Of a stretch of 44,843 nucleotides of DNA, positions 1 through 44,843 are shown piece by piece. This DNA comes from a virus. The stretch lies in the IMG/VR virus record IMGVR_UViG_3300045988_068058, positions 1-44,843 of that record. One strand, given 5' to 3'. Numbering within the stretch: position 1 is the first letter of the stretch; every line of letters begins with the position of its first letter. A program made the translations under genes and the position numbers. Under the pieces are notes generated by a model. The model searched no databases. It had not been told where the DNA came from and saw only the letters and a list, made by a program, of their open reading frames with translations.

Positions 1-75
1 AAGACGAGATATACAAGGCACGTCTTACACTGACTCTTCTGGACAGAGCCAAGGAGCTTGGCGTAAAAAAAAAAT
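1..75. repeat. Terminal direct repeat identical to 44769..44843 (assembly overlap of a circular or permuted genome)
   Basis: Base-by-base identity, read by eye, including the A10 run. The repeat lies inside an ORF. Confidence 0.9.
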
Positions 76-1829
76 TTGAGGATTTGCTGAAGGCTTACAC
101 GAAAGTACAGAAGCAGATGATCGAAAAAGAGAAAAACAATAGAACAGTGTCTATGCTGGACCAGTGGACTAATTTCTCTGATTGTGAATATGACAGAATG
201 AAGTGCCTTAACTGGGTAGCGGATGATGATGGAATTAGAATTTCAAACACAAATCCAGGATCGCCGGATATTATAGCTTGCTATCATCCTATTCTTCCGA
301 TTGAACGAATGAAGAATCTGGAAACCGGAGAAGAACAGATAAAGCTAATCTATAAGAGAAACAATAAATGGTCTGAGGTTATAGTACCGAAAACCATGGT
401 TGCATCATCTACTAAAATCGTTGGCTTGTCTGCACTTGGGATTTCAGTAACTTCAGAGAATGCGAAGTTTCTTGTGCGGTATCTGTCAGATGTTGAGAAT
501 GCAAATGACGATTATATTAACATTCAGTATTCATCAAGCAAAATTGGGTGGATCAGGGATTATTTTCTTCCCTACGACAAGGATATTGTATTCGATGGAG
601 ATATGCGGTTCCGACAACTGTATGAAAGTATTAGTGTAGGTGGCAGCAGAACAGAATGGTATGAGCACGTGAAGAAGGTTCGTGCCACTGGAAGAATAGA
701 GCCGAAAATCATGTTGGCTGCAAGTTTCGCTAGTATTCTGATCAAACTGATCGGTGCTCTTCCGTTTTTTGTAGACCTCTGGGGAGAAACTGAGGGTGGC
801 AAGACCGTAACACTTATGCTAGGAGCTTCCGTCTGGGCAAATCCGGGTGAATCTAGGTACATAGGAGACTTCAAGACAACAGATGTGGCTTTGGAAGCAA
901 AATCTGATATGCTCAATAATCTTCCACTAATTCTGGATGATACTTCCAAGGTGTCTGCCAAGATTAGGGATAACTTTGAAGGGATTGTGTACGATTTGTG
1001 TTCCGGTAAAGGAAAGAGCCGTTCTAATAAGGAGTTGGGCGTGAACCGGGAGAATCGCTGGCAGAACTGCATTCTGACCAATGGTGAACGTCCACTTGCC
1101 GGATATGTCAGCCAAGGTGGAGCTATTAACCGAATTATTGAGGTTGAGTGTTCTGAAAAGATATTTGATGATCCGCAGCTTACCGCGGATACCCTTAAAA
1201 AGAACTACGGATATGCAGGAATCGACTTTGTGAACGCAGTCAAGGAAATGTCCATTGATGATATAAAAGCCCTGCAAAAGCACTATCAGGGTCTTATACA
1301 GGACGATGATAAGATGCAAAAGCAAAGTATATCTATGAGTATCATTCTGGTAGCAGATAAAATCGCAACAGATCAGCTATTTCATGATGGCCAGTACATT
1401 GACATTGAGACGACTAAGAATCTTCTGACAGAGAAAGAAATGGTGTCTGAAAATGAGCGCGCTTACTGGTTTGTACTTGATAAAATTGCCATGAACGGAA
1501 TTAAATTCGATGATAACCCAGATATCAAAACAGAAAGATGGGGAATTATTGACAATGACCCGGTAGAGAAGACATCAATCGCAATAATTTATAGCGCAGC
1601 GTTTGATGATCTGTGCAAAATTGGAAGATTCTCCAGAAAGGCGTTCTTGTCATGGGCTGTTAAGAAAGGACTTGTGGAAACCGACAGCAGAGGTTATCCG
1701 ACCAAAGCGAAGAAGCTGGACGGAATTGTCACTAAATGCGTGTTCTTAAAAATTGTAGATGAAATTCCAAAAGGATTTGCGAATTGTAATGATGATTTTG
1801 AGATTACAGACGATATTGTGTTTGATTGA
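1..1829 (+). CDS. P-loop replicative helicase, DUF927/SF3-like (C-terminal part; the ORF starts at ATG 44702 and crosses the junction; 631 aa in total)
   Basis: Walker A WGETEGGKT and Walker B LPLILDD. The frame is open from base 3 and continuous with 44702..44843. It sits beside a CHC2 zinc-finger gene and an iteron region. Confidence 0.8.
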   Translation, partial: DEIYKARLTLTLLDRAKELGVKKKFEDLLKAYTKVQKQMIEKEKNNRTVSMLDQWTNFSDCEYDRMKCLNWVADDDGIRISNTNPGSPDIIACYHPILPIERMKNLETGEEQIKLIYKRNNKWSEVIVPKTMVASSTKIVGLSALGISVTSENAKFLVRYLSDVENANDDYINIQYSSSKIGWIRDYFLPYDKDIVFDGDMRFRQLYESISVGGSRTEWYEHVKKVRATGRIEPKIMLAASFASILIKLIGALPFFVDLWGETEGGKTVTLMLGASVWANPGESRYIGDFKTTDVALEAKSDMLNNLPLILDDTSKVSAKIRDNFEGIVYDLCSGKGKSRSNKELGVNRENRWQNCILTNGERPLAGYVSQGGAINRIIEVECSEKIFDDPQLTADTLKKNYGYAGIDFVNAVKEMSIDDIKALQKHYQGLIQDDDKMQKQSISMSIILVADKIATDQLFHDGQYIDIETTKNLLTEKEMVSENERAYWFVLDKIAMNGIKFDDNPDIKTERWGIIDNDPVEKTSIAIIYSAAFDDLCKIGRFSRKAFLSWAVKKGLVETDSRGYPTKAKKLDGIVTKCVFLKIVDEIPKGFANCNDDFEITDDIVFD

Positions 1830-1847
1830 CAAACAATTCGTCAAAAA

Positions 1848-2033
1848 GGTAACCGGGTAACCTAGGTAACCTTTGATTCTGCATATATATATATGAATAT
1901 TTATATGTACATATTGAGTATAAAAGTTTCCCTATATGAGAAGGTCAGGGTTACTCGGTTACTCGGTTACCTGCCAGTAAAATCAAGGGTTTGCGGATTT
2001 TCGCTCGGTTACTTCTCGGTTAACAAAGGTTAC
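1848..2033. repeat. Putative replication origin: GGTAACC/GGTTAC iterons flanking an AT-rich core
   Basis: GGTAACC at 1848, 1856 and 1865. AT-rich stretch with a (TA)n run at ~1880-1945. GGTTAC at 1949, 1957 and 1965 (8-nt phasing), then at 2007 and 2028, plus GGTTAA at 2018. Confidence 0.6.
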
Positions 2034-2103
2034 TTGTATTAAAATAATATAAATATATTATATTTATAAAAATTAAATAGATAGTATACAGTACATTGTA
2101 TAC
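2034..2103 (+). promoter_or_regulatory. Candidate early promoter (TTGTAT-N16-TATTAT) followed by inverted repeat GTATACAG-TACA-TTGTATAC
   Basis: -35 at 2034-2039 and -10 at 2056-2061. Inverted repeat at 2084-2103 lies just upstream of the RBS of ORF 2118. The AT-rich context makes the promoter call weak. Confidence 0.3.
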
Positions 2104-2117
2104 AATATTCAAAGGAG

Positions 2118-2384
2118 ATGATAAAAATAAAAGTAGAAGCAAAGGATATTCCGTATATTCAAAGGTTTATGACTGAATTCTGGAAAGCTATAAAAGATTT
2201 CTATTTAGCCGAACTTACAAACGAATATTCCAAGCAGGCCACTGATCGTCTGATAGAACTTAGAGAGTATGCGGAAATGTGCCCTGATGATAATGATAAA
2301 CAGTTTATTAAGAATTGTCTAGTTGCTTTTAATAAGCTATTAGATTCTAAACAGAGGGAAGTGAAAAAGAATGTACAACACTAA
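2118..2384 (+). CDS. Hypothetical early protein
   Basis: RBS AAAGGAG 6 nt upstream; 88-aa ORF overlapping the next gene. Confidence 0.6.
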   Translation: MIKIKVEAKDIPYIQRFMTEFWKAIKDFYLAELTNEYSKQATDRLIELREYAEMCPDDNDKQFIKNCLVAFNKLLDSKQREVKKNVQH

Positions 2385-2628
2385 GAATAAATGCGAACAG
2401 GGACAGGCACTTAGAAAAGAAATCTACATGTATGTAGTAAGCTACTTTAAACTTGTTGGATATGCGCCATCGGTCAGCGAGATTTGCGAGAAAGTAGACG
2501 CAAGCAGAGCTACCATCTGGAGGCATTTGAACCAGCTTATTGATGATGGGTTGCTTAAAACAGCACACCCGAGCACTGATAGAGCCTATGCTCCAACAGG
2601 ATACGGGTTCGGAAAGGTGAAGAAATGA
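2371..2628 (+). CDS. LexA N-terminal-domain-like winged-helix DNA-binding protein (no S24 peptidase domain)
   Basis: GYAPSVSEICEKVDASRATIWRHLNQLIDDGLL parallels the LexA DBD pattern GYPPSVREIGEAVGL.S.STVHGHLARLE.KGLI. Only 85 aa. Confidence 0.7.
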   Translation: MYNTKNKCEQGQALRKEIYMYVVSYFKLVGYAPSVSEICEKVDASRATIWRHLNQLIDDGLLKTAHPSTDRAYAPTGYGFGKVKK

Positions 2629-2637
2629 ACAAAATGC

Positions 2638-2889
2638 GTGAATATGAACGTGGCAGGGAAGATGGCCTTGGCCTTGCTAGACGAATCACCAGAGAGGGCG
2701 GTCTTGAAGCCATACGAGCAGTGTGGAGATTATATTGATTGGTCAGACTTAGGTAAAAGTATATTTGACCGCCCGAAGCCACTGGCAGAAGCACTTGTGA
2801 AAGCTAATTGTCCGTATCTAAAAGTTGGAGAGCACAAAGCTGCGCCGATGATTTACATGCAGAATAACGGGCAGGTAGCATTTGGGTAA
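2638..2889 (+). CDS. Hypothetical protein (start uncertain)
   Basis: 83-aa ORF with a GTG/ATG start and no clear RBS. A competing 37-codon ORF at 2625..2738 is ATGA-coupled to the previous gene, so a frame break is possible. Confidence 0.35.
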   Translation: MNMNVAGKMALALLDESPERAVLKPYEQCGDYIDWSDLGKSIFDRPKPLAEALVKANCPYLKVGEHKAAPMIYMQNNGQVAFG

Positions 2890-2971
2890 GTAAAGTATTA
2901 ATTGAAATTAAATCATAAGAAAGGAGCCAGCCTCCGGCCGGGGCAAGGGTATACCGGACTTCTTAGAGAAA

Positions 2972-4090
2972 ATGAAACAGGGAGTAAGTAAAGTATTTTT
3001 AGACAGACCAGCTTATGCTGATTTTGATTCACCGCATAAATTTAACGCAATTCAGAGTATTGTAGGTAAGCACCTTAAAGAACATCCGAATGCGGTGTGT
3101 TCGTATTCTGGCGGAGCTGACAGTGATATTATGATTGACATTATCGAAAAAGCAAGACACACATTCAATCTTCAGCCAGTGAAATATGTGTTTTTCAATA
3201 CAGGACTCGAAATGAAAGCAACAAAAGACCATGTGAAGAGAACTGCTGAAAAATATGGAGTAGAGATACAGGAATGTAGACCTAAGATAAATATCGTACA
3301 GGCATCAAGAAAATATGGAATCCCATTCGTATCAAAGATCATGTCAGGAAGGCTATCTGACTGGCAAAGGAAAGAAATTCCACTATCTATTGCCGAGGAA
3401 TACGATCAGGCAGAAGACAAAGCAGCAAAGCGTCAGGAACTGAGAGAAAGATATCCGAAATGCGAGAGTGTGATTAATTTCTTGTGCTGCTGTAATGCAG
3501 CCGGAGAACCTAGACCAAATATCCAGCTCATGATTAATTCATCAAAATATATGCGTGACTTTATTGGAGAATATCCACCAGACTTCAAGATAAGCGCAAA
3601 ATGCTGTGATTACTGCAAGAAACAGGTTGCTCATAACATTCAGAAAAATTACGAAATGGTAATTACTGGGGAGCGTAGAGATGAGGGAGGAATGAGGTCG
3701 GTTCCAAGAAAAGACAACACGGCTCTGTGCTTTGCCGAGACAGCTTCAGGACAGTTTCGACTCAGACCACTGTATTATGTCTCGGATAAGGATAAAGCGT
3801 GGTACAAGGAACATTATGGAATCAGATATTCAGACGCTTATGAAGTGTACGGATTGACCAGAACGGGATGCTGTGGCTGCCCGATATCATACAAAGCAGT
3901 AGAAGATCTGGATAAAATAAAAGCATTTGAACCGAATGTTGTAAAAGCAGCATGGAACATTTTCGGAAGAAGCTATACATATCGGATGAAATATAACGAA
4001 TATAAGAAACATAGAAGAGAACAAGAAAAAGCAAAGTCCCTCGACGATACTGTGATTAAAGGGCAGATGAATATTAATGATTTTATTTAG
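2972..4090 (+). CDS. PAPS reductase / PP-loop ATP-pyrophosphatase family protein with C-terminal Cys cluster
   Basis: PP-loop motif CSYSGGADSD. Cys-rich motifs FLCCCNAAG, CCDYCKK and RTGCCGCP. 372 aa. Confidence 0.8.
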   Translation: MKQGVSKVFLDRPAYADFDSPHKFNAIQSIVGKHLKEHPNAVCSYSGGADSDIMIDIIEKARHTFNLQPVKYVFFNTGLEMKATKDHVKRTAEKYGVEIQECRPKINIVQASRKYGIPFVSKIMSGRLSDWQRKEIPLSIAEEYDQAEDKAAKRQELRERYPKCESVINFLCCCNAAGEPRPNIQLMINSSKYMRDFIGEYPPDFKISAKCCDYCKKQVAHNIQKNYEMVITGERRDEGGMRSVPRKDNTALCFAETASGQFRLRPLYYVSDKDKAWYKEHYGIRYSDAYEVYGLTRTGCCGCPISYKAVEDLDKIKAFEPNVVKAAWNIFGRSYTYRMKYNEYKKHRREQEKAKSLDDTVIKGQMNINDFI

Positions 4091-4145
4091 AAATCATGGA
4101 AGACTGCACAATAGCGTGTCAGTTGTTTGCATGGGGAAAGTGAGG

Positions 4146-4541
4146 ATGGAAATGGGAAAATTAAACCCGATAAACAAAGACGATTTAAAAGTCGGAGACG
4201 TGGTTGGAGTCGCAAGAGAAGTATTGAACGGATGGGGAATAGGTTTCAGACACGTCATGGTGTATCCGGCAAAAATTATTCGTATAACTCCTAAACGAAC
4301 CAAAATCGAAACCGACAAGTTCGGAGAACATGATAAATATGAGACATTTTATAAATACGATTCAGAAGCCATAAAAGAAAGCGAAATGGCAAAGAAATTC
4401 AAGGAAATCAGAGATGGTGTATATGCCATTGAAGATTTTAAGTCGAGCCGTGGGCTGAGAGTAATCAAAGACGAAGACTTAGACACACTGTCAGAGCACA
4501 TCAATGCGGTTGCAGAAATTCTGAAAAGTTATGGAAAGTGA
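4146..4541 (+). CDS. Hypothetical protein
   Basis: ATG 4146 follows RBS AAGTGAGG. The track ORF 4077 is probably over-extended at its 5' end. Confidence 0.6.
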   Translation: MEMGKLNPINKDDLKVGDVVGVAREVLNGWGIGFRHVMVYPAKIIRITPKRTKIETDKFGEHDKYETFYKYDSEAIKESEMAKKFKEIRDGVYAIEDFKSSRGLRVIKDEDLDTLSEHINAVAEILKSYGK

Positions 4542-4548
4542 GGACGTA

Positions 4549-4701
4549 ATGACAGAACAGGAAAAGAAGGAACTTCTGGACGAACTTGAAAAGCGCATGG
4601 ACGAGAAATACAAAGGTTGTCTTACCAGAGAAGATGTTGCGACCACATTGAAAGCACCGAGAGAAAAGTGGTTTAGAGATGAAAAACGGACACGGACATA
4701 A
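4549..4701 (+). CDS. Hypothetical 50-aa protein (possibly the N-terminal part of a frame-broken gene)
   Basis: RBS GTGAGG 5 nt upstream. The ORF ends 23 nt inside ORF 4679..4912, just after an A5 run. Confidence 0.4.
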   Translation: MTEQEKKELLDELEKRMDEKYKGCLTREDVATTLKAPREKWFRDEKRTRT

Positions 4702-4912
4702 TTCTTTAATGTCAGAAGCTTTTGATTCTTCTATTATCTCATGGCAGGTCTGGGAAACAATCAGGAAGTTGACCTGCGTTGTGTGCGGTAAGCAGTACGT
4801 TAGACAGCTTGCAAATATAGAGAATGCAGATGAGATCGCAGAGAAACTTTGCCAGTTTGTTTGTGATTTGAAGATGGAATTTAAGGAGCAGGAGAACGGA
4901 AATGAAAAATAA
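4679..4912 (+). CDS. Hypothetical protein (possibly the C-terminal part of a frame-broken gene)
   Basis: 77-aa ORF with a weak RBS that overlaps 4549..4701 in another frame. Confidence 0.45.
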   Translation: MKNGHGHNSLMSEAFDSSIISWQVWETIRKLTCVVCGKQYVRQLANIENADEIAEKLCQFVCDLKMEFKEQENGNEK

Positions 4913-5150
4913 TAATTACGCTTCATTCTTCAAAACGAAACCAAAGAAAGTAGAGAGATACATTCGTTGCAGAAAATGTGGTGCTGCTATGGATGATAGA
5001 GATTTTCCTTTTATAATCAAGTGTCATAAATGCGGATATTCGTTTCAGGCAAAGCCTCATGAACCAGATTGTATCAAACTGCCAGAAACATTGGAAGAAT
5101 ATTTTGAATTATATGAGAAAATGAGAGGTGCAGAAAAATGGAGAAATTAA
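4902..5150 (+). CDS. Zinc-ribbon protein
   Basis: CRKCG...CHKCG pair; overlaps the neighbouring ORFs. Confidence 0.6.
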   Translation: MKNNNYASFFKTKPKKVERYIRCRKCGAAMDDRDFPFIIKCHKCGYSFQAKPHEPDCIKLPETLEEYFELYEKMRGAEKWRN

Positions 5151-5365
5151 AACCTTGTCCGTTTTGTGGGAAAGATATAGATACAGAGAAAAATGTATAC
5201 ACTCCAGAGAGAGACTGGGCACCGTCTTTTTACGATCCTGACAGCGGAGGATTACCAGTAAGTATTCGTTGCGAATGCGGATTAGAATTTTGTCCGGGCA
5301 CATGGGATTGGGAAGAAGCTATTAAATCATGGAATAAAAGAGTAAACGAGGAGGACACAAAATGA
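5138..5365 (+). CDS. Lar-family restriction-alleviation-like protein
   Basis: N-terminal LKPCPFCG, internal CECG, and C-terminal EEAIKSWNKR match the recalled Lar_restr_allev signature. Confidence 0.6.
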   Translation: MEKLKPCPFCGKDIDTEKNVYTPERDWAPSFYDPDSGGLPVSIRCECGLEFCPGTWDWEEAIKSWNKRVNEEDTK

Positions 5366-5700
5366 AATTATATTTCTACATTTTGGATACAGACAGAAAA
5401 ACAGGTAAATGGAATCTTCATCTTGAAGAATGCGAAGTAATGGAAAAGTCGAAGACATACAAACCGGTGGATAAATTCCCACATGGAGTATGGAACAGTT
5501 TCATCAAAAAGGAAAGCATTGGTCATTTTGCTGATAGCTTTTTAAATATTGTCGTGCTGGACAAGCCGGATTATGAAAAAGCAAAAGAGGTATTCATGCT
5601 TAAATACAATTCGATCATCAGAGAGGCGCAGGCGACTATTTCTAAGACCGAAGAAATGGTAGCGGCAGTTGAAAATTTTAAGGAGGACGCAAAATGTTAA
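5362..5700 (+). CDS. Hypothetical protein
   Basis: ATGA overlap with the previous ORF; 112 aa. Confidence 0.6.
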   Translation: MKLYFYILDTDRKTGKWNLHLEECEVMEKSKTYKPVDKFPHGVWNSFIKKESIGHFADSFLNIVVLDKPDYEKAKEVFMLKYNSIIREAQATISKTEEMVAAVENFKEDAKC

Positions 5701-6041
5701 TCATAAGTCAGGGTAAAAAGCATCTTATTGAAATGAATAAAATAATTATTCAAGCATCAGGAACAGAGGTTATATGCTACGACACATCATGTATTGCAGA
5801 CGAAGGGTATATATGTTTAGGAAAATATGAGTCAGAATCCAAAGCCCTGAAAGTACTGGATATGATTCAGGAAGCCTATGTGGAATATAAAATTACTTGT
5901 ACTTTTTTGACAGGCTTTACAGGGCATCGAGTAATTGTGGAATCAAACGATATTTGCGTTAATGGTTTTAAAGAACTTGCAGAAGGCTTTAAAAAGAATA
6001 TGGTCTTTCAGATGCCAGAGGATTCGGAGGTGGAAGTATGA
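5694..6041 (+). CDS. Hypothetical protein
   Basis: Overlapping start; 115 aa. Confidence 0.6.
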   Translation: MLIISQGKKHLIEMNKIIIQASGTEVICYDTSCIADEGYICLGKYESESKALKVLDMIQEAYVEYKITCTFLTGFTGHRVIVESNDICVNGFKELAEGFKKNMVFQMPEDSEVEV

Positions 6042-6256
6042 AGTATAAATGCGTAAAGTCATTCATGTTAGACACCTATGATGGTGATGGATTTTATGTT
6101 GACGGATATATGGAAATTAAGGCAGGAGAAATCTATGAAGTTGGGAATGAAAAAATAATTGACGGAGAAATTCATCTTGACGGAGTAAATGTTAACAGAT
6201 GGATTGAGATATCAAAAGAAACACTGGATGAGTATTTTGAAGAGGTGGAAGTATGA
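6038..6256 (+). CDS. Hypothetical protein
   Basis: ATGA overlap; 72 aa. Confidence 0.6.
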   Translation: MKYKCVKSFMLDTYDGDGFYVDGYMEIKAGEIYEVGNEKIIDGEIHLDGVNVNRWIEISKETLDEYFEEVEV

Positions 6257-6603
6257 GTGATGCAATGGAACTTATTCAAAATGAAGATGGCACATTTAGT
6301 GCATACGATGATACCTACGACATTACAATACATTGTGAGACAGAAGAAGAACAGAAGAAAGTTATCAAGAGATTGTCTACTGACTGGATTCCGGTCAGTG
6401 AGAGATTGCCAGAAAGTACGTTACCTGTGCTTTGTCGGGTCAAAAGTACAACTATATCCTGCACGGAAACTTATATCATTGGTTCATACTGTAATGGATG
6501 CTGGTTCTTCCAAAATGATACGGTCGGGACACATAGTTTTCCACTGAGCGAATACAAAGTTTTGGCATGGATGCCATTACCAGAACCATATGAGGAGGAC
6601 TGA
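6253..6603 (+). CDS. DUF551-like phage protein
   Basis: DWIPVSERLPE ... VLAWMPLPEPY pattern recalled from DUF551. Confidence 0.65.
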   Translation: MSDAMELIQNEDGTFSAYDDTYDITIHCETEEEQKKVIKRLSTDWIPVSERLPESTLPVLCRVKSTTISCTETYIIGSYCNGCWFFQNDTVGTHSFPLSEYKVLAWMPLPEPYEED

Positions 6604-6605
6604 AT

Positions 6606-6773
6606 ATGGCAAAAATAACACAATGCCAAGGTGAGGGGCAGGGAAGCTGTAAACGATGTAATGACAAGGGAATCTGGAATGTAAATTGGATGTGTTTTCT
6701 TTACAAAATAGAAGGGCTTGAAGGCTGTTACTGTAGAAAATGCGTTAAAGAAATAATGTGTGAGGAGGACTAA
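6606..6773 (+). CDS. Cys-rich 55-aa protein
   Basis: ATG lies 2 nt after the previous stop. Sequence MAKITQCQGEGQGSCKRCNDKG...CYCRKC. Below the size cutoff of the ORF track. Confidence 0.45.
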   Translation: MAKITQCQGEGQGSCKRCNDKGIWNVNWMCFLYKIEGLEGCYCRKCVKEIMCEED

Positions 6774-6778
6774 AAAAC

Positions 6779-6967
6779 ATGGAAATGTCAATTTTTGAGA
6801 AATACGGCAAGACCTACACCAGATTCAAGATTACACTAAAAGAATTTAAATCTTGGCAAGGTTTGCTTGAGATAAAGTATTGTATTGATACTTCTGAGCC
6901 AATCAAGAAAAACAGCAGATACATTTATTTCGAGAAAGAAGGAGATTGGATTAATGGGAAGATGTAA
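6779..6967 (+). CDS. Hypothetical protein
   Basis: 62-aa ORF in tight spacing with its neighbours. Confidence 0.45.
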   Translation: MEMSIFEKYGKTYTRFKITLKEFKSWQGLLEIKYCIDTSEPIKKNSRYIYFEKEGDWINGKM

Positions 6968-7097
6968 ATTAGACTGCCCGGACGGCGAAACAGAATGCTG
7001 CATCTGCTGTACGAAACAGGATTCCTGCCAGTGCAGATGTGATGATATGGACAGTTATGAATATGCGGAGGAGTGCGAAGATTATGAGACTGATTGA
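6954..7097 (+). CDS. Cys-rich acidic 47-aa protein
   Basis: RBS GAAGGAG upstream of ATG 6954. Sequence MGRCKLDCPDGETECCICCTKQDSCQCRCDD. Confidence 0.45.
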   Translation: MGRCKLDCPDGETECCICCTKQDSCQCRCDDMDSYEYAEECEDYETD

Positions 7098-7320
7098 TGC
7101 GAATGCAATGAATGAAGAGTTATTTTACAAGCAAGTTGGAGGAAAAGACAGTTTAATTACGGCAGAAAGTGCGTTTAAAATGATTGACGCGCAGCCGACC
7201 GCCTATGATGTGGAAGCAGTTGTGGAGCAGTTGGACACATACATAACAAAACTGGTTGGAAGAAATGCTGCACTATATCAGACAGTTATGCAGATCGTGA
7301 AAGGCGGTGGAGTTGAATGA
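7084..7320 (+). CDS. Hypothetical protein
   Basis: ATG 7084 (MRLIDANAM...) lies within track ORF 7039. Confidence 0.55.
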   Translation: MRLIDANAMNEELFYKQVGGKDSLITAESAFKMIDAQPTAYDVEAVVEQLDTYITKLVGRNAALYQTVMQIVKGGGVE

Positions 7321-7472
7321 GTAAAGGAAAAGACATTGCCACTATGTTCACAAGAGAAGAAAATAAAAAGAATGGAAGACTCGGATATGGAATGGCTACC
7401 AGAGAGAAGAAAGATGTTATCAGTCCGGCACACTATGGAGCGTTTTTGCAGAAAAGAGGTAAGAGAAAATGA
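7317..7472 (+). CDS. Hypothetical basic 51-aa protein
   Basis: ATGA overlap at both ends. Confidence 0.4.
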   Translation: MSKGKDIATMFTREENKKNGRLGYGMATREKKDVISPAHYGAFLQKRGKRK

Positions 7473-7751
7473 GTAAATCAGTATTGGTAATAGATATGTC
7501 AATTCTGTTATGAATTAGACGAAGGTGTTGAAGCATGTTGTTCCATTATGGATGATGACAAAGATAAAAGCCTAATGAAAGAAATTGATTGTGAATATGG
7601 ATATTGTCAAGGCAAGCCAGATTGGTGTCCGCTGAAGCCATTGCCAAAGAAAAAAGAAGAGAGAGATTGGAGAAGTAAACTTAGTCTTGAATGGGTTCGG
7701 GGTTGGAACACTTGTATTAGCAAAATTACAGGAGGGGATTCTGATGATTAA
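7469..7751 (+). pseudogene. Cys-rich phage protein apparently split by a +1 frame break near 7496-7500
   Basis: MSKSVLVIDMS..stop in frame 2. Frame 0 is open from 7494 (ICQFCYELDEGVEACCSIMDDD...WCPLKPLPKK) and has no start codon before ATG 7548. Confidence 0.4.
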
Positions 7752-8127
7752 TCTAGCAAATAAATGCGTATTAGTTAGAACGCAGGAAGAGTATGAAAGC
7801 ATTCTGAAAGAGGCAAGAAGACAGGGATATAGATGGTACGGTGGAAAAGAAACATATCCATATCCTTTTGAAGAACGTCAAATTCCAGATATATTAAAAT
7901 TTTATAAAGAAAATAAAGAACTGACAAGAAATGCCAATCTTGTGTCAGGGTATGAATTAGTAGAAGCATCAGATGTAGTTATAGATGAGAAAAAACTTGC
8001 AGATGCAGTGAGCCTCGTTAGAACATTCGCCAAATACCCAGACAGAACAGCACTGACGGATACATTTGTTAAATCGTTGAAGTTACTTGCAGATACCGTA
8101 GAAAGTCAGTTGGAAGAGGTGAAGTAG
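7744..8127 (+). CDS. Hypothetical protein
   Basis: RBS AGGAGGGG upstream of ATG 7744. Confidence 0.6.
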   Translation: MINLANKCVLVRTQEEYESILKEARRQGYRWYGGKETYPYPFEERQIPDILKFYKENKELTRNANLVSGYELVEASDVVIDEKKLADAVSLVRTFAKYPDRTALTDTFVKSLKLLADTVESQLEEVK

Positions 8128-8551
8128 ATGGAGAGATTAACAGAAAGATATGTTCCAAATGATGAAAAGAATGGAATTTCAGGGACAAAAGTATTTGAAT
8201 CTGAGAATAAAATACCTCTTGTTAAAGTATTAAGCGGAGAATATTTATATACTGCAATTGAAAAGCTCACCATTTATGAAGACTTAGAAGAACAGGGCTT
8301 GCTTGTGAGATTGCCGTGTAAGGTTGGAACAGAAGTTTTTTGCTTTTTTCCAGGAGACAGTTATTATGCAAAATGTCAAATTAAAAAAAATAGAAATCTG
8401 TCAAAGCATATTTGGAAATATATGTTACTTTGCAGAGCCAGTTGCACAAAGGGGACGTTGTTACAGATATTTTGACTATGAATTTGGCAAATTTTTATTC
8501 CTTACTCTTGAGGAAGCTGAGAAGAAGCTGGAGGAGATGAAACATGAATAA
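8128..8551 (+). pseudogene. Phage protein (MERLTER... family) split by a 1-nt frame break in an A8 run (8383-8390)
   Basis: Frame 1 reads ...AKCQIKK then a nonsense tail. Frame 2 reads KKIEICQS...FLTLEEAEKKLEEMKHE. With A7 or A10 the two parts form one ~140-aa ORF. Confidence 0.55.
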
Positions 8552-8969
8552 CATCTATTTGGTGCAACGCAAGAATGGAAATGTAATTGTCAGTATTATG
8601 AGAAATAAATCTGATAATACTTACTCATTTGTAAATCTAACAAAAGGCCATATTTGTTCATGCAGATTTGATTCGGTTGAAGATGCGGTAAAGGATATGG
8701 ATGAGAAAATATTAAATGGTGAAGTTACTGGGTATTTTGAGTTAGAGGAGATAAAAAAAATAAATAACAAACCTACACCAGATATAACGCCAAACCTTGC
8801 TATATCAGCATATCACGTACTACAGCAATATTGCACTGGACAGCCAGCAGATTGCAAAGGCTGCGGATTTTACGAACACTGTCCAGAATGTTTTCAAGGC
8901 ATACCATGTGACTGGAACTTGAATGAAGAGGGTGAAATAAATGAAACTGAGAAAGGCAACACTGATTGA
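8544..8969 (+). CDS. Hypothetical protein with C-terminal Cys cluster
   Basis: 141-aa ORF containing CKGCGFYEHCPEC. Confidence 0.6.
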   Translation: MNNIYLVQRKNGNVIVSIMRNKSDNTYSFVNLTKGHICSCRFDSVEDAVKDMDEKILNGEVTGYFELEEIKKINNKPTPDITPNLAISAYHVLQQYCTGQPADCKGCGFYEHCPECFQGIPCDWNLNEEGEINETEKGNTD

Positions 8970-9237
8970 CTACGGAGTACCGCCGGATGATATACCGACA
9001 TTACAGAGTCACTTGCGGAATCTTAGCGAAAGCGACAAATACAATCTGCTACAGGTATCTATCAAATATGCACCCGGTATTGAATCACAAATTTATGACA
9101 GCATCGTGAACAGTATCGGATATCGGACAATGGAAAAAATCAGAACGGTTCCTGCAACAGAAAATGACTTCTATGGTTATAAACGCAAGGTCATGGCAGA
9201 ATATTATCATCTGGCCAAATTGATTGGTAGACTTTAA
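8941..9237 (+). CDS. Hypothetical protein (last gene before the packaging operon)
   Basis: 98-aa ORF. This position is typical of late regulators, but no motif was recognised. Confidence 0.55.
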   Translation: MKLRKATLIDYGVPPDDIPTLQSHLRNLSESDKYNLLQVSIKYAPGIESQIYDSIVNSIGYRTMEKIRTVPATENDFYGYKRKVMAEYYHLAKLIGRL

Positions 9238-9257
9238 AAACTTAAAAAATTATAAAA

Positions 9258-9293
9258 GTGGTAGAGAGCTAAATCTCCCCAGTGTGGTATTAT
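9258..9293 (+). promoter_or_regulatory. Candidate late promoter: box GTGGTAGAGAG - N16 - TGgTATTAT
   Basis: The same box and the same 16-nt spacing to an extended -10 recur at 20230-20265. Confidence 0.4.
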
Positions 9294-9329
9294 ATTTGTA
9301 TATAACTGCTATACTGGGGATTTTTTTTT
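9276..9329 (+). terminator. Intrinsic terminator (TCCCCAGT...ACTGGGGA + T9) overlapping the candidate promoter
   Basis: 8-bp GC-rich stem with an internal AT sub-stem, followed by nine T. Confidence 0.6.
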
Positions 9330-9348
9330 GAATTCAGAAAGGATATGA

Positions 9349-10911
9349 TTGGATGTTGATAGGATGGCAAATGAGAAAAATTTAATACCGAATTCTGAAC
9401 GAACTCCGAGCGAACTCCGAGAAATAACAAAAAAAGGCGGTATTAAGTCGGGAGAAGTACGCCGTCAAAAAAAGACCCTTTCTGAATTAGCAAAAATGAT
9501 AGCTGAGAATCCTGCCCCGAATGCCGCGAAAAAGAAACTCACAAAGATGGGTATATCTGATGAGGACGCAAATAATAACGCCTGTATTGTAGCTGCCGTA
9601 TATGATAAAGCTATCAAAGGCAATATGCAGGCAGTAGACAAATGGGAGCAGTTAGTAGCTGTATCAAAATCAGATGAAAGCAAATATGAACTTCCTGCCA
9701 GAGTGCTTGGCAAGGCGTTCGTAGACATTAACCGGCAGATCAAGCCCAATATCGAATATGTATTTGAAGGCGGTCGTGGTGGTCTGAAATCTTCATACGT
9801 AGCCTTTAAAATTGTTGAGCTTATCAAGAACAATCCTCAGATGCACGCCTGCATCACAAGGCAGGTAGCTGGTACTCTGAAAGATTCCGTGTACGCTAAT
9901 ATGAAATGGGCTATTAATGAACTTGGACTGATGGAAGAATTTGAATGTAAGGTGTCGCCACTTGAGATTAAATACATTAAAACCGGGCAGACAATATACT
10001 TCCGTGGTCTGGACGATGAAACCAAACTGAAATCTATTAAGCCGGAGTTTGGGTATATCGGAATCCTCTGGAAAGAGGAAAAAGATCAAATGAAGGGAGA
10101 TGCCCAGGAACGTTCTGTTAATCAGTCAGTGCTTCGTGGCGGCGATGAATCCTATGATTTTTCATCATATAACCCACCAAAATCAAAATCAAACTGGGTA
10201 AACAGGATTAAGCTCACGCCTAACCCGAAAAGGGTTATTCATCATTCGAGTTATCTGGAAGCCCCGGCGGAGTGGCTCGGGCAGAAGTTTATTGACGATG
10301 CAGCACATCTGAAAGAAATCAATCCAGAAGCCTATGAGCATGAATACCTGGGTGTCCCAAATGGAGACGGTGGAAACGTATTTGAATATCTCGAAATTAG
10401 AGATATTACAGACGAAGAGATCAGTCACATGGATCGTGTTTTCGCTGGCGTAGACTATGGATGGTACCCGGATGCCTTCTGCTATCTCCGAACTTATTAT
10501 GATTCTGCCAGAGAGAAGATATATCTGATTGATGAATTGTATGTAAATAAATGGAGTAACTCCAAGACCGCTGATTGGATCAAGAAAAAAGGCTATGATG
10601 ATTATACGATGATATGTGATTCTGCGGAGCCTAAATCCGTGAACGACTTCCGGGACGCTGGACTTCCTGCTAGAGGAGCAATCAAGGGGCCGGGAAGTAT
10701 CGAGTATGGTTTTAAATTCTTACAGACCAAGACACTTGTCATTGACCCGAAGCGAACGCCGAATGCATACAAGGAAATTACGGAATATGAGTATGATCGA
10801 GACAAAGAGGGTAATGTAATAAGCGGTTATCCTGATGGAAATGACCATGCAATCTCGGCACTTAGGTATGCTTACGAACCGCTATTTAACAGAAGGGGGA
10901 ACAGTGCATAA
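9349..10911 (+). CDS. terL: Terminase large subunit (PBSX-like) with an N-terminal TerS-like extension
   Basis: ATPase motifs EGGRGGLKSS and ILWKEE, plus a nuclease-domain Asp (FAGVDYGW). The N-terminal ~120 aa carries KKGGIKSGEVRRQKK, recalled from small-terminase proteins. Confidence 0.9.
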   Translation: MDVDRMANEKNLIPNSERTPSELREITKKGGIKSGEVRRQKKTLSELAKMIAENPAPNAAKKKLTKMGISDEDANNNACIVAAVYDKAIKGNMQAVDKWEQLVAVSKSDESKYELPARVLGKAFVDINRQIKPNIEYVFEGGRGGLKSSYVAFKIVELIKNNPQMHACITRQVAGTLKDSVYANMKWAINELGLMEEFECKVSPLEIKYIKTGQTIYFRGLDDETKLKSIKPEFGYIGILWKEEKDQMKGDAQERSVNQSVLRGGDESYDFSSYNPPKSKSNWVNRIKLTPNPKRVIHHSSYLEAPAEWLGQKFIDDAAHLKEINPEAYEHEYLGVPNGDGGNVFEYLEIRDITDEEISHMDRVFAGVDYGWYPDAFCYLRTYYDSAREKIYLIDELYVNKWSNSKTADWIKKKGYDDYTMICDSAEPKSVNDFRDAGLPARGAIKGPGSIEYGFKFLQTKTLVIDPKRTPNAYKEITEYEYDRDKEGNVISGYPDGNDHAISALRYAYEPLFNRRGNSA

Positions 10912-11102
10912 TGTGTAAATTTTGTGATAATTTAGCTTCTTGTAAAGAATACTATGAAAATCCAGAATGTAAGAAGAATAAATACATATACGGCTGTATG
11001 CTGTACATGTACATGAAAGACCGAAAAGGAAGCATTACTTCCAGACCGTTTGACCTTAATTATTGTCCAATGTGCGGAAAGAAAATAGCGGCAGGTGACT
11101 AA
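10911..11102 (+). CDS. Cys-rich zinc-ribbon-like protein
   Basis: TAATG overlap with the previous gene. CKFC...CPMCG. Confidence 0.5.
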   Translation: MCKFCDNLASCKEYYENPECKKNKYIYGCMLYMYMKDRKGSITSRPFDLNYCPMCGKKIAAGD

Positions 11103-12548
11103 ATGGGACTTATAACAACACTAAAAAGGTGGTTTAACATGATATTCAAAAAACAAGCCGAAGAGGATTTTAACATCCAGGCAGCAGAATTTCCAGAAAT
11201 GGAATCACTGATTAACCGGTGTGCGAACATCTACAGGGGAGTACCGGAATGGTTAGATGACAAGAATAACATCAAGACGATTAATTTTGCTAAATCTGTC
11301 TGTTCAGAAACAGCACGGCTCGCAACATTGGCGATCGGCATTCAGATAGACGGTTCCGCAAGGGCTAAGTGGCTACAGGAACAGATTGATAAGGTATATT
11401 TCCAGATCCGGCACTGGGTAGAGTACGGCTGTGCTTACGGAACGGTGTTCGTCAAACCAAACAGTGAGAGCCTTGACGTATTTACTCCGGCAGACGTGAT
11501 GATTGTGGATTATGACAATCAGGAAATTAAAGGGATTATATTCAAGGATTCTTGTACTGTTGGACGGAAATACTATACAAGGCTCGAATATCATCGTTTT
11601 GTTGAGACCACTGTAGATGGCGTGACAACCTATCCGTATTATGTTTCAAACAGAGCCTATGTATCAAAATCCCCTCAAAGCATCGGCGATAAAATCGACC
11701 TTAAACAGACCAAATGGGCTGATCTGATGGCAGATACGCCACCGATTCTCAAAGCGAACGGGGAGAAACTGGACGGACCTCTATATGGAGTACTTCGGAC
11801 ACCACAGGCGAACAATGTGGATATTAGCACGCCGCTCGGACTTCCGATATTCGCTGAAGCTATCGAGGAACTGAAAGACCTGGACATTGCATACAGCCGC
11901 AATGCCGGAGAAATTTTCGATTCTCAGAAGATTGTTCTGGCAGATGATAGACTGCTGATGCCAAGCGGTGCACCTGTGTCAGCTATGTCGCCACAGGGCA
12001 TGGAGAACAGGCGAAATGAGATGAACTTACCGCACTTTGTCAAGAATGTATTTGGTGAGGGACAAGACACTTTCTATCAAGAAATCAATCCTCAACTCAA
12101 TACAGATACCCGTATAAGCGGAATAAATGCCCTTTTAAGCCAGTTGGGGTACAAGATTGGATTCTCCAACGGATACTTTGTTTTTAACGAATCTAGCGGT
12201 ATTCAGACAGCCACAGGAGTAGAAGCAGAACAGCAGAGGACAGTGCAGTTTATCAAAGATGTTCGAGACAAACTGGAATCTTGTCTGGACGAAGTTATTT
12301 ATGCACTGAACGTTTACGCTGACCTGTACGGACTTGCACCTGTCGGAGTCTATGAAGTCAATTATGATTTTGGAGATATTCTGTATGTGCGTGAAAATGA
12401 CCGTGCAAGATGGTGGCAGTATGTGACCACTGGCAAGGTTCCGGCATGGTTGTATTTTGTAAAATTCGAGGGAATGACTGAGGAAGAAGCGAAAGCAATG
12501 GTCAAAGAAGCTCAGCCAGACGAGCCAACATTATTCGGAGAGGAGTAA
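11103..12548 (+). CDS. Portal protein
   Basis: 481 aa, directly after terL, with an acidic C-terminus. Size and position fit SPP1 gp6-type portals. Confidence 0.8.
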   Translation: MGLITTLKRWFNMIFKKQAEEDFNIQAAEFPEMESLINRCANIYRGVPEWLDDKNNIKTINFAKSVCSETARLATLAIGIQIDGSARAKWLQEQIDKVYFQIRHWVEYGCAYGTVFVKPNSESLDVFTPADVMIVDYDNQEIKGIIFKDSCTVGRKYYTRLEYHRFVETTVDGVTTYPYYVSNRAYVSKSPQSIGDKIDLKQTKWADLMADTPPILKANGEKLDGPLYGVLRTPQANNVDISTPLGLPIFAEAIEELKDLDIAYSRNAGEIFDSQKIVLADDRLLMPSGAPVSAMSPQGMENRRNEMNLPHFVKNVFGEGQDTFYQEINPQLNTDTRISGINALLSQLGYKIGFSNGYFVFNESSGIQTATGVEAEQQRTVQFIKDVRDKLESCLDEVIYALNVYADLYGLAPVGVYEVNYDFGDILYVRENDRARWWQYVTTGKVPAWLYFVKFEGMTEEEAKAMVKEAQPDEPTLFGEE

Positions 12549-12552
12549 AAAA

Positions 12553-13947
12553 ATGGCAGATAAACCAGTAACAAGGGAAGAAAAATATCTTGCGTACTTG
12601 ACAGGTGATTACAAGGGCGAACTCCCAAAGCCAATCACAAGAAAAGAGAAGTATTTATACGAATTATGTTTGAAAGGAATGGGCGGTGAAATCTCGCCGG
12701 AGGAAATCAAAGCCGCAGTAAATGAGTACCTTGAAAAGAATCCGGTCAAGCCCGGAGCCACCACAGAACAGGCACAGCAGATCGAACAGAACAAGACGGA
12801 TATTACTTCGCTAAAGGAAGATATAAATATGTTATCTGTTAGCTCCATCTCTATTAAAGACGTGCTTACTGATAAAACAACACATGCCGGAATATATATA
12901 AGAACGGATGTACCAGTTGGTGATCCAAGATTTTATGAAGTTAATGAGAACTTTAATTCTTCCAATATCAATGAGATAGAACCGAACGAAACATATACCG
13001 TAATTTGTAAGAGGTATAACAATGGAGAAGAAATTCATTTTTGTGATGCAATGTTTTTCGATGTTGATCACAAATATATATCCAGAATTCAGAATACAAC
13101 TAAGTTTACAACACCAAATAACGCTAAATATTTTGCGATGACTCTATATTCAACAAGTTACGATCCAAATTCATGGGATAATTTTGATGATATCATTGTT
13201 GAAAATTCTAATCAAATTACTTATCCATTAATGAAAAATAGATTAAAAAATACCAGGGCATTTATAGGTTGCGAAGGCAAAAAGTGGATGGTTATAGGCG
13301 ATAGCATCACAGAACATAATTTTCGTGCGCTTGCGAACTATCATGATTATGTTGCCGAAGAACTAGGACTTGAAGTAATAAATTGTGGTGTAGGCGGTAG
13401 TGGTTATAAAGTTCATGATACAGATGATGATTATATTTCAACAATTTTACCATTTTATAAAAGAATTAGTAATTATTCGGAATACAAACCTGATTTAATC
13501 ACGATTATGGGTGGCATAAATGATTTGTTGTTTAGTGGCAAACAAATGGGCGAAATCACAGATACATCAACAGATACTTGGCTCGGTTGTGTATATCAAT
13601 TAATTCAAAATATAAAAACGACATTTCCGAACGTTCCTTTTGGTATTATGTCACCACTCCCAGCTTGCACAGTTGGAAGTGGAAATTGTTTATATAATTT
13701 TAACCCATCCGATAAGACAAACCAGGAATATATATTTGTTCAAAAACTAGAAGAGCTTTGCGATTATTACTGTATTCCATTTTTGAATCAATATAATAAA
13801 AGCGGTTTTAGACCTTGGGATGACGATTTCAAGTTAAAATACACATCATGTAGGCAAGAACAAAGCGGTGATGGATTGCATCCTAATGTCCAAGGGCATG
13901 AACTCATCTATCCTAGAATCAGGGAATTTATAAAAACGCTCATATAA
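12553..13947 (+). CDS. Fibre-like protein with C-terminal SGNH/GDSL hydrolase (esterase) domain
   Basis: All four SGNH blocks are present: GDSITE, GVGGSG, GGINDL and DGLHPNVQGH. N-terminal duplicated TR.EKYL motif and a coiled-coil segment. Confidence 0.85.
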   Translation: MADKPVTREEKYLAYLTGDYKGELPKPITRKEKYLYELCLKGMGGEISPEEIKAAVNEYLEKNPVKPGATTEQAQQIEQNKTDITSLKEDINMLSVSSISIKDVLTDKTTHAGIYIRTDVPVGDPRFYEVNENFNSSNINEIEPNETYTVICKRYNNGEEIHFCDAMFFDVDHKYISRIQNTTKFTTPNNAKYFAMTLYSTSYDPNSWDNFDDIIVENSNQITYPLMKNRLKNTRAFIGCEGKKWMVIGDSITEHNFRALANYHDYVAEELGLEVINCGVGGSGYKVHDTDDDYISTILPFYKRISNYSEYKPDLITIMGGINDLLFSGKQMGEITDTSTDTWLGCVYQLIQNIKTTFPNVPFGIMSPLPACTVGSGNCLYNFNPSDKTNQEYIFVQKLEELCDYYCIPFLNQYNKSGFRPWDDDFKLKYTSCRQEQSGDGLHPNVQGHELIYPRIREFIKTLI

Positions 13948-13963
13948 AGCATTGTCTGCATTT

Positions 13964-14176
13964 ATGGAGAAGTTTAGTGATATTGCATACCCTGGATTTC
14001 TGAAAGTAGTATTTGATGATGTTGGGCTGGAACATTTACAGAAAATACATAATAATTGGGAGAAAGTTAGAGAGCTACTGACAGTACATTATTGTGGTTT
14101 AGCACCATATGAACATATGGATTTAAAGGGAGATAATAAAAATGTCTTGGGGAAGTTATACTCTTATGAAATGTAA
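13964..14176 (+). CDS. Hypothetical protein
   Basis: ORF with no clear RBS. Confidence 0.35.
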   Translation: MEKFSDIAYPGFLKVVFDDVGLEHLQKIHNNWEKVRELLTVHYCGLAPYEHMDLKGDNKNVLGKLYSYEM

Positions 14177-14354
14177 AAAATGCGGAAAAGTATACGAAGT
14201 AGAAGATAGTACGTTGATTACGAATCAGACAGATTATAACAAGTGTCCGGTATGCCATTCTGAAGGAGAAATAGTATCTAGCAGATCCATATTAGATGTA
14301 ATGAATGAACAGAGTGAAAAATTTAAAAAGCGTAAGAAACGAGTGATTTTGTAA
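14142..14354 (+). CDS. Zinc-ribbon protein
   Basis: RBS AGGGAG upstream. CKKCG...CPVCH. Confidence 0.5.
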   Translation: MSWGSYTLMKCKKCGKVYEVEDSTLITNQTDYNKCPVCHSEGEIVSSRSILDVMNEQSEKFKKRKKRVIL

Positions 14355-14558
14355 AAATGATTTTCTATGATGCATTTTATAAAAAATGGGAAACGGCTTT
14401 TAGTTAATCAACCAGTTTAGAAAATTGAACAAACAGGAGAAAATCAAAATGGAATTTAATATCAAGACCAGGCTTGCTCATGCTTGGAATGCTTTAGTTG
14501 ACTAATAAAAAAAATTCAAAATATGTACCACAACATTTATCGAAAGAGGTGATATACT

Positions 14559-15788
14559 ATACTTAGTCCAGAATATTTACGAAGAATTACGGAGGGCAGT
14601 GAACAAATTGCCGAAGAACTGCATCAGTATATCATCTCTGAAATCGTATCACGGATGATGGCAAGAATCGGCAGAGGTGAGGACTATATTCTGACTAACG
14701 CTGATGCGTGGCGAATTAGAACGCTACAAGAATCCGGTGAACTACTAGAGGGCATTCTGGCAGAATTATCCAGATATACCAAGCGTGAACAACAGGAGCT
14801 TCTTGAAGCGTTCGAGGATGCCGGAATCACTGCAATGAACTATGATGACAAGGTATATAAGGCGGCAGGATTAAGCCCTGTACCGCTCGAACAATCCCCG
14901 GCTATGATAAGACTCATGGAACGGAATATGCTTGCAACCATGGGCGAGTGGAAGAACTTCACACGAACGACCGCAAGTGTCGCTCAGAGACTCTATATCG
15001 AGCAATGTGACCTTGCATATAATCATGTGATGACTGGGGCAGTTGGATATACGCAAGCCATCAAAGAAGCAGTTAACAACGTTGTGAGTGATGGCGTTAC
15101 CGTCACATATCCATCTGGTAGAAAAGACACAATTGAAACAGCAGTAGCACGCTCTGTCAGAACTGGCGTGGCACAGGCTACGGGAGATATATCCCTGAAA
15201 CGTATGGAAGAAATGGACTGGGATTTAGTTCTAGTCAGTGCACATATGGGAGCCAGGACAGGTGACGGCGGCGAGAATCCCGGAAATCACTCATGGTGGC
15301 AAGGCAAGATATACTCTCGTTCTGGCAAGAGTAAGAAATTTCCACCGTTCTCATTGACCGGATATGGAACAGCAAGCGGACTGTCAGGGGTCAACTGTCG
15401 GCATAGCTTTGGAGCCAGTGACGGGGAATTTAATCCCTATGCAGAACTATCAGCACAGGATAAAGCTGATAAAGGCAAACAGTACGAAAAGGAACAGAGA
15501 CAACGTACTTATGAACGGAGAATCAGAAAGACAAAGAGAGAAGTTCTCGGAATGCAAACAGCGGTTAATAACTGCAAGGACGAACAGGCGAAATTCGCAT
15601 TACAACAAGACCTTGACCGGAAGTCTTATCTTTTGCAGAAACAAAATGCTGCATACAAAGATTACTGCAAGCAGAACGACCTGAGGGAACTGCAAGACCG
15701 ACTCATGATAGCAAAGTGGAATCGCCAGAACGCCGCCAAAGCCAGAGGAGCGGCAAAGAGATATAAAACAGCAAAGGGGATTGACTGA
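14559..15788 (+). CDS. Minor capsid / head morphogenesis protein (Phage_min_cap2-like), probable non-canonical ATA start
   Basis: The frame is open from 14553. A strong RBS GAGGTGA lies at 14545-14552. The upstream segment LSPEYLRRITEGSEQIAEELHQYIISEIVSRM looks like the family N-terminus. The first ATG is at 14655. Motifs VSAHMGARTGD and GVNCRHS. Confidence 0.75.
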   Translation: MLSPEYLRRITEGSEQIAEELHQYIISEIVSRMMARIGRGEDYILTNADAWRIRTLQESGELLEGILAELSRYTKREQQELLEAFEDAGITAMNYDDKVYKAAGLSPVPLEQSPAMIRLMERNMLATMGEWKNFTRTTASVAQRLYIEQCDLAYNHVMTGAVGYTQAIKEAVNNVVSDGVTVTYPSGRKDTIETAVARSVRTGVAQATGDISLKRMEEMDWDLVLVSAHMGARTGDGGENPGNHSWWQGKIYSRSGKSKKFPPFSLTGYGTASGLSGVNCRHSFGASDGEFNPYAELSAQDKADKGKQYEKEQRQRTYERRIRKTKREVLGMQTAVNNCKDEQAKFALQQDLDRKSYLLQKQNAAYKDYCKQNDLRELQDRLMIAKWNRQNAAKARGAAKRYKTAKGID

Positions 15789-16174
15789 TGGACAGATGGG
15801 AATATTTCAATCCGAATCCTGCCGGGAATCGAGTCGGAGATTGTGCTGTCCGGGCAATATGCAAGGCAACCGGGTTCGACTGGGAAACAGTATTCGCCGG
15901 ATTAATGATACAGGCGTGTACTCTGTCAGATATGCCGAGTGCAAATTATGTCTGGGGAGCGTACCTCTATAAACGTGGGTACAGGCGCAAACTGATTGAA
16001 CAGTCAGAACGATATATCTATACGGTCAACGACTTTTGCACAGACCATCCAACAGGCACGTATATTCTCTGCATAGATGGTCATGTAGTGACAGTACAAG
16101 AGGGTAAATATTTCGATACATGGGATTCCGGCAACGAGATCCCGGTATATTACTGGGAAAAGGAGAATAAATGA
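15788..16174 (+). CDS. Hypothetical protein with a papain-like Cys/His/Asp pattern
   Basis: TGATG overlap with the previous gene. Conserved-looking motifs NPNP..VGDCAVRAI, IDGHVVTV and FDTWDSG. The function call is low confidence. Confidence 0.55.
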   Translation: MDRWEYFNPNPAGNRVGDCAVRAICKATGFDWETVFAGLMIQACTLSDMPSANYVWGAYLYKRGYRRKLIEQSERYIYTVNDFCTDHPTGTYILCIDGHVVTVQEGKYFDTWDSGNEIPVYYWEKENK

Positions 16175-16476
16175 GCATATCAGAATTTGTACAGATTTTC
16201 TTGTCTATCTGTGGAGGGGTGTCCATTGTCGGAGGGGCAGCGGCTGTAATCTTTAAGTGGATTACACCGGCGTTTCGACTTAATAAGCGAGTAGAGACAC
16301 TGGAAGAACATGATAGACGAGATTATGAAAGCCTTCGGAGAATCGCAGAACGAGATTCATTGATTCTGGAAGTGTTGTCGACCATGTTAGACAGCCAGAT
16401 TAGCGGAAACAATGTGGAAGAATTAAAAAAAACAAAACAGAAGCTCACGGAGTATCTCGCGCAGAATCAGCGGTAG
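16171..16476 (+). CDS. Single-pass membrane protein with coiled-coil tail
   Basis: ATGA overlap with the previous gene. TM segment FVQIFLSICGGVSIVGGAAAVIF. Confidence 0.6.
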   Translation: MSISEFVQIFLSICGGVSIVGGAAAVIFKWITPAFRLNKRVETLEEHDRRDYESLRRIAERDSLILEVLSTMLDSQISGNNVEELKKTKQKLTEYLAQNQR

Positions 16477-16496
16477 TATTGATAAGGGGTATGCTC

Positions 16497-16697
16497 ATGA
16501 AATTATATGTGTTCACAAAGAAAGATATAGACAGATTCTTGATAGAGTGTAATTTTACACCGGACGAGGAAAGGTTATTCCGATTGAGGTGTAAGGAATA
16601 CACTCTTGAATACTGCGCTGAACAGATGAATGTGAGTATATCCACGGCGAAACGATTAAGCCGGAGGGTGAATAATAAAATAATTAAAGTGTGTTAA
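16497..16697 (+). CDS. Sigma-70 region-4-like HTH regulator (66 aa)
   Basis: TPDEERLFRLRCKEYTLEYCAEQMNVSISTAKRLSRRVNNKI fits the region-4 HTH pattern. RBS AAGGGG lies 8 nt upstream of ATG 16497. Confidence 0.6.
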   Translation: MKLYVFTKKDIDRFLIECNFTPDEERLFRLRCKEYTLEYCAEQMNVSISTAKRLSRRVNNKIIKVC

Positions 16698-16708
16698 GAT
16701 GACAATAA

Positions 16709-16746
16709 AAGCCCCCGGGATTATCTCTCAGGGGCTTATTTTTATT
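16709..16746. terminator. Bidirectional intrinsic terminator between convergent genes
   Basis: AAGCCCC / GGGGCTT stem with an A-run on the 5' side and a T-run on the 3' side. Confidence 0.7.
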
Positions 16747-16966
16747 CTGATTTTATCGTTATAATTGCGGCATTTGCGAACAATTCAAGTTCTACATTTC
16801 GTGTTTCAATTTCTTCATCGTAATAATCTAGCATGTCATTGTAAAGACCGTCAAGATCATCTGATGCGCCAGCCATAAAATGGTTGGAACCATCTTCATA
16901 AATTTCAAATATGTCAATACGAGTTTGATTTTTTTTCGCTTTTTCAAACGCCTGTTTAAACTTCAC
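16742..16966 (-). CDS. Small, highly acidic protein (74 aa), third gene of the RHH cassette
   Basis: GTG start 6 nt after AGGAGG. Asp/Glu-rich (DDLDGLYNDMLDYYDEEIE). Confidence 0.6.
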   Translation of the reverse strand: MKFKQAFEKAKKNQTRIDIFEIYEDGSNHFMAGASDDLDGLYNDMLDYYDEEIETRNVELELFANAAIITIKSE

Positions 16967-16980
16967 TTTCTTCCTCCTAC

Positions 16981-17184
16981 TTATGCCCGAGCGTACGAAA
17001 TAAAATTCTGCTCGGCGGTTTCGTCAACGAGTTCCGCCGGGATTCTCACCCAGTTCTCACCCAGAGAATTTATAAAATCCTCTTTCTGGGACTCTGTGCC
17101 GCACAGCCAAGCTGCTGTAACTTTGGCACATCCGAAGTTTTCGGAATTGTTCCGCGCCACCTGTTTTAATTCAAATTTCTTCAT
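16981..17184 (-). CDS. Hypothetical 67-aa protein, second gene of the RHH cassette
   Basis: RBS GGAGGA upstream of the ATG. Confidence 0.6.
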   Translation of the reverse strand: MKKFELKQVARNNSENFGCAKVTAAWLCGTESQKEDFINSLGENWVRIPAELVDETAEQNFISYARA

Positions 17185-17252
17185 CTTTTGTCCTCCGTTC
17201 CGCCCCTGTCCGGGGCTGTGTGATTGATTTCTTTAACTGTCCTTATTATACA

Positions 17253-17290
17253 TATATGTGCGTTATATGTCAAGCGTATATGTGCGTTAT
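17253..17290. promoter_or_regulatory. Two direct copies of TATATGTGCGTTAT (putative RHH operator)
   Basis: Copies at 17253-17266 and 17277-17290, between the RHH gene and the next gene. A third copy lies at 17505-17516. Confidence 0.5.
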
Positions 17291-17292
17291 TT

Positions 17293-17472
17293 TTATTTTT
17301 TTTCTAGCCTGTCGAGTTCTGACAGAACAATGTCTCGAATAAAGGCACTGTTACTCTTGCCAAGGCCGAGCTTTTCAATTCTCTCTTTAGTTCCTTTTGG
17401 AAAGACAATATTCAGTCTATAGTTGTTGTTCTCATACTTCCTTACTGCTCTTTTCTGCGCTTCTGTTGCCAT
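17293..17472 (-). CDS. Ribbon-helix-helix (Arc/CopG-type) DNA-binding protein
   Basis: MATEAQKRAVRKYENNNYRLNIVFPKGTKERIEKL..SNSAFIRDIVLSEL fits a beta-alpha-alpha RHH pattern. RBS AAGGAGGG upstream. Confidence 0.7.
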   Translation of the reverse strand: MATEAQKRAVRKYENNNYRLNIVFPKGTKERIEKLGLGKSNSAFIRDIVLSELDRLEKK

Positions 17473-17504
17473 GTTAATCCCTCCTTTTTTCTTAATTATA
17501 AATC

Positions 17505-17516
17505 TATGTGCGTTAT
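17505..17516. promoter_or_regulatory. Third TATGTGCGTTAT operator copy, in the divergent promoter region
   Basis: Exact 12-mer shared with 17255-17266 and 17279-17290. Confidence 0.5.
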
Positions 17517-17600
17517 TGCACAATACTTTTTCGATACTTTTTTGAACTTTTTAGATTGATACATCTATGTAAAAATATAATCAGAAAGGCGGTGCATAAG

Positions 17601-18071
17601 ATGGCATTATATAACAATCCTTATCAATATAGCTTTGGCGTTCCGGGACAGATGAATCAGTTTCAGCAACAGCCTGTCCAGATGCCAGCTCAACCAGTGC
17701 AGCAACCACAGCAGAATAATAATGGTATCTTGTGGGTATCTGGCGAAGTCGGCGCAAAATCCTATCTGGTAGCACCCGGGACAAGCGTTTTACTAATGGA
17801 TTCAGAGGCAGAAAGATTCTTTATAAAATCCACAGACGTTTCCGGTATGCCACAGCCATTACGGACGTTTGAATACCACGAGGTAGGCGCTCAGATGCCG
17901 CCTAAACAGCCTGTTCAGAACATGGACAGTAAATATGTCACCAGACAGGAATATGACGATTTAAAAGGCAAATACGAAGCTATCATAAATCGATTAAATT
18001 CTTTTTCTGAACCTGTTAGGGCTAATACCGTACAGGAATCAGGAGCCAAAGGAGGAAATGCAGATGAGTAA
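17601..18071 (+). CDS. Gln/Pro-rich N-terminus plus beta-rich domain protein (GerQ-like architecture)
   Basis: RBS AGAAAGG upstream. QMNQFQQQPVQMPAQPVQQPQQNNN tail followed by GILWVSGEVGAKSYLVAPGTSVLLMD... Confidence 0.65.
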   Translation: MALYNNPYQYSFGVPGQMNQFQQQPVQMPAQPVQQPQQNNNGILWVSGEVGAKSYLVAPGTSVLLMDSEAERFFIKSTDVSGMPQPLRTFEYHEVGAQMPPKQPVQNMDSKYVTRQEYDDLKGKYEAIINRLNSFSEPVRANTVQESGAKGGNADE

Positions 18072-18285
18072 TCCATTATTCAATGCCCTCGGTGGTGGGA
18101 TGCCACAGGGAAACGGACCAATGCAGATGATACAGCAGTTTATGCAGTTTAAACAGAATTTTAAGGGAGATCCAAAAGCAGAAGTACAGAAAATGCTTCA
18201 GTCAGGAAAAATCTCTCAGCAACAGCTTAATCAAGTTCAGCAGATGGCGGGACAGTTCCAGCACATGCTGAAAGGAATGAAATAG
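18058..18285 (+). CDS. Gln/Met-rich 75-aa protein
   Basis: Overlaps the previous stop. Low-complexity, Gln-rich sequence. Confidence 0.55.
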   Translation: MQMSNPLFNALGGGMPQGNGPMQMIQQFMQFKQNFKGDPKAEVQKMLQSGKISQQQLNQVQQMAGQFQHMLKGMK

Positions 18286-18339
18286 TACATTACAATCTGG
18301 CCAGATTGATGTAAATACACAATAAAGGAGATTATAACT

Positions 18340-19119
18340 ATGGATGGAAATTATAGCTTAGCAGATATTGCCGCAGCTACTGGAAACGGTAGAAATAATG
18401 ACGGCATGTTTGGTGGAGATGGTGTATGGTGGCTTATCGTGCTTTTCTTATTCGTATTCTGCGGATGGGGAAACAATGGCTGGGGCAATAACGGCAACGG
18501 CGGTGGATATACAGCCACAGCAGCTACTCAGGCAGACATTCAGAGAGGATTCGATAACTCCGCAGTAATTAGCAAGCTTGACGGAATCAACAACGGTCTC
18601 TGTGATGGATTCTACGCAGTGAACAATGGTATGCTTACCGGATTTAACGGAATCAACACAAACATCATGCAGACTGGTTTCGGTATCCAGCAGGCAATCA
18701 ATGCTGACACTGTGGCTAATATGCAGAATACAAACGCATTGCAGGCACAGCTTGCGAACTGCTGTTGCGAAACCAGGGAAGCTATCCAGGGCATAAACTA
18801 CAATATGGCACAGAACACCTGTGCATTGCAGAACACCATGAACAGCAACACAAGAGACATTATTGACAGTCAGAATGCAGGAACAAGAGCCATTCTCGAT
18901 TATCTTTGCAATGAAAAGATTTCTAACCTGCAGGCTGAAAACAATGATCTCAGACGTGCTGCTTCTCAGGACCGCCAGAGTGCACTTCTCACAACTGCAA
19001 TGGCTTCTCAGACACAGCAGCTTATTAATGCAATCAATCCGGCACCGATTCCGGCATATCAGGTACCTAACCCAAACACATATTACGGATGCGGATGTAA
19101 CACCGGATGCAATTGTTAA
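18340..19119 (+). CDS. Membrane-anchored Gly/Asn/Trp-repeat, Asn/Gln-rich, Cys-rich protein
   Basis: RBS AAAGGAG upstream. TM segment VWWLIVLFLFVFCGW, repeat GWGNNGWGNNGNGGG, a CCC triplet, and C-terminal YYGCGCNTGCNC. Confidence 0.65.
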   Translation: MDGNYSLADIAAATGNGRNNDGMFGGDGVWWLIVLFLFVFCGWGNNGWGNNGNGGGYTATAATQADIQRGFDNSAVISKLDGINNGLCDGFYAVNNGMLTGFNGINTNIMQTGFGIQQAINADTVANMQNTNALQAQLANCCCETREAIQGINYNMAQNTCALQNTMNSNTRDIIDSQNAGTRAILDYLCNEKISNLQAENNDLRRAASQDRQSALLTTAMASQTQQLINAINPAPIPAYQVPNPNTYYGCGCNTGCNC

Positions 19120-19230
19120 TAACTTCATATCGAGAGTATCTTTCGATTGAATCGAATGTCGGCTTATGCCGTATTACACAGAGGGGCAGGCTGAGACCTG
19201 TCCTTTTGTGATATGAAAGGAGTATTTTTT

Positions 19231-19653
19231 ATGGCAGAATTTACAAGTATAGCTGCACAGACTGTAGCAGCAAAAGGAAACGTAGTATTTTCAAACACAG
19301 CAGTTAAAGGTTCTAACTGTATTCAGCACAGAGAGGGAAGCGGAATCATCACGCTGAGAGGGCTGACTAACCAGTGCAAAGCGAGATTCTTCGTGGATTT
19401 TTCTGGTAATATCGCAATTCCCACCGGCGGTACTGTCGGAGCTATTTCTCTGGCTATTGCAATTTCTGGTGAGCCGGTTCTTTCTTCACAGATGATTTCC
19501 ACACCGGCGGCAGTAGATCAGTATAACAATGTGTCCTCTGGTATCTATATTGATGTACCTCGCGGATGCTGCGTTAATATTGCAGTGGAGAACACAAGCG
19601 ATCAGGCGATTTCTGTTGCGAACGCAAACATTGTTGTAACCAGAGAAGCGTAG
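19231..19653 (+). CDS. All-beta 140-aa protein resembling BclA C-terminal / BxpB (C1q/TNF-like) exosporium proteins
   Basis: RBS AAGGAG 8 nt upstream. The strand pattern (...ARFFVDFSGNIAIPTGG..ISLAIAISGEPV...IYIDVP..CCVNIAVEN...ANIVVT) resembles that family from memory. Confidence 0.6.
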   Translation: MAEFTSIAAQTVAAKGNVVFSNTAVKGSNCIQHREGSGIITLRGLTNQCKARFFVDFSGNIAIPTGGTVGAISLAIAISGEPVLSSQMISTPAAVDQYNNVSSGIYIDVPRGCCVNIAVENTSDQAISVANANIVVTREA

Positions 19654-19664
19654 GAGGTGCGATT

Positions 19665-20219
19665 ATGAGAGACATTAAAGACTTATGTGCAAGAATTGAA
19701 GATGAGCTGTCCAAAATCGCTGACAATGGACTGACCACCGGAAATCTGGAAATGACATACAAACTGATTGATATGTATAAAGATATCAAGAATACGCAGT
19801 ACTGGGATAAGAAAGTTGAGTATTACAATACTGTCCTTGATGAGATGCGTGGTGGATATAATGACGATTACAGCGAACGTGGAAGAAAGCGTGATAGCAT
19901 GGGGAAATACAGCTCAAATGACGGCAGAATGATGCCAGATTACGACCGGGGCAGTTCTTATGCCAGACGTGGCGAGCATTATGTCAGAGGACATTACAGC
20001 CGTTCTGATGGGCAAGACGCCTACGATGACTACATGACACAGAAACAGAGCTATCGTTCCGACAAATCTGAGGACTGCAAAAGAAAGATGCTTGCCGCTC
20101 TGGAAGAACATCTGGACGAACTCACGACAGAAATGAGCGATATGTCCAAGGATGCAGAGTGCCGGGAAGAACGTGATCTTGTCAAGAGATACGTGGAAAA
20201 GCTCCGTGATATGCTCTAA
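19665..20219 (+). CDS. Protein with helical ends and an Arg/Asp/Tyr/Ser/Gly-rich disordered core
   Basis: RBS GGAGGTG upstream; 184 aa. Confidence 0.65.
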   Translation: MRDIKDLCARIEDELSKIADNGLTTGNLEMTYKLIDMYKDIKNTQYWDKKVEYYNTVLDEMRGGYNDDYSERGRKRDSMGKYSSNDGRMMPDYDRGSSYARRGEHYVRGHYSRSDGQDAYDDYMTQKQSYRSDKSEDCKRKMLAALEEHLDELTTEMSDMSKDAECREERDLVKRYVEKLRDML

Positions 20220-20229
20220 AAACGTAAAA

Positions 20230-20265
20230 GTGGTAGAGAGGTAGTTAAAAGAAATCTGTTATAAT
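20230..20265 (+). promoter_or_regulatory. Candidate late promoter: box GTGGTAGAGAG - N16 - TGtTATAAT
   Basis: Second copy of the 9258-9293 architecture, with a consensus extended -10. Confidence 0.45.
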
Positions 20266-20338
20266 GTAATTGCGCAACAGGAAGCACAACGGTTGTTTTG
20301 ACGTTTTCGTTTTACCCTCCTTTCTTAAAGTAGCTGGT

Positions 20339-20387
20339 ACACACGCTTTAGTGGAAACTCAAGCAGGTTCGAACCCTGCCGTGTGTA
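20339..20387 (+). ncRNA. 48-nt tRNA-like minihelix (acceptor stem + canonical T-arm, no anticodon arm)
   Basis: ACACACG pairs with CGTGTGT. T-arm is GCAGG-TTCGAAC-CCTGC. Only 17 nt (CTTTAGTGGAAACTCAA) lie between the acceptor 5' strand and the T-stem. Confidence 0.45.
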
Positions 20388-20538
20388 TTTGCCGTCTGGC
20401 ACGCAAGATGGCGCACCTCCTTGATTAAGGTTTTTGTATTCATAAAGTTTTTCCTTTGAAAAAGAAATAAATATCCGAAACAACTCGTGGCAGGCATGAC
20501 ACGTAAAATACCTTGCTAACCCGGGAATCCGGGTTAAT

Positions 20539-20611
20539 GGAAATATAGCTCTAGTGGTAGAGCAGTATTCGCATAGAATATTGGTCAGAGGTTCGATTCC
20601 TCTTATTTCCT
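20539..20611 (+). tRNA. tRNA-like gene, anticodon CAT (Met/Ile2-type), non-canonical (G33, T14); no encoded CCA
   Basis: Hand-folded cloverleaf: GGAAATA-TA-GCTC-TAGTGGTA-GAGC-A-GTATT-CGCATAG-AATAT-TGGTC-AGAGG-TTCGATT-CCTCT-TATTTCC-T. Confidence 0.6.
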
Positions 20612-20687
20612 TACCCTGCCAGTGGTCTAACTGGCTTAATCCATTTACCTGCGGCGGCAGGTCAATAAACACGACCAGGAGGATATT

Positions 20688-21323
20688 ATGCAGAAACTTA
20701 TTGACACATTAAAATCGTTTGGAATTGAAATCCCGGAGGACAAACAGGCAGATGTAAAGAAAGCACTCTCTGAGCATTATAAGAATGCAAAGGAAGTAGC
20801 AAAGACCCTGCTAAAAGTCGAGGGAGAGCGTGACAACTGGAAAGAACGTGCTGAGACAGCAGAAGAGACATTAAAAGGTTTTGACGGTATCGACCCGGCG
20901 AATATCCAGACAGAACTTGCTGGATGGAAGAAAAAAGCCGAGGATGCAGAGAAAGAATTCAATGCAAAGATCTATGACCGTGATTTCTCAGATACTCTGA
21001 AAGCGGCACTTGACGATGTTAAGTTTTCCAGTGAAGCGGCTAAGAAGTCAGTCATGGCAGACATCAAAGAAGCCGGATTAAAGCTGAAAGACGGGAAAAT
21101 CCTTGGACTGAATGACCTGATTGAACAGATGAAGCAGTCTGACGCATCCGCTTTTGTGGATGAATCTCAGCAGCAGGCTCAGCAGAATCAGGCAAGATTC
21201 GCAGCACCGCGGATTGGACAGCAGCAGACACCGGGGAGCATGACTAAAAAAGATATCGAAGCAATTAAAGACCCGTCCGAGAGACAGGCCGCAATTGCTC
21301 AGAATATCCAGTTATTCCAGTGA
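20688..21323 (+). CDS. Capsid scaffolding protein (DUF4355-like)
   Basis: Charged coiled-coil protein with a Gln-rich C-terminus, immediately upstream of the major capsid gene. Confidence 0.75.
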   Translation: MQKLIDTLKSFGIEIPEDKQADVKKALSEHYKNAKEVAKTLLKVEGERDNWKERAETAEETLKGFDGIDPANIQTELAGWKKKAEDAEKEFNAKIYDRDFSDTLKAALDDVKFSSEAAKKSVMADIKEAGLKLKDGKILGLNDLIEQMKQSDASAFVDESQQQAQQNQARFAAPRIGQQQTPGSMTKKDIEAIKDPSERQAAIAQNIQLFQ

Positions 21324-21332
21324 TTTTTACAC

Positions 21333-21362
21333 CGACTATACACCAGAGTATAGCCGCTAACC
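21333..21362 (+). promoter_or_regulatory. Conserved 5'-UTR hairpin + CTAACC element (copy 1, upstream of the major capsid gene)
   Basis: CGACTATAC-ACCAGA-GTATAGCCG-CTAACC. The whole 70-nt leader is homologous to 25256-25326. Confidence 0.4.
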
Positions 21363-21400
21363 CAATACCTTAACAATTATGGGTAGAAAGGATTTTTTAT

Positions 21401-22567
21401 ATGGCAGCAAAAGCTAATCTTATTATGACAAATGACATCCGGGTAACAGCACGTGAGATTGACTTTGTGACCAGATTTGAAAGAAACTGGGAACACTTGC
21501 GCGAGATTCTTGGTATCATGCGTCCAATCAAAAAGACGCCCGGAGCGGTTCTTAAATCAAAATATGCAGAGGGTACATTGCAGAATGGAAATGTTAAAGA
21601 GGGTGAAGAAATCCCTTACAGCAAATTCACTGTAAAAGAAAAGCCTTATGCAGAAATGAATATTGAGAAGTACGCAAAGGCGGTATCTATCGAAGCAATC
21701 AAGGACCACGGTTATGAGAACGCTGTTCAGATGACTGATGATGAATTCCTTTTCCAGCTTCAGACCAATGTTACTGAAAGATTTTATGATTATCTGAAAA
21801 CAGGTACCCTCACATTTACAGAGACTACTTTCCAGATGGCTCTGGCAATGGCTAAAGGCCGTGTTGAGAACAAATTCAAACAGATGCACAGGAATGTGAC
21901 TGGCGTTGTTGGATTTGTGAATATTCTGGATGTGCATGAGTATATCGGAGCAGCTGAGATTTCTATTCAGAATCAGTTCGGATTCCAGTACATGAAAGAT
22001 TTCATGGGCTTCAATACCATCTTCCTGTTATCTGACAGTGAAATCCCGAGAGGACAGATTATTGCGACACCCGTTGAGAACATTGTTCTTTACTATGTTG
22101 ACCCGAACGAATCTGACTTTGCGAGAGCAGGACTTGTATACACCGTATCCGGCGAGACAAATCTGATTGGATTCCACACTCAGGGTAACTACCACACAGC
22201 AGTATCCGAAGCATTTGCGATCATGGGACTTACCCTCTTTGCAGAGTATATTGACGCTATTGCTGTTGGAACTATCAACACAACTCAGACACTTGGAACT
22301 CTGACTGTAAACTCTGCGGCAGGAAGTAAAAGTGGAGACACTAAAGTGACTATTACTCCGGCAAAAGCAAGCGCGGGAAATGTGTACAAGTACAAAGTTG
22401 CATCTTCTGAGACTGCCGTAGACTACGGACAGAATGTGAAGAACTGGAGCGCATGGGATGGCGAATCTGACATTACAGCAACAACAGGGCAGGTAATCAC
22501 AGTGGTTGAATGTGACAGCACCTATAAGGCGCTGAGTGCAGGGCACGCGACTGTAACAGCAAAATGA
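21401..22567 (+). CDS. Major capsid protein with C-terminal Ig-like domain
   Basis: 388 aa after the scaffold gene. N-terminal REIDFVTRFERNW pattern. The last ~90 aa (TLTVNSAAGSKSGDTKVTITPAKA...HATVTAK) look Big_2-like. Confidence 0.85.
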   Translation: MAAKANLIMTNDIRVTAREIDFVTRFERNWEHLREILGIMRPIKKTPGAVLKSKYAEGTLQNGNVKEGEEIPYSKFTVKEKPYAEMNIEKYAKAVSIEAIKDHGYENAVQMTDDEFLFQLQTNVTERFYDYLKTGTLTFTETTFQMALAMAKGRVENKFKQMHRNVTGVVGFVNILDVHEYIGAAEISIQNQFGFQYMKDFMGFNTIFLLSDSEIPRGQIIATPVENIVLYYVDPNESDFARAGLVYTVSGETNLIGFHTQGNYHTAVSEAFAIMGLTLFAEYIDAIAVGTINTTQTLGTLTVNSAAGSKSGDTKVTITPAKASAGNVYKYKVASSETAVDYGQNVKNWSAWDGESDITATTGQVITVVECDSTYKALSAGHATVTAK

Positions 22568-22590
22568 TGATCAAGTAGGAGGTAACTGGC

Positions 22591-23082
22591 ATGGCTTATG
22601 CAGATTATAAATTCTATACAGAATCATTCGGCAATGTCGTGCCAGAAACCGACTTTCCACGACTGGCAGAAAAAGCCAGTGACTTTGTGGACACAATGAC
22701 GTTTGACAGGTTGGTGGATGGACTGCCAACGAACGAGCGCTCACAGAAGCGTATCAAAAAGGCAGTCTGCTCACTGACTGAATTAATGTATCAGATTGAG
22801 CTTGCTGAGAAGAATGCAATCAATCAGGCTTCAACAAATCTTACTGACACAAATGTCGGGAACATCAAAGCCGGTGCAGTAACCTCTGTATCATCCGGCA
22901 GTGAATCTATCTCTTACGCCACGCCTCAGCAGATTGGGGCGAGCGCAAAGGAATGGAGTGCGGTATATGCCGCCGCCGGAGATGTACAGAAAACGAATGA
23001 CTTGCTTCTTAAGACAGCTTTACCACTTCTGATGGGGGTAAGGACAGATGATGGAATACCAGTATTGTATGCGGGGGCGTGA
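22591..23082 (+). CDS. Head-tail connector (gp6-like) protein
   Basis: Position after the major capsid gene, and the N-terminal YADYKFYTESF...DFPRLAEKASDFVD pattern. Confidence 0.6.
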   Translation: MAYADYKFYTESFGNVVPETDFPRLAEKASDFVDTMTFDRLVDGLPTNERSQKRIKKAVCSLTELMYQIELAEKNAINQASTNLTDTNVGNIKAGAVTSVSSGSESISYATPQQIGASAKEWSAVYAAAGDVQKTNDLLLKTALPLLMGVRTDDGIPVLYAGA

Positions 23083-23084
23083 GT

Positions 23085-23288
23085 ATGTATGCAGTAAATG
23101 AGGGAGATGAAGAGTGCTTTAAATGTAAGCACTTGGATTGTTCTGTTGGATGCGTTTATCCGCTTACTGGTGAACTTCCACCATGCGGAAGAAACGTTAT
23201 CCTGACACAGGAAGAATTCAGAAAATTAAAGGAGGGCAAAAATGGGAAACGATGCTTTTTTAAGTTTATGCAAAAAGATTGTAGTTGA
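23085..23288 (+). CDS. Cys-rich hypothetical protein
   Basis: CFKCKHLDCSVGC. Weak RBS; overlaps the next ORF by 47 nt. Confidence 0.35.
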   Translation: MYAVNEGDEECFKCKHLDCSVGCVYPLTGELPPCGRNVILTQEEFRKLKEGKNGKRCFFKFMQKDCS

Positions 23289-23502
23289 TTATTTCAACTC
23301 ACATGCGGATAAAGCCGACAAGAAACAGATTACAGAAGATGATGTTTTCATTGTCTGGAGTTGTAAGACCTTACAGAACAATAAGGCTCTTGTAAGTACA
23401 ACCGTATCTGATGGAATGTATTACGAAATTACTCACAATGGAGATAAGCAGGAAACCTATGTAGACGCTTATAAGAAATGGGAGAATTTCGTAGTTAAGT
23501 AG
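23242..23502 (+). CDS. Hypothetical protein (moron-like, inside the connector module)
   Basis: Strong RBS AAGGAGGG upstream; 86 aa. Confidence 0.55.
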   Translation: MGNDAFLSLCKKIVVDYFNSHADKADKKQITEDDVFIVWSCKTLQNNKALVSTTVSDGMYYEITHNGDKQETYVDAYKKWENFVVK

Positions 23503-23515
23503 GAGGTTTCGTATT

Positions 23516-23785
23516 ATGGACATTTCAACACTTGGCTCATGTATCGCAATCGTTATGATTTGCTACATCGTAGGAATGGGCTGCAAAGCATCAAAAAGAA
23601 TCTCTGATGAATGGATTCCAGTAATCATGGCGGTTATTGGCGGAATTCTCGGAGCGGTCGGAATGGGAGTTATCCCGGACTTCCCGGCAACGGATTACAT
23701 TACGGCGGTTGCGGTCGGTATGTTCAACGGATTATCGGCTACCGGAGTGAATCAGATTATTAAGCAGACTATGCAGAAAGAATAA
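23516..23785 (+). CDS. Holin-like membrane protein (2-3 TM)
   Basis: TM segments plus the WIPVI...GVIPDFPATDYITAVAVG...GLSATGVNQIIKQ pattern, recalled from Clostridial phage holin families. Confidence 0.6.
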   Translation: MDISTLGSCIAIVMICYIVGMGCKASKRISDEWIPVIMAVIGGILGAVGMGVIPDFPATDYITAVAVGMFNGLSATGVNQIIKQTMQKE

Positions 23786-23801
23786 TTAAGGAGAGGATAT
23801 C

Positions 23802-24263
23802 ATGTACGACAAAACAGTAACAGTTTTCAACTATTACGAAAGCAAAACAACTGGAGATGCGTACTGGTATCCTCATGTGCTATCCGGCGTTGACCTGATT
23901 ACAGACAAGGGAGCAATCCTTAAAAAGTACGGACCAGACGCAACCGACAACGCACAGCTGCACATCCGTTATACCGTCCAGAACGGTGATATAACCATTG
24001 TTGATAAGGACGGTAAGATTCTCCCATGGATTCCGTCAAAAGAGTGGAAACAGCAGATTAACAACGCTCTGGAAGACACTATCACATTCTCGGATGAATC
24101 ATTCTTCTGGGAGGGCGAGTGGACTGGCGGAACGATAGTTGACAGTAATTATCGGAATGGATTCTACCAGTACATGAACGAGAATAAGGACGGTGTGTTC
24201 AAGATTACCAGTGTAGGCGGACCGTATACGCTGATTCCACATTTTGAGATTCTAGGTAAGTGA
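23802..24263 (+). CDS. Head-tail joining / minor capsid protein
   Basis: Position and size in an Sfi11-type module. Confidence 0.6.
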   Translation: MYDKTVTVFNYYESKTTGDAYWYPHVLSGVDLITDKGAILKKYGPDATDNAQLHIRYTVQNGDITIVDKDGKILPWIPSKEWKQQINNALEDTITFSDESFFWEGEWTGGTIVDSNYRNGFYQYMNENKDGVFKITSVGGPYTLIPHFEILGK

Positions 24264-24264
24264 T

Positions 24265-24756
24265 ATGAGCAAGATTCATCACTTTAAAGGATTCTCCGTA
24301 GTTGATGGAGATATGAAGATTAAGCTGAATATGGACAGGTTCTCCAAACAGTATCAGGAAGCTCAGCATCTACTTGATGGGATGGTCATGAACAGCATGG
24401 TACCGTTTATGCCAATGATTTCAGGAAACTTTGTTAATCGAACGAGAGCCGAAAGTGCATCCTTGCAAGGAACTGGAAAAGTATGCGCGGCGGCCGCTCC
24501 TTATGGGCGATTCCTCTACGAGGGAAAAACAATGGTTGACGAAGTAACCGGAAGCCCATACGCAAGACATGGAGCAAAGAAAGTCCTCGTCAGTCAGTTT
24601 TCTGGTCAGACAGCCGCAAAGGAGAATCTTGAATACACCAAGCAGGCACACCCACAGGCGCAGGCTAAATGGTTCGATGCCGCAAAACGACAATACGGAG
24701 CAACATGGATTCGCAAAGTAAAAGCACAGGCAGGAGGTGGCAGACATGGCGGATAA
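24265..24756 (+). CDS. Head-tail joining protein (HK97 gp10-like)
   Basis: Position and size only. Confidence 0.6.
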   Translation: MSKIHHFKGFSVVDGDMKIKLNMDRFSKQYQEAQHLLDGMVMNSMVPFMPMISGNFVNRTRAESASLQGTGKVCAAAAPYGRFLYEGKTMVDEVTGSPYARHGAKKVLVSQFSGQTAAKENLEYTKQAHPQAQAKWFDAAKRQYGATWIRKVKAQAGGGRHGG

Positions 24757-25246
24757 ACCTATCGGAAAAGATGCAACCGGATATGAGATTCTGACAGATG
24801 CCATGAAAGCACTTCTGAACCAGTATCCGGGACTGTATGAAAATGAAACAATCAAATTTGAGGAACTCGGCAAGGAATCAGGAATTGCATTCTCAGCAGA
24901 CAACGGAGCCTTGATTTATTCAGAAAAAGAAGATGTCTGCGGCACGATGCATCAAGTGTGCCAGTATCCATTTTACGTGGTATATCGCACAGCATCTGAC
25001 AAGGAACGACAGAAGTTATCTGTTCAGAAGTTTCTGGATAATCTCGGTAAATGGATATGTCGAGAACCAGTTATCATAAATGGCTCCGAGACACGCTTAA
25101 ATGCGTTTCCTGAACTTTCACAGGGACGAATGATAAAACGTATCACCCGTGATAACTCCTATGGTTTAGAGCCACAGGAGAGTGGCGTACAGGACTGGTT
25201 ATTGCCATTATCGGTACGCTACGAAAACACTTATGAAGTAATCTAA
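24746..25246 (+). CDS. Head-tail joining / tail terminator-like protein
   Basis: ATG 24746 lies 8 nt after AGGAGG. The track start at 24737 is a GTG. Confidence 0.6.
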   Translation: MADKPIGKDATGYEILTDAMKALLNQYPGLYENETIKFEELGKESGIAFSADNGALIYSEKEDVCGTMHQVCQYPFYVVYRTASDKERQKLSVQKFLDNLGKWICREPVIINGSETRLNAFPELSQGRMIKRITRDNSYGLEPQESGVQDWLLPLSVRYENTYEVI

Positions 25247-25257
25247 CAAGTAACAAC

Positions 25258-25286
25258 CGGCTATCAATCAGAGATAGTCGCTAACC
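25258..25286 (+). promoter_or_regulatory. Conserved 5'-UTR hairpin + CTAACC element (copy 2, upstream of the major tail gene)
   Basis: CGGCTATC-AATCAGA-GATAGTCG-CTAACC. Confidence 0.4.
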
Positions 25287-25326
25287 TACACAGCCTTTAA
25301 GAGTTATAGGCAGAAAGGACATTTCT

Positions 25327-25827
25327 ATGGGAGTTACAGGCAAGATTGACCGTAAATATATGGCTCATTATATCGATGCAGGTTCCCTTTGTGGGGGACT
25401 GACACCGAAGTATGAGCGTCTTGGCAAGGATCTGGAAGAGTACAATGTAGAACTCAATCCAGACACTGAAACATCTAAAAACATTCTTGGAGAATCCACA
25501 TTTAAACATAACGGCTACGAAGTTTCTTCCGATGCTGATCCGTTCTATGCAGACACTACTTCTGATTTGTTTACAGCATTACAGAAGATTGTAGATGGAC
25601 GTCTCAAAGACGACAACCTCAAAACAAAAGCAGTTGAGGTTCATCTCTGGACAGAAGCCACAGCAGGCAAGTACGAAGCATATCAGCAGGACTGCTACGT
25701 TGTGCCGACTTCCTACGGCGGTGATACATCCGGCTATCAGATTCCATTTACCGTCAATTATACTGGCGAACGTGTAAAAGGAAAGTTTGATATCAGTTCC
25801 GGTGCATTCACAGCCGACAGCGAATAA
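25327..25827 (+). CDS. Major tail protein
   Basis: 166 aa, positioned before the chaperones and tape measure. Confidence 0.75.
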   Translation: MGVTGKIDRKYMAHYIDAGSLCGGLTPKYERLGKDLEEYNVELNPDTETSKNILGESTFKHNGYEVSSDADPFYADTTSDLFTALQKIVDGRLKDDNLKTKAVEVHLWTEATAGKYEAYQQDCYVVPTSYGGDTSGYQIPFTVNYTGERVKGKFDISSGAFTADSE

Positions 25828-25847
25828 TTTTTAGGAGGGCATAGAAA

Positions 25848-26273
25848 ATGGCAAAAACAATTAATACAAACATTGATGATGGGTTTCTTCTTTTCACATT
25901 CACAAACAAACAGGGTGAAGTATTCTCTTCATTCAAACTGAATCCTACTGACATTAACGTTGCGGCAAGAGCAGAAGAGCTGGAAACTTTCTTCGAACAG
26001 GCTCAGGAATCTGTTAAAAACGTCTCTTCTAGCAAAGAGATGGCGGAGATTAATAAGCAGATTGAGGACAAAATCAATTATATGCTCGGATACGAAGCAT
26101 CTAAGGATTTGTTTAAAGAACCAATTACCGCAACAACTGTTTTTGGAAATGGTCAGGTGTTTGCCTATATCGTTCTTGATAAAATCAATGAAGCACTTGC
26201 TCCAGAAATTGAAAAGAGAAAAAAGAAAATGCGGGAAGTGGTCAATAAATACACGGAGAAGTATGCAAAATGA
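25848..26273 (+). CDS. Tail assembly chaperone
   Basis: Position between the major tail and tape-measure genes; acidic protein. Confidence 0.6.
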   Translation: MAKTINTNIDDGFLLFTFTNKQGEVFSSFKLNPTDINVAARAEELETFFEQAQESVKNVSSSKEMAEINKQIEDKINYMLGYEASKDLFKEPITATTVFGNGQVFAYIVLDKINEALAPEIEKRKKKMREVVNKYTEKYAK

Positions 26274-26842
26274 CCGCCTATGAGTTACCCACCTCACTGA
26301 ACATAAGTGGGGTGGATTTTTCTATCAGGACGGATTTTCGTGTGATTATTGATATTCTAATCGCTATGAATGACCCAGAATTAGATGAACAAGCGAAAGC
26401 AGTTGTTATGTTACAGATTCTGTTCGAGGATTGGCAGAGTATACCGATTGAGCATCTATCTGAAGCTTGTCAGAAAGCATCTGAATTCATTGACTGTGGT
26501 CAGTCAGATAATAATCCAAACAAGCTAAAACCACGCTTAATGGACTGGGAGCAGGACGGCGATATGATTATCCCGGCAGTAAACAAGATTGCTCATCAGG
26601 AAGTGCGTATGAATAAATACATGCACTGGTGGACTTTCTTCAGCTACTTTATGGAGGCTGGCGAATGCCTGTTTAATACAGTAGTTGGAATTCGCAGTAA
26701 AAAGGCTTATGGAGAACGTCTGGAGAAATGGGAAAAGAAATTTTACCACGACAACAAAGATATTATTGACATAAAAACACGTCTCAGCGACGAGGAGCAA
26801 GCTTATAAAGATAAGCTGAATGAGATGTTGAACCTCAAATAG
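26270..26842 (+). CDS. Gp15-like tail assembly protein
   Basis: ATGA coupling to the previous gene. N-terminal pattern ELPTSLNISGVDFSIRTDFRVIIDIL recalled from the Phage_Gp15 family. Confidence 0.6.
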   Translation: MTAYELPTSLNISGVDFSIRTDFRVIIDILIAMNDPELDEQAKAVVMLQILFEDWQSIPIEHLSEACQKASEFIDCGQSDNNPNKLKPRLMDWEQDGDMIIPAVNKIAHQEVRMNKYMHWWTFFSYFMEAGECLFNTVVGIRSKKAYGERLEKWEKKFYHDNKDIIDIKTRLSDEEQAYKDKLNEMLNLK

Positions 26843-26857
26843 TTAGGAGGTGGACAC

Positions 26858-29614
26858 ATGGCTGCTGATGGCTCAGTCATTATTGATACGAGAATGGACA
26901 CGTCTGGCGTACAGAATGGCGTGTCTGCAATAAAAAAGTCATTTAACGGCCTTGGAAGCGTTGTAAAAAAGGTAGGCTTGCTGATTGGCGGGGTGTTCGC
27001 CGCAAAAAAGCTTGTCGAATTTGGCAAGGAGTGTCTGGATCTTGGTTCTGATCTGGCAGAAGTGCAGAACGTTGTAGATGTTACGTTTACAACTTTGTCC
27101 GACAAGGTAAACGACTTTGCAAAAGCCGCTATGAACTCCGCAGGCTTGTCAGAGACAATGACAAAGCAATATGTCGGCACATTTGGCGCAATGGCAAAAA
27201 GCTTCGGATTTACGGAACAGCAAGCTTATGACATGTCAACTCAATTGACTCAGCTGACTGGAGATGTGGCTTCTTTCTATAACATCAGTCAGGATTTGGC
27301 TTATACAAAGCTAAAATCTGTATTTACTGGTGAGACTGAAACGCTGAAAGATCTTGGCGTTGTCATGACTCAGACAGCGCTTGACCAGTATGCACTTGCA
27401 AATGGATATGGCAAGACTACATCAAAAATGACGGAGCAGGAAAAAGTAGCGCTGCGTCTGAAATTCGTAACGGAACAGCTTTCCGCAGCTTCTGGGGACT
27501 TTGCCCGCACTTCTGGCTCTTGGGCGAATCAGGTCAGAATCATGCAGTTGCAGATTCAGTCTCTCAAGGCAACAATCGGTCAAGGACTGATTAATATATT
27601 TACACCTGTCATTAAAGTGATTAATACCTTATTGGCGAAACTTGCTACTGTTGCGAACGCTTTCAAGAGTTTCACGGAACTGATAACCGGGAATAAATCG
27701 TCCGGGCAAACCGGGGCGAGCGGCGCAGGTCTGACAGGAACAGACTTAGCAGCTACAGAAGATGCTTATGATACTGCGGCGGACGGTGCGAGCAATCTGG
27801 CAGATTCCACGCAGGATGTAACGGATTCTACGAACAAAAGTACCAGCGCGCTTAAAAAGCAGAACAAGGCTCTTAAAAAGAATATTGCCCCGTTTGATGA
27901 GTTAAAGGTTATCGGAAAAGAAGCAGCGGATGCGGTATCTGGTGCGACAAAAACGCCTACCGTAAAGGCAGACAATATTGACCTCGGGAATGTTGGACAG
28001 GTAGATTATGGAGATTTGGCAAAGGGTGAAAGCCAGATTGACAAACTCAGTGAATCTGCAAAGAAACTGTCTAACATACTCAAGCAAATTTGGAAACCCT
28101 TTCAGGAAGCATGGAACAGAGAGGGTAAGAATACCATTGATTCTGCAAGGTATATGTTTTCCAGTCTTGCTGAACTTGCGAAGAGTGTCGGCAAAAGTAT
28201 TACGGAAGTCTGGACAAATGGGACAGGAACAGAAATGCTGTCTACCATGCTTCGGATTCTTCAAAACATTTTCAAAATAATTGGAAACATTGCAAGCCAG
28301 TTATCTAAGGCGTGGAACAAAAATAATGTCGGTACGCAAATTATCCAGAATTTAGCGAATGCCTTTCAGAAAGTCCTTGACTTCATTGAAAAGATAACAA
28401 AAGCAACAGCAGACTGGGCGGGTAAACTTGATTTTTATCCGTTATTGGATTCTATCAAAAATCTGACAAAATCCTTTGCACCGATTATCGAAGCTCTCGG
28501 AAACGTTCTCGAATGGATATATACAAACATCATTCTACCATCCCTGAAATGGCTGATTGAGACAGGCGTTCCGACTCTTATCAATATTGTATCAGGGCTC
28601 CTTAATTTCCTCGGAGAACATCAGACACTGGTCGAAGCGTTTGGAGCGGCACTTATAGGAATGTTTGCAACAGCGAAGATTATTCCGGCAGTAACAACAC
28701 TCATCGGCAATATTAGCAATATTGGACTTGCGTTGAAAGGCTTAATTACCCTCATGACGGGTTCCGGTGGCATACTTGGCGGAATATCTGCAATAGCAAC
28801 AGCAATCGGACCGGGCGGACTGATTATTGCTGCAGTCGGCGCGGTAATAGCAGCAGGCGTTTTACTTGTAAAGAACTGGGATTCCATAAAAGAATTTTTT
28901 GGGAATATAGTTGACTGGATCAGTGAAAAAACGCAAGCATTTGCAGAGGGATTTATAAGCAAATGGAGCTCATTAACAGAAAAAGTTAAAAATATCGTTT
29001 CCATATTAGCCAATTCGCTAAAAGAAAAGGTAGATTTTATAAAATCTGGATTCAAGACATTTATCGACTGGATAAAAACTGATTTTGTAAATTGGTGGAA
29101 AAAAGCGTGGGAAAATGTAAAGAATACATTTAAAAGTGTATTTGATGCCTTGGTAAATATTGCAAAAGTTCCGATTAATGGCGTAATTGGATTAATCAAT
29201 GGAATGATACGCGGAATTATTTCCGGAATAAACACTGCTATTGGCGTGCTAAATAGAATGAAAATCAAAGTTCCGAACTGGGTGCCGAAGATTGGAGGAA
29301 GCACCTGGGGATTTGCGATCCCGACCATGACAGCACCACAGATTCCATACTTGGCAAAAGGTACAGTTGTGCCACGAAATACTGGAGAGTTTGCTGCAAT
29401 CCTCGGTGATAACAAGCGTGAGACAGAGGTTGTATCTCCTCTTTCGACTATGAAGCAGGCAATGATGGATGCTCTGAGGGAATCTGGGAACAATGGTGGA
29501 AGTTCTCCTCAGTACATCACGCTTAACATTGATGGGCATGAATTTATCCGCTGGCTTCGCGATCAGAACGGACAATACAGGAACCGGACGGGCTTCGGAA
29601 TCTTTGAAGGGTAG
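26858..29614 (+). CDS. Tail tape measure protein
   Basis: 918 aa, helical and Gly/Ala/Ile-rich with TM-like segments. TP901-type core motif TGETETLKDLGVVMTQ. Confidence 0.9.
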   Translation: MAADGSVIIDTRMDTSGVQNGVSAIKKSFNGLGSVVKKVGLLIGGVFAAKKLVEFGKECLDLGSDLAEVQNVVDVTFTTLSDKVNDFAKAAMNSAGLSETMTKQYVGTFGAMAKSFGFTEQQAYDMSTQLTQLTGDVASFYNISQDLAYTKLKSVFTGETETLKDLGVVMTQTALDQYALANGYGKTTSKMTEQEKVALRLKFVTEQLSAASGDFARTSGSWANQVRIMQLQIQSLKATIGQGLINIFTPVIKVINTLLAKLATVANAFKSFTELITGNKSSGQTGASGAGLTGTDLAATEDAYDTAADGASNLADSTQDVTDSTNKSTSALKKQNKALKKNIAPFDELKVIGKEAADAVSGATKTPTVKADNIDLGNVGQVDYGDLAKGESQIDKLSESAKKLSNILKQIWKPFQEAWNREGKNTIDSARYMFSSLAELAKSVGKSITEVWTNGTGTEMLSTMLRILQNIFKIIGNIASQLSKAWNKNNVGTQIIQNLANAFQKVLDFIEKITKATADWAGKLDFYPLLDSIKNLTKSFAPIIEALGNVLEWIYTNIILPSLKWLIETGVPTLINIVSGLLNFLGEHQTLVEAFGAALIGMFATAKIIPAVTTLIGNISNIGLALKGLITLMTGSGGILGGISAIATAIGPGGLIIAAVGAVIAAGVLLVKNWDSIKEFFGNIVDWISEKTQAFAEGFISKWSSLTEKVKNIVSILANSLKEKVDFIKSGFKTFIDWIKTDFVNWWKKAWENVKNTFKSVFDALVNIAKVPINGVIGLINGMIRGIISGINTAIGVLNRMKIKVPNWVPKIGGSTWGFAIPTMTAPQIPYLAKGTVVPRNTGEFAAILGDNKRETEVVSPLSTMKQAMMDALRESGNNGGSSPQYITLNIDGHEFIRWLRDQNGQYRNRTGFGIFEG

Positions 29615-29622
29615 GTGAATAT

Positions 29623-30063
29623 ATGAGCGAATTTAGTTCGGGGTCCACTTCGAATTTTGAAGGCTGGCTGCTGAAGTTCGGCGGACAGGTATTCCCGCAT
29701 GAATATATCAAGAAAGGCGGCTGGAAGAGTACACCGAACCAGAGGCTTGAAAACGACCCTTGGTCAGATACAAGAGGATATCTGCACAGGGACGTAATGG
29801 AACACAAGCGCACAAAGATTGAATTCGAAACAGTAGATGATCTGACACTCGAAGAAAAAATCCAGTGCCAGAATATTATAAACAGCGCAATCATAAATAA
29901 AGCAGAACGAAAAGGGAAGATTACTTACTGGAATGACGAGACAAATACTTACGAAGATGCAAAAGTATACATCCCGGATATAGACTTCACGGTAAATGAG
30001 ATTGATAAAAAAAGAAATATGATCTTTTATGCGAGCATCAGGATTGCACTGATAGAGTATTAA
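29623..30063 (+). CDS. Small distal-tail-like protein
   Basis: Position directly after the tape-measure gene; 146 aa. Confidence 0.5.
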   Translation: MSEFSSGSTSNFEGWLLKFGGQVFPHEYIKKGGWKSTPNQRLENDPWSDTRGYLHRDVMEHKRTKIEFETVDDLTLEEKIQCQNIINSAIINKAERKGKITYWNDETNTYEDAKVYIPDIDFTVNEIDKKRNMIFYASIRIALIEY

Positions 30064-30066
30064 ACC

Positions 30067-30106
30067 AGAGTGCATGGGTGTCACAGCTCATGTGCTCTTT
30101 TATTTT
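30067..30106 (+). terminator. Intrinsic terminator-like hairpin
   Basis: AGAGTGCATG / CATGTGCTCT stem (two G-U pairs), followed by TTTATTTT. Confidence 0.55.
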
Positions 30107-30126
30107 AGATAGATGGGAGGATGATT

Positions 30127-33100
30127 ATGGCAGACACAGTATCTTTTGATAGTTTATTGAATACGACAGCTGGGATGACGGCTGTTGTTAACAACAAGAA
30201 ACACGATGATGATGTAGTCAGTGTCACAGGTGTTGATTGGTTTACCTATGCAGGCAAGACTGCCAGTACCATATATGTTTCAGGAAACAATTTTATCGGT
30301 TTCGGGCAGAACGCTGAACAGCTCAAAATCTGGCACAGGGATGGTGCAATTTATTATGTTTACCGACAGGAAGGAACACTTACGTCAGGAAAAAGATTCC
30401 TTAAAATCAGGGTTGAGGGATATGTATATTATTCAAGCACATCTTCGTCGTATGCACTGAAATATGAGATATTCTTGATAGAGGAACAGACTCTTTTTGT
30501 CAATGTTATTCAGAAACCGGCGAACAGTTCATACACTGGCACATCGTCAATTACCGACGGAAAGACCACAACGAGTCTGAATATTTCTGTAGTTTCTGCG
30601 GTACCGATTTCTATTCTGGTTAAGAACGCAGGCGTGTCCCAGACGGTTAGCTACGAAAAGTTTGTTGACAAAGTTCTTACCGGAATTACTGTAACAAAAA
30701 TACCTAACAAGACGACATTTTATCAAGGAGAATTATTTGACAGTACGGGCCTTGAAGTGTCAAAAACATATAATGACGAAACATCAGAAATCATCACTGA
30801 TTACGAATTATCCGGATTTGACAGTAGTTCCGCAGGTACAAAGACCATAACCGTTACTTCATCTGGCAAGACCACAACGTTTGAGATTACCATTTCAGAA
30901 GCCTCTATTACCGCCATATCCGTTACTACTATGCCGAGTAAGGTAAATTACCACATAGGAAAAGAATTTGATTCTACGGGCATTGTGATTACTGCAACTG
31001 CAAGTGACGGAAACACTATAGATGTCACGAAAGATAGCGCGTATTCTGGTTTCGACAGTAGTTCTCCAAAGCAATGTGAAATGACCGCCACTTATGGGGA
31101 TTTCACTTGTACATTTACAGTTACTATTATGCAGCCAGAAAAGATAAATGGAATAAGCTATTCTGGAACTGAATATTTCGCAGGAGACATTACAGATGTG
31201 CACGTGAGCAAAATAAACGTTGTATATTCAGATGGTTCAGAACAAGTAACCAGTGGCTTTGTTATCGAAAACAAGACGCTTACAGAAGCCGGCACAATTA
31301 CTATTAACGTCAATTATTTTGGTATAACAGATGATACGATAAAAGTCAATGTATATGATTCTTTTTTAGTACATATCGGCTCTCCGAATTACGAAGATGT
31401 AACAGCGCAATTTGACCTTAGTACAAATATTCTGACTGTATCTGGAAAAGGAGAATTTGTAGGTCTAGAGGATAATTTAGAACAACTTGCGGTTCCACAC
31501 AGCTTATACACAAGATGCATAAAGATGGTTTTTGAGAATGGAGTCACAAAAATACCAACTGAATTTAGCAGTATTTTCAATAATATAGTTTCTATTGTCT
31601 TTGCTGACACAATCACATATATTGACAGCATTAATTTTCCGGTTTTTTTAGGAAAAAAACTGGAAATTCCTGCGTCAGTGGAGACTATTAAGGACGAAGT
31701 TTTTGGTTCTTGCCCTAATTTAACAGAGCTAGTTCTCCATGAAGGATTAAAAGTAATTAAAGAACAATCATTTAAGGGATGCCATTCATTAAAGAGCATT
31801 ATATTTCCAGAATCAATAACATGGTTAAACTACGCCTTTCTTGATGCAACTTTTGATAACATTGAAATCGGAAGTAAAGGTTTAGAGTTTGATATGGAAA
31901 TGATAGTTCCAGATTGTAAGAATTTAACAATTCGTGGTGGAAGCATGAACGAAATATTTTATGACTCGCCTAGTTTAGAAAACCTTGTTTTAAAAAAGAA
32001 TGTTATTTTTCTTAAAGATTCCATATTTTCCAGATGCACAAAATTAAAGTCTGTAATTATTGAAAATGGTATTACAAAGATTACAAGTAAATGTTTTCAA
32101 AACACGCAGCTCACTAACGTGTCCATTCCTACAAGTGTAACAGCCATTGGTGAAGACGCTTTTCAAACATCAGTTGCAACAAATATTGTCTTGAACAAAA
32201 AAACTAATGAAATACCTGGCTCCCCGTGGGGAGCAACAGGCACGATTACATGGTTAATCCAAGTAGCCAGACTTGAAGTTACTCATATGCCGACTAAAAC
32301 CAGATACTTCGTAGGCGAAACATTTGACAGCACAGGACTTGAAATTGCCGCATACTACAATGATAATACGTCTGAACAAGTAACAGGATATACCTTATCA
32401 AGCCCGGATATGTCCGCATATGGAAATAAAACTGTAACGGTTACATTTGATGAAAAGACCGTAGATTTCAGTATTCTTGTAGTCGATATTTCTGGAATCG
32501 AAGTAAAAACTATGCCTGCAAAAATCGAATATCCAAAAGGAGACGTATTCGACACAACCGGATTATCCATCCTTGTTAAATACACTGACGGAACATTAGA
32601 AACAATAACAACCGGATTTGAAGTATCTGGATTTGATAGTTCTTCTGTTGGCGAAAAGACAATCACAGTAACCTATAAAACCCATACCGCCACTTTCAAA
32701 GTAACCGTATACGACCTTTCAGGAATCCGAATTACAAGTTTTCCGTCAAAAGTTTACTACAAAATCGGAGAATCATTTGACCCGTCTGGTCTGACAGTTG
32801 CAGAGGTAAGGCAGGATGGAACCGAGAAAGAAATCACAGATTACGATATTTCTGGCTTCGATAGTTCCACCGCAGGTTCTAAGACAATCACGGTTTCTTA
32901 TAATACAACAACCAACGGTGTTTCCAAATTTGTCGGCTCTGATAGTTTCCAAATTAAAGTCACAAACGATGGAAAGAACCCGTTTGACGATAGCTCAAGC
33001 GGTGGTTCTGGTGGCGGTTCTGGTGAAGCTGAAGAAGAAAAAACTGAACCGATCAATGTTACAGTGCACTGGATTAACGGAGAATTTGCCGATCTTACAA

Positions 33101-34527
33101 ACGAAAATATCGACCAGAATACACTTACTTTGCAGGAGTCTATTTGTTCTGAAAGCTATTTCATTTTCGGCGGCTGTGTCTGCAATCAGATAACGTTTCA
33201 GGCTCACCACGATCAGTTTAATGGCACTTCGGAAGAGTTTTATCCGTCCGGAAAAATCGAAGTTTACATCGAGAGAAAAGGAACAAAAATCAAAATCTTC
33301 ACAGGCGAAATCGACAGCGCAGAGCGAAAAGCAAACTCCCTGACACGTAATTTTATTGCATATGATTATCTGTATAAATTACGAAATACTGACATTGCAA
33401 GGTGGTATAAAAACCAGACGACTGATAAGAAGAAAAAGCTGACCCAAAAGCAATTCAGAGATAAATTATTTGAATTTTTGGGACTCGAACAGGTTGACAC
33501 AAAGTTACATTGGGACGACACCTATGTGCCTGATACGAATAATTCAAATGAGATGAACGTAGTGAATATTCTGAAAGATTTATGCTTGCAGAATGACCGT
33601 TTTGGTTGGATGAACAGGGACGGCAAGTTTGAGTATCTGAAACTCCGGCAGAACAGTTATAGATACGGGCAGACCACCAGTAATCAGAACATTTATAAAT
33701 ACTACAATAACGAAGAAGTACATCTCGATACATTCAAGAGTTTTACCGCAACAGAGGGAAGAATCTGGTTCCCAAATATTATATTTTGTGACCCTGACCC
33801 GAATAGAGCCTTTGGTTTTACACAAGGCGACTATACAGCACAAGAAGCGTATGATAACAACGTTTATTACAATAGAAATAGTTTCTTTGTAGGAAATGAA
33901 GACTGGCTAAATTACGTTTGGGATGCAGACGAATATGGCGGTATTTCAAGGGCTAAACCAATTATGAAGATTTGCTATGGCGTATTCGTAAATCAAGATT
34001 TGCGGAAATATTACCGTGCACAGGGATATACTGCCGAGGTTCAGGGAAACCCACTGAACATGGTTGGACAGGCAGTCGAACTCTACTATAAAAAGCAGAT
34101 TCAGCACGACGAGCAGGAACCTACAGAACTGCAATGGTACGTTCATTCATACATCATGAGCAGAACGCTCAAAATCGGCGCCACAGACATGATAGACACC
34201 TATTCTGCCAACAACGCACCGTTTAATAGTAACAGTCAGCAGTTAGGAAAATATACTCCCGAAATATCTGGAACGGTCAACCTTACCCGTTCAGAAATGC
34301 CGACAATCAGTTATGCGGAATTTACGGACGGTTCGGATTCTGAATTTTCGCCGGCAACGATTGATGATTTTACGGACGGTTCCGGTGGTTCTGGTAGCAC
34401 TTCTGAGCAATTGAAAAAGGCACAATTAAGGTGCGTAAAGCGAATAAAAAAAGCTGATTATGACGCTCTTGTAGCCGCAGGAACTGACCGGGCAGATACA
34501 TTGTATTTCACATTCGAGGAGAGCTGA
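30127..34527 (+). CDS. Giant tail tip / receptor-binding protein: 3 Ig-like repeats, BspA-type LRR, 3 Ig-like repeats, Gly/Ser linker, Tal-like C-terminal domain
   Basis: Six repeats of the P.K..Y..GE.FD..GL.V...Y.D......T.Y..SGFDSS..G.KTITV pattern. LRR_5-like motifs (IPASVETIKDEVFGSCPNLTEL, IFSRCTKLKSVIIENGITKI). Linker SSSGGSGGGSGEAEEEK. ATG 30127 lies 6 nt after GGGAGG. Confidence 0.85.
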   Translation: MADTVSFDSLLNTTAGMTAVVNNKKHDDDVVSVTGVDWFTYAGKTASTIYVSGNNFIGFGQNAEQLKIWHRDGAIYYVYRQEGTLTSGKRFLKIRVEGYVYYSSTSSSYALKYEIFLIEEQTLFVNVIQKPANSSYTGTSSITDGKTTTSLNISVVSAVPISILVKNAGVSQTVSYEKFVDKVLTGITVTKIPNKTTFYQGELFDSTGLEVSKTYNDETSEIITDYELSGFDSSSAGTKTITVTSSGKTTTFEITISEASITAISVTTMPSKVNYHIGKEFDSTGIVITATASDGNTIDVTKDSAYSGFDSSSPKQCEMTATYGDFTCTFTVTIMQPEKINGISYSGTEYFAGDITDVHVSKINVVYSDGSEQVTSGFVIENKTLTEAGTITINVNYFGITDDTIKVNVYDSFLVHIGSPNYEDVTAQFDLSTNILTVSGKGEFVGLEDNLEQLAVPHSLYTRCIKMVFENGVTKIPTEFSSIFNNIVSIVFADTITYIDSINFPVFLGKKLEIPASVETIKDEVFGSCPNLTELVLHEGLKVIKEQSFKGCHSLKSIIFPESITWLNYAFLDATFDNIEIGSKGLEFDMEMIVPDCKNLTIRGGSMNEIFYDSPSLENLVLKKNVIFLKDSIFSRCTKLKSVIIENGITKITSKCFQNTQLTNVSIPTSVTAIGEDAFQTSVATNIVLNKKTNEIPGSPWGATGTITWLIQVARLEVTHMPTKTRYFVGETFDSTGLEIAAYYNDNTSEQVTGYTLSSPDMSAYGNKTVTVTFDEKTVDFSILVVDISGIEVKTMPAKIEYPKGDVFDTTGLSILVKYTDGTLETITTGFEVSGFDSSSVGEKTITVTYKTHTATFKVTVYDLSGIRITSFPSKVYYKIGESFDPSGLTVAEVRQDGTEKEITDYDISGFDSSTAGSKTITVSYNTTTNGVSKFVGSDSFQIKVTNDGKNPFDDSSSGGSGGGSGEAEEEKTEPINVTVHWINGEFADLTNENIDQNTLTLQESICSESYFIFGGCVCNQITFQAHHDQFNGTSEEFYPSGKIEVYIERKGTKIKIFTGEIDSAERKANSLTRNFIAYDYLYKLRNTDIARWYKNQTTDKKKKLTQKQFRDKLFEFLGLEQVDTKLHWDDTYVPDTNNSNEMNVVNILKDLCLQNDRFGWMNRDGKFEYLKLRQNSYRYGQTTSNQNIYKYYNNEEVHLDTFKSFTATEGRIWFPNIIFCDPDPNRAFGFTQGDYTAQEAYDNNVYYNRNSFFVGNEDWLNYVWDADEYGGISRAKPIMKICYGVFVNQDLRKYYRAQGYTAEVQGNPLNMVGQAVELYYKKQIQHDEQEPTELQWYVHSYIMSRTLKIGATDMIDTYSANNAPFNSNSQQLGKYTPEISGTVNLTRSEMPTISYAEFTDGSDSEFSPATIDDFTDGSGGSGSTSEQLKKAQLRCVKRIKKADYDALVAAGTDRADTLYFTFEES

Positions 34528-34531
34528 TTAG

Positions 34532-35134
34532 ATGATATATAAGGCATTTTTGAACAGACAGGAAATCACTGGATTTCCTGTCAAAGGTAAAGATGTAACA
34601 AAGATTTATGGCGGGGATATTTTGCTATGGGAAAAATCAGGAAAACTTCCCATGAAAGAAATATGCTGTGCAAGAGGAACATATTACTGGGCATCGGATT
34701 TAAGTGGTCCATACGAGACATTTAATGAGATTGAATTTTCGGTTCGTAACCAAAATGAAAATGGAAAAGTATATCTGACTCAAAATACAAAGGTTGGATA
34801 TTATCTTGAATATAACCATATATCCGGTCAATCGTTTTCGTGTCGAGCGTATGTTATGTATGATGGTGTTGTAATTCCAGAAAAAGGTTCTGACTATTTT
34901 TTAAATGTTAAAAAGACATATAAAAAATACGATATGAGCGAAAATTTACTTGAAAAAACTGAGGAATGGCAATTTAGTACATTAGTTGATAAAAATAAGC
35001 CTGGAATATATCAAGTTGGATTTGGAAATGGCGTATCTCTTGGGCTTAATGCACTTCCAATTAACGGTATGGTAACTGGCGGAGTGGGTTTTGACTCGCT
35101 CGAAAAATTAAAGGAATACATGGGCGTTTCTTAA
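34532..35134 (+). CDS. Hypothetical tail/baseplate-associated protein
   Basis: Last ORF of the tail operon; 200 aa. Confidence 0.55.
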   Translation: MIYKAFLNRQEITGFPVKGKDVTKIYGGDILLWEKSGKLPMKEICCARGTYYWASDLSGPYETFNEIEFSVRNQNENGKVYLTQNTKVGYYLEYNHISGQSFSCRAYVMYDGVVIPEKGSDYFLNVKKTYKKYDMSENLLEKTEEWQFSTLVDKNKPGIYQVGFGNGVSLGLNALPINGMVTGGVGFDSLEKLKEYMGVS

Positions 35135-35397
35135 TTAATTTGATGAATAAGAGCACCAAAATCGCAAATAAGAGCGCATTTTCCATAAAAATCCAAATAA
35201 GCCCTTATTCGCCAAAATAATCTTAAAATCTCAGTCCTGACTGCACTAAAATGTAACTATATTAAAAATAAAAAATGAATAATTTGTAAATGTAAATTTT
35301 GCTTGTTTTCAGAATAATTCAATCATCTGAGAAAATAATAAAATCCAGAAATAAATATTCTGTCAACGAGCGATTTTCGTTTACATAATATCTCGAT

Positions 35398-35503
35398 GTA
35401 ACGTTACAATAACGTTACCAGTAACGCAATGTAACGCAATAGAATAAGAATAAGAAATAGAATAAGAATATAATTAATATATATACGAGATATATATTAA
35501 TCG
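35398..35503. repeat. Repeat cluster: GTAACG/CGTTAC x5, (AGAATA/AGAAAT)n, and an 11-bp-arm AT inverted repeat
   Basis: GTAACGTTAC at 35398, ACGTTAC at 35412, GTAACGCAAT twice at 35421-35440, AGAATAAGAATAAGAAATAGAATAAGAATA at 35441-35470, and TTAATATATAT-ACGAG-ATATATATTAA at ~35473-35499. Confidence 0.7.
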
Positions 35504-35701
35504 TCAAATTAGGCTAATTTGACCCTGACATTCTTAATTCGTTTCAGCCTAAAGAAACCATTTTCATTAACAACCTTGTACTTGACTCATATAACGATTT
35601 TGTGTGCGATTCGATAAAATCCTCGGATAATATATAAAAATTGATTCTAGGGGCAAATACAGAGCTTACAAGGCATATTTAACAGAAAGGAGCAACGTGA
35701 T

Positions 35702-37174
35702 ATGACAAACGAACAAAAAGCAGTTCTCAGGAAGATTATTTATGCAGTCGAAACCGGCGGACAAGTTTATGGACAACAGGATTATTCAGACTTTACAGAA
35801 GCCTACGAGAACAATTCAGATGAACATGCAATCACAATCGGTGCAGGAGCGTGGTACGGAACCGAAGCCAAGACACTTCTGGAACGAATTTACGATGCCG
35901 ACCCGGAACAATGGGAGAAGATAGACAAGGTCGGACTTCTGGAACAAGTTCAGACCGCAAACTGGGAATGTTTTAATATTTCCAGAGCGTCGCAGCTTGC
36001 TGACACCATAATTGCCCTTATTTCGTCCGATTTGGGCGTTAAATGCCAAGATAGCCTTATGGATGAACAATTAGCCACCTACGCAGACGAAGCCTTTAAA
36101 CAGGGCGTTACGGATGCCAGAGTGCAAGCCATGTGCGCGAACTTTAGGCACCAAGGCGGGCAAGGGGCGGTAACGAGGATTCTGGCAAAGACTCAGAAGC
36201 CATATACGCTCGATAATCTCTATGCAGCCTGCCAGACGGACACAGGGAACCAAGTCGGGGCATATAAGGACAGGCAGAGATTTGTTTATGACGCATTAAA
36301 AACATATTTTCCAGAAAGTGCGGTACAACAAATGGTAACAGTAAAAATTAGTAATTGTGGGCATGACGAGAACGGCAGATATGCAGGCGGAAAAGCCGGC
36401 GATCAGACCGGAACAGAATATCAGATTATGAATTGGTACAGCAGACCATGGCTCTGCGTTCTGAGATTCGAAGATAAAACAATTTCCGATATGATTGCGG
36501 ATATGGCAACGAAAGCGGCTCAGAATGACCATATCGGTTACGATATGGGGACTGTGGGAAACGATAATGATAGATATACATTCTGGCAACAACTTAAAGC
36601 CAATGGATATGACCCTGCCAAAATAAAAAAAGACTGCGAGAGTGATTGTAGTGCCAGTACAGCAGCGATTATCAAAGGAGCCGGATACCGTCTGGACAAT
36701 GAAAGACTGAAAACTGTCAGTATTTATTTGACTACTTACGATATGCGACAAGCGTTAAAAGATGTAGGTGCGAAAGTGCTGACAGACTCTAAATACCTGA
36801 CTTCTGGCGATTATATTAAGACCGGAGATATTCTTCTGAATGACGATCATCATGTGGCAATTGCAGTTACTAGTGGTTCGTTGTCTGGAGATGACATAGA
36901 ACCAAACCGGAACTCAAAAATGAACACCAGAGCCTACATTGCACAGATAAAAAAAGACACGAAATGCTATGTAGAATCAAACAAAAATAGCCCATCAAAA
37001 CTGTTTCCGAAGTTAAAAAAAGGTGCAATTGTAGAGGTGATGAAGTACACAGAAACCGACAGTTCAGGGTTGAAATGGTATTTCATCCGCATCCCTTATC
37101 CGAACGATGATGGGTTCGTTTTTGAATTTATTCCAAAAGGATCATTCACTAGAATCACGAAAATTTCTAAATAA
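35702..37174 (+). CDS. Endolysin: N-terminal lysozyme-like(?) domain, Amidase_5/papain-like Cys-His domain, C-terminal SH3b-like domain
   Basis: ESDCSASTAAIIKGAGY and GDILLNDDHHVAIAV resemble Pal-type Amidase_5 motifs. The C-terminal 90 aa is beta-rich (GAIVEVMKY...LKWYFIRI). It is the last late gene before attP. Confidence 0.7.
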   Translation: MTNEQKAVLRKIIYAVETGGQVYGQQDYSDFTEAYENNSDEHAITIGAGAWYGTEAKTLLERIYDADPEQWEKIDKVGLLEQVQTANWECFNISRASQLADTIIALISSDLGVKCQDSLMDEQLATYADEAFKQGVTDARVQAMCANFRHQGGQGAVTRILAKTQKPYTLDNLYAACQTDTGNQVGAYKDRQRFVYDALKTYFPESAVQQMVTVKISNCGHDENGRYAGGKAGDQTGTEYQIMNWYSRPWLCVLRFEDKTISDMIADMATKAAQNDHIGYDMGTVGNDNDRYTFWQQLKANGYDPAKIKKDCESDCSASTAAIIKGAGYRLDNERLKTVSIYLTTYDMRQALKDVGAKVLTDSKYLTSGDYIKTGDILLNDDHHVAIAVTSGSLSGDDIEPNRNSKMNTRAYIAQIKKDTKCYVESNKNSPSKLFPKLKKGAIVEVMKYTETDSSGLKWYFIRIPYPNDDGFVFEFIPKGSFTRITKISK

Positions 37175-37181
37175 TCCCCCC

Positions 37182-37211
37182 CCCGGGATTGGCCCCGGGA
37201 GTTTTATCTTT
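37182..37211 (+). terminator. Intrinsic terminator
   Basis: CCCGGG-ATTGGC-CCCGGG hairpin followed by AGTTTTATCTTT. Confidence 0.6.
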
Positions 37212-37252
37212 AAACATATTTTGTATCATTTCGGAAGTTTTAGACTGTTATC

Positions 37253-37273
37253 GTTAGTCACACGTTAGTCACA
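37253..37273. repeat. Tandem GTTAGTCACA x2 (putative integrase arm-type sites, distal arm)
   Basis: Copies at 37253-37262 and 37264-37273. Confidence 0.5.
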
Positions 37274-37498
37274 AATAAAAATATTGTTTCCTAATATAAT
37301 AGTGGCAAAAACACTGTATTTACAGGCATTTGCGCAATTTTCTAAATTCTATTTATTGGTCACAATTAATAAAATTAGAATAATGAAAATGAAATGCGGG
37401 AAATCCTTGTAAAATCGCTGAAAACGTTGATTTTAATAGGGTTTCCGGCATTTCGATAATGATATTTCGGTTGTCTTAGAAATATTAAAATGGGTTCC

Positions 37499-37518
37499 AT
37501 TAGTCACAGTTAGTCACA
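37499..37518. repeat. Tandem ATTAGTCACA / GTTAGTCACA (putative arm-type sites overlapping the int stop codon)
   Basis: Copies at 37499-37508 and 37509-37518, in the same orientation as the 37253 pair. Confidence 0.5.
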
Positions 37519-38678
37519 AATGGAACTTTTATCTTTTCTATCTCTGCCCGGAGTTCTTCCAGTGTCCTGTGGCCGTACACAGCATTTGTGACGTCTCCAC
37601 CAAAGGAGTGGCCAAGCATTCGTTTTCGGTCATTCTCCCGGACGCCGTATTTTTCACACAGCGCAGAAAAGGTGTGTCGACAATCATGCGGCGTGTGTTT
37701 TGGATTGCCGACTATTCCCAAACGTTCCAGTGTAGGATAGAACAATGCTTTTCTGTGATGCTGCTGAGTATACACGCATAATTTTCCATCTTGTGTCAGT
37801 ACTTTCTGTTCGACAAAATGATATACGGCAGGATGTATCGGGACAATTCTGTTTTTACCGGCTTTTGTTTTAATGCCGCCTTGAAAGTATTTCTCTTCCA
37901 GGTTAGTTGTAAGTTTTAACACTTCACCGATTCTCCAACCAGAATAGCACATAATAAGAATGAGCTGCACTTCTGGATCGTCCTTATTATTCCACAGTAC
38001 TTGCATCTCCTGATCAGAAAATGGTGTTCCATGTTCGGTGTCATTATCAGTATTGACATGGACATATAACGCCTTGTTTTCCGTTACGATTTCTGAGTAT
38101 ACGGCATATTTGTACATCTGTTTAAACAGAGTCAAAATAGCCATCTGGCTTTGCTTTTTCAGCTTACAGTCATCAATAACCTTTTGCATATCAGGAGCCT
38201 TTAAATCTTCGAATATGCGATTGTGCAGAACAGTACAGTTTGAATAGGCTGTCCGGTATGCTTCCTTTGAACTGTATGACAGTTTTGTTCCCTCTGGGAA
38301 CTTCCACGCATAAAACTGTTTATATACCTCTGAGAACGTCAATTTCTTGATTTCCGGGTGTTTTCCTTCGACACCCTTAATTGTATTGTAGTCAGCAATT
38401 AAGCGGTTCACAAGGGCGTCTATGTCGGTCGTAGGGGACACCTCAAGAGTCCGTTCCATGCCGGGTTGATACGTGCCGGCTTTGTATGCTGTCAGGACGG
38501 TGAAACCTTTTATCCAGTCATCTACGTAGCAGATCGCCGGCGGACGTTTTAGTTTACCATTATCGCCCAGTGTAGCCGGCGGATGCACTGCAAAACAGTT
38601 TCTCCGATTCTTGCCAAGATACCGGATAGAGCCGAAATTATTCGGTAACTTTGGATATTTCTTTCTTTTCTTCGCCAT
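37500..38678 (-). CDS. int: Tyrosine recombinase (phage integrase)
   Basis: HTPHDCRHTFS, MLGHSFGGD and AVYGH motifs (R-H-R-Y family). ATG 38678 follows RBS AGAGGAA. The track start at 38774 is over-extended. Confidence 0.9.
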   Translation of the reverse strand: MAKKRKKYPKLPNNFGSIRYLGKNRRNCFAVHPPATLGDNGKLKRPPAICYVDDWIKGFTVLTAYKAGTYQPGMERTLEVSPTTDIDALVNRLIADYNTIKGVEGKHPEIKKLTFSEVYKQFYAWKFPEGTKLSYSSKEAYRTAYSNCTVLHNRIFEDLKAPDMQKVIDDCKLKKQSQMAILTLFKQMYKYAVYSEIVTENKALYVHVNTDNDTEHGTPFSDQEMQVLWNNKDDPEVQLILIMCYSGWRIGEVLKLTTNLEEKYFQGGIKTKAGKNRIVPIHPAVYHFVEQKVLTQDGKLCVYTQQHHRKALFYPTLERLGIVGNPKHTPHDCRHTFSALCEKYGVRENDRKRMLGHSFGGDVTNAVYGHRTLEELRAEIEKIKVPFVTNCD

Positions 38679-38818
38679 TTTTATTCCTCTTTTCTTTATG
38701 TAACTGCTTTTAGGTATAAAAATAACAGCCGAACAAATTTTCTGTCTTGTTCGACTGCTCCGAAGATGATACAATATGTTTTGCCAGAATATAGCATCTC
38801 TTCGGAGATGTATAAACG

Positions 38819-38852
38819 CCGTCCCGGTACGCCAATGCCGGGGCGGTTTTTT
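38819..38852. terminator. GC-rich hairpin with T6 on the + side (terminator-like, between the int and OB-fold genes)
   Basis: CCGTCCCGG / CCGGGGCGG stem followed by TTTTTT. On the minus strand it is followed only by TTTATA. Confidence 0.5.
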
Positions 38853-38853
38853 A

Positions 38854-39333
38854 TTATTCTATTTCTTCAATATCGAGAGAATATCCAAGAACTTCTCCAA
38901 CGTCTGTGCATTTTCCTTTTAAAGTAACGGTGTCACCCTTTGACATGGATGCTATTTTGGATTTTTGGTCGTCGTTTTTGATGTAGCACTGGACTCCAAT
39001 AATCTCAAAATCTCCATCAGCCATAAGATCAATATATTTTCCGGCTGCATCAATGTTGCTGAGCTTTCCGGTAATCTCAAGATATTTGCCTTTGTATTTA
39101 TCAGATGCGCCCATTGCATTACTGTCAAGCTGAGACATCATATCGTTGACTGATACGGATGTGTATTCAATTGGTGCAGGTGTGTCAGTTTCTTTTGCAG
39201 ACTCTGTTTTTGCGGATGTACTGGAAGTTGACGTAGTACCTGAATCCGAATTTCCGCCAACGGCACCAATAACGCCGATTGCGACAACTGCCAGAACTAC
39301 CCATTTAAGTTTTCCACCTTTTTTCTTACTCAT
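38854..39333 (-). CDS. Membrane-anchored OB-fold (tRNA_anti-like) surface protein, lysogeny-region moron
   Basis: N-terminal KKKGGKLKWVVLAVVAIGVIGAV anchor and a Ser/Thr linker. The YKGKYLEITGKLSNI...GDTVTLKGKCTDV pattern is recalled from OB-fold prophage proteins. ATG 39333 follows GGAGGAG. Confidence 0.7.
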   Translation of the reverse strand: MSKKKGGKLKWVVLAVVAIGVIGAVGGNSDSGTTSTSSTSAKTESAKETDTPAPIEYTSVSVNDMMSQLDSNAMGASDKYKGKYLEITGKLSNIDAAGKYIDLMADGDFEIIGVQCYIKNDDQKSKIASMSKGDTVTLKGKCTDVGEVLGYSLDIEEIE

Positions 39334-39565
39334 AGAATTGCTCCTCCTAATAGCTTTATTCGCCACATTTCGCACTTTTCATGCGGATTATGTATTTTGT
39401 ACCGCTGATTTTGCGATATTATGTAAAGTACGGTTATTCGTGGTATTTTTATTTTATCATTTTAAAAGCATATTGTAAAGATTTAGAACGAAATAGAGTG
39501 ATTTAGATGAATAAGAAATGTTTTTTTTCTATAAAATAATGAGAGTTCATGTATATCATTGGCAG

Positions 39566-39594
39566 TTGCCAAGAATCGGAATAGGTGGTATAAT
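39566..39594 (+). promoter_or_regulatory. Strong sigma-A-type promoter TTGCCA-N17-TATAAT with TG extension
   Basis: -35 at 39566-39571, TGG at 39586-39588, -10 at 39589-39594. Confidence 0.6.
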
Positions 39595-39602
39595 AGCAAA
39601 AG

Positions 39603-39616
39603 CGAACTAATGTTCG
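39603..39616. promoter_or_regulatory. Perfect Cheo-type SOS box CGAACTAATGTTCG (candidate host LexA site) at about +3 to +16
   Basis: Matches the Gram-positive LexA consensus CGAAC-N4-GTTCG. Lies immediately downstream of the -10. Confidence 0.55.
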
Positions 39617-39683
39617 GTTCTATTTCCCACAGACCGGACATATACTGTAGTGTAGGTGGTAGTTGCGACAGGGAGGGTTATTT

Positions 39684-39782
39684 ATGGATTATAAGAAAGA
39701 GATTATTGAACTAATAGAAAACTGTGATAATATTCATTGGTTAAAAACGATATATGCATACATAAAAAGATTAATAGGATAA
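39684..39782 (+). CDS. 32-aa ORF (MDYKKEIIELIENCDNIHWLKTIYAYIKRLIG), candidate SOS-controlled small antirepressor
   Basis: RBS GGGAGGG 7 nt upstream. It is the only ORF between the promoter/SOS box and the terminator. Confidence 0.5.
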   Translation: MDYKKEIIELIENCDNIHWLKTIYAYIKRLIG

Positions 39783-39791
39783 CAAAGAAAA

Positions 39792-39830
39792 AGACAAGGG
39801 TTTGCGCATTGCCCTTGTCTTTCTTTTTTT
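39792..39830. terminator. Bidirectional intrinsic terminator shared by the 32-aa ORF and the repressor gene
   Basis: AGACAAGGG / CCCTTGTCT stem, flanked by an A-run and a T-run. Confidence 0.75.
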
Positions 39831-40188
39831 ACTTATTGGAAATCATGTCAATCAGCTCTTCGAGTTTGTCCCATCCATCATCGTCCAATCTGGCTAATGC
39901 AGATACAAGACGGTGTCTAAATGAATCTTCGCCGGATTTCTGTATGTCTGCGAGCATTTCTGCAATTTCTTCATCTTTGCTCTTTGGAATAAACATACTT
40001 CCCTTTCCTGTTCTGAGCCATTCTTCACTCACTCCATTATTTGCCAACATTATTACATGCTGATCTGTTACTTTCCTACGCCCTGATTCAATATCAGAAA
40101 CGCCAGACTTTGTAATTCCAAGAAGTTCGCCGAATTTCTCTTGACTTAGATTCATTGCTTTGCGCAATTCTTTTATTCTGTCATTCAT
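39829..40188 (-). CDS. XRE-family HTH repressor (CI-like), without S24 peptidase domain
   Basis: LRKAMNLSQEKFGELLGITKSGVSDIESGRRK HTH. 119 aa. RBS AAGGAGG upstream. Confidence 0.85.
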   Translation of the reverse strand: MNDRIKELRKAMNLSQEKFGELLGITKSGVSDIESGRRKVTDQHVIMLANNGVSEEWLRTGKGSMFIPKSKDEEIAEMLADIQKSGEDSFRHRLVSALARLDDDGWDKLEELIDMISNK

Positions 40189-40209
40189 AATATCCTCCTT
40201 TCATTTAAT

Positions 40210-40238
40210 ACTATACCACCTCTGTGTGGAAATGTAAA
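40210..40238 (-). promoter_or_regulatory. Repressor-gene promoter TTTACA-N17-TATAGT (TG-extended), minus strand
   Basis: The reverse complement of 40233-40238 is the -35; the reverse complement of 40210-40215 is the -10. Confidence 0.5.
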
Positions 40239-40246
40239 GGAGAAAA

Positions 40247-40261
40247 GTTCGCAAACCGAAC
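40247..40261. promoter_or_regulatory. Inverted repeat GTTCG-CAAAC-CGAAC between the two divergent -35 boxes (candidate operator)
   Basis: The half-site ACCGAACA recurs at 40308-40315 and, reverse-complemented, inside the SOS-box region at 39611-39618. Confidence 0.4.
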
Positions 40262-40270
40262 AAAAAACTG

Positions 40271-40299
40271 TTGACAAGGTTCTTTATGCGTGATATTAT
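40271..40299 (+). promoter_or_regulatory. Early rightward promoter TTGACA-N17-TATTAT
   Basis: Consensus -35 and good -10. The -10 is embraced by the inverted repeat TATGCGT-N10-ACGCATA (40285-40308). Confidence 0.6.
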
Positions 40300-40396
40300 A
40301 TACGCATACCGAACAAGGAGGTGAAAACAACGAGCCAAATAAAAAAGTTTTTCCACTGGTACTTTTTTGAGCCAAGGAAAACATTACTGGAATGGT

Positions 40397-40624
40397 TCAT
40401 GGCAAAATTCCAAACTTTCCATCTTTACGCTTGATTCGAAAGTACATTTTGCAATTTCGGTTTACGGTATAAACTCCGTGATCTCGGTCAAGCAGACCTA
40501 GGCGGTTCAGATAGTCTAGTGTCTGGTATCTAAAGAAACGATTAGATTTGATAATCGGCAACAAGTAGAGAGTTATTCGCTCACTAAAGGATAACTCAAT
40601 GTTAGAAAAGTCAATATTTTTCAT
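40397..40624 (-). CDS. Hypothetical 75-aa protein, antisense to the early rightward transcript
   Basis: RBS GAGGAG upstream of ATG 40624. Confidence 0.5.
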   Translation of the reverse strand: MKNIDFSNIELSFSERITLYLLPIIKSNRFFRYQTLDYLNRLGLLDRDHGVYTVNRNCKMYFRIKRKDGKFGILP

Positions 40625-40673
40625 TTTAATCTCCTCTCATAGGAGAGTATATCACAAGAAAGGAGTGAGTGCA

Positions 40674-40829
40674 TTGTCGGAGAAAGAAAAAAGAATCGTT
40701 GAAAAGCTGAAAGATGCGATTCCTAAGATGTCAGAATTTGACAAGGGTTACATTCTCGGCAAGACGGAAAGTTTTTCTGAGAAAAAAGATGATTCTGATC
40801 AGAAAGAAGAGACCAAAAAAGGAGCATGA
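40674..40829 (+). CDS. Hypothetical 51-aa protein (TTG start)
   Basis: AAAGGAG lies 8 nt upstream of TTG 40674. The track start at 40599 has no RBS. Confidence 0.45.
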   Translation: MSEKEKRIVEKLKDAIPKMSEFDKGYILGKTESFSEKKDDSDQKEETKKGA

Positions 40830-40830
40830 A

Positions 40831-41160
40831 ATGAGCGAAGTTGATACTTACATCAAGGAAAATGCAGAAGTTCATCAGTTCGCCGCAGAGGTTGCGAGAA
40901 TCATATCAGGCATTCCACAGATGCCAGAGTTCTCATCAGAAATTCTGACTGTAGCCGATGCAAGTCAACTGATTGGACTTCCTATTACAGCAATCCGGGC
41001 AGGGATTGTATACGGATGGCTACCGATCGGCGTAGCTGTGCAGAATAACAAGCCAGCAAAAAGCCTTTCCGGTGGACGAATCACATACATCATAAGCCCT
41101 AGGAAAGTCTATGAAGTAACTGGTCATGTCTGGAAAGGCAAAGCTGCTCTTAATAAGTAG
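40831..41160 (+). CDS. HTH_17/excisionase-like DNA-binding protein
   Basis: LTVADASQLIGLPITAIRAGIVYGWLP resembles MerR/Xis-type HTHs. RBS AAAGGAG upstream. Confidence 0.5.
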   Translation: MSEVDTYIKENAEVHQFAAEVARIISGIPQMPEFSSEILTVADASQLIGLPITAIRAGIVYGWLPIGVAVQNNKPAKSLSGGRITYIISPRKVYEVTGHVWKGKAALNK

Positions 41161-41296
41161 GTGCCCCGGAGGGAGCTGGAACCTCCACCCCGGAGCTTTG
41201 CACCCACTAAAGTACCTTAGTGGATAGATACATTATAGTTCTCTATCTGCTAATTGTAAAGACAAATAAGAAAAAATAAGGAGAAATTAGCACGAT

Positions 41297-41473
41297 ATGA
41301 GTGAAATTAAAAACGAAAGCCAGCCAACATGGGCTGACATCGAAGTAGCACTTGCGGCTGAAATTGTCGAAGAAAGCAAGAAAAAGTCAAAAAGATGGTT
41401 CACGGCATGGATTGTGACAGCCGCCGCACTGGTGGCGAGCAACCTCGCGTGGATTCTGGGAGAAATAAAATGA
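41297..41473 (+). CDS. 58-aa C-terminally anchored membrane protein
   Basis: RBS AAGGAGA upstream. TM segment WFTAWIVTAAALVASNLAWIL. Below the size cutoff of the ORF track. Confidence 0.45.
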   Translation: MSEIKNESQPTWADIEVALAAEIVEESKKKSKRWFTAWIVTAAALVASNLAWILGEIK

Positions 41474-41607
41474 AAGAGTATATGTTGATCGCCGTGTGCA
41501 TGCTTGCCGGGAAATATGTTGATGTACCTATCTGGTTGAATATCTTTTTCGGTATCTCAATGGTATGGGTGGTGCGCCAGATGAAACAGACTGGCAGTAG
41601 GAAATAA
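41470..41607 (+). CDS. 45-aa two-TM membrane protein
   Basis: ATGA coupling to the previous gene. Sequence MKEYMLIAVCMLAG...IWLNIFFGISMVWVV. Confidence 0.45.
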   Translation: MKEYMLIAVCMLAGKYVDVPIWLNIFFGISMVWVVRQMKQTGSRK

Positions 41608-41620
41608 GGAGGATAAGAAG

Positions 41621-41902
41621 ATGTTCGAGAAAGAGATTGATGAAATTTATGAACTCTGTAAAAGAGTCACGAACGAAGTTCCGACAGCAAGTGTCACATT
41701 CAACTATTCAATTTATGGCATGAGCGTATTTGGACTCAAAAGAAAAGAAGACGCTTGTCTTCCAAAAGACGTGTTTAAGTGGGATTTGTACCAAGACGTA
41801 TCTTTTAACCCATTTTACGAGAAAGAAAGTCGTGAAAAGCTTAATAAAATCAAAGCTTTCTTACTGGAATTTCTGATAGATGGGAAGTGTCCAAATGAGT
41901 AA
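41621..41902 (+). CDS. Hypothetical protein
   Basis: RBS AAGGAGG upstream; 93 aa. Confidence 0.6.
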   Translation: MFEKEIDEIYELCKRVTNEVPTASVTFNYSIYGMSVFGLKRKEDACLPKDVFKWDLYQDVSFNPFYEKESREKLNKIKAFLLEFLIDGKCPNE

Positions 41903-42119
41903 ACAGATAGCAATTATGAAGCTTCTTCCCAGTCTGGAGATAGCAGGATGTATCAACGAGCTGCTCAGAGAGCTTCAATCCAGAGGAGATTACGTTCTGG
42001 ATTATGAAAACTGTGATATGTCTCTTGACCATGTGGAATATCACAAGGCAGAAGATATCGACGGTGAGAAGTTCGGGGATGCTTCAGACAATTTGTATTG
42101 CTTTTTCAAGGTGGTATAA
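41895..42119 (+). CDS. Hypothetical protein
   Basis: ATG 41895 overlaps the previous stop. Confidence 0.55.
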   Translation: MSKQIAIMKLLPSLEIAGCINELLRELQSRGDYVLDYENCDMSLDHVEYHKAEDIDGEKFGDASDNLYCFFKVV

Positions 42120-42121
42120 AC

Positions 42122-42289
42122 ATGAACGAGAGAATTAATGAAGTTCTGAGATTGATTGATGTGCAGCTCGCCACAGTTCCGGATAATCCTATTGAAGAAT
42201 CATACAAGGCAAGAGCATTGGCAAGCTATGTACAGGCTCTGAATGGGCTTTTAACGGCTCAGAAAGTATATAAGGAGGGAAGTTTATGA
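42122..42289 (+). CDS. Hypothetical protein
   Basis: ATG 42122 follows AAGGTGG. Confidence 0.5.
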   Translation: MNERINEVLRLIDVQLATVPDNPIEESYKARALASYVQALNGLLTAQKVYKEGSL

Positions 42290-42474
42290 TAACTCTTGAA
42301 GCAAGCAGATTCATGGTGGCATGTGAAGATTATGAATCTAAGGTATTTATTCGAGATCGTAACGGCATTAAAGAAGTCACGGAATCTATGAGTGACGAGG
42401 ATAAAAATGATCTGATAAGTGATTTAATATATGTCGTTTCAAAACTGGTCAAAGAGAGGGACGCTCATGAGTGA
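42286..42474 (+). CDS. Hypothetical protein
   Basis: ATGA overlap; 62 aa. Confidence 0.55.
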   Translation: MITLEASRFMVACEDYESKVFIRDRNGIKEVTESMSDEDKNDLISDLIYVVSKLVKERDAHE

Positions 42475-42667
42475 ATTTGAAATCCGTATTCCGGCAAGGA
42501 AGAAACAACCGGTAACTGATAAGGATAACCCAGTCGTGAAAGTATCAACAGGTGCTTACAACGCACTGGTTGAAATCTATAACGAATCAACCTTATCAAT
42601 GAAAGATATCGCAAGTCTGCTGATTATCGAAGGCAGTAAACATGTGGTTTATGACAAGGAGGAATAA
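42467..42667 (+). CDS. Hypothetical protein
   Basis: ATG 42467 follows AGAGAGGGA. Confidence 0.55.
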   Translation: MSEFEIRIPARKKQPVTDKDNPVVKVSTGAYNALVEIYNESTLSMKDIASLLIIEGSKHVVYDKEE

Positions 42668-42669
42668 CA

Positions 42670-43308
42670 GTGAATATATATGAGAAGTTAGGGATTATTC
42701 AGTCAAAACTGAAAGCCCCTAAGGGTCAGTATAACTCCTTTGGGAAATACAAATATAGAAGTTGCGAGGATATTTTGGAAGCAGTAAAGCCACTTCTATC
42801 AGAAACAAAGACTGTATTAAGCGTCACAGATCGCATGGAAGTTGTTGGGGACAGAATATATGTCAGAGCAGAAGCCCACCTGAATGATTGCGAAGACTCC
42901 GGTGAGATTACAACCGTTGCTTATGCAAGGGAAGAAGAATCTAAGAAAGGCATGGATTCTTCACAGGTGACAGGTGCAGCTTCATCTTATGCCAGAAAGT
43001 ACGCTTTGAATGGACTGTTCTGTATTGATGATAACAAAGACAGTGATTCTACCAATACAAGAGAGAAAGAAAGAACATCTGGCAAAAAGGCAGAACCGGC
43101 AAAAGAAACCGATATGATTAGTTCTGAAAGTGTTATGTCGATTAAAAATATCATCGACAAATACCCGGAAGCTAAGCTCGCGGACCAGATCAAGACTCGG
43201 TTCAAAGTAAACGATATTAAGTCTCTTAACAAGGAAAAGGGACAAAAATGTCTCAAAATGTTAATTGACTATGACAAGCAACATACAGAAAAAGGAGCAA
43301 TAGCATGA
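42670..43308 (+). CDS. erf: ERF-family single-strand annealing recombinase
   Basis: KYKYRSCEDILEAVKPLL and SSYARKYALNGLF motifs. GTG start follows AAGGAGG. Confidence 0.8.
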   Translation: MNIYEKLGIIQSKLKAPKGQYNSFGKYKYRSCEDILEAVKPLLSETKTVLSVTDRMEVVGDRIYVRAEAHLNDCEDSGEITTVAYAREEESKKGMDSSQVTGAASSYARKYALNGLFCIDDNKDSDSTNTREKERTSGKKAEPAKETDMISSESVMSIKNIIDKYPEAKLADQIKTRFKVNDIKSLNKEKGQKCLKMLIDYDKQHTEKGAIA

Positions 43309-43727
43309 ATAAAGTAATCCTTACAGGAAGATTTACACGTGATCCAGAGATTAAGTATACTAACGACGGGACATCTATTGCAAGATTCTCTATTGCAGTG
43401 AACAGAAGATTTGTAAAAGAGGGTTCTGACCAGAAAGCAGATTTCTTGAACTGCATCGCTTTCGGAAGGTCGGCAGAATTTATCGAGAAATATTTTTCTA
43501 AAGGAATGAAAGCGGACTTATCTGGCAGAATCCAGACCGGCAGTTACACCAATCGTGATGGACAGAAGGTATACACGACAGACATTGTCGTGGAAGAGAT
43601 TGAATTTGGCGAAAGCAAAGGCTCTAATCAGAGCCAGCAGAAGCCGGAGACGCCGCATCCAGAAACAGACCCAGACGGATTTATGAGCATTCCAGATGGA
43701 ATTGACGAGGAGGTGCCGTTCGCATGA
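43305..43727 (+). CDS. ssb: Single-stranded DNA-binding protein
   Basis: MNKVILTGRFTRDPEIKYT...ADFLNCIAFGR OB-fold signature and an acidic DEEVPFA tail. Confidence 0.9.
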   Translation: MNKVILTGRFTRDPEIKYTNDGTSIARFSIAVNRRFVKEGSDQKADFLNCIAFGRSAEFIEKYFSKGMKADLSGRIQTGSYTNRDGQKVYTTDIVVEEIEFGESKGSNQSQQKPETPHPETDPDGFMSIPDGIDEEVPFA

Positions 43728-44212
43728 TACAAATTGACAGTAGGGAACATCAGAAGGTTATTGATGGCATTAAAAAAGCATTTGATGCAGCAGGGGAAAA
43801 ATGGTTTGTGTCTAAGCTCTATGTCGGGGATTACATGAATTATGACAACCCTCGACTGGTTGTCGACCGAAAGCAAAATCTCTCTGAATTATGTAGCAAT
43901 GTGTGCCAGCAGCATGAAAGATTTCGCGCTGAGATTGTCCGGGCAAATGAAGCAGGAATAAAACTCGTGTTCCTGTGTGAACATGGAAAAGGGATTGACA
44001 AGCTTGATGATGTGCTCTGGTGGGAGAATCCCAGAGGTAAGAAAAGAGTTAAAAAGAATGGCGTCTGGGTAGATCAGGAGCAGAAAGTTATGCATGGAGA
44101 TGTCTTATATAAGATTCTTTACACGATGCAACGCAAGTATGGTGTTGAATTTCTGTTTTGTGACAAGAAAGACACTGGCAAAAGAATTTTGGAGATTCTG
44201 TTAAATGGATAA
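43724..44212 (+). CDS. ERCC4-type nuclease (candidate Holliday-junction / branched-DNA resolvase)
   Basis: IDSRE ... VGDY ... VVDRK..SEL pattern, matching GDxn-ERKx3D-like motifs. Confidence 0.7.
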   Translation: MIQIDSREHQKVIDGIKKAFDAAGEKWFVSKLYVGDYMNYDNPRLVVDRKQNLSELCSNVCQQHERFRAEIVRANEAGIKLVFLCEHGKGIDKLDDVLWWENPRGKKRVKKNGVWVDQEQKVMHGDVLYKILYTMQRKYGVEFLFCDKKDTGKRILEILLNG

Positions 44213-44693
44213 AGAAGCAATTAAGCAGCAGAATAGCATGAGAGACGTCCTGAGTAGATACGGAATGATTCCAAACAAAGCAGGATTTATTCAGTGTCCA
44301 TTTCACAATGAACGCACTGCTTCTATGAAAATCTACAAAGACAGCTATTATTGTTTCGGTTGTGGTATGTCTGGTGACATATTTACTTTCGTTCAGAACA
44401 TGGATAATTGCGATTTTAAGACAGCTTTTACCATACTTGGCGGAACTTACCAGAAACCAGATTTCTCTTCCAGAATGGCAATATATCACCATCAGAAGCA
44501 GATGGAAATGCGGCAGAAGGAAGAACAGAAGAAAAAGTCCGAGTTGCAAGAATGTTTGTCTGATATAGATTTCTACCGGGCCGTCCTTGGCAGAGTGAAA
44601 CCATTGTCTGACGGATGGTGTGAAGCATGGAACAAGTTGCAACTTGCACTATATCACCATGGATTTATTACAGGACTGGAAGAAGGTGATTAA
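44205..44693 (+). CDS. CHC2 (DnaG-type) zinc-finger protein without a recognisable TOPRIM domain
   Basis: CPFHNERTASMKIYKDSYYCFGCGMSGDIFTFV. Confidence 0.8.
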   Translation: MDKEAIKQQNSMRDVLSRYGMIPNKAGFIQCPFHNERTASMKIYKDSYYCFGCGMSGDIFTFVQNMDNCDFKTAFTILGGTYQKPDFSSRMAIYHHQKQMEMRQKEEQKKKSELQECLSDIDFYRAVLGRVKPLSDGWCEAWNKLQLALYHHGFITGLEEGD

Positions 44694-44701
44694 AAGTGGA
44701 A

Positions 44702-44843
44702 ATGATAAACAAGCTCACGAAGGATTCTATTCTGGACGAAGAAGTGTTTGACGAGATATTCAGTCAGGAAGACGAGATATACAAGGCACGTCTTACACTG
44801 ACTCTTCTGGACAGAGCCAAGGAGCTTGGCGTAAAAAAAAAAT
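44702..44843 (+). CDS. N-terminal part of the helicase gene (continues at base 1 after removal of the 75-bp overlap)
   Basis: ATG 44702 (GTG 44696) comes right after the CHC2 stop codon. It is in frame with ORF 84..1829 through the circular junction. Confidence 0.75.
   Translation, partial: MINKLTKDSILDEEVFDEIFSQEDEIYKARLTLTLLDRAKELGVKKK

What the first reader, a model, noticed from the sequence alone, without database searches (positions are those of the whole stretch)
16742..17523. Minus-strand three-gene cassette controlled by an RHH protein with three copies of its putative operator: anti-defence or TA-like moron inside the structural region
This is the only minus-strand block within 35 kb of + strand late genes. 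It is bounded by a bidirectional terminator (16709-16746) and a divergent promoter region. Order on the minus strand: a 59-aa Arc/CopG-type RHH protein (17472..17293); a 67-aa protein (17184..16981); a 74-aa very acidic protein (16966..16742, DDLDGLYNDMLDYYDEEIE). The 12-mer TATGTGCGTTAT occurs three times. One copy is upstream of the RHH gene (17505-17516). Two direct 14-mer copies (TATATGTGCGTTAT, 24-nt phasing) lie between the RHH gene and gene 2 (17253-17290). This suggests autoregulation plus separate control of the two downstream genes. Small acidic proteins under a dedicated RHH/HTH regulator are typical of anti-CRISPR/Aca-type or DNA-mimic anti-restriction loci. An atypical TA module is the alternative.
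Basis: partly seen in the sequence, partly recalled or inferred. Interest (0 to 1): 0.65.

Follow-up and report, generated by a model that had tools for sequence, protein, structure and literature searches.

The report
RHH-repressed swappable anti-defence cassette
A temperate gut-bacterium phage carries, among its head genes, a small repressor that sits on its own promoter and on a very strong second promoter driving two tiny unknown proteins. In related phages the same repressor-promoter unit drives dozens of other small genes, some of them anti-CRISPR-type proteins, so this is probably an on-then-off switch for counter-defence genes.

Summary
Three minus-strand genes (59-aa RHH-like, 67-aa g2, 74-aa acidic g3) lie between a bidirectional terminator and the head genes. 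TATGTGCGTTAT occurs exactly three times and nowhere else in the window.

The third copy fills the spacer of the RHH promoter (P1).

In 88 of 94 related loci the RHH gene is followed by this same operator-promoter unit. The operator sequence changes together with the RHH beta-strand across clades.

Behind P2 lie at least 45 unrelated cargo families, mostly small and acidic. They include an AcrIC5-family protein, a Cas5b homologue (as in AcrIB3), RelE-type pairs and GIY-YIG nucleases. A more distant RHH clade drives ArdC. The site is a hot spot: empty in one relative, with XRE-HTH-regulated cassettes in others.

g2 and g3 match no known family. g2 has a confident fold with no solved counterpart.

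Best reading: an Aca-like RHH repressor, analogous to the recently described Aca14, that controls counter-defence cargo. The regulation is well supported. The function of g2 and g3 is inferred by association only. A toxin-antitoxin reading is unlikely for this locus.

The parts
16709..16746 (.). Bidirectional intrinsic terminator. It ends the minus-strand cassette and the upstream + strand genes, and it overlaps the g3 stop codon.
   Evidence: It folds on both strands with flanking U-runs. The same hairpin closes other cargo sets in relatives.
16742..16966 (-). g3: 74-aa acidic protein (net -9, pI 4.4), the second cargo gene. It is the rarest part of the cassette.
   Evidence: The ORF is and the charge. 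Only 3 close homologue clusters plus one chimera exist among 5.8 billion proteins. It is absent from all other fetched loci. There is no Pfam, PHROG, PADLOC, NCBIfam or PDB match.
16981..17184 (-). g2: 67-aa protein, the first cargo gene behind P2. It recurs in several cassette types.
   Evidence: - The ORF is.
- 22 close clusters exist; one of them is indexed in 532 blocks of the assembly collection.
- Seven remote small homologues were found.
- The AF2 model has pLDDT 95.3 with a beta-beta-alpha-alpha-beta topology.
- There is no significant fold match in the PDB. The best BFVD match is an uncharacterised viral protein, TM 0.71.
- It occurs with C6, with C6-C7-Cas5-like, alone, or under an XRE-HTH regulator.
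17202..17216 (-). GC hairpin (GCCCC-GGACA-GGGGC) in the g2 leader, just upstream of the SD (GGAGG 17196..17192).
   Evidence: The fold is. Most of the 40 distinct P2 leaders carry a hairpin at this position, with different stem sequences. Its role was not tested.
17245..17273 (-). P2: consensus sigma-70 promoter for g2-g3 (-35 TTGACA 17273..17268, 17-nt spacer, -10 TATAAT 17250..17245).
   Evidence: It matches 12 of 12 consensus positions. It is conserved behind the RHH gene in 88 of 94 loci.
17253..17266 (-). Operator O2b (ATAACGCACATATA on the coding strand), inside the P2 spacer.
17277..17290 (-). Operator O2a, abutting the P2 -35 on its upstream side. It lies 24 nt from O2b and directly after the RHH stop codon.
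   Evidence: The spacing is 24 nt in 49 loci and 26 nt in 33 loci.
17293..17472 (-). 59-aa RHH-like repressor (Arc/AmrZ-like). It has the invariant FPKGTKERI motif, and YRLNIVF is the putative DNA-reading beta-strand.
   Evidence: It also hits phrog_31631 at 6e-19.
17495..17523 (-). P1: the RHH promoter (-35 TTGTGC 17523..17518, -10 TATAAT 17500..17495). Operator O1 (17505-17516) lies in its 17-nt spacer.
   Evidence: The sequence is and the repeat. The layout is identical in L015/L017. The L020-type relatives have a stronger P1 with 3-4 operator copies.

Best explanation
**The element.** This is a self-contained accessory-gene cassette at a recombination hot spot of a temperate Lachnospiraceae-type phage.

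**The regulator.** It is a 59-aa Arc/AmrZ-like RHH protein that binds the direct repeat ATAACGCACATA. One copy lies in the spacer of its own weak promoter P1. Two copies bracket the -35 and fill the spacer of the consensus promoter P2, directly downstream of its stop codon.

**The expression platform.** P2, a conserved leader with a hairpin and an SD form a fixed unit. The cargo behind it is exchanged between that unit and a shared bidirectional terminator.

**Inferred mechanism.**
1. When phage DNA enters a cell that lacks the RHH protein, host RNA polymerase fires P2 at full strength. g2 and g3 are made in a burst.
2. RHH accumulates from P1 (and from read-through).
3. RHH then occupies all three operators, shuts P2 off and throttles itself.
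4. In a lysogen the circuit holds the cargo at a low level.

**Inferred function.** By association with the cargo found in relatives, g2 and g3 are most likely counter-defence proteins (anti-CRISPR or anti-restriction type) and the RHH is a functional analogue of an Aca protein.

**Shown versus inferred.** Shown: the anatomy, the conservation, the operator/protein co-variation, the cargo diversity and the hot spot. Inferred: DNA binding, repression, the timing and the activity of g2 and g3.
For: **Operators and promoters**
- There are three exact 12-mers, placed in the same register in two promoters.
- In 88 of 94 loci the RHH gene is followed by operator, TTGAC(A/T), operator in the spacer, and a -10.

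**Operator changes with the RHH beta-strand**

| Beta-strand | Operator |
|---|---|
| YRLNIVF | ATAACGCACATA |
| DRVNCMF | AAGCACACAT |
| DKVLVRF | TATAACGATATCGTTATA |
| D(S/N)ILV(K/R)F | ATAGGTATATACCTAT |

**RHH fold**
- The family profile hits the RHH regulator AmrZ at E 0.0039.
- Some source databases label relatives as RHH or antitoxin.

**Hot spot**
- The cassette is absent from MT835739, where 57 bp replace 872 bp.
- In MT839401 it is replaced by a different XRE-HTH cassette at the same boundaries.
- The HTH-type cassettes carry g2 and other shared cargo behind a promoter with their own palindromic operator.

**Cargo**
- 45 clusters occur in 39 architectures, mostly small and acidic.
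- They include AcrIC5 (PF22147, 87.7 bits against a cutoff of 27).
- They include a full-length Cas5b homologue (TIGR01895, 3.5e-19). It lies inside the same hot spot and once in one operon with g2.
- ArdC follows a distant RHH clade.

**Precedents in the literature**
- AcrIB3 is a phage Cas5 homologue that works as an anti-CRISPR (10.1101/2023.06.24.545427).
- Aca14 is an RHH repressor of its own operon and of a downstream AcrIF6/Cas5f-homologue operon (PMC13551039).
- AcrIC5 orthologues are known in Firmicutes (PMC7913775).
Against: - g2 and g3 match no anti-defence family in Pfam, PHROGs, PADLOC, NCBIfam or the PDB.
- Only a few of the 45 cargo families carry an anti-defence annotation.
- Other cargo includes toxins (RelE-like in this subfamily; MazF and DUF4258 in distant clades) and GIY-YIG nucleases. 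The platform is therefore not specific to anti-defence genes.
- The RHH fold rests on marginal sequence statistics. No structure model of it was made.
- No binding, transcription or phenotype data exist.
- The host and its defence systems are unknown.
Confidence: 0.55

Rival explanations
1. Lysogeny-expressed moron. The cassette is expressed at a controlled low level from the prophage and benefits the lysogen (superinfection exclusion, defence against other phages, or host physiology) rather than countering host defences. RHH sets the dose.
For: - The phage is temperate: an integrase lies at 37500-38774.
- P1 and P2 are host-type promoters that would be active in a lysogen.
- Some cargo in relatives are toxins, TA pairs or nucleases, which often act as defence.
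- Phage hot spots are known to carry defence genes (general knowledge).
Against: - PADLOC finds no defence family in the three proteins.
- The cargo is dominated by 50-110-aa acidic proteins, which is not typical of defence systems.
- The annotated cargo that points anywhere points to counter-defence: AcrIC5, the Cas5 homologue and ArdC.
Confidence: 0.2
2. An immI-like switch. As Arc and Mnt control the antirepressor Ant within the late region of P22, the RHH here would control small antirepressors (g2 and/or g3) that inactivate the repressor of this or a competing prophage.
For: - An Arc-like regulator with repeated operators sits in promoters inside the structural region of a temperate phage.
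- The cargo is small and variable. Some L020-type loci have Bro-N/ANT genes a few kb away.
Against: - g2 and g3 have no similarity to Ant, Bro or known small antirepressors.
- The cargo families are too many and too unrelated for a single target such as one repressor.
- None of the annotated cargo is an antirepressor.
Confidence: 0.1
3. An atypical type II toxin-antitoxin module, with RHH as the antitoxin/repressor, g2 as the toxin and g3 as an acidic modulator or second antitoxin.
For: - Some sources label RHH relatives 'antitoxin'.
- Family members occur in hicA-hicB-RHH operons. One of these has the very same promoter-operator as P2.
- Family members also lie upstream of MazF and of RelE-like genes.
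Against: - g2 is mildly acidic and resembles no toxin by sequence or by a confident fold model.
- g2 occurs alone behind P2 with the same terminator (L053). It also occurs with four different neighbours.
- The RHH is only 59 aa and has no C-terminal toxin-binding tail.
- The genes are 108 nt apart, and a separate, stronger promoter drives the supposed toxin.
- The same RHH precedes at least 45 unrelated cargo families.
Confidence: 0.07

Closest known systems
Aca14-controlled anti-defence operons (RHH-type anti-CRISPR-associated regulator, Pasteurella multocida; PMC13551039)
   Same: - A small RHH repressor has its binding sites in its own promoter and in the promoter of the next operon downstream.
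- That downstream operon carries anti-CRISPR-type cargo, including a Cas5 homologue.
- HTH and RHH regulators are interchangeable at equivalent loci (compared).
   Different: - Aca14 binds an AT-rich inverted repeat over the -10. Here direct repeats bracket the -35 and fill the spacer.
- aca14 lies downstream of its cargo in an acr-rhh operon. Here the RHH gene is alone, first, and has its own promoter.
- The hosts differ (Proteobacteria versus Lachnospiraceae phages).
- Nothing here has been tested experimentally.
Classical HTH Aca systems (Aca1, Aca2 and others) with strong acr promoters
   Same: A consensus-strength promoter is shut off by a co-encoded repressor. The cargo is variable and small, which is the basis of guilt-by-association searches. 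A structured leader is present (PMC13551039 abstract).
   Different: The DNA-binding fold is RHH rather than HTH. There are two promoters instead of one autoregulated operon. There is no evidence that the leader hairpin is bound by the regulator.
P22 immI region (Arc and Mnt RHH repressors controlling ant)
   Same: Arc-like RHH repressors act on operators inside promoters, in a small regulatory island embedded among the late genes of a temperate phage (from general knowledge; AmrZ/Arc similarity).
   Different: There is one regulator rather than two. The promoters are tandem and co-directional rather than overlapping and divergent. The cargo is not an Ant homologue and is highly variable.
HicAB toxin-antitoxin operons with an RHH DNA-binding module
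   Same: The RHH domain is homologous (64% and 44% identity). In L117 the promoter-operator is identical (TTGACATATAACGCACATAGATGTATAAT).
   Different: There is no HicA or HicB in the window. Here the RHH is a free-standing regulator of non-toxin cargo.
AcrIC5 and AcrIB3 (cargo precedents)
   Same: They occupy the same slot behind the same RHH-P2 unit in relatives (L105; L033/L054). AcrIC5 is small and acidic, like g3.
   Different: g2 and g3 are not homologous to either.

Membership tests
Ribbon-helix-helix (Arc/MetJ-type) transcription factors | An N-terminal beta-strand followed by two helices (beta-alpha-alpha) that forms an obligate dimer | tested here: inconclusive
   - There is no Pfam, NCBIfam or PDB hit for the protein or for a narrow profile.
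- A broadened profile hits AmrZ (3qoq) at E 0.0039, aligning the strand and helix 1.
- Three of 17 relatives hit Pfam Arc at about 0.006.
Ribbon-helix-helix (Arc/MetJ-type) transcription factors | Recognises short repeated operator sequences that overlap promoter elements, with specificity set by beta-strand residues | tested here: met
   This holds at the sequence level. The repeats lie in the promoter spacers and next to the -35. The operator sequence changes together with the beta-strand residues across four clades. Physical binding cannot be tested here.
Anti-CRISPR-associated (Aca) regulators | Encoded in or next to an operon that contains a known anti-CRISPR gene | tested here: inconclusive
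   This is met in relatives: AcrIC5-family cargo in L105, and the Cas5b homologue in L033, L040, L054, L055, L071, L073 and L089. It is not met in the window itself, whose cargo is unannotated.
Anti-CRISPR-associated (Aca) regulators | Binding sites lie within the cargo promoter so that the regulator represses it, together with autoregulation | tested here: met
   The site positions meet this. Repression itself cannot be tested with these tools.
Anti-CRISPR-associated (Aca) regulators | Sequence homology to a named Aca family (Aca1-14) | not tested
   No Pfam or NCBIfam family matched. The Aca14 sequence (WP_005725436.1) was not available.
Type II toxin-antitoxin module | A toxin gene of a recognisable toxin family or fold | tested here: not met
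   g2 and g3 give no hit in Pfam, PHROGs, PADLOC or NCBIfam. The confident g2 model matches no toxin fold in the PDB.
Type II toxin-antitoxin module | A fixed antitoxin-toxin gene pair co-transcribed from one autoregulated promoter | tested here: not met
   A separate consensus promoter lies in front of g2. The RHH precedes at least 45 different cargo families. g2 occurs alone or with other partners.
Known anti-CRISPR / anti-restriction protein families (for g2 and g3) | Sequence or fold similarity to a characterised inhibitor | tested here: not met
   Pfam, which holds AcrIC5 and other Acr families, gives nothing. The PDB sequence search for g3 gives nothing. The g2 fold has no PDB match: the best E-value is 0.54, and the best TM-score is 0.56, to the colicin E3 immunity protein.
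DNA-mimic proteins (Ocr/ArdA/AcrIC5-like) for g3 | A strongly negative surface arranged like a DNA backbone | not tested
   Only the net charge of -9 and pI of 4.4 are known.

The most novel reading that the evidence does not exclude
The RHH, its ATAACGCACATA operators and the consensus promoter form a portable expression platform. It was recruited from HicAB-type toxin-antitoxin autoregulation and defines a new Aca family that is very abundant in human-gut Lachnospiraceae phages but absent from deposited phage genomes. It marks a hot spot holding dozens of undescribed counter-defence genes. Among them, g2 (a fold with no solved counterpart) and g3 would be new inhibitors of type I-B/I-C CRISPR-Cas or other defences.
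Probability: 0.35. Interest if true: 0.7.

Novelty: new variant of a known kind. Interest (0 to 1): 0.55.

Why it matters
Few anti-defence genes are known for gut Firmicutes phages, because searches by association need an anchor gene. This RHH and its easily recognised operator-promoter unit would be such an anchor.

- The close RHH variant P0041 is indexed in 740 blocks of the assembly collection.
- The unit sits in front of at least 45 small protein families. [quoted passage not shown]
- It would extend the recently reported RHH class of Aca regulators (Aca14) to another phylum, with a different operator logic.
- It suggests that such regulators can derive from toxin-antitoxin promoter-operator modules.
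- The fixed promoter, leader and terminator also show how cargo is swapped precisely at a phage hot spot.

Tried and rejected
- **Direct family scans.** Pfam, PHROGs, PADLOC and NCBIfam gave nothing for the three proteins except an unannotated PHROG for the RHH.
- **PDB searches for the RHH.** The protein alone and a narrow profile gave nothing.
- **hhalign against Arc and Mnt.** The result was nothing, but the test has little power (Neff 1.4).
- **Single-sequence AF2 of g2.** It was unusable, pLDDT 52.8. It was redone with remote homologues.
- **Myb-like idea for g2.** It came from hits to two long repeat proteins (P0152, P0153) in the exhaustive search. It was rejected because the confident model is beta-rich and the hits are repeat-inflated.
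- **Fold searches of g2.** Against the PDB and BFVD there was no informative match.
- **Contexts of remote g2 homologues.** They lie only in arrays of unannotated small ORFs.
- **Rfam scan of the cassette.** It gave nothing, so there is no sign of a CRISPR-repeat-like RNA.
- **tblastn of the RHH.** There was no match among deposited phages or plasmids.
- **Aca14 sequence.** It could not be obtained.
- **Palindromic operator.** This was considered, because TGTGCGTTATTGCACA at P1 was flagged as terminator-like. It was rejected as the general unit, because the P2 sites lack the inverted half. The conserved unit is the direct repeat.
Full report
**1. What is in the sequence**

The window is a temperate siphovirus-like phage genome.
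- It carries a DUF927 primase, a large terminase (9349-10911), a portal (11103-12548), minor capsid protein 2 (14655-15788), an endolysin-like gene and a minus-strand integrase (37500-38774).
  - a 59-aa protein (17472..17293);
  - g2, 67 aa (17184..16981);
  - g3, 74 aa (16966..16742; net charge -9, pI 4.4).
- The hairpin at 16709-16746 folds on both strands and has U-runs on both sides, so it is a bidirectional terminator.
- TATGTGCGTTAT is exact at 17255, 17279 and 17505 and occurs nowhere else in the window.

**2.

*P2.* The promoter scan finds a 12-of-12 sigma-70 promoter on the minus strand: TTGACA (17273..17268), a 17-nt spacer, TATAAT (17250..17245).
- On the coding strand the region reads ATAACGCACATATA-CGC-TTGACA-T-ATAACGCACATATA-TG-TATAAT.
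- One repeat therefore abuts the -35 and the other fills the spacer.

*P1.* The third repeat sits at the same spacer position in the RHH promoter: TTGTGC-A-ATAACGCACATA-GATT-TATAAT, 17523..17495.

*Read-through and leader.*
- No terminator separates the RHH gene from P2, so P1 transcripts can read through.
- The g2 leader carries a GC hairpin (17202-17216) just before the SD.

**3. The site is a hot spot**

Relatives 87-90% identical over the flanking head genes differ exactly here.
- MT835739 has 57 bp with a different terminator in place of 872 bp.
- MT839401 has a 1566-bp minus-strand cassette with an XRE-HTH gene and other small genes, between the same boundaries.
- The commonest g2 context (P0008, indexed in 532 blocks of the assembly collection) is promoter, g2, 57-aa HTH, 149-aa protein at this same site.
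- The HTH-type promoters carry their own palindromic operator in the spacer. It differs between the two HTH variants.

**4. The RHH gene and the operator-promoter unit travel together**

- The RHH family has 373 clusters.
- I fetched 15 loci through exact proteins, 80 from IMG/VR and 21 from genomes.
- In 88 of 94 loci with enough sequence, the RHH stop codon is followed by operator, TTGAC(A/T), operator in the spacer, and a -10. The two cores are 24 or 26 nt apart in most of them.
- P1 also carries operators: one copy in the window type, three to four in the L020 type.
- The module occurs in at least two unrelated element backgrounds.
- Hosts are Blautia, Dorea, Roseburia, Falcatimonas, Faecalimonas, Eubacterium plexicaudatum and other Clostridia.

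**5. Operator and protein co-vary**

An alignment of diverged members shows an invariant FPKGTKERI motif. The stretch just before it is variable, and in an RHH protein that stretch is the DNA-reading strand. The repeats change with it.

| Beta-strand | Operator |
|---|---|
| YRLNIVF | ATAACGCACATA |
| DRVNCMF | AAGCACACAT / AGGCACACAT |
| DKVLVRF | TATAACGATATCGTTATA |
| D(S/N)ILV(K/R)F | ATAGGTATATACCTAT |

The promoter-embedded layout is kept in each clade. This is the strongest evidence available without experiments that the repeats are the protein's operators.

**6. Is it an RHH protein?**

- There is no Pfam, NCBIfam or PDB hit for the protein or for a narrow profile.
- A profile that includes the diverged members hits AmrZ (3qoq), an Arc-family RHH regulator, at E 0.0039 over strand and helices.
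- Three of 17 members hit Pfam Arc weakly.
- Some source databases label relatives as PutA-RHH, plasmid RHH or antitoxin.
- I treat the fold as likely but not demonstrated.

**7. What lies behind P2**

*Diversity.* Across the loci I found 45 protein clusters in 39 architectures. Most are 50-110 aa with pI 4.1-5.

*Exchange points.* The promoter, leader, hairpin and SD are often identical in front of different first genes. The terminator is shared. Cargo is therefore exchanged between fixed flanks.

*Annotated cargo in the RHH subfamily with at least 74% identity to the window's protein.*
- An AcrIC5-family protein is the first gene in L105 (PF22147, 5.6e-25, 87.7 bits against a cutoff of 27).
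- A full-length type I-B Cas5b homologue occurs in seven loci (TIGR01895, 3.5e-19, below the model's trusted cutoff; PF09704 weak).
  - It lies inside the same hot spot.
  - In L033 it shares an operon with g2: RHH | P2, g2, C6, C7, Cas5-like.
- RelE/ParE-like proteins occur with a small acidic partner.
- GIY-YIG nucleases occur.

*Distant RHH clades.* These precede ArdC (ArdcN 8e-30), MazF/PemK (8e-23) and a DUF4258 protein with an MqsA-like partner.

*TA relatives.* Two genomes have hicA-hicB(N-domain)-RHH operons. In L117 the promoter is TTGACATATAACGCACATAGATGTATAAT, which is the same promoter-operator as P2.

**8. g2 and g3 themselves**

*g2*
- All its relatives in the word-indexed search are close, mostly at least 85% identical.
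- The exhaustive HMMER search added seven small homologues at 39-52% identity, plus two spurious repeat proteins.
- With those homologues AF2 gives a confident model (pLDDT 95.3; beta-beta-alpha-alpha-beta).
- The model has no significant PDB match. The best E-value is 0.54. The best TM-score is 0.56, to the colicin E3 immunity protein, at probability 0.41.
- In BFVD it matches only an uncharacterised viral protein (TM 0.71).
- g2 occurs alone (L053), with C6, with C6-C7-Cas5-like, or under HTH control.

*g3*
- It has three close clusters and one chimera.
- It is absent from every other fetched locus.
- It has no PDB sequence match.

**9. Interpretation**

*Regulation.*
- The layout is that of a repressor-gated burst promoter: a consensus promoter that needs no phage factor, occluded by sites for a co-encoded autoregulated repressor.
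- This is the logic established for Aca proteins.
- For an RHH protein it was established only recently, with Aca14 (PMC13551039). Aca14 represses its own operon and the next operon downstream, which encodes AcrIF6 and a Cas5f homologue.

*Precedents for the cargo.*
- AcrIB3 is a phage Cas5 homologue that works as an anti-CRISPR.
- AcrIC5 orthologues are known in Firmicutes.
- The same cargo families appear behind RHH-controlled and HTH-controlled promoters at one site. This mirrors the reported HTH/RHH substitution.

*Conclusion.*
- I conclude that the window holds an Aca-like RHH regulator and two cargo genes that are most likely counter-defence proteins.
- The cargo function is inferred by association only.
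- The platform also carries toxins and nucleases, so 'conflict cargo' is the safer general label.

**10. Rivals**

- *TA module.* This is unlikely for this locus (see section 8, and the separate strong promoter in front of g2).
- *Lysogeny-expressed moron or defence gene.* This cannot be excluded.
- *immI-like antirepressor control.* This is possible but nothing supports it.

**11. Novelty**

- The kind (an Aca-type repressor with anti-defence cargo, including an RHH version) is known.
- This is a different variant. The RHH gene is monocistronic, lies upstream and has its own promoter. The operators are direct repeats around the -35 and in the spacer. It occurs in gut Firmicutes phages. It shows clear kinship to a HicAB promoter-operator.
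- By tblastn the RHH is absent from deposited phage and plasmid records.

Noticed in passing
window 16479-16697 (+): A 72-aa sigma-70 region-4-like protein (phrog_1190 2e-6; Pfam Sigma70_r4 weak) lies immediately upstream of the bidirectional terminator. It is conserved in all relatives whatever cassette follows. It may be a late-gene regulator.
   Followed up: partly
window 17202-17216 (-), and the P2 leaders of L015-L109: Most of the 40 distinct P2 leaders have a stem-loop just upstream of the SD. The stems differ between leader types (GCCCC/GGGGC, CCGCC/GGCGG, TCCCC/GGGGA, GGTATC/GATACC, GTAACCAC/GTGGTTAC). It could be an mRNA stabiliser or a translational control element. No Rfam match was found.
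   Followed up: partly
L117 2459-3180; L128 2512-3168: These loci hold hicA - hicB (N-terminal domain only) - RHH operons in bacterial genomes. The RHH is a separate polypeptide, 64% and 44% identical to the window's. The L117 promoter-operator is the same as the window's P2. This suggests that the phage regulatory module and a split HicB antitoxin share an origin.
   Followed up: partly
L054 4194-4886 (also L033, L040, L055, L071, L073, L089): A phage-encoded full-length type I-B Cas5b homologue (230 aa) is the last gene of RHH-controlled cassettes at the same hot spot. It is analogous to the Listeria anti-CRISPR AcrIB3, which was reported only from Listeria.
   Followed up: partly
L105 557-760: An AcrIC5-family protein (Pfam 87.7 bits) is the first gene behind the RHH-P2 unit in an IMG/VR contig. 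It is followed by four unannotated small genes.
   Followed up: yes
L125 3327-4163, L126 3323-4159: An ArdC anti-restriction protein (ArdcN plus zincin metallopeptidase) lies behind a promoter carrying the palindrome TATAACGATATCGTTATA, downstream of a 44%-identical RHH.
   Followed up: yes
window 12553-13947 (+): A 464-aa protein with a GDSL lipase/acylhydrolase domain lies between the portal and minor capsid genes. Relatives have a pectate-lyase-like gene, other genes or nothing at that position, so it looks like a second variable slot.
   Followed up: no
L002 3281-3888; L005 3900-4400: These are alternative cassettes at the same hot spot, controlled by a 57-59-aa XRE-HTH protein. A palindromic operator lies in the spacer of a near-consensus promoter: CCACTGAGTGG in L005 and TCACTCATTGAGTGA in L002. 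The operator differs between the two HTH variants.
   Followed up: partly
P0026 (88 aa, 987-bp ENA contig): The last 27 residues match the C-terminus of g3 at all but one position, but are fused to an unrelated N-terminus carrying PF27290. This looks like a recombination junction inside the 3' end of g3.
   Followed up: no
L004 (MT838775) 1-387: The first 387 bases look like part of a GC-rich membrane-permease-type gene joined to phage head-gene sequence. This is probably an assembly chimera in the deposited record.
   Followed up: no
window 17524-17600: The intergenic DNA towards the + strand head genes is conserved whatever cassette is present. It holds TTGATA-14 nt-TATAAT, a spacer too short for a standard sigma-70 promoter. 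How the downstream head genes are transcribed after the terminator is unclear.
   Followed up: no

Follow-up and report, generated by a model that had tools for sequence, protein, structure and literature searches.

The five open reading frames (ORFs) at positions 17601–20219 of the window, i.e. the whole 44,843-nt stretch of viral DNA analyzed here, belong to a mobile accessory cassette of gut tailed phages that is neither a core head module nor a sporulation device. In the reading that we prefer, and hold tentatively, this self-contained cassette would build a protease-processed, Cys-rich complex anchored by protein iii at the host cytoplasmic membrane. The initial annotation had described a five-gene module; the five genes do recur together, but the functional unit comprises more than five genes and begins at 15788, outside the coordinates then reported, adding a predicted peptidase gene (pep) and often a regulator gene (hth). 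The features of the locus are:

15788..16174, plus strand: pep, 128-aa minimal papain-fold enzyme (predicted), cassette member outside the initially reported coordinates
16171..16476, plus strand: 101-aa protein with N-terminal TM segment and coiled coil, occasional cassette companion
16479..16697, plus strand: hth, 72-aa sigma-70 region-4-like DNA-binding protein (predicted), often part of the cassette
16742..17523, minus strand: three genes (RHH protein, 67-aa protein, 74-aa protein), separate insertion between pep/hth and i–v
17601..18071, plus strand: i, phrog_21718 (E = 8e-39)
18058..18285, plus strand: ii, 75 aa, Gln/Met-rich, phrog_22984 (E = 3e-27), start overlapping the end of i
18340..19119, plus strand: iii, core protein, phrog_16490 (E = 2e-56)
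19231..19653, plus strand: iv, 140-aa all-beta protein, phrog_20016 (E = 2e-61)
19665..20219, plus strand: v, phrog_28802 (E = 6e-63)
20220..20687, plus strand: non-coding downstream boundary ahead of the scaffold gene, containing an extended -10-like TGTTATAAT, a remnant of a tRNA-like T-arm, and tRNA-Met
20539–20611: tRNA-Met, downstream of v

All five ORFs are present at these coordinates on the plus strand, as co-oriented and tightly packed as initially annotated (intergenic gaps of -14 to +111 nt). Because each of them matches a PHROG family (E = 3e-27 to 6e-63), we take i–v to be genuine genes rather than chance ORFs; for iii as well as for iv, the database contains more than 8000 relatives. 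Alternative upstream starts are available for i (GTG 17508) and iv (ATG 19213). The unusual composition noted earlier is confirmed for ii (23% Gln, 13% Met), iii (15% Asn), and v (10% Arg, 14% Asp, 9% Tyr), and Cys makes up 3–4% of iii and iv as compared to 0% of scaffold and MCP. In the window, i–v are flanked upstream by minor capsid protein 2 (PF06152) and downstream by the scaffold (PF06810) and then the MCP, so that they do interrupt the head operon as had been described, but this placement is not fixed and varies among phages.

The gene order pep-i-ii-iii-beta-v(-vi) is conserved in about 80 fetched loci, bearing out the co-occurrence of the five genes, and the cassette is carried by thousands of gut phages whose hosts are very diverse microbes. 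Among genome relatives, the nearest are from Lachnospiraceae. Either the cassette or its core protein iii is found in phages of Lachnospiraceae, Oscillospiraceae, Erysipelotrichaceae, Anaeroplasmatales, Collinsella, and Negativicutes, in phages or prophages of Prevotella, Segatella, Muribaculaceae, and Bacteroides (B. uniformis), and in crAss-like phages, while iii alone reaches viruses of the archaeal Methanomassiliicoccales; the hosts of the cassette are mostly non-sporulating. With hosts of this breadth (monoderm, diderm, and wall-less bacteria, plus archaea for iii), the only target in common is likely the cytoplasmic membrane.

The position of the cassette documents its mobility. About a dozen genome loci have it in the head operon, as do the window and Dulem virus 35, between the minor capsid protein and scaffold, and in the crAss-like cr116_1 it follows directly after lysis genes, with a scaffold-like gene and the MCP shortly downstream. 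By comparison, it is located after the endolysin and adjoining the integrase in Dulem virus 33, and after the endolysin in the Butyrivibrio phage Ceridwen (both with the same MCP type and the cassette about 15 kb distant), and in the early region in the cultured C. perfringens phage HMD-PC1 and Bacteroides phage C3_41T2LP. Integrases or recombinases account for 17 of 86 flanking ORFs, and endolysin domains are among the upstream neighbors. The cultured Dorea phage DO134P1 encodes a homologous scaffold and MCP (E = 3e-125) but lacks the cassette. With a variable position and its absence from a phage with homologous MCP and scaffold, we rejected that these are obligatory head-morphogenesis genes.

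In its variable position, integrase and endolysin neighbors, own regulator, and absence from related phages, the cassette resembles phage morons and lysogenic-conversion cassettes; unlike these, it has six to seven genes in an order conserved across phyla, and it occurs within head operons and in virulent crAss-like phages, too. No known effector domain was found in the cassette, which matched no known defence, lysis, or superinfection-exclusion family, and i–v had no PADLOC-DB match at E ≤ 1.

Of 88 fetched loci, 50 have pep next to the cassette, where it immediately precedes i or immediately follows v. Cys19, His99, and Asp110 show no variation, whether in 43 or in 89 sequences, and Asn8, Asp18, and Arg22 are invariant as well. 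In the AF2 model of pep (pLDDT 94.2), C19 begins helix 19–28, H99 begins strand 99–104, and D110 closes strand 107–110. With the Cys at the N-terminus of a helix, the His and Asp on strands, and an invariant triad, the modeled protein has the fold of a papain-like cysteine peptidase (clan CA; C39/Josephin-like). The best PDB fold match is Josephin-2 (Foldseek E = 0.13; fold-level resemblance only), the BFVD matches include one named 'Peptidase C39 domain-containing', and there was no transglutaminase among the fold matches in PDB and BFVD. Searches with the profile and its members gave no Pfam or PDB sequence match, and pep matched no Pfam or NCBIfam peptidase family. The protein shares with the papain-fold GG-specific peptidases (C39 domains, Josephin/MJD) the Cys at a helix N-terminus and the His/Asp on adjacent strands, but at 128 aa it is smaller, the likeness is at fold level only, and its peptidase activity is predicted. 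Homologs of pep outside cassettes are located in early or host-takeover regions, and in the Bacteroides/crAss version of the cassette a non-homologous HExxH peptidase is present in its stead.

Protein iii, whose relatives form 2081 clusters at the 50% level and are 230–300 aa long, begins with a short leader ending in aromatic-Gly-Gly (59 of 63 members), followed by a single Gly/Trp-flanked hydrophobic segment (GDGVWWLIVLFLFVFCGWGNNGWGNNGNGGG), a long Asn/Gln-rich, coiled-coil-like helical region with a CCC triplet, a Pro-rich P.P.PAY motif, and a terminal Gly-Cys cluster (YYGCGCNTGCNC); the window protein contains 11 Cys. The CCC triplet is invariant in the compared members from bacterial phages and archaeal viruses, and 84 of 85 ORFs contain it. 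We suggest that iii inserts in the membrane; because the hydrophobic segment is short (about 14–17 residues) and has no flanking positive charges, insertion and topology are unproven. The coiled-coil-like region has weak similarity only to HR1, HA2, and TAA coiled coils, and crAss records annotate iii as 'viral fiber' or 'spike'. Because the C-terminal tail does not change in step with the kind of beta partner, there is no evolutionary support for direct docking between the two. The GG motifs conserved in iii and ii are surrounded by Gly-rich sequence and need not mark sites of cleavage. The likeness of iii to YjcZ that had been proposed initially is confined to the composition of the hydrophobic segment: iii has no NCBIfam/Pfam match to this family (TIGR01732), the members of which are <60 aa.

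Protein iv is probably a TNF-like jelly roll of the ExsF/BxpB/BclA-C type, as the initial annotation had suspected; we propose this fold because orthologs have a sub-threshold match to Pfam BclA_C and because of the top Foldseek matches of a weak model. Specifically, the syntenic ortholog in Dulem virus 35 (phmmer E = 4e-31 to iv) matches BclA_C (PF18573) with 30.3 bits (gathering 38; E = 4.4e-7) over profile positions 13–127 of 128, and an iv-family member from another locus (L061) matches it with E = 5.8e-5; 4 of 30 family members match this profile, and iv of the window itself has no Pfam match at E ≤ 1. The AF2 model of iv is weak (pLDDT 52; RMSD 8–10 Å in fold matches), and its top PDB match is ExsF (9h3d; E = 1.7e-4, TM 0.50–0.56), with BclA (1wck and 2z5w), BxpB (8d02), and ExsFA (7r1m) and then TNF ligands as the other leading matches, and with the Sf6 and HS1 needle knobs and phage spike knobs also included. 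The protein is extremely conserved, with 81–97% identity among the top 120 clusters, and has a conserved vicinal Cys pair (GCC.N...EN); in 31 loci, an unrelated Cys-rich beta protein (cp_b-type) fills its slot. Because cassettes with iv-type proteins are present in contigs assigned to Collinsella, Selenomonadaceae, and Erysipelotrichaceae, their hosts do not fit the spore-forming Bacillota in which the BclA_C/ExsF/BxpB group occurs.

A close parallel to the cassette is the ExsF/BxpB-BclA system of the B. cereus group (PDB 9H3D, 8D02, 7R1M, 1WCK), in which ExsF trimers dock a Pro-rich, proteolytically trimmed leader peptide in a Cys-cross-linked lattice assembled in the cytoplasm (PMC12357932). 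As in that system, iv is a standalone protein of ~140 aa, and the cassette has a Pro-rich motif (in iii), a peptidase, Cys-rich partners, and soluble members without signals. Unlike that system, the cassette lacks an exosporium leader motif (no TIGR03720-type leader was detected with NCBIfam) and an ExsY/CotY homolog, no collagen-like partner of iv was found, and it is phage-borne, mobile, and associated with mostly non-sporulating hosts, including Bacteroidota.

The remaining proteins are of low complexity. Protein i has an N-terminal Pro/Tyr/Gln-rich segment, a small beta domain with the pattern V.G...AK.....G....L.D......Y.K..D..G.P (47-sequence alignment), and a C-terminal coiled coil, and no Pfam or PDB relatives of it were found; the QMNQFQQQPVQMPAQPVQQPQQNNN stretch, which had been read as a Gln/Pro-rich tail, is present but N-terminal, and neither i nor its 47 homologs have an NCBIfam/Pfam match to GerQ (TIGR02728), contrary to the initial proposal. 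Protein ii has a conserved N-terminal NPLFxxLGG motif (22 of 34 members). In protein v, helical N- and C-terminal segments enclose an Arg/Asp/Tyr/Ser/Gly-rich disordered core with the motifs RRDSMGRYSR and GHYSR (32-sequence alignment); further divergent members were also detected. Because none of pep, i, ii, iv, and v has a secretion signal, we suggest that they are made and assembled in the cytoplasm.

Our working model for this gene set (regulator, pep, i, ii, iii, iv, and v) is that the universal core protein iii would enter the cytoplasmic membrane with its single hydrophobic segment and project a long, probably trimeric Asn/Gln-rich coiled coil bearing the CCC triplet, the Pro-rich motif, and the Gly-Cys tail. 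Its partner would be a small Cys-bearing beta-sandwich protein, in the window the ExsF/BclA-C-like and probably trimeric iv, with i, ii, and v as additional partners. A dedicated small peptidase would process at least one component, i.e. the papain-fold pep in Firmicute phages and the unrelated HExxH metallopeptidase in Bacteroides and crAss-like phages, and the conserved aromatic-Gly-Gly immediately ahead of the hydrophobic segment of iii is a candidate cleavage site. We infer that, in infected cells or lysogens, the complex would have its role at the host cell membrane, e.g. in superinfection exclusion or in controlling membrane integrity or egress. Against this reading, head genes surround or adjoin the cassette in the window lineage and in cr116_1, where a virion role fits as well. 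Moreover, extracellular structural assemblies and fibre knobs typically have a TNF-like trimer and a composition rich in Cys, Tyr, and Gln. We note, on the same side, that pep is also found without the cassette and that the GG motifs are within Gly-rich stretches.

A more far-reaching version of the membrane-anchored complex, which we regard as unlikely, is a new phage membrane machine in which iii would act as a trimeric coiled coil that inserts in the membrane after priming by a protease and has the layout of a class I fusion subunit, with an ExsF-like TNF trimer its cap and the low-complexity proteins its Cys-cross-linkable partners. The order leader, Gly-Gly, Gly-rich hydrophobic segment, HR1-like Asn/Gln coiled coil, Cys loop, second helix, and Cys-rich tail in iii would parallel that of class I viral fusion subunits. 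If true, this machine, the core protein of which is common to viruses of bacteria and archaea, would amount to an exosporium-style self-assembling layer or fibre used outside sporulation, be it for membrane remodelling, for exclusion, or for the persistence of gut phages in the environment.

The main rival to a complex at the host membrane, which we consider possible if doubtful, is an optional virion appendage in which iii would form a trimeric coiled-coil fibre or needle that the TNF-like trimer of iv caps or anchors, with i, ii, and v as assembly or chaperone factors and the Cys clusters cross-linking after release; it could be a head fibre, a decoration, or an ejected membrane-penetrating protein, like the P22/Sf6 needle. 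The head-operon placements described above (the window, Dulem virus 35, about 12 genome loci, and cr116_1), the strong conservation of iv, the needle and spike knobs among the fold matches of its weak model, the weak likeness of iii to trimeric coiled coils, and the fiber and spike labels in crAss records all point in this direction, and absent secretion signals are expected for proteins assembled in the cytoplasm. The pairing of a coiled-coil-like iii with a TNF-like jelly roll also matches the P22/Sf6/HS1 tail needle; however, stalk and knob are separate genes in the cassette, iii carries Cys clusters and an N-terminal hydrophobic segment, needle and cassette share no sequence similarity, and the tail module of the window phage is of the siphovirus type, with a 918-aa ORF in the tape-measure position. 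Also, many prophages place the cassette after the lysis genes by the integrase and two cultured phages place it among early genes, DO134P1 has a related head without it, and pep-type enzymes elsewhere occupy early regions. Finally, the cassette has no similarity to solved virion chains, including those of the crAss001 particle, and all five PHROG families are classed as unknown function rather than 'head and packaging' or 'tail'.

With a short N-terminal segment, a single TM segment, and a large Cys-bearing, coiled-coil C-terminal domain, iii also resembles T4 holin T and the i-spanin Rz of lambda, in which the C-terminal Cys are functionally important, raising the quite improbable scenario of an auxiliary lysis or egress device in which a class III-holin-like or spanin-like iii is primed by the peptidase and regulated by the other proteins. 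The position directly after lysis genes in Dulem virus 33, Ceridwen, and cr116_1, the upstream endolysin domains, and the small TM proteins that adjoin the cassette in the window and Dulem virus 35 fit this scenario, but the slot after the lysis genes is also a generic moron slot, and canonical holin candidates are present elsewhere (a two-TM protein at 23516–23785 of the window, and another upstream of the Dulem virus 33 endolysin). Neither iii nor the neighboring TM proteins match a holin, XhlA, or spanin family, iii, unlike T4 holin T and Rz, is always accompanied by several partner genes, and a lysis effector placed in the early region, as in HMD-PC1, would carry a risk. With most hosts being monoderm, a role as a spanin is not applicable to iii.

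C39 and Josephin families both cut after GG, and the C39-like or Josephin-like fold of pep, the aromatic-Gly-Gly ahead of the Gly/Trp-rich hydrophobic segment of iii, and the lysogenic-conversion slot adjoining the integrase are what would be expected of a bacteriocin-like factor freed at lysis. Here, pep would cut a double-glycine-type leader off a membrane-active toxin iii, iv would be a receptor-binding knob, and competitors would be killed when a fraction of lysogens lyse. We consider this very improbable: the leader of iii deviates from the double-glycine consensus at -4, -7, and -12, there is no transporter or identifiable immunity gene, iii is large for such peptides, and the cassette is also present in virulent crAss-like phages.

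Least probable of all is the reading of the initial annotation, in which the cassette would imitate (or modify) the spore coat or exosporium of a clostridial host that sporulates, with i GerQ-like, iii YjcZ-like, and iv BclA/BxpB-like: the BclA_C/ExsF-like iv and the Cys-rich, Arg/Tyr/Ser-rich composition of iii, v, and the cp_b-type protein do recall coat and exosporium proteins, coat proteins likewise have no signal peptides, and some Lachnospiraceae sporulate, but a host range including Prevotella, Segatella, Bacteroides, Muribaculaceae, Collinsella, Anaeroplasmatales, Negativicutes, crAss-like phages, and, for iii, archaeal viruses largely refutes it, and there were no GerQ, YjcZ, CotZ, DUF3992, or DUF4183 matches, no link to sporulation sigma factors, and no collagen-like partner. 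The alternative raised in the initial annotation, a novel capsid or membrane decoration, is still a candidate.

Returning to the upstream genes, hth is likely a cassette-associated regulator, judged by its weak Sigma70_r4 matches (E = 0.008) and its homologs upstream of the cassette in 22 other loci (a regulator gene is upstream in 23 loci); elsewhere, hth is fused with an AgrB-like membrane domain. The 101-aa protein matched no Pfam family, and homologs fill the same slot in two loci (L042 and L045). Because pep abuts i directly in other loci, the reverse-strand RHH trio is a separate insertion and not part of the cassette; its RHH gene is flanked by three exact copies of ATGTGCGTTAT, and a perfect TTGACA-17-TATAAT promoter sequence is present on the minus strand at 17273–17245.

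The five ORFs (i-v) are co-oriented and tightly packed at the coordinates originally assigned to them, and interrupt the head genes of what looks like a near-complete temperate siphovirus genome that also encodes TerL, a portal, an endolysin, and an integrase (37500-38774). The region is arranged as follows:

14655-15788, minor capsid protein 2 (PF06152), upstream flank of the cassette region
15788-16174, pep, predicted papain-fold enzyme of 128 aa
16479-16697, HTH, sigma-region-4-like protein of 72 aa
16742-16966, reverse strand, small gene, very acidic product
16981-17184, reverse strand, small gene
17293-17523, reverse strand, RHH gene
17601-18071, plus strand, ORF i
18058-18285, plus strand, ORF ii
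18340-19119, plus strand, ORF iii
19231-19653, plus strand, ORF iv
19665-20219, plus strand, ORF v
20539-20611, tRNA-Met, downstream of v
Downstream flank of i-v, scaffold (PF06810), then the major capsid protein (MCP)

The features of iii reported in the initial annotation (11 Cys, a CCC triplet, and the YYGCGCNTGCNC end) were recovered, as was the unusual composition of i-v relative to the neighboring scaffold and MCP: Gln and Met make up 23% and 13% of ii, Asn 15% of iii, and Arg, Asp, and Tyr 10%, 14%, and 9% of v, while Cys accounts for 3-4% of iii and iv and 0% of the scaffold and MCP. Direct sequence searches of Pfam, NCBIfam, PADLOC, and PDB with i-v returned nothing. Because each of the five matches one PHROG family of unknown function (E = 3e-27 to 6e-63), they are genuine genes rather than chance ORFs. 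In a search of a 5.8-billion-protein database, iii and iv each had at least 8000 candidates, and the matches sit on contigs of 43-47 kb, approximately the size of the window.

When i, iii, iv, and v were compared by tblastn with 50,697 phage records, their order proved to be the same in Butyrivibrio phage Ceridwen, two Dulem viruses (33 and 35), and several contigs from the human gut. With a four-sequence alignment of iii as query, a scan covering one genome for each GTDB species gave 80 loci. Based on phmmer searches of the ORFs in the loci, the recurrent order is pep, i, ii, iii, a beta protein, v, and an optional gene vi; in some loci, pep is placed after v and not before i. Thus, the proposed module held up in the co-occurrence and order of its genes but not in its limit to five, because pep lies outside it. 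Of the 88 fetched loci (numbered with the prefix L below), 50 contain pep. It directly abuts i in many MAG loci as well as in Dulem 33 and Ceridwen; between the two genes of the window lie a TM/coiled-coil gene, the gene of the small HTH protein, and an RHH insertion of three reverse-strand genes. The beta-protein slot is occupied by an iv-type protein in 35 loci and by a Cys-rich protein (cp_b) in 31, and no homology between the two types was detected by hhalign. The count of v rises further once divergent members of its family are included; ORFs of ~210 aa after iv (L009-L019), considered as AgrB matches replacing v and pep, were rejected as such and are divergent v-family members.

The HTH protein has weak Sigma70_r4 matches and recurs 5' of the cassette in 22 other loci. 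The AgrB matches are the membrane halves of HTH regulators at this position: in several loci, the regulator is fused to an N-terminal multi-TM AgrB-type domain (Pfam AgrB), i.e. at L069:6517-7089 (26 bits against a cut-off of 23), L071:6442-7014, L050:6446-7021, L036:6384-7001, L026:3026-4255, L060:29-1228, and L064:5907-7109. These fusions are membrane-tethered versions of the regulator, and might be released by proteolysis.

The genomic position of the cassette varies. It lies between the minor capsid protein and scaffold genes in the window and likewise in Dulem 35 and roughly a dozen of the genome loci; after the PGRP endolysin gene and ending just before the integrase gene in Dulem 33; after the endolysin gene in Ceridwen; between an anti-repressor gene and genes for Gam and a recombinase in HMD-PC1; after recombination genes in C3_41T2LP; and, in cr116_1, with lysis genes on one side and a scaffold-like gene and the MCP gene on the other. 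Tyrosine integrases account for 12, and serine recombinases for five, of the 86 largest ORFs that flank the cassette in the genome loci, and several of these ORFs have endolysin domains. Homologs of the scaffold and MCP (E = 3e-125) are encoded by Dorea phage DO134P1, yet this phage has no cassette gene in its packaging/head region and is absent among the matches to iii, iv, i, and v; moreover, in Dulem 33 and Ceridwen, which have the same MCP type as the window, the cassette lies ~15 kb from the head genes. These comparisons show a mobile cassette that this head type can do without. Genes for homing-type endonucleases lie within or beside it in three unrelated phages, Dulem 33 (L005:8862-9413), Ceridwen (L002:7157-7951), and C3_41T2LP (L006:4270-4890), suggesting that, when phages co-infect a cell, homing-type exchange targets the cassette genes or uses them as vehicles; one of the three is annotated as I-HmuI and another, judged by its sequence, looks HNH/AP2-like. 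A plasmid search gave only two matches, one of them on an 861-kb replicon, and so provided no evidence of carriage by non-phage elements.

The initial annotation had suggested that i-v might form a spore-coat or exosporium mimic in a sporulating host. The closest genome relatives are indeed from Lachnospiraceae (Lachnospira intestinalis, 78%; an uncultured Lachnospiraceae bacterium, 84%; and a Eubacterium ramulus protein). The initial annotation had counted a preponderance of non-sporulating hosts as evidence against this reading; strictly, Clostridia are the source of most fetched loci, yet the 80 loci also include Oscillospiraceae, Christensenellales, Erysipelotrichaceae, other Bacilli, Anaeroplasmatales, other Mollicutes, Collinsella, Selenomonadaceae, Phascolarctobacterium, Segatella copri, Muribaculaceae, and Ca. 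Limenecus. MAG binning may misplace phage contigs, but large scaffolds, such as the 557-kb scaffold containing the Prevotella locus, the cultured Bacteroides phage, and crAss-like phages are independent of binning. Because the cassette has spread into many lineages unable to sporulate, a sporulation-specific function is excluded. The suggested likeness to GerQ and YjcZ found no match, and the cassette proteins did not match CotZ, DUF3992, or DUF4183.

Outside the closest relatives, Clostridium perfringens phage HMD-PC1 encodes iii and a cp_b-type protein together with a Gln-rich beta-domain/coiled-coil protein and a 77-aa peptide rich in Met and Gln. An analogous set, present in crAss-like cr116_1 and in the cultured phage C3_41T2LP of Bacteroides uniformis, contains iii, a vicinal-Cys beta protein, a beta-domain plus coiled-coil protein, an Arg/Asp/Tyr-rich peptide of ~75 aa, and a small HExxH metallopeptidase; the crAss-type proteins did not match the solved crAss001 virion chains. 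Because the HExxH peptidase is unrelated to pep and fills the place that pep has in the Firmicute-phage cassettes, we argue that proteolysis is part of the cassette mechanism. Two viruses assigned to the archaeal Methanomassiliicoccales also carry iii (annotated as phrog_16490), with no clear cassette partners.

Sequence searches placed pep in no family, and a profile search against PDB gave nothing significant. Its family has six invariant residues (Asn8, Asp18, Cys19, Arg22, His99, and Asp110; 43 diverse sequences), and in an AF2 model based on an 89-sequence alignment (pLDDT 94.2, pTM 0.89) Cys19 opens a helix with His99 and Asp110 on adjacent strands. The closest PDB fold, the papain-fold deubiquitinase Josephin-2, is a weak match (E = 0.13, probability 0.72, TM 0.51). 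In BFVD, 23 matches have E <= 1e-3, nearly all of them uncharacterized phage proteins, followed just beyond this cut-off by a "Peptidase C39 domain-containing" and lower still by a "Josephin domain-containing" protein. Based on the invariant residues, the model, the fold matches, and the lack of a sequence family, pep is predicted to represent a new minimal papain-fold family of Cys-His-Asp enzymes. Cassette-free homologs occur in Tsamsa-like Bacillus phages, Geobacillus phage GBK2, and Lak megaphages, and those of Izhevsk and GBK2 lie in early or host-takeover regions. Such lone proteins adjoin a Ser/Thr kinase gene and an Ocr-like anti-restriction gene in Tsamsa-like Bacillus phages, with Bacillus phage Izhevsk (L089:4480-4875) as one locus, and stand alone in Prevotella Lak megaphages too, which hints at a wider, uncharacterized family of phage early-gene cysteine enzymes.

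For iv of the window no sequence match was found, and diverse iv and cp_b profiles gave nothing significant against PDB. However, four of 30 iv family members match Pfam BclA_C, most strongly the syntenic ortholog from Dulem 35, whose match spans nearly the whole domain with E = 4.4e-7 and 30 bits (cut-off, 38). The AF2 model of iv is poor (pLDDT 52; built on a shallow alignment with 81-97% identity) and was used solely as a weak topology check; in Foldseek, it matches ExsF, BclA-CTD, BxpB, and ExsFA best (E = 2e-4 to 1e-3), with TNF ligands and the knobs of phage needles next. Because these two independent weak lines agree, we accept the BclA/BxpB-like fold suggested earlier for iv as probable. 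The ExsF/BclA-C-like fold is to date known mainly from spore surfaces.

iii begins with a short leader that ends in aromatic-Gly-Gly in 59 of 63 members, followed by one hydrophobic segment between Gly/Trp flanks, a Pro-free Asn/Gln-rich region, the CCC triplet, a P.P.PAY motif, and a terminal Gly-Cys cluster. CCC is invariant in nine of nine divergent sequences and present in 84 of 85 iii ORFs. Searched exhaustively, the family comprises 2081 clusters at the 50% identity level, of which 1064 have E <= 1e-10; the proteins are almost always 230-300 aa long and free of domain fusions. Against PDB, iii has only non-significant likeness to coronavirus S2 HR1, HA2, and a trimeric autotransporter stalk (E = 0.1-1), which explains the labels "spike protein/glycoprotein" and "viral fiber" in crAss GenBank records and suggests that iii forms a long coiled coil. 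The C-terminal tail of iii did not co-vary with which type of beta partner was present. Conserved small domains occur in the low-complexity proteins i, ii, and v, for which no relatives were detected, and an i-family profile had no significant match in PDB. From reading the proteins, pep, i, ii, iv, and v have no signal peptide.

Directly established are a conserved mobile gene set with a triad enzyme of predicted papain fold or an HExxH peptidase instead, a hydrophobic segment and invariant Cys motifs in iii, Cys-bearing beta partners, and no secretion signals. Our tentative working hypothesis is that the cassette acts at the host membrane during infection or lysogeny. In this scheme, iii would anchor in the cytoplasmic membrane as a trimeric coiled coil, ExsF-like iv would bind iii, perhaps at its Pro-rich/Gly-Cys tail, and the peptidase would then cleave a component, perhaps after the aromatic-Gly-Gly motif. 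The proposed docking, which the co-variation analysis did not support, is modeled on the ExsF trimer, which docks a Pro-rich leader peptide that is proteolytically trimmed (PMC12357932). We favor action at the host membrane because the cassette is mobile and often in a moron slot, has its own regulator, and lies among early genes in two cultured phages, because pep relatives are early-region genes, and because the cytoplasmic membrane is the sole envelope layer common to all hosts. The main alternative, an optional virion fiber or needle, draws on the head-operon position in the window lineage, the structural-protein-like composition of the cassette proteins, the strong conservation of iv, and, as precedent, a coiled-coil needle bearing a TNF-like knob; we regard it as possible, if on balance unlikely. 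An auxiliary role in lysis is doubtful, given a canonical two-TM holin candidate elsewhere (23516-23785); the same candidate, and the lack of a match to a holin/XhlA family, weaken iii as the holin of the phage. That the cassette encodes a released bacteriocin-like factor is very improbable, and a spore-coat mimic we consider hardly credible.

No description of the cassette was found in the searchable literature, and that on BclA-like phage proteins, genes shared with archaeal viruses, and Ceridwen gave no functional information. The membership of i-v in function-unassigned PHROGs was already known, and the folds of pep and iv are variants of known ones; the assembly as a whole is without a described counterpart, although we think it unlikely to be categorically new. 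Its nearest analogue is the exosporium ExsF-BclA anchoring system, whose cassette counterpart, in contrast, occurs far outside sporulation. iii is among the larger wholly uncharacterized phage protein families, with thousands of copies in human gut metagenomes, and spans host phyla and domains of life with an invariant triple cysteine, its widespread, phylum-crossing cassette supplying a fixed partner set that includes the predicted papain-fold enzyme family and the ExsF/BclA-C-like protein. Solving the role of the cassette would annotate genes in a sizeable fraction of gut Caudoviricetes, crAss-like phages included, and could expose a new phage route to act on, or self-protect at, the cell membrane; with Ceridwen, C3_41T2LP, and HMD-PC1 as three cultured carriers, this role is directly testable.

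Several further features of the window were observed. Three exact copies of ATGTGCGTTAT (17256-17266, 17280-17290, and 17506-17516) surround the reverse-strand RHH gene, and a minus-strand promoter with a perfect TTGACA-17-TATAAT (17273-17245) overlaps two of them; together they look like an autoregulated RHH operator/promoter driving the two small reverse-strand genes, and may also control a divergent promoter of i. The non-coding stretch after v (20220-20687) contains an extended -10-like TGTTATAAT (~20258-20266) and, between this and tRNA-Met, a tRNA-like T-arm GCAGGTTCGAACCCTGC (20363-20379) that ARAGORN and Rfam did not call; the stretch may hold the remains of a second tRNA as well as a promoter from which transcription of the scaffold and MCP genes restarts. 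In the MCP (21401-22567), residues 307-387 match a C-terminal S-layer SbsC_C (Ig-like) domain (E = 9e-15), suggesting that the head already has a built-in, surface-exposed decoration domain. The holin candidate (89 aa) lies among head-tail connector genes, is the only good one, and matches in position an annotated holin in Dulem 35; 567 bp just 5' of the endolysin gene (35702-37174) have no plus-strand ORF of at least 40 aa (35135-35701). A 464-aa protein with a C-terminal GDSL lipase/acylhydrolase domain (12553-13947) is encoded between the portal and minor capsid protein genes, an unusual place for such an enzyme. A 1468-aa tail protein (30121-34527) with BspA-type leucine-rich repeats and five Big_3 Ig-like domains is probably a host- or mucus-binding adhesin, and a 372-aa PAPS-reductase-domain protein in the early region (2972-4090) could be a DNA-modification or auxiliary metabolic gene product.

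What the first reader, a model, noticed from the sequence alone, without database searches (positions are those of the whole stretch)
20266..20687. 400-nt leader of the capsid operon carrying two non-canonical tRNA-like elements and two anti-Shine-Dalgarno-like motifs
Between the candidate late promoter and the scaffold gene there is no ORF with coding character; the 115-aa minus-strand ORF there is spurious. The region instead contains the following.
(a) A 48-nt minihelix (20339-20387) with a perfect 7-bp acceptor stem and a canonical T-arm (GCAGG-TTCGAAC-CCTGC). Only 17 nt stand in place of the D and anticodon arms.
(b) A 72-nt cloverleaf (20539-20610) with anticodon CAT. It has G at position 33, where U is nearly universal, a C32-G38 pair that would shrink the loop to 5 nt, T14 instead of A14, and no encoded CCA.
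(c) Several perfect hairpins: 20391-20412, 20518-20535 (AACCCGG-GAAT-CCGGGTT), 20616-20633 and 20648-20663.
(d) Two stretches matching the 3' end of 16S rRNA: CCCTCCTTTCT at 20315-20325 and CACCTCCTT at 20414-20422. These could pair with the AGGAGGA RBS of the scaffold gene at ~20675.
Possible roles include RNase P/Z processing signals that uncouple an anti-SD clamp from the capsid mRNA, decoys or replacements for tRNAs targeted by host anticodon nucleases, or a Y-RNA-like tRNA mimic.
Basis: partly seen in the sequence, partly recalled or inferred. Interest (0 to 1): 0.7.

Follow-up and report, generated by a model that had tools for sequence, protein, structure and literature searches.

The report
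Structured capsid-operon leader carrying swappable tRNA
This is the conserved, non-coding leader RNA in front of the scaffold and capsid genes of a temperate gut (Lachnospiraceae) phage; it is built from interchangeable structured modules, one being a tRNA-like minihelix that stands in for the orphan RNA motif RAGATH-21 and another a slot for swappable tRNA genes, filled here by a recurrent phage tRNA class with an abnormal anticodon loop.

Summary

- **Minihelix (20336-20389).** It is not a tRNA and not chance. It is a covarying module found in at least 119 viral contigs, at exactly the place where sister phages carry Rfam RAGATH-21. RAGATH-21 turns out to be the constant leader element of PF06810 (GP20) scaffold genes.
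- **tRNA (20539-20611).** It scores 50 bits and fills a hypervariable cargo slot: 54 different cassettes in 79 close relatives. Its odd loop CGCAUAG (G33, C32-G38) is invariant on four tRNA backbones in at least two phage families, so it is selected and not decay.
- **Hairpins.** All belong to conserved blocks. The two-hairpin block after the tRNA covaries strongly.
- **CCUCC motifs.** Both are conserved, are not minus-strand ribosome-binding sites, and remain unexplained.

Best model (inferred): host RNase P and RNase Z cut at the tRNA and the tRNA-like module. This releases the tRNA and leaves the capsid mRNA with a defined, hairpin-protected 5' end. The anti-SD clamp, decoy and Y-RNA ideas are untested or not supported.

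This is a new variant of known kinds, with moderately high interest.

The parts
20257..20265 (+). Promoter-like extended -10 element TGTTATAAT, with no -35. The transcript start is inferred at about 20272.
   Evidence: Read directly. An equivalent TGnTAnAAT element lies at the same relative position in all lineages (also L419). It is not detected by the two-hexamer consensus scan.
20315..20325 (+). 5' CCUCC motif (CCCUCCUUUCU), identical to the 3' tail of 16S rRNA and preceded by a U-rich tract.
   Evidence: It is conserved 5-17 nt upstream of RAGATH-21 or the minihelix in about 110 of 120 loci. No minus-strand ORF is conserved below it; the candidate start codon is ACG in the window.
20336..20389 (+). 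Type-B tRNA-like minihelix module. It has a 10-bp outer stem (20336-45 with 20380-89), a connector 20346-62 with a D-loop-like GUGGAAA, and a canonical T-arm at 20363-79 stacked directly on the 3' strand. It occupies the position of RAGATH-21.
   Evidence: G.U pairs fix the + strand. There is no Rfam hit at E<=10 and no ARAGORN call.
20391..20412 (+). Conserved hairpin GCCGUCU-GGCACGCA-AGAUGGC that follows the minihelix. Type-A relatives have a different hairpin at the same place.
   Evidence: z = -3.05. Changes are compensatory or wobble (C-G, U.G, U-A). One relative (L214) has the hairpin exactly inverted.
20414..20422 (+). 3' CCUCC motif (CACCUCCUU). It matches 16S rRNA ...UCACCUCCUU and sits 1-4 nt after the hairpin.
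   Evidence: It is present in both leader types of the main family but absent in about 30-40 of 120 RAGATH-21 loci, including Dulem virus 35.
20476..20538 (+). Conserved block preceding the first tRNA. It has hairpin CGUG-GCAGGCAUGA-CACG (20486-20503), linker UAAAAUACCUUGCUAA, and hairpin UAACCCGG-GAAU-CCGGGUUA (20517-36).
   Evidence: It hits 82 of 86 loci. Hairpin 1 covaries between lineages (CGUG/CACG with GUGC/GCAC). It is not pistol or any other Rfam family.
20539..20611 (+). tRNA gene with anticodon CAU and non-canonical anticodon loop C32 G33 C34 A35 U36 A37 G38. It also has U14 and no encoded CCA. It is the cargo of the hypervariable slot.
20612..20676 (+). Conserved 5'UTR block of the scaffold mRNA. 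It has UUACCCUG abutting the tRNA 3' end, hairpin 1 (20618-35), the single-stranded stretch CUUAAUCCAUUU, and hairpin 2 (20647-62).
   Evidence: It hits 85 of 86 loci. Covariation across 12 lineages is strong. In Dulem virus 35 the same block follows RAGATH-21 directly. There is no GP20-a/b hit.
20677..20690 (+). Shine-Dalgarno sequence AGGAGGA (20677-83) and ATG (20688-90) of the scaffold gene (PF06810).

Best explanation
Window 20257-20687 is the transcribed, non-coding leader of the scaffold-major-capsid operon of a temperate siphophage of Lachnospiraceae. It is a chain of separately exchangeable RNA modules:
1. A promoter.
2. A U-rich tract with a CCUCC motif.
3. A tRNA-like module. Here it is a minihelix with a canonical T-arm stacked on a long stem. 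In sister phages it is RAGATH-21.
4. A hairpin with a second CCUCC motif.
5. A pre-tRNA block.
6. A cargo slot holding 0-4 tRNAs. Here it holds one tRNA-CAU with the class-specific loop CGCAUAG.
7. A two-hairpin block immediately before the scaffold ribosome-binding site.

Proposed mechanism:
- Shown: the primary late transcript contains all of these elements.
- Inferred: host RNase P and RNase Z cut at the tRNA.
- More tentatively inferred: they also cut at the tRNA-like module, whose 3' flank matches that of the tRNAs.
- Consequences of cutting: the tRNA is released in step with late gene expression, the upstream leader is detached, and the scaffold/capsid mRNA keeps a fixed 5' end (UUACCC...) protected by two conserved hairpins.
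- The G33/G38 loop is a selected trait of this tRNA class. It most plausibly changes recognition of the anticodon loop by a host protein (an anticodon nuclease, or a synthetase or modification enzyme) while keeping the CAU anticodon.
For: Context:
- The scaffold is PF06810 and the MCP lies downstream. TerL and portal lie upstream.
- Hosts are Lachnospiraceae, including prophages in the isolates Blautia sp. MSJ-19 and Enterocloster hominis.

Module swap:
- Between the two CCUCC motifs there is either RAGATH-21 at 70.9-91.5 bits, in about 48 loci, or the minihelix module, in about 36 loci. The flanking proteins in both groups are 90-100% identical.
- The minihelix structure is supported by covariation, an independent RNAalifold fold and G.U strand bias.

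RAGATH-21 is constant and tRNAs are optional.

Common junction:
- UUACCYUG follows the tRNA 3' end in the window family, and follows RAGATH-21 directly in Dulem virus 35.
- The 3' flanks agree. After tRNAs, +1 is U in 76% and C in 0% of cases. After RAGATH-21, +1 is U in 88%. After the minihelix the flank is A|UUUGY.
- No tRNA here encodes CCA. From established knowledge of Bacillus RNase Z, that is the substrate class cut by RNase Z.

Cargo slot: 54 distinct cassettes occur in 79 loci and cover at least 10 isotypes. The exchange boundaries lie at the tRNA ends.

Downstream block: covariation score is 0.358 against 0.113 for shuffles (0 of 500 reach it), and hairpin 1 is 100% paired with 3 of 5 pairs doubly changed.

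G33 class:
- 20 of 43 unique CAU tRNAs carry CGCAUAG on three backbones that are as little as 52% identical, with compensatory changes in the adjacent stem.
- A fourth backbone occurs in 53 loci of another phage family.

Precedents: G33 in Candida tRNA-Ser(CAG) is functional and tunes synthetase recognition (PMC8178436). Loop changes in phage tRNAs have been proposed as nuclease evasion (PMC10264068).
Against: - There is no transcript, cleavage or aminoacylation data. Every processing step is inferred from anatomy.
- The minihelix stack is 15 bp (10 + 5) and that of RAGATH-21 is about 14 bp, against 12 bp in a tRNA. Recognition by RNase P or Z is therefore not assured.
- The shared 3' flank could reflect common descent of the flank rather than a shared cleavage site.
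- The model gives no role to the two conserved CCUCC motifs, the pre-tRNA block, or the many invariant unpaired nucleotides of RAGATH-21. Those nucleotides look more like a ligand- or protein-binding fold.
- The discriminator base of G33 tRNAs varies (U, A, G), which is odd for one amino-acid identity.
- A Watson-Crick C32-G38 pair with G33 could make the tRNA a poor decoder.
Confidence: 0.5

Rival explanations
1. Anti-Shine-Dalgarno clamp. One or both CCUCC motifs pair in cis with the scaffold AGGAGGA and hold translation off until tRNA processing, or a structural switch in the RAGATH-21/minihelix module, releases them.
For: - Both motifs are conserved and complementary to the SD over 6-8 nt.
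- They are the only + strand CCTCCTT sites in the window that are not SDs of minus-strand genes.
- They match 16S rRNA beyond the CCUCC core.
- The 5' motif is kept in nearly all lineages, including those where RAGATH-21 lies only ~90-140 nt from the SD.
Against: - Any strong SD is complementary to these motifs by definition.
- Pairing does not extend beyond the core in divergent lineages (reading).
- No covariation is possible because both partners are invariant.
- The 3' motif is missing in about a third of RAGATH-21 loci.
- The minimum-free-energy fold of the window leader does not pair either motif with the SD.
- In the window, 255-365 nt and a tRNA separate the partners.
Confidence: 0.15
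2. Protein- or ligand-binding operator. RAGATH-21 or the minihelix, and/or the two-hairpin 5'UTR block, are binding sites for a phage protein. Candidates are free scaffolding protein repressing its own translation, or a late-gene antiterminator or activator. tRNA-likeness would be incidental.
For: - RAGATH-21 has about 35 invariant unpaired nucleotides and a variable-length P2, which is typical of a specific tertiary fold.
- Structured RNAs directly upstream of GP20/PF06810 scaffold genes are a recurrent theme. Examples are GP20-a, GP20-b and six further candidates (PMC10690425). GP20-b occurs in RG-TP1, and in tandem with RAGATH-21 in L125.
- From established knowledge, P22 scaffolding protein regulates its own synthesis post-transcriptionally.
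- In some lineages a strong terminator-like hairpin precedes the 5' motif.
Against: - The minihelix lacks P2, P3 and most invariant nucleotides of RAGATH-21, yet replaces it in otherwise near-identical phages. A shared specific ligand or protein pocket is therefore hard to maintain.
- No candidate RNA-binding protein was identified in the window.
- This rival is compatible with the processing model for the 5'UTR block.
Confidence: 0.2
3. Leader-derived trans-acting small RNA. After cleavage at the first tRNA, the ~260-nt upstream piece (CCUCC - minihelix - hairpin - CCUCC - pre-tRNA block) is a stable regulatory RNA. It would be analogous to P4 CI or P1 C4 RNA, which are cut from a leader by RNase P and pair with repeated target sites. 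Alternatively it could be a decoy of the 16S 3' end for a host factor or toxin.
For: - The layout of repeat, structured RNA, repeat resembles seqA-cI-seqC of P4 (established knowledge).
- RAGATH-21 contains a conserved GGAGG.
- A hairpin followed by UCACCUCCUU resembles helix 45 plus the 3' tail of 16S rRNA (direct reading).
Against: - The internal GGAGG varies (GGAGG, UGAGG, AGAGG) with no compensating change in the flanking CCUCC.
- The minihelix version has no GGAGG at all.
- A general anti-SD RNA would also hit the phage's own late genes.
- There are no expression data.
Confidence: 0.08
4. The G33 tRNA does not decode. It would be a decoy or inhibitor for an anticodon-loop-specific host nuclease, or merely an RNase P/Z 'punctuation' signal.
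For: - The 7-nt loop is invariant while the body, and even the discriminator base, vary.
- C32-G38 plus G33 predicts a closed 5-nt loop.
- The slot also holds tRNA-like elements that ARAGORN rejects and that have 5-nt loops.
- G33-CAU co-occurs in one array with a canonical Ile-UAU tRNA and with a U33 CAU tRNA, so it is not simply a replacement for them.
Against: - All other tRNA hallmarks are kept, and the covariance-model score is well above threshold.
- The anticodon itself is conserved, and the same backbone occurs with C34 or U34 (CGCAUAG and CGUAUAG). That looks like codon-level selection.
- Candida shows that a G33 tRNA can decode.
- The phage uses AUA for 22% of Ile codons.
Confidence: 0.2

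Closest known systems
RAGATH-21 RNA (Rfam RF03097), an orphan candidate RNA from the Weinberg/Breaker comparative-genomics screens
   Same: - It holds the same position: between the 5' CCUCC motif and a hairpin with the 3' CCUCC motif, upstream of tRNAs and a PF06810 scaffold gene.
- It is on the same strand.
- It has a 10-bp outer stem.
- Its 5' junction is similar (CUUAAUAGAAAC against CUUUAGUGGAAAC).
- It has a 7-nt-loop hairpin whose 3' strand runs straight into the outer stem.
- Its U-rich 3' flank is similar.
   Different: - The window element lacks P2, P3 (the GAAA tetraloop) and the invariant GGAGGUUGAAAAG.
- Its terminal hairpin is a canonical 5-bp T-arm (UUCGAAC) instead of GGA-UGCAAUU-UCC.
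- It scores nothing against the Rfam model even at E<=10.
Phage-encoded tRNAs, specifically the tRNA-CAU isoacceptors (elongator Met and Ile2)
   Same: It has the cloverleaf, G18G19, the TTCGA T-loop and the CAU anticodon, and scores 50 bits on RF00005. It is expressed with late genes, as many phage tRNAs are.
   Different: It has G33 instead of the near-universal U33, a Watson-Crick-capable C32-G38, and U14. Its discriminator varies between backbones. It sits inside an mRNA leader in an exchangeable slot.
Candida albicans tRNA-Ser(CAG), the classic natural G33 tRNA (PMC8178436)
   Same: G33 replaces U33 in a tRNA that is kept by selection. In Candida the G33 lowers recognition by a competing synthetase while decoding continues.
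   Different: It is eukaryotic, has a different anticodon and has no C32-G38 pair. No synthetase ambiguity has been shown for the phage tRNA.
GP20-a / GP20-b RNA motifs (RF02991, RF03003) and further candidate RNAs upstream of GP20 genes (PMC10690425)
   Same: These are structured, conserved 5'UTR elements ending within ~25 nt of the start of a PF06810 scaffold gene. GP20-b sits exactly where the window has its two-hairpin block, and can follow RAGATH-21 directly.
   Different: The window's block does not match either Rfam model. It has its own consensus: UUACCCYG, hairpin 1, CUNAAUCCAUUACC, hairpin 2.
tRNA-associated theta (HDV-like) ribozymes of gut phages (PMC10879173)
   Same: A conserved structured element starts directly at the 3' end of CCA-less tRNAs in gut Caudoviricetes, which implies a role in defining that end.
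   Different: Theta ribozymes start with G1 and fold as a nested double pseudoknot with a catalytic C. The window block starts UUACCC, forms two independent hairpins, cannot be drawn as HDV-like, and matches no ribozyme family. Host enzymes rather than self-cleavage are the likelier agents.
tRNA punctuation, and RNase P-processed phage leader RNAs (mitochondrial transcripts; P1 C4 and P4 CI RNAs)
   Same: tRNA or tRNA-like structures embedded in a longer transcript would act as cleavage marks that separate functional RNAs.
   Different: This is an analogy only, and no cleavage data exist here. In P1 and P4 the released RNA pairs with defined targets, which is not supported here (no covariation).

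Membership tests
tRNA (RF00005), element b, 20539-20611 | Cloverleaf scoring above the curated covariance-model threshold and called by a tRNA detector. | tested here: met
   It scores 50 bits against a gathering threshold of 29. ARAGORN calls tRNA-Met(cat). The fold z-score is -4.25.
tRNA (RF00005), element b | Canonical 7-nt anticodon loop with U33 and no Watson-Crick 32-38 pair. | tested here: not met
   The loop is C32 G33 C34 A35 U36 A37 G38. It is predicted to close to a 5-nt loop. The deviation is conserved on four backbones.
tRNA (RF00005), element b | Tertiary-interaction nucleotides: U8, A14, G18G19 and T54-psi55-C56. | tested here: inconclusive
   U8, G18G19 and TTCGA are present. 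Position 14 is U, not A, and is conserved within this backbone.
tRNA (RF00005), element b | Processed, CCA-tailed, aminoacylated and used in decoding. | not testable with these tools
   No CCA is encoded, and the 3' flank is UUACC. RNA-level experiments are needed.
tRNA, element a (minihelix 20336-20389) | Four-arm cloverleaf with an anticodon arm. | tested here: not met
   There is no ARAGORN call and no RF00005 or clan hit at E<=10. Only the acceptor-like stem and T-arm are present. A possible 4-bp connector helix has wobble-only support.
RAGATH-21 (RF03097), element a | Score at or above the 70.3-bit gathering threshold, with the P2/P3/P4 architecture and invariant junction nucleotides. | tested here: not met
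   There is no hit in 20150-20750 at E<=10, while relatives score 70.9-91.5 bits.
RAGATH-21 (RF03097), element a | Genomic position and flanks: between CCUCC motifs, in the leader of the PF06810 scaffold gene, on the + strand. | tested here: met
   The two modules are mutually exclusive at the same site.
Theta / HDV-like ribozyme (block after the tRNA) | G1 at the cleavage site abutting the tRNA 3' end, and a P1-P2-P3-P1.1-P4 nested pseudoknot with a catalytic C. | tested here: not met
   The block starts UUACCC. No HDV-type Rfam hit appears at E<=10. Covariation supports two independent hairpins instead. The manual threading attempt failed.
Pistol, hammerhead, twister or hatchet self-cleaving ribozymes (block before the tRNA and inter-tRNA spacers) | Match to the family covariance model. 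| tested here: not met
   No hits were found in the window or in relatives with long spacers. The resemblance of the linker to pistol was recalled from memory only.
GP20-a / GP20-b cis-regulatory motifs (block 20612-20676) | Match to RF02991 or RF03003. | tested here: not met
   There is no hit in the window. GP20-b is found at the same position in RG-TP1 and L125. By eye, L326 (and L094) show GP20-b-like sequence at this position, but there is no Rfam hit on record for them (L094 got none).
Y RNA / YrlA, tmRNA, T-box, riboswitches | Match to the family model. | tested here: not met
   cmscan of all 4227 Rfam families at E<=10 over 20150-20750 gave only the tRNA plus chance-level hits. ARAGORN found no tmRNA.
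Cis anti-Shine-Dalgarno sequestering element | Complementarity to the regulated SD. | tested here: met
   CCUCCU pairs with AGGAGG over 6 nt in the window, and up to 8 nt in relatives. This is generic for any strong SD.
Cis anti-Shine-Dalgarno sequestering element | Evidence that the pairing forms, from covariation or a predicted alternative structure. | tested here: inconclusive
   Both partners are invariant, so covariation cannot be assessed. The minimum-free-energy fold does not pair them. The 3' motif is dispensable in many lineages.

The most novel reading that the evidence does not exclude
RAGATH-21 and its T-arm minihelix variant may be tRNA mimics that host RNase P/Z use as built-in cleavage marks in phage capsid-operon leaders. 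Real tRNA genes would then have been captured repeatedly next to them, creating a fast-evolving tRNA cargo slot. The commonest cargo is a previously undescribed class of phage tRNA-CAU. Its invariant C32-G33...A37-G38 loop would let it keep decoding while escaping a host anticodon-loop nuclease, or mis-recognition by a synthetase. This reading would assign a function to an orphan RNA family and define a new natural tRNA class that breaks the U33 rule.
Probability: 0.25. Interest if true: 0.8.

Novelty: new variant of a known kind. Interest (0 to 1): 0.62.

Why it matters
- **Context for an orphan RNA.** RAGATH-21 has no literature. Here it gets a precise genomic context: it is the constant leader element of PF06810 scaffold genes in Lachnospiraceae phages. 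It also gets a natural minimal substitute that points to which features matter, namely a long stem capped by a T-loop hairpin.
- **A tRNA exchange hotspot.** Near-identical gut phages carry different tRNAs at one site. That is the pattern expected if tRNA content is under rapid host-specific selection, for example from tRNA-targeting defences or from codon supply.
- **A rule-breaking tRNA class.** A widespread class of phage tRNAs violates U33 and the 32-38 rule yet is clearly under purifying selection. Such a tRNA either decodes unusually or does something other than decode.
- **Testable systems.** Prophages with the same architecture sit in cultured isolates (Blautia sp. MSJ-19 and Enterocloster hominis CLA-SR-H021).

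Tried and rejected
- **Minus-strand genes under the CCUCC motifs.** All other + strand CCTCCTT sites in the window are SDs of minus-strand genes. Below the leader motifs, however, the candidate start is ACG in the window, A-run length (5-8) shifts the frame among relatives, and the substitutions are the compensatory stem changes. Rejected.
- **Pistol ribozyme for the pre-tRNA block.** The linker resembled pistol from memory. There is no Rfam hit, and no pseudoknot partner that covaries. Rejected.
- **HDV-like/theta ribozyme for the post-tRNA block.** It cannot be threaded, lacks G1 and has no Rfam hit. Rejected.
- **Pseudoknot between the flanking CCUCC and the internal GGAGG of RAGATH-21.** The internal sequence varies without compensation, and the minihelix has no GGAGG. 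Not supported.
- **attP or tRNA-fragment origin of the minihelix.** Both acceptor strands are present and covary, and the module is far from the integrase. Rejected.
- **The exact minihelix 23-mer elsewhere.** It occurs once, on a giant-virus MAG contig (L086). That site was not examined; treated as an unrelated match.
- **Intrinsic terminator or attenuator in the window leader.** The scan flags only the T-arms.
- **Searches that led nowhere.** (alignment-based locus search) returned only the closest relatives again. One search found no relative of the tRNA in cultured-phage records. Searches found no text or supplement on RAGATH-21 or on the CGCAUAG loop.
- **AUA-decoder idea for the G33 tRNA.** It is consistent with C34/U34 variants on one backbone and with 22% AUA usage. 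It is weakened by co-occurrence with a canonical Ile-UAU tRNA. Left open.
Full report
**1. What is there**

- ARAGORN finds a single tRNA in the whole window, tRNA-Met(CAT) at 20539-20611.
- Rfam finds the same tRNA at 50 bits against a threshold of 29, and nothing else at gathering thresholds.
- A permissive scan of 20150-20750 at E<=10 adds only chance-level hits.
- The covariance-model alignment places G at position 33, C32 opposite G38, and U at position 14.
- ViennaRNA folds the anticodon arm as 7 bp with a 5-nt loop.

**2. Context**

PHROGs and Pfam give this gene order:
- TerL at 9349-10911 and portal at 11103-12548.
- Minor head proteins at 12553-15788.
- Genes of unknown function up to 20219.
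- The leader.
- A PF06810 scaffold protein (the former Phage_GP20 family) at 20688-21323.
- The major head protein at 21401-22567.

The phage has an integrase and an Erf-type recombinase, and no gene for tRNA processing. A scan of species-representative genomes with the RAGATH-21 core finds it in Enterocloster hominis, Blautia sp. MSJ-19, and in Dorea, Faecalimonas, Mediterraneibacter and Eisenbergiella MAGs. The hosts are therefore Lachnospiraceae. A few Bacteroidales and Akkermansia MAG hits are phage-sized contigs and are probably binning errors.

**3. Relatives show a modular leader**

Five human faecal virome records and 80 IMG/VR loci fetched with the scaffold protein share the flanking genes at 90-100% identity. 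More than 507 relatives exist in total. They differ inside the leader.

The blocks just before and just after the tRNA are present in 82 and 85 of 86 loci. The tRNA itself is shared with only three loci.

Between the two blocks lies a cargo slot.
- There are 54 different cassettes in 79 loci.
- A cassette holds one to four tRNAs: CAU, Thr, Val, Asn, Gln, Tyr, Ile-UAU, Leu, Ser or Cys.
- Some cassettes hold tRNA-like elements that ARAGORN rejects.
- The exchange boundaries coincide with the tRNA ends.

**4. The minihelix is the alternative to RAGATH-21**

Rfam finds RAGATH-21 (RF03097) at 77-91 bits in all five virome relatives. It lies on the + strand, exactly between a 5' UCCUCCUUUC and a hairpin followed by CACCUCCUU.

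Across the 86 loci this position holds either RAGATH-21 (about 48 loci) or the window's minihelix module (about 36), and never both. A pattern scan finds the minihelix module in at least 119 further viral contigs.

On an alignment of 27 distinct modules the evidence for structure is as follows.
- The outer stem, the T-arm and the following hairpin are 99.2% paired.
- Each helix has one position with a double compensatory change.
- No shuffle out of 500 reaches the observed covariation score, and slid controls pair at only 31-50%.
- RNAalifold predicts the same three helices on its own.
- Frequent G.U pairs would be A.C on the other strand, so the + strand is the functional one.
- A fourth short helix in the connector, with loop UGGAAAG, is compatible but rests on wobble changes only.

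The window element does not match the RAGATH-21 model at all. It lacks P2, P3 and the invariant GGAGGUUGAAAAG. What the two modules share is:
- a 10-bp outer stem;
- a similar 5' junction (CUUAAUAGAAAC against CUUUAGUGGAAAC);
- a 7-nt-loop hairpin whose 3' strand continues directly into the outer stem, which is the acceptor/T-arm geometry of a tRNA.

**5. RAGATH-21 is the constant element and tRNAs are optional**

In all lineages examined the element lies upstream of a scaffold gene, preceded by a CCUCC-type motif.

Lineages differ in what follows.
- Some have no tRNA: L125, L141 and the Enterocloster prophage.
- In L125 (Rfam) — and, by eye only, in the Enterocloster prophage L326 — RAGATH-21 is followed directly by GP20-b (RF03003).
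- In Dulem virus 35 it is followed directly by the same UUACCCUG, hairpin, CUUAAUCCAUUACC, hairpin block that follows the tRNA in the window.
- The cultured M. gnavus phage RG-TP1 has GP20-b alone.

Structured candidates upstream of GP20 genes have been noted before. GP20-a, GP20-b and six more are described in PMC10690425. No function is known for any of them, and no paper in the library mentions RAGATH-21.

**6. A shared 3' junction**

Across 289 distinct tRNA-plus-flank combinations, the base after the discriminator is U in 76% and never C. The commonest flanks are UUACC and UACCC.

After the RAGATH-21 outer stem the first base is U in 88%, with consensus U-U/A-G-C-C. After the minihelix the flank is A|UUUGY.

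None of the tRNAs encodes CCA. From established knowledge of Bacillus, CCA-less precursors are matured by RNase Z followed by the CCA-adding enzyme. This is the main anatomical argument that the tRNA-like module and the tRNAs are handled alike. It remains an inference.

**7. The block before the scaffold gene**

Aligned across 12 lineages, hairpin 1 is 100% paired, with three of five pairs showing double changes. The whole-structure covariation score is 0.358 against 0.113 for shuffles, and 0 of 500 shuffles reach it.

The apparent mispairs in hairpin 2 are the window row, which MAFFT shifted by one column. Read directly, its stem ACCUGC/GCAGGU is perfect.

The block is not GP20-a/b, and it is not an HDV-like theta ribozyme. 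Theta ribozymes begin with G1 at the tRNA end (PMC10879173), whereas this block begins UUACCC and forms two independent hairpins.

A 5'-proximal hairpin pair is what would protect a processed mRNA from 5' exonucleolytic decay in Firmicutes. That follows from established knowledge and is an inference here.

**8. The G33 tRNA is a class**

Over all fetched loci ARAGORN finds 97 distinct tRNAs.
- Of 43 CAU tRNAs, 20 carry exactly CGCAUAG, two carry CACAUAG and one carries UGCAUAG. The remaining 20 have U33.
- Two UAU tRNAs carry CGUAUAG.
- Most other isotypes have a canonical U33 loop; a few ARAGORN calls, mostly tRNA-like elements (e.g. Ser-ACU UCACUGA, Leu-UAA UAUAAAC, one Thr CCUGUAA), do not.

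The G33 carriers fall on three backbones that are as little as 52% identical. Adjacent stem pairs change in a compensatory way, for example GUAUC/GAUAU to GUAUU/AAUAU in the window.

A generic pattern scan finds a fourth backbone in 53 loci of a different family with larger genomes. There the tRNA closes a tRNA array and is followed by UUAC-GGAGG and a start codon. The loop is therefore under purifying selection.

Its amino-acid identity is open.
- C34/U34 variants on one backbone, and 22% AUA usage (none in scaffold or MCP), suggest an AUA decoder.
- Against that, G33-CAU co-occurs with a canonical Ile-UAU tRNA and with an initiator-like CAU tRNA in single arrays.
- The discriminator base also varies.

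Two precedents are relevant.
- G33 in Candida tRNA-Ser(CAG) tunes synthetase recognition (PMC8178436).
- Phage tRNAs have been proposed to change non-anticodon loop positions to escape anticodon nucleases (PMC10264068).

No literature on this particular loop was found.

**9. The CCUCC motifs**

They are conserved and match 16S rRNA beyond the core. They are the only + strand CCTCCTT sites in the window that are not explained as SDs of minus-strand genes. They are not SDs of conserved minus-strand ORFs (and direct reading).

Their role is unresolved.
- Complementarity to the scaffold SD is generic.
- No covariation is available.
- The 3' motif is dispensable in about a third of lineages.
- The predicted fold does not pair them with the SD.
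- A pseudoknot with the GGAGG of RAGATH-21 is not supported.

**10. Verdict**

The best-supported reading is a modular leader in which tRNA and tRNA-like structures serve as processing marks and cargo, followed by a conserved structured 5'UTR. All biochemical steps are inferred.

The two tRNA-related elements are new variants of known kinds: a RAGATH-21 surrogate and a G33 tRNA class. Interest is moderately high, because an orphan RNA family gains a context and a testable hypothesis, and because a selected tRNA class breaks two near-universal anticodon-loop rules.

Noticed in passing
L214 (IMG/VR 3300045988_008551), equivalent of window 20391-20412: The hairpin after the minihelix is present as its exact reverse complement (GCCATCTTGCGTGCCAGATGGC instead of GCCATCTGGCACGCAAGATGGC). 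This is a clean hairpin inversion that keeps the stem and complements the loop.
   Followed up: no
First element of many multi-tRNA cassettes, e.g. L003 2291-2360, L006, L010, L016, L018, L035, L053: A conserved tRNA-like element (GUGGAAUGUACGYUARUGG.A.ACUGACAGRGUCGCNCYCUGG..UCCGGUUCGAUUCCGGGCGUUCCGC). It has an acceptor stem and a T-arm, but its 'anticodon' stem covaries around a 5-nt loop UCGCN. ARAGORN does not call it, and Rfam gives only a weak tRNA-Sec-like 21.9 bits. A second such element occurs in L013, L024, L043 and L050.
   Followed up: partly
Inter-tRNA spacers in L003, L009, L024, L035, L060, L061, L080, L082 and L330: A recurrent spacer motif lies just 5' of internal tRNAs: AAAGGUUA-NNGC-UUAUCCUG-(hairpin)-CGAAAAGC. 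The UUAYCCUG word also starts the block after the last tRNA (UUACCCUG) and resembles AUACCUUG in the block before the first tRNA. It matches no Rfam family.
   Followed up: partly
L110 10362-10445: A skipping-rope RNA (RF02924, 49.2 bits), another orphan Rfam family, sits between two tRNAs inside a RAGATH-21-type scaffold leader.
   Followed up: no
L426, L439, L446 and about 50 further loci (contigs of 50-65 kb): In a second gut phage family the G33 tRNA-CAU closes a tRNA array. It is followed after 4 nt by GGAGG and the ATG of a small Cys-rich ORF, so the tRNA 3' end nearly abuts a ribosome-binding site. The spacers resemble those of the window family.
   Followed up: partly
L094, L113, L125, L141, L326, L334 (upstream of the 5' CCUCC motif): In this lineage the leader is preceded by a direct repeat GCCAGWCGCCAGWCGCAGAGCC and a strong terminator-like hairpin with a U-run. 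It lies downstream of a small zinc-ribbon-like gene, and there is no obvious -10 element. That hints at read-through or antitermination rather than a dedicated promoter.
   Followed up: no
window 17293-17523 (- strand): A small minus-strand gene (MATEAQKRAVRKYENNNYRLNIVFPKGTKERIEKL...), judged from its sequence alone to resemble a ribbon-helix-helix (Arc/CopG-type) protein, has its own strong SD. It is embedded in the otherwise + strand morphogenesis region, among five genes of unknown function (17508-20219) that separate the minor head genes from the scaffold leader.
   Followed up: no
window 18340-19119 (+): A 259-aa protein of unknown function (phrog_16490) has a Gly/Asn/Trp-rich N-terminal part, a hydrophobic segment and a Cys-rich C-terminus (…YYGCGCNTGCNC). 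It has no Pfam match.
   Followed up: no
window 2972-4090 (+): A PAPS-reductase-like protein (phrog_424, E = 3e-24) lies in the early region, next to the primase/helicase.
   Followed up: no
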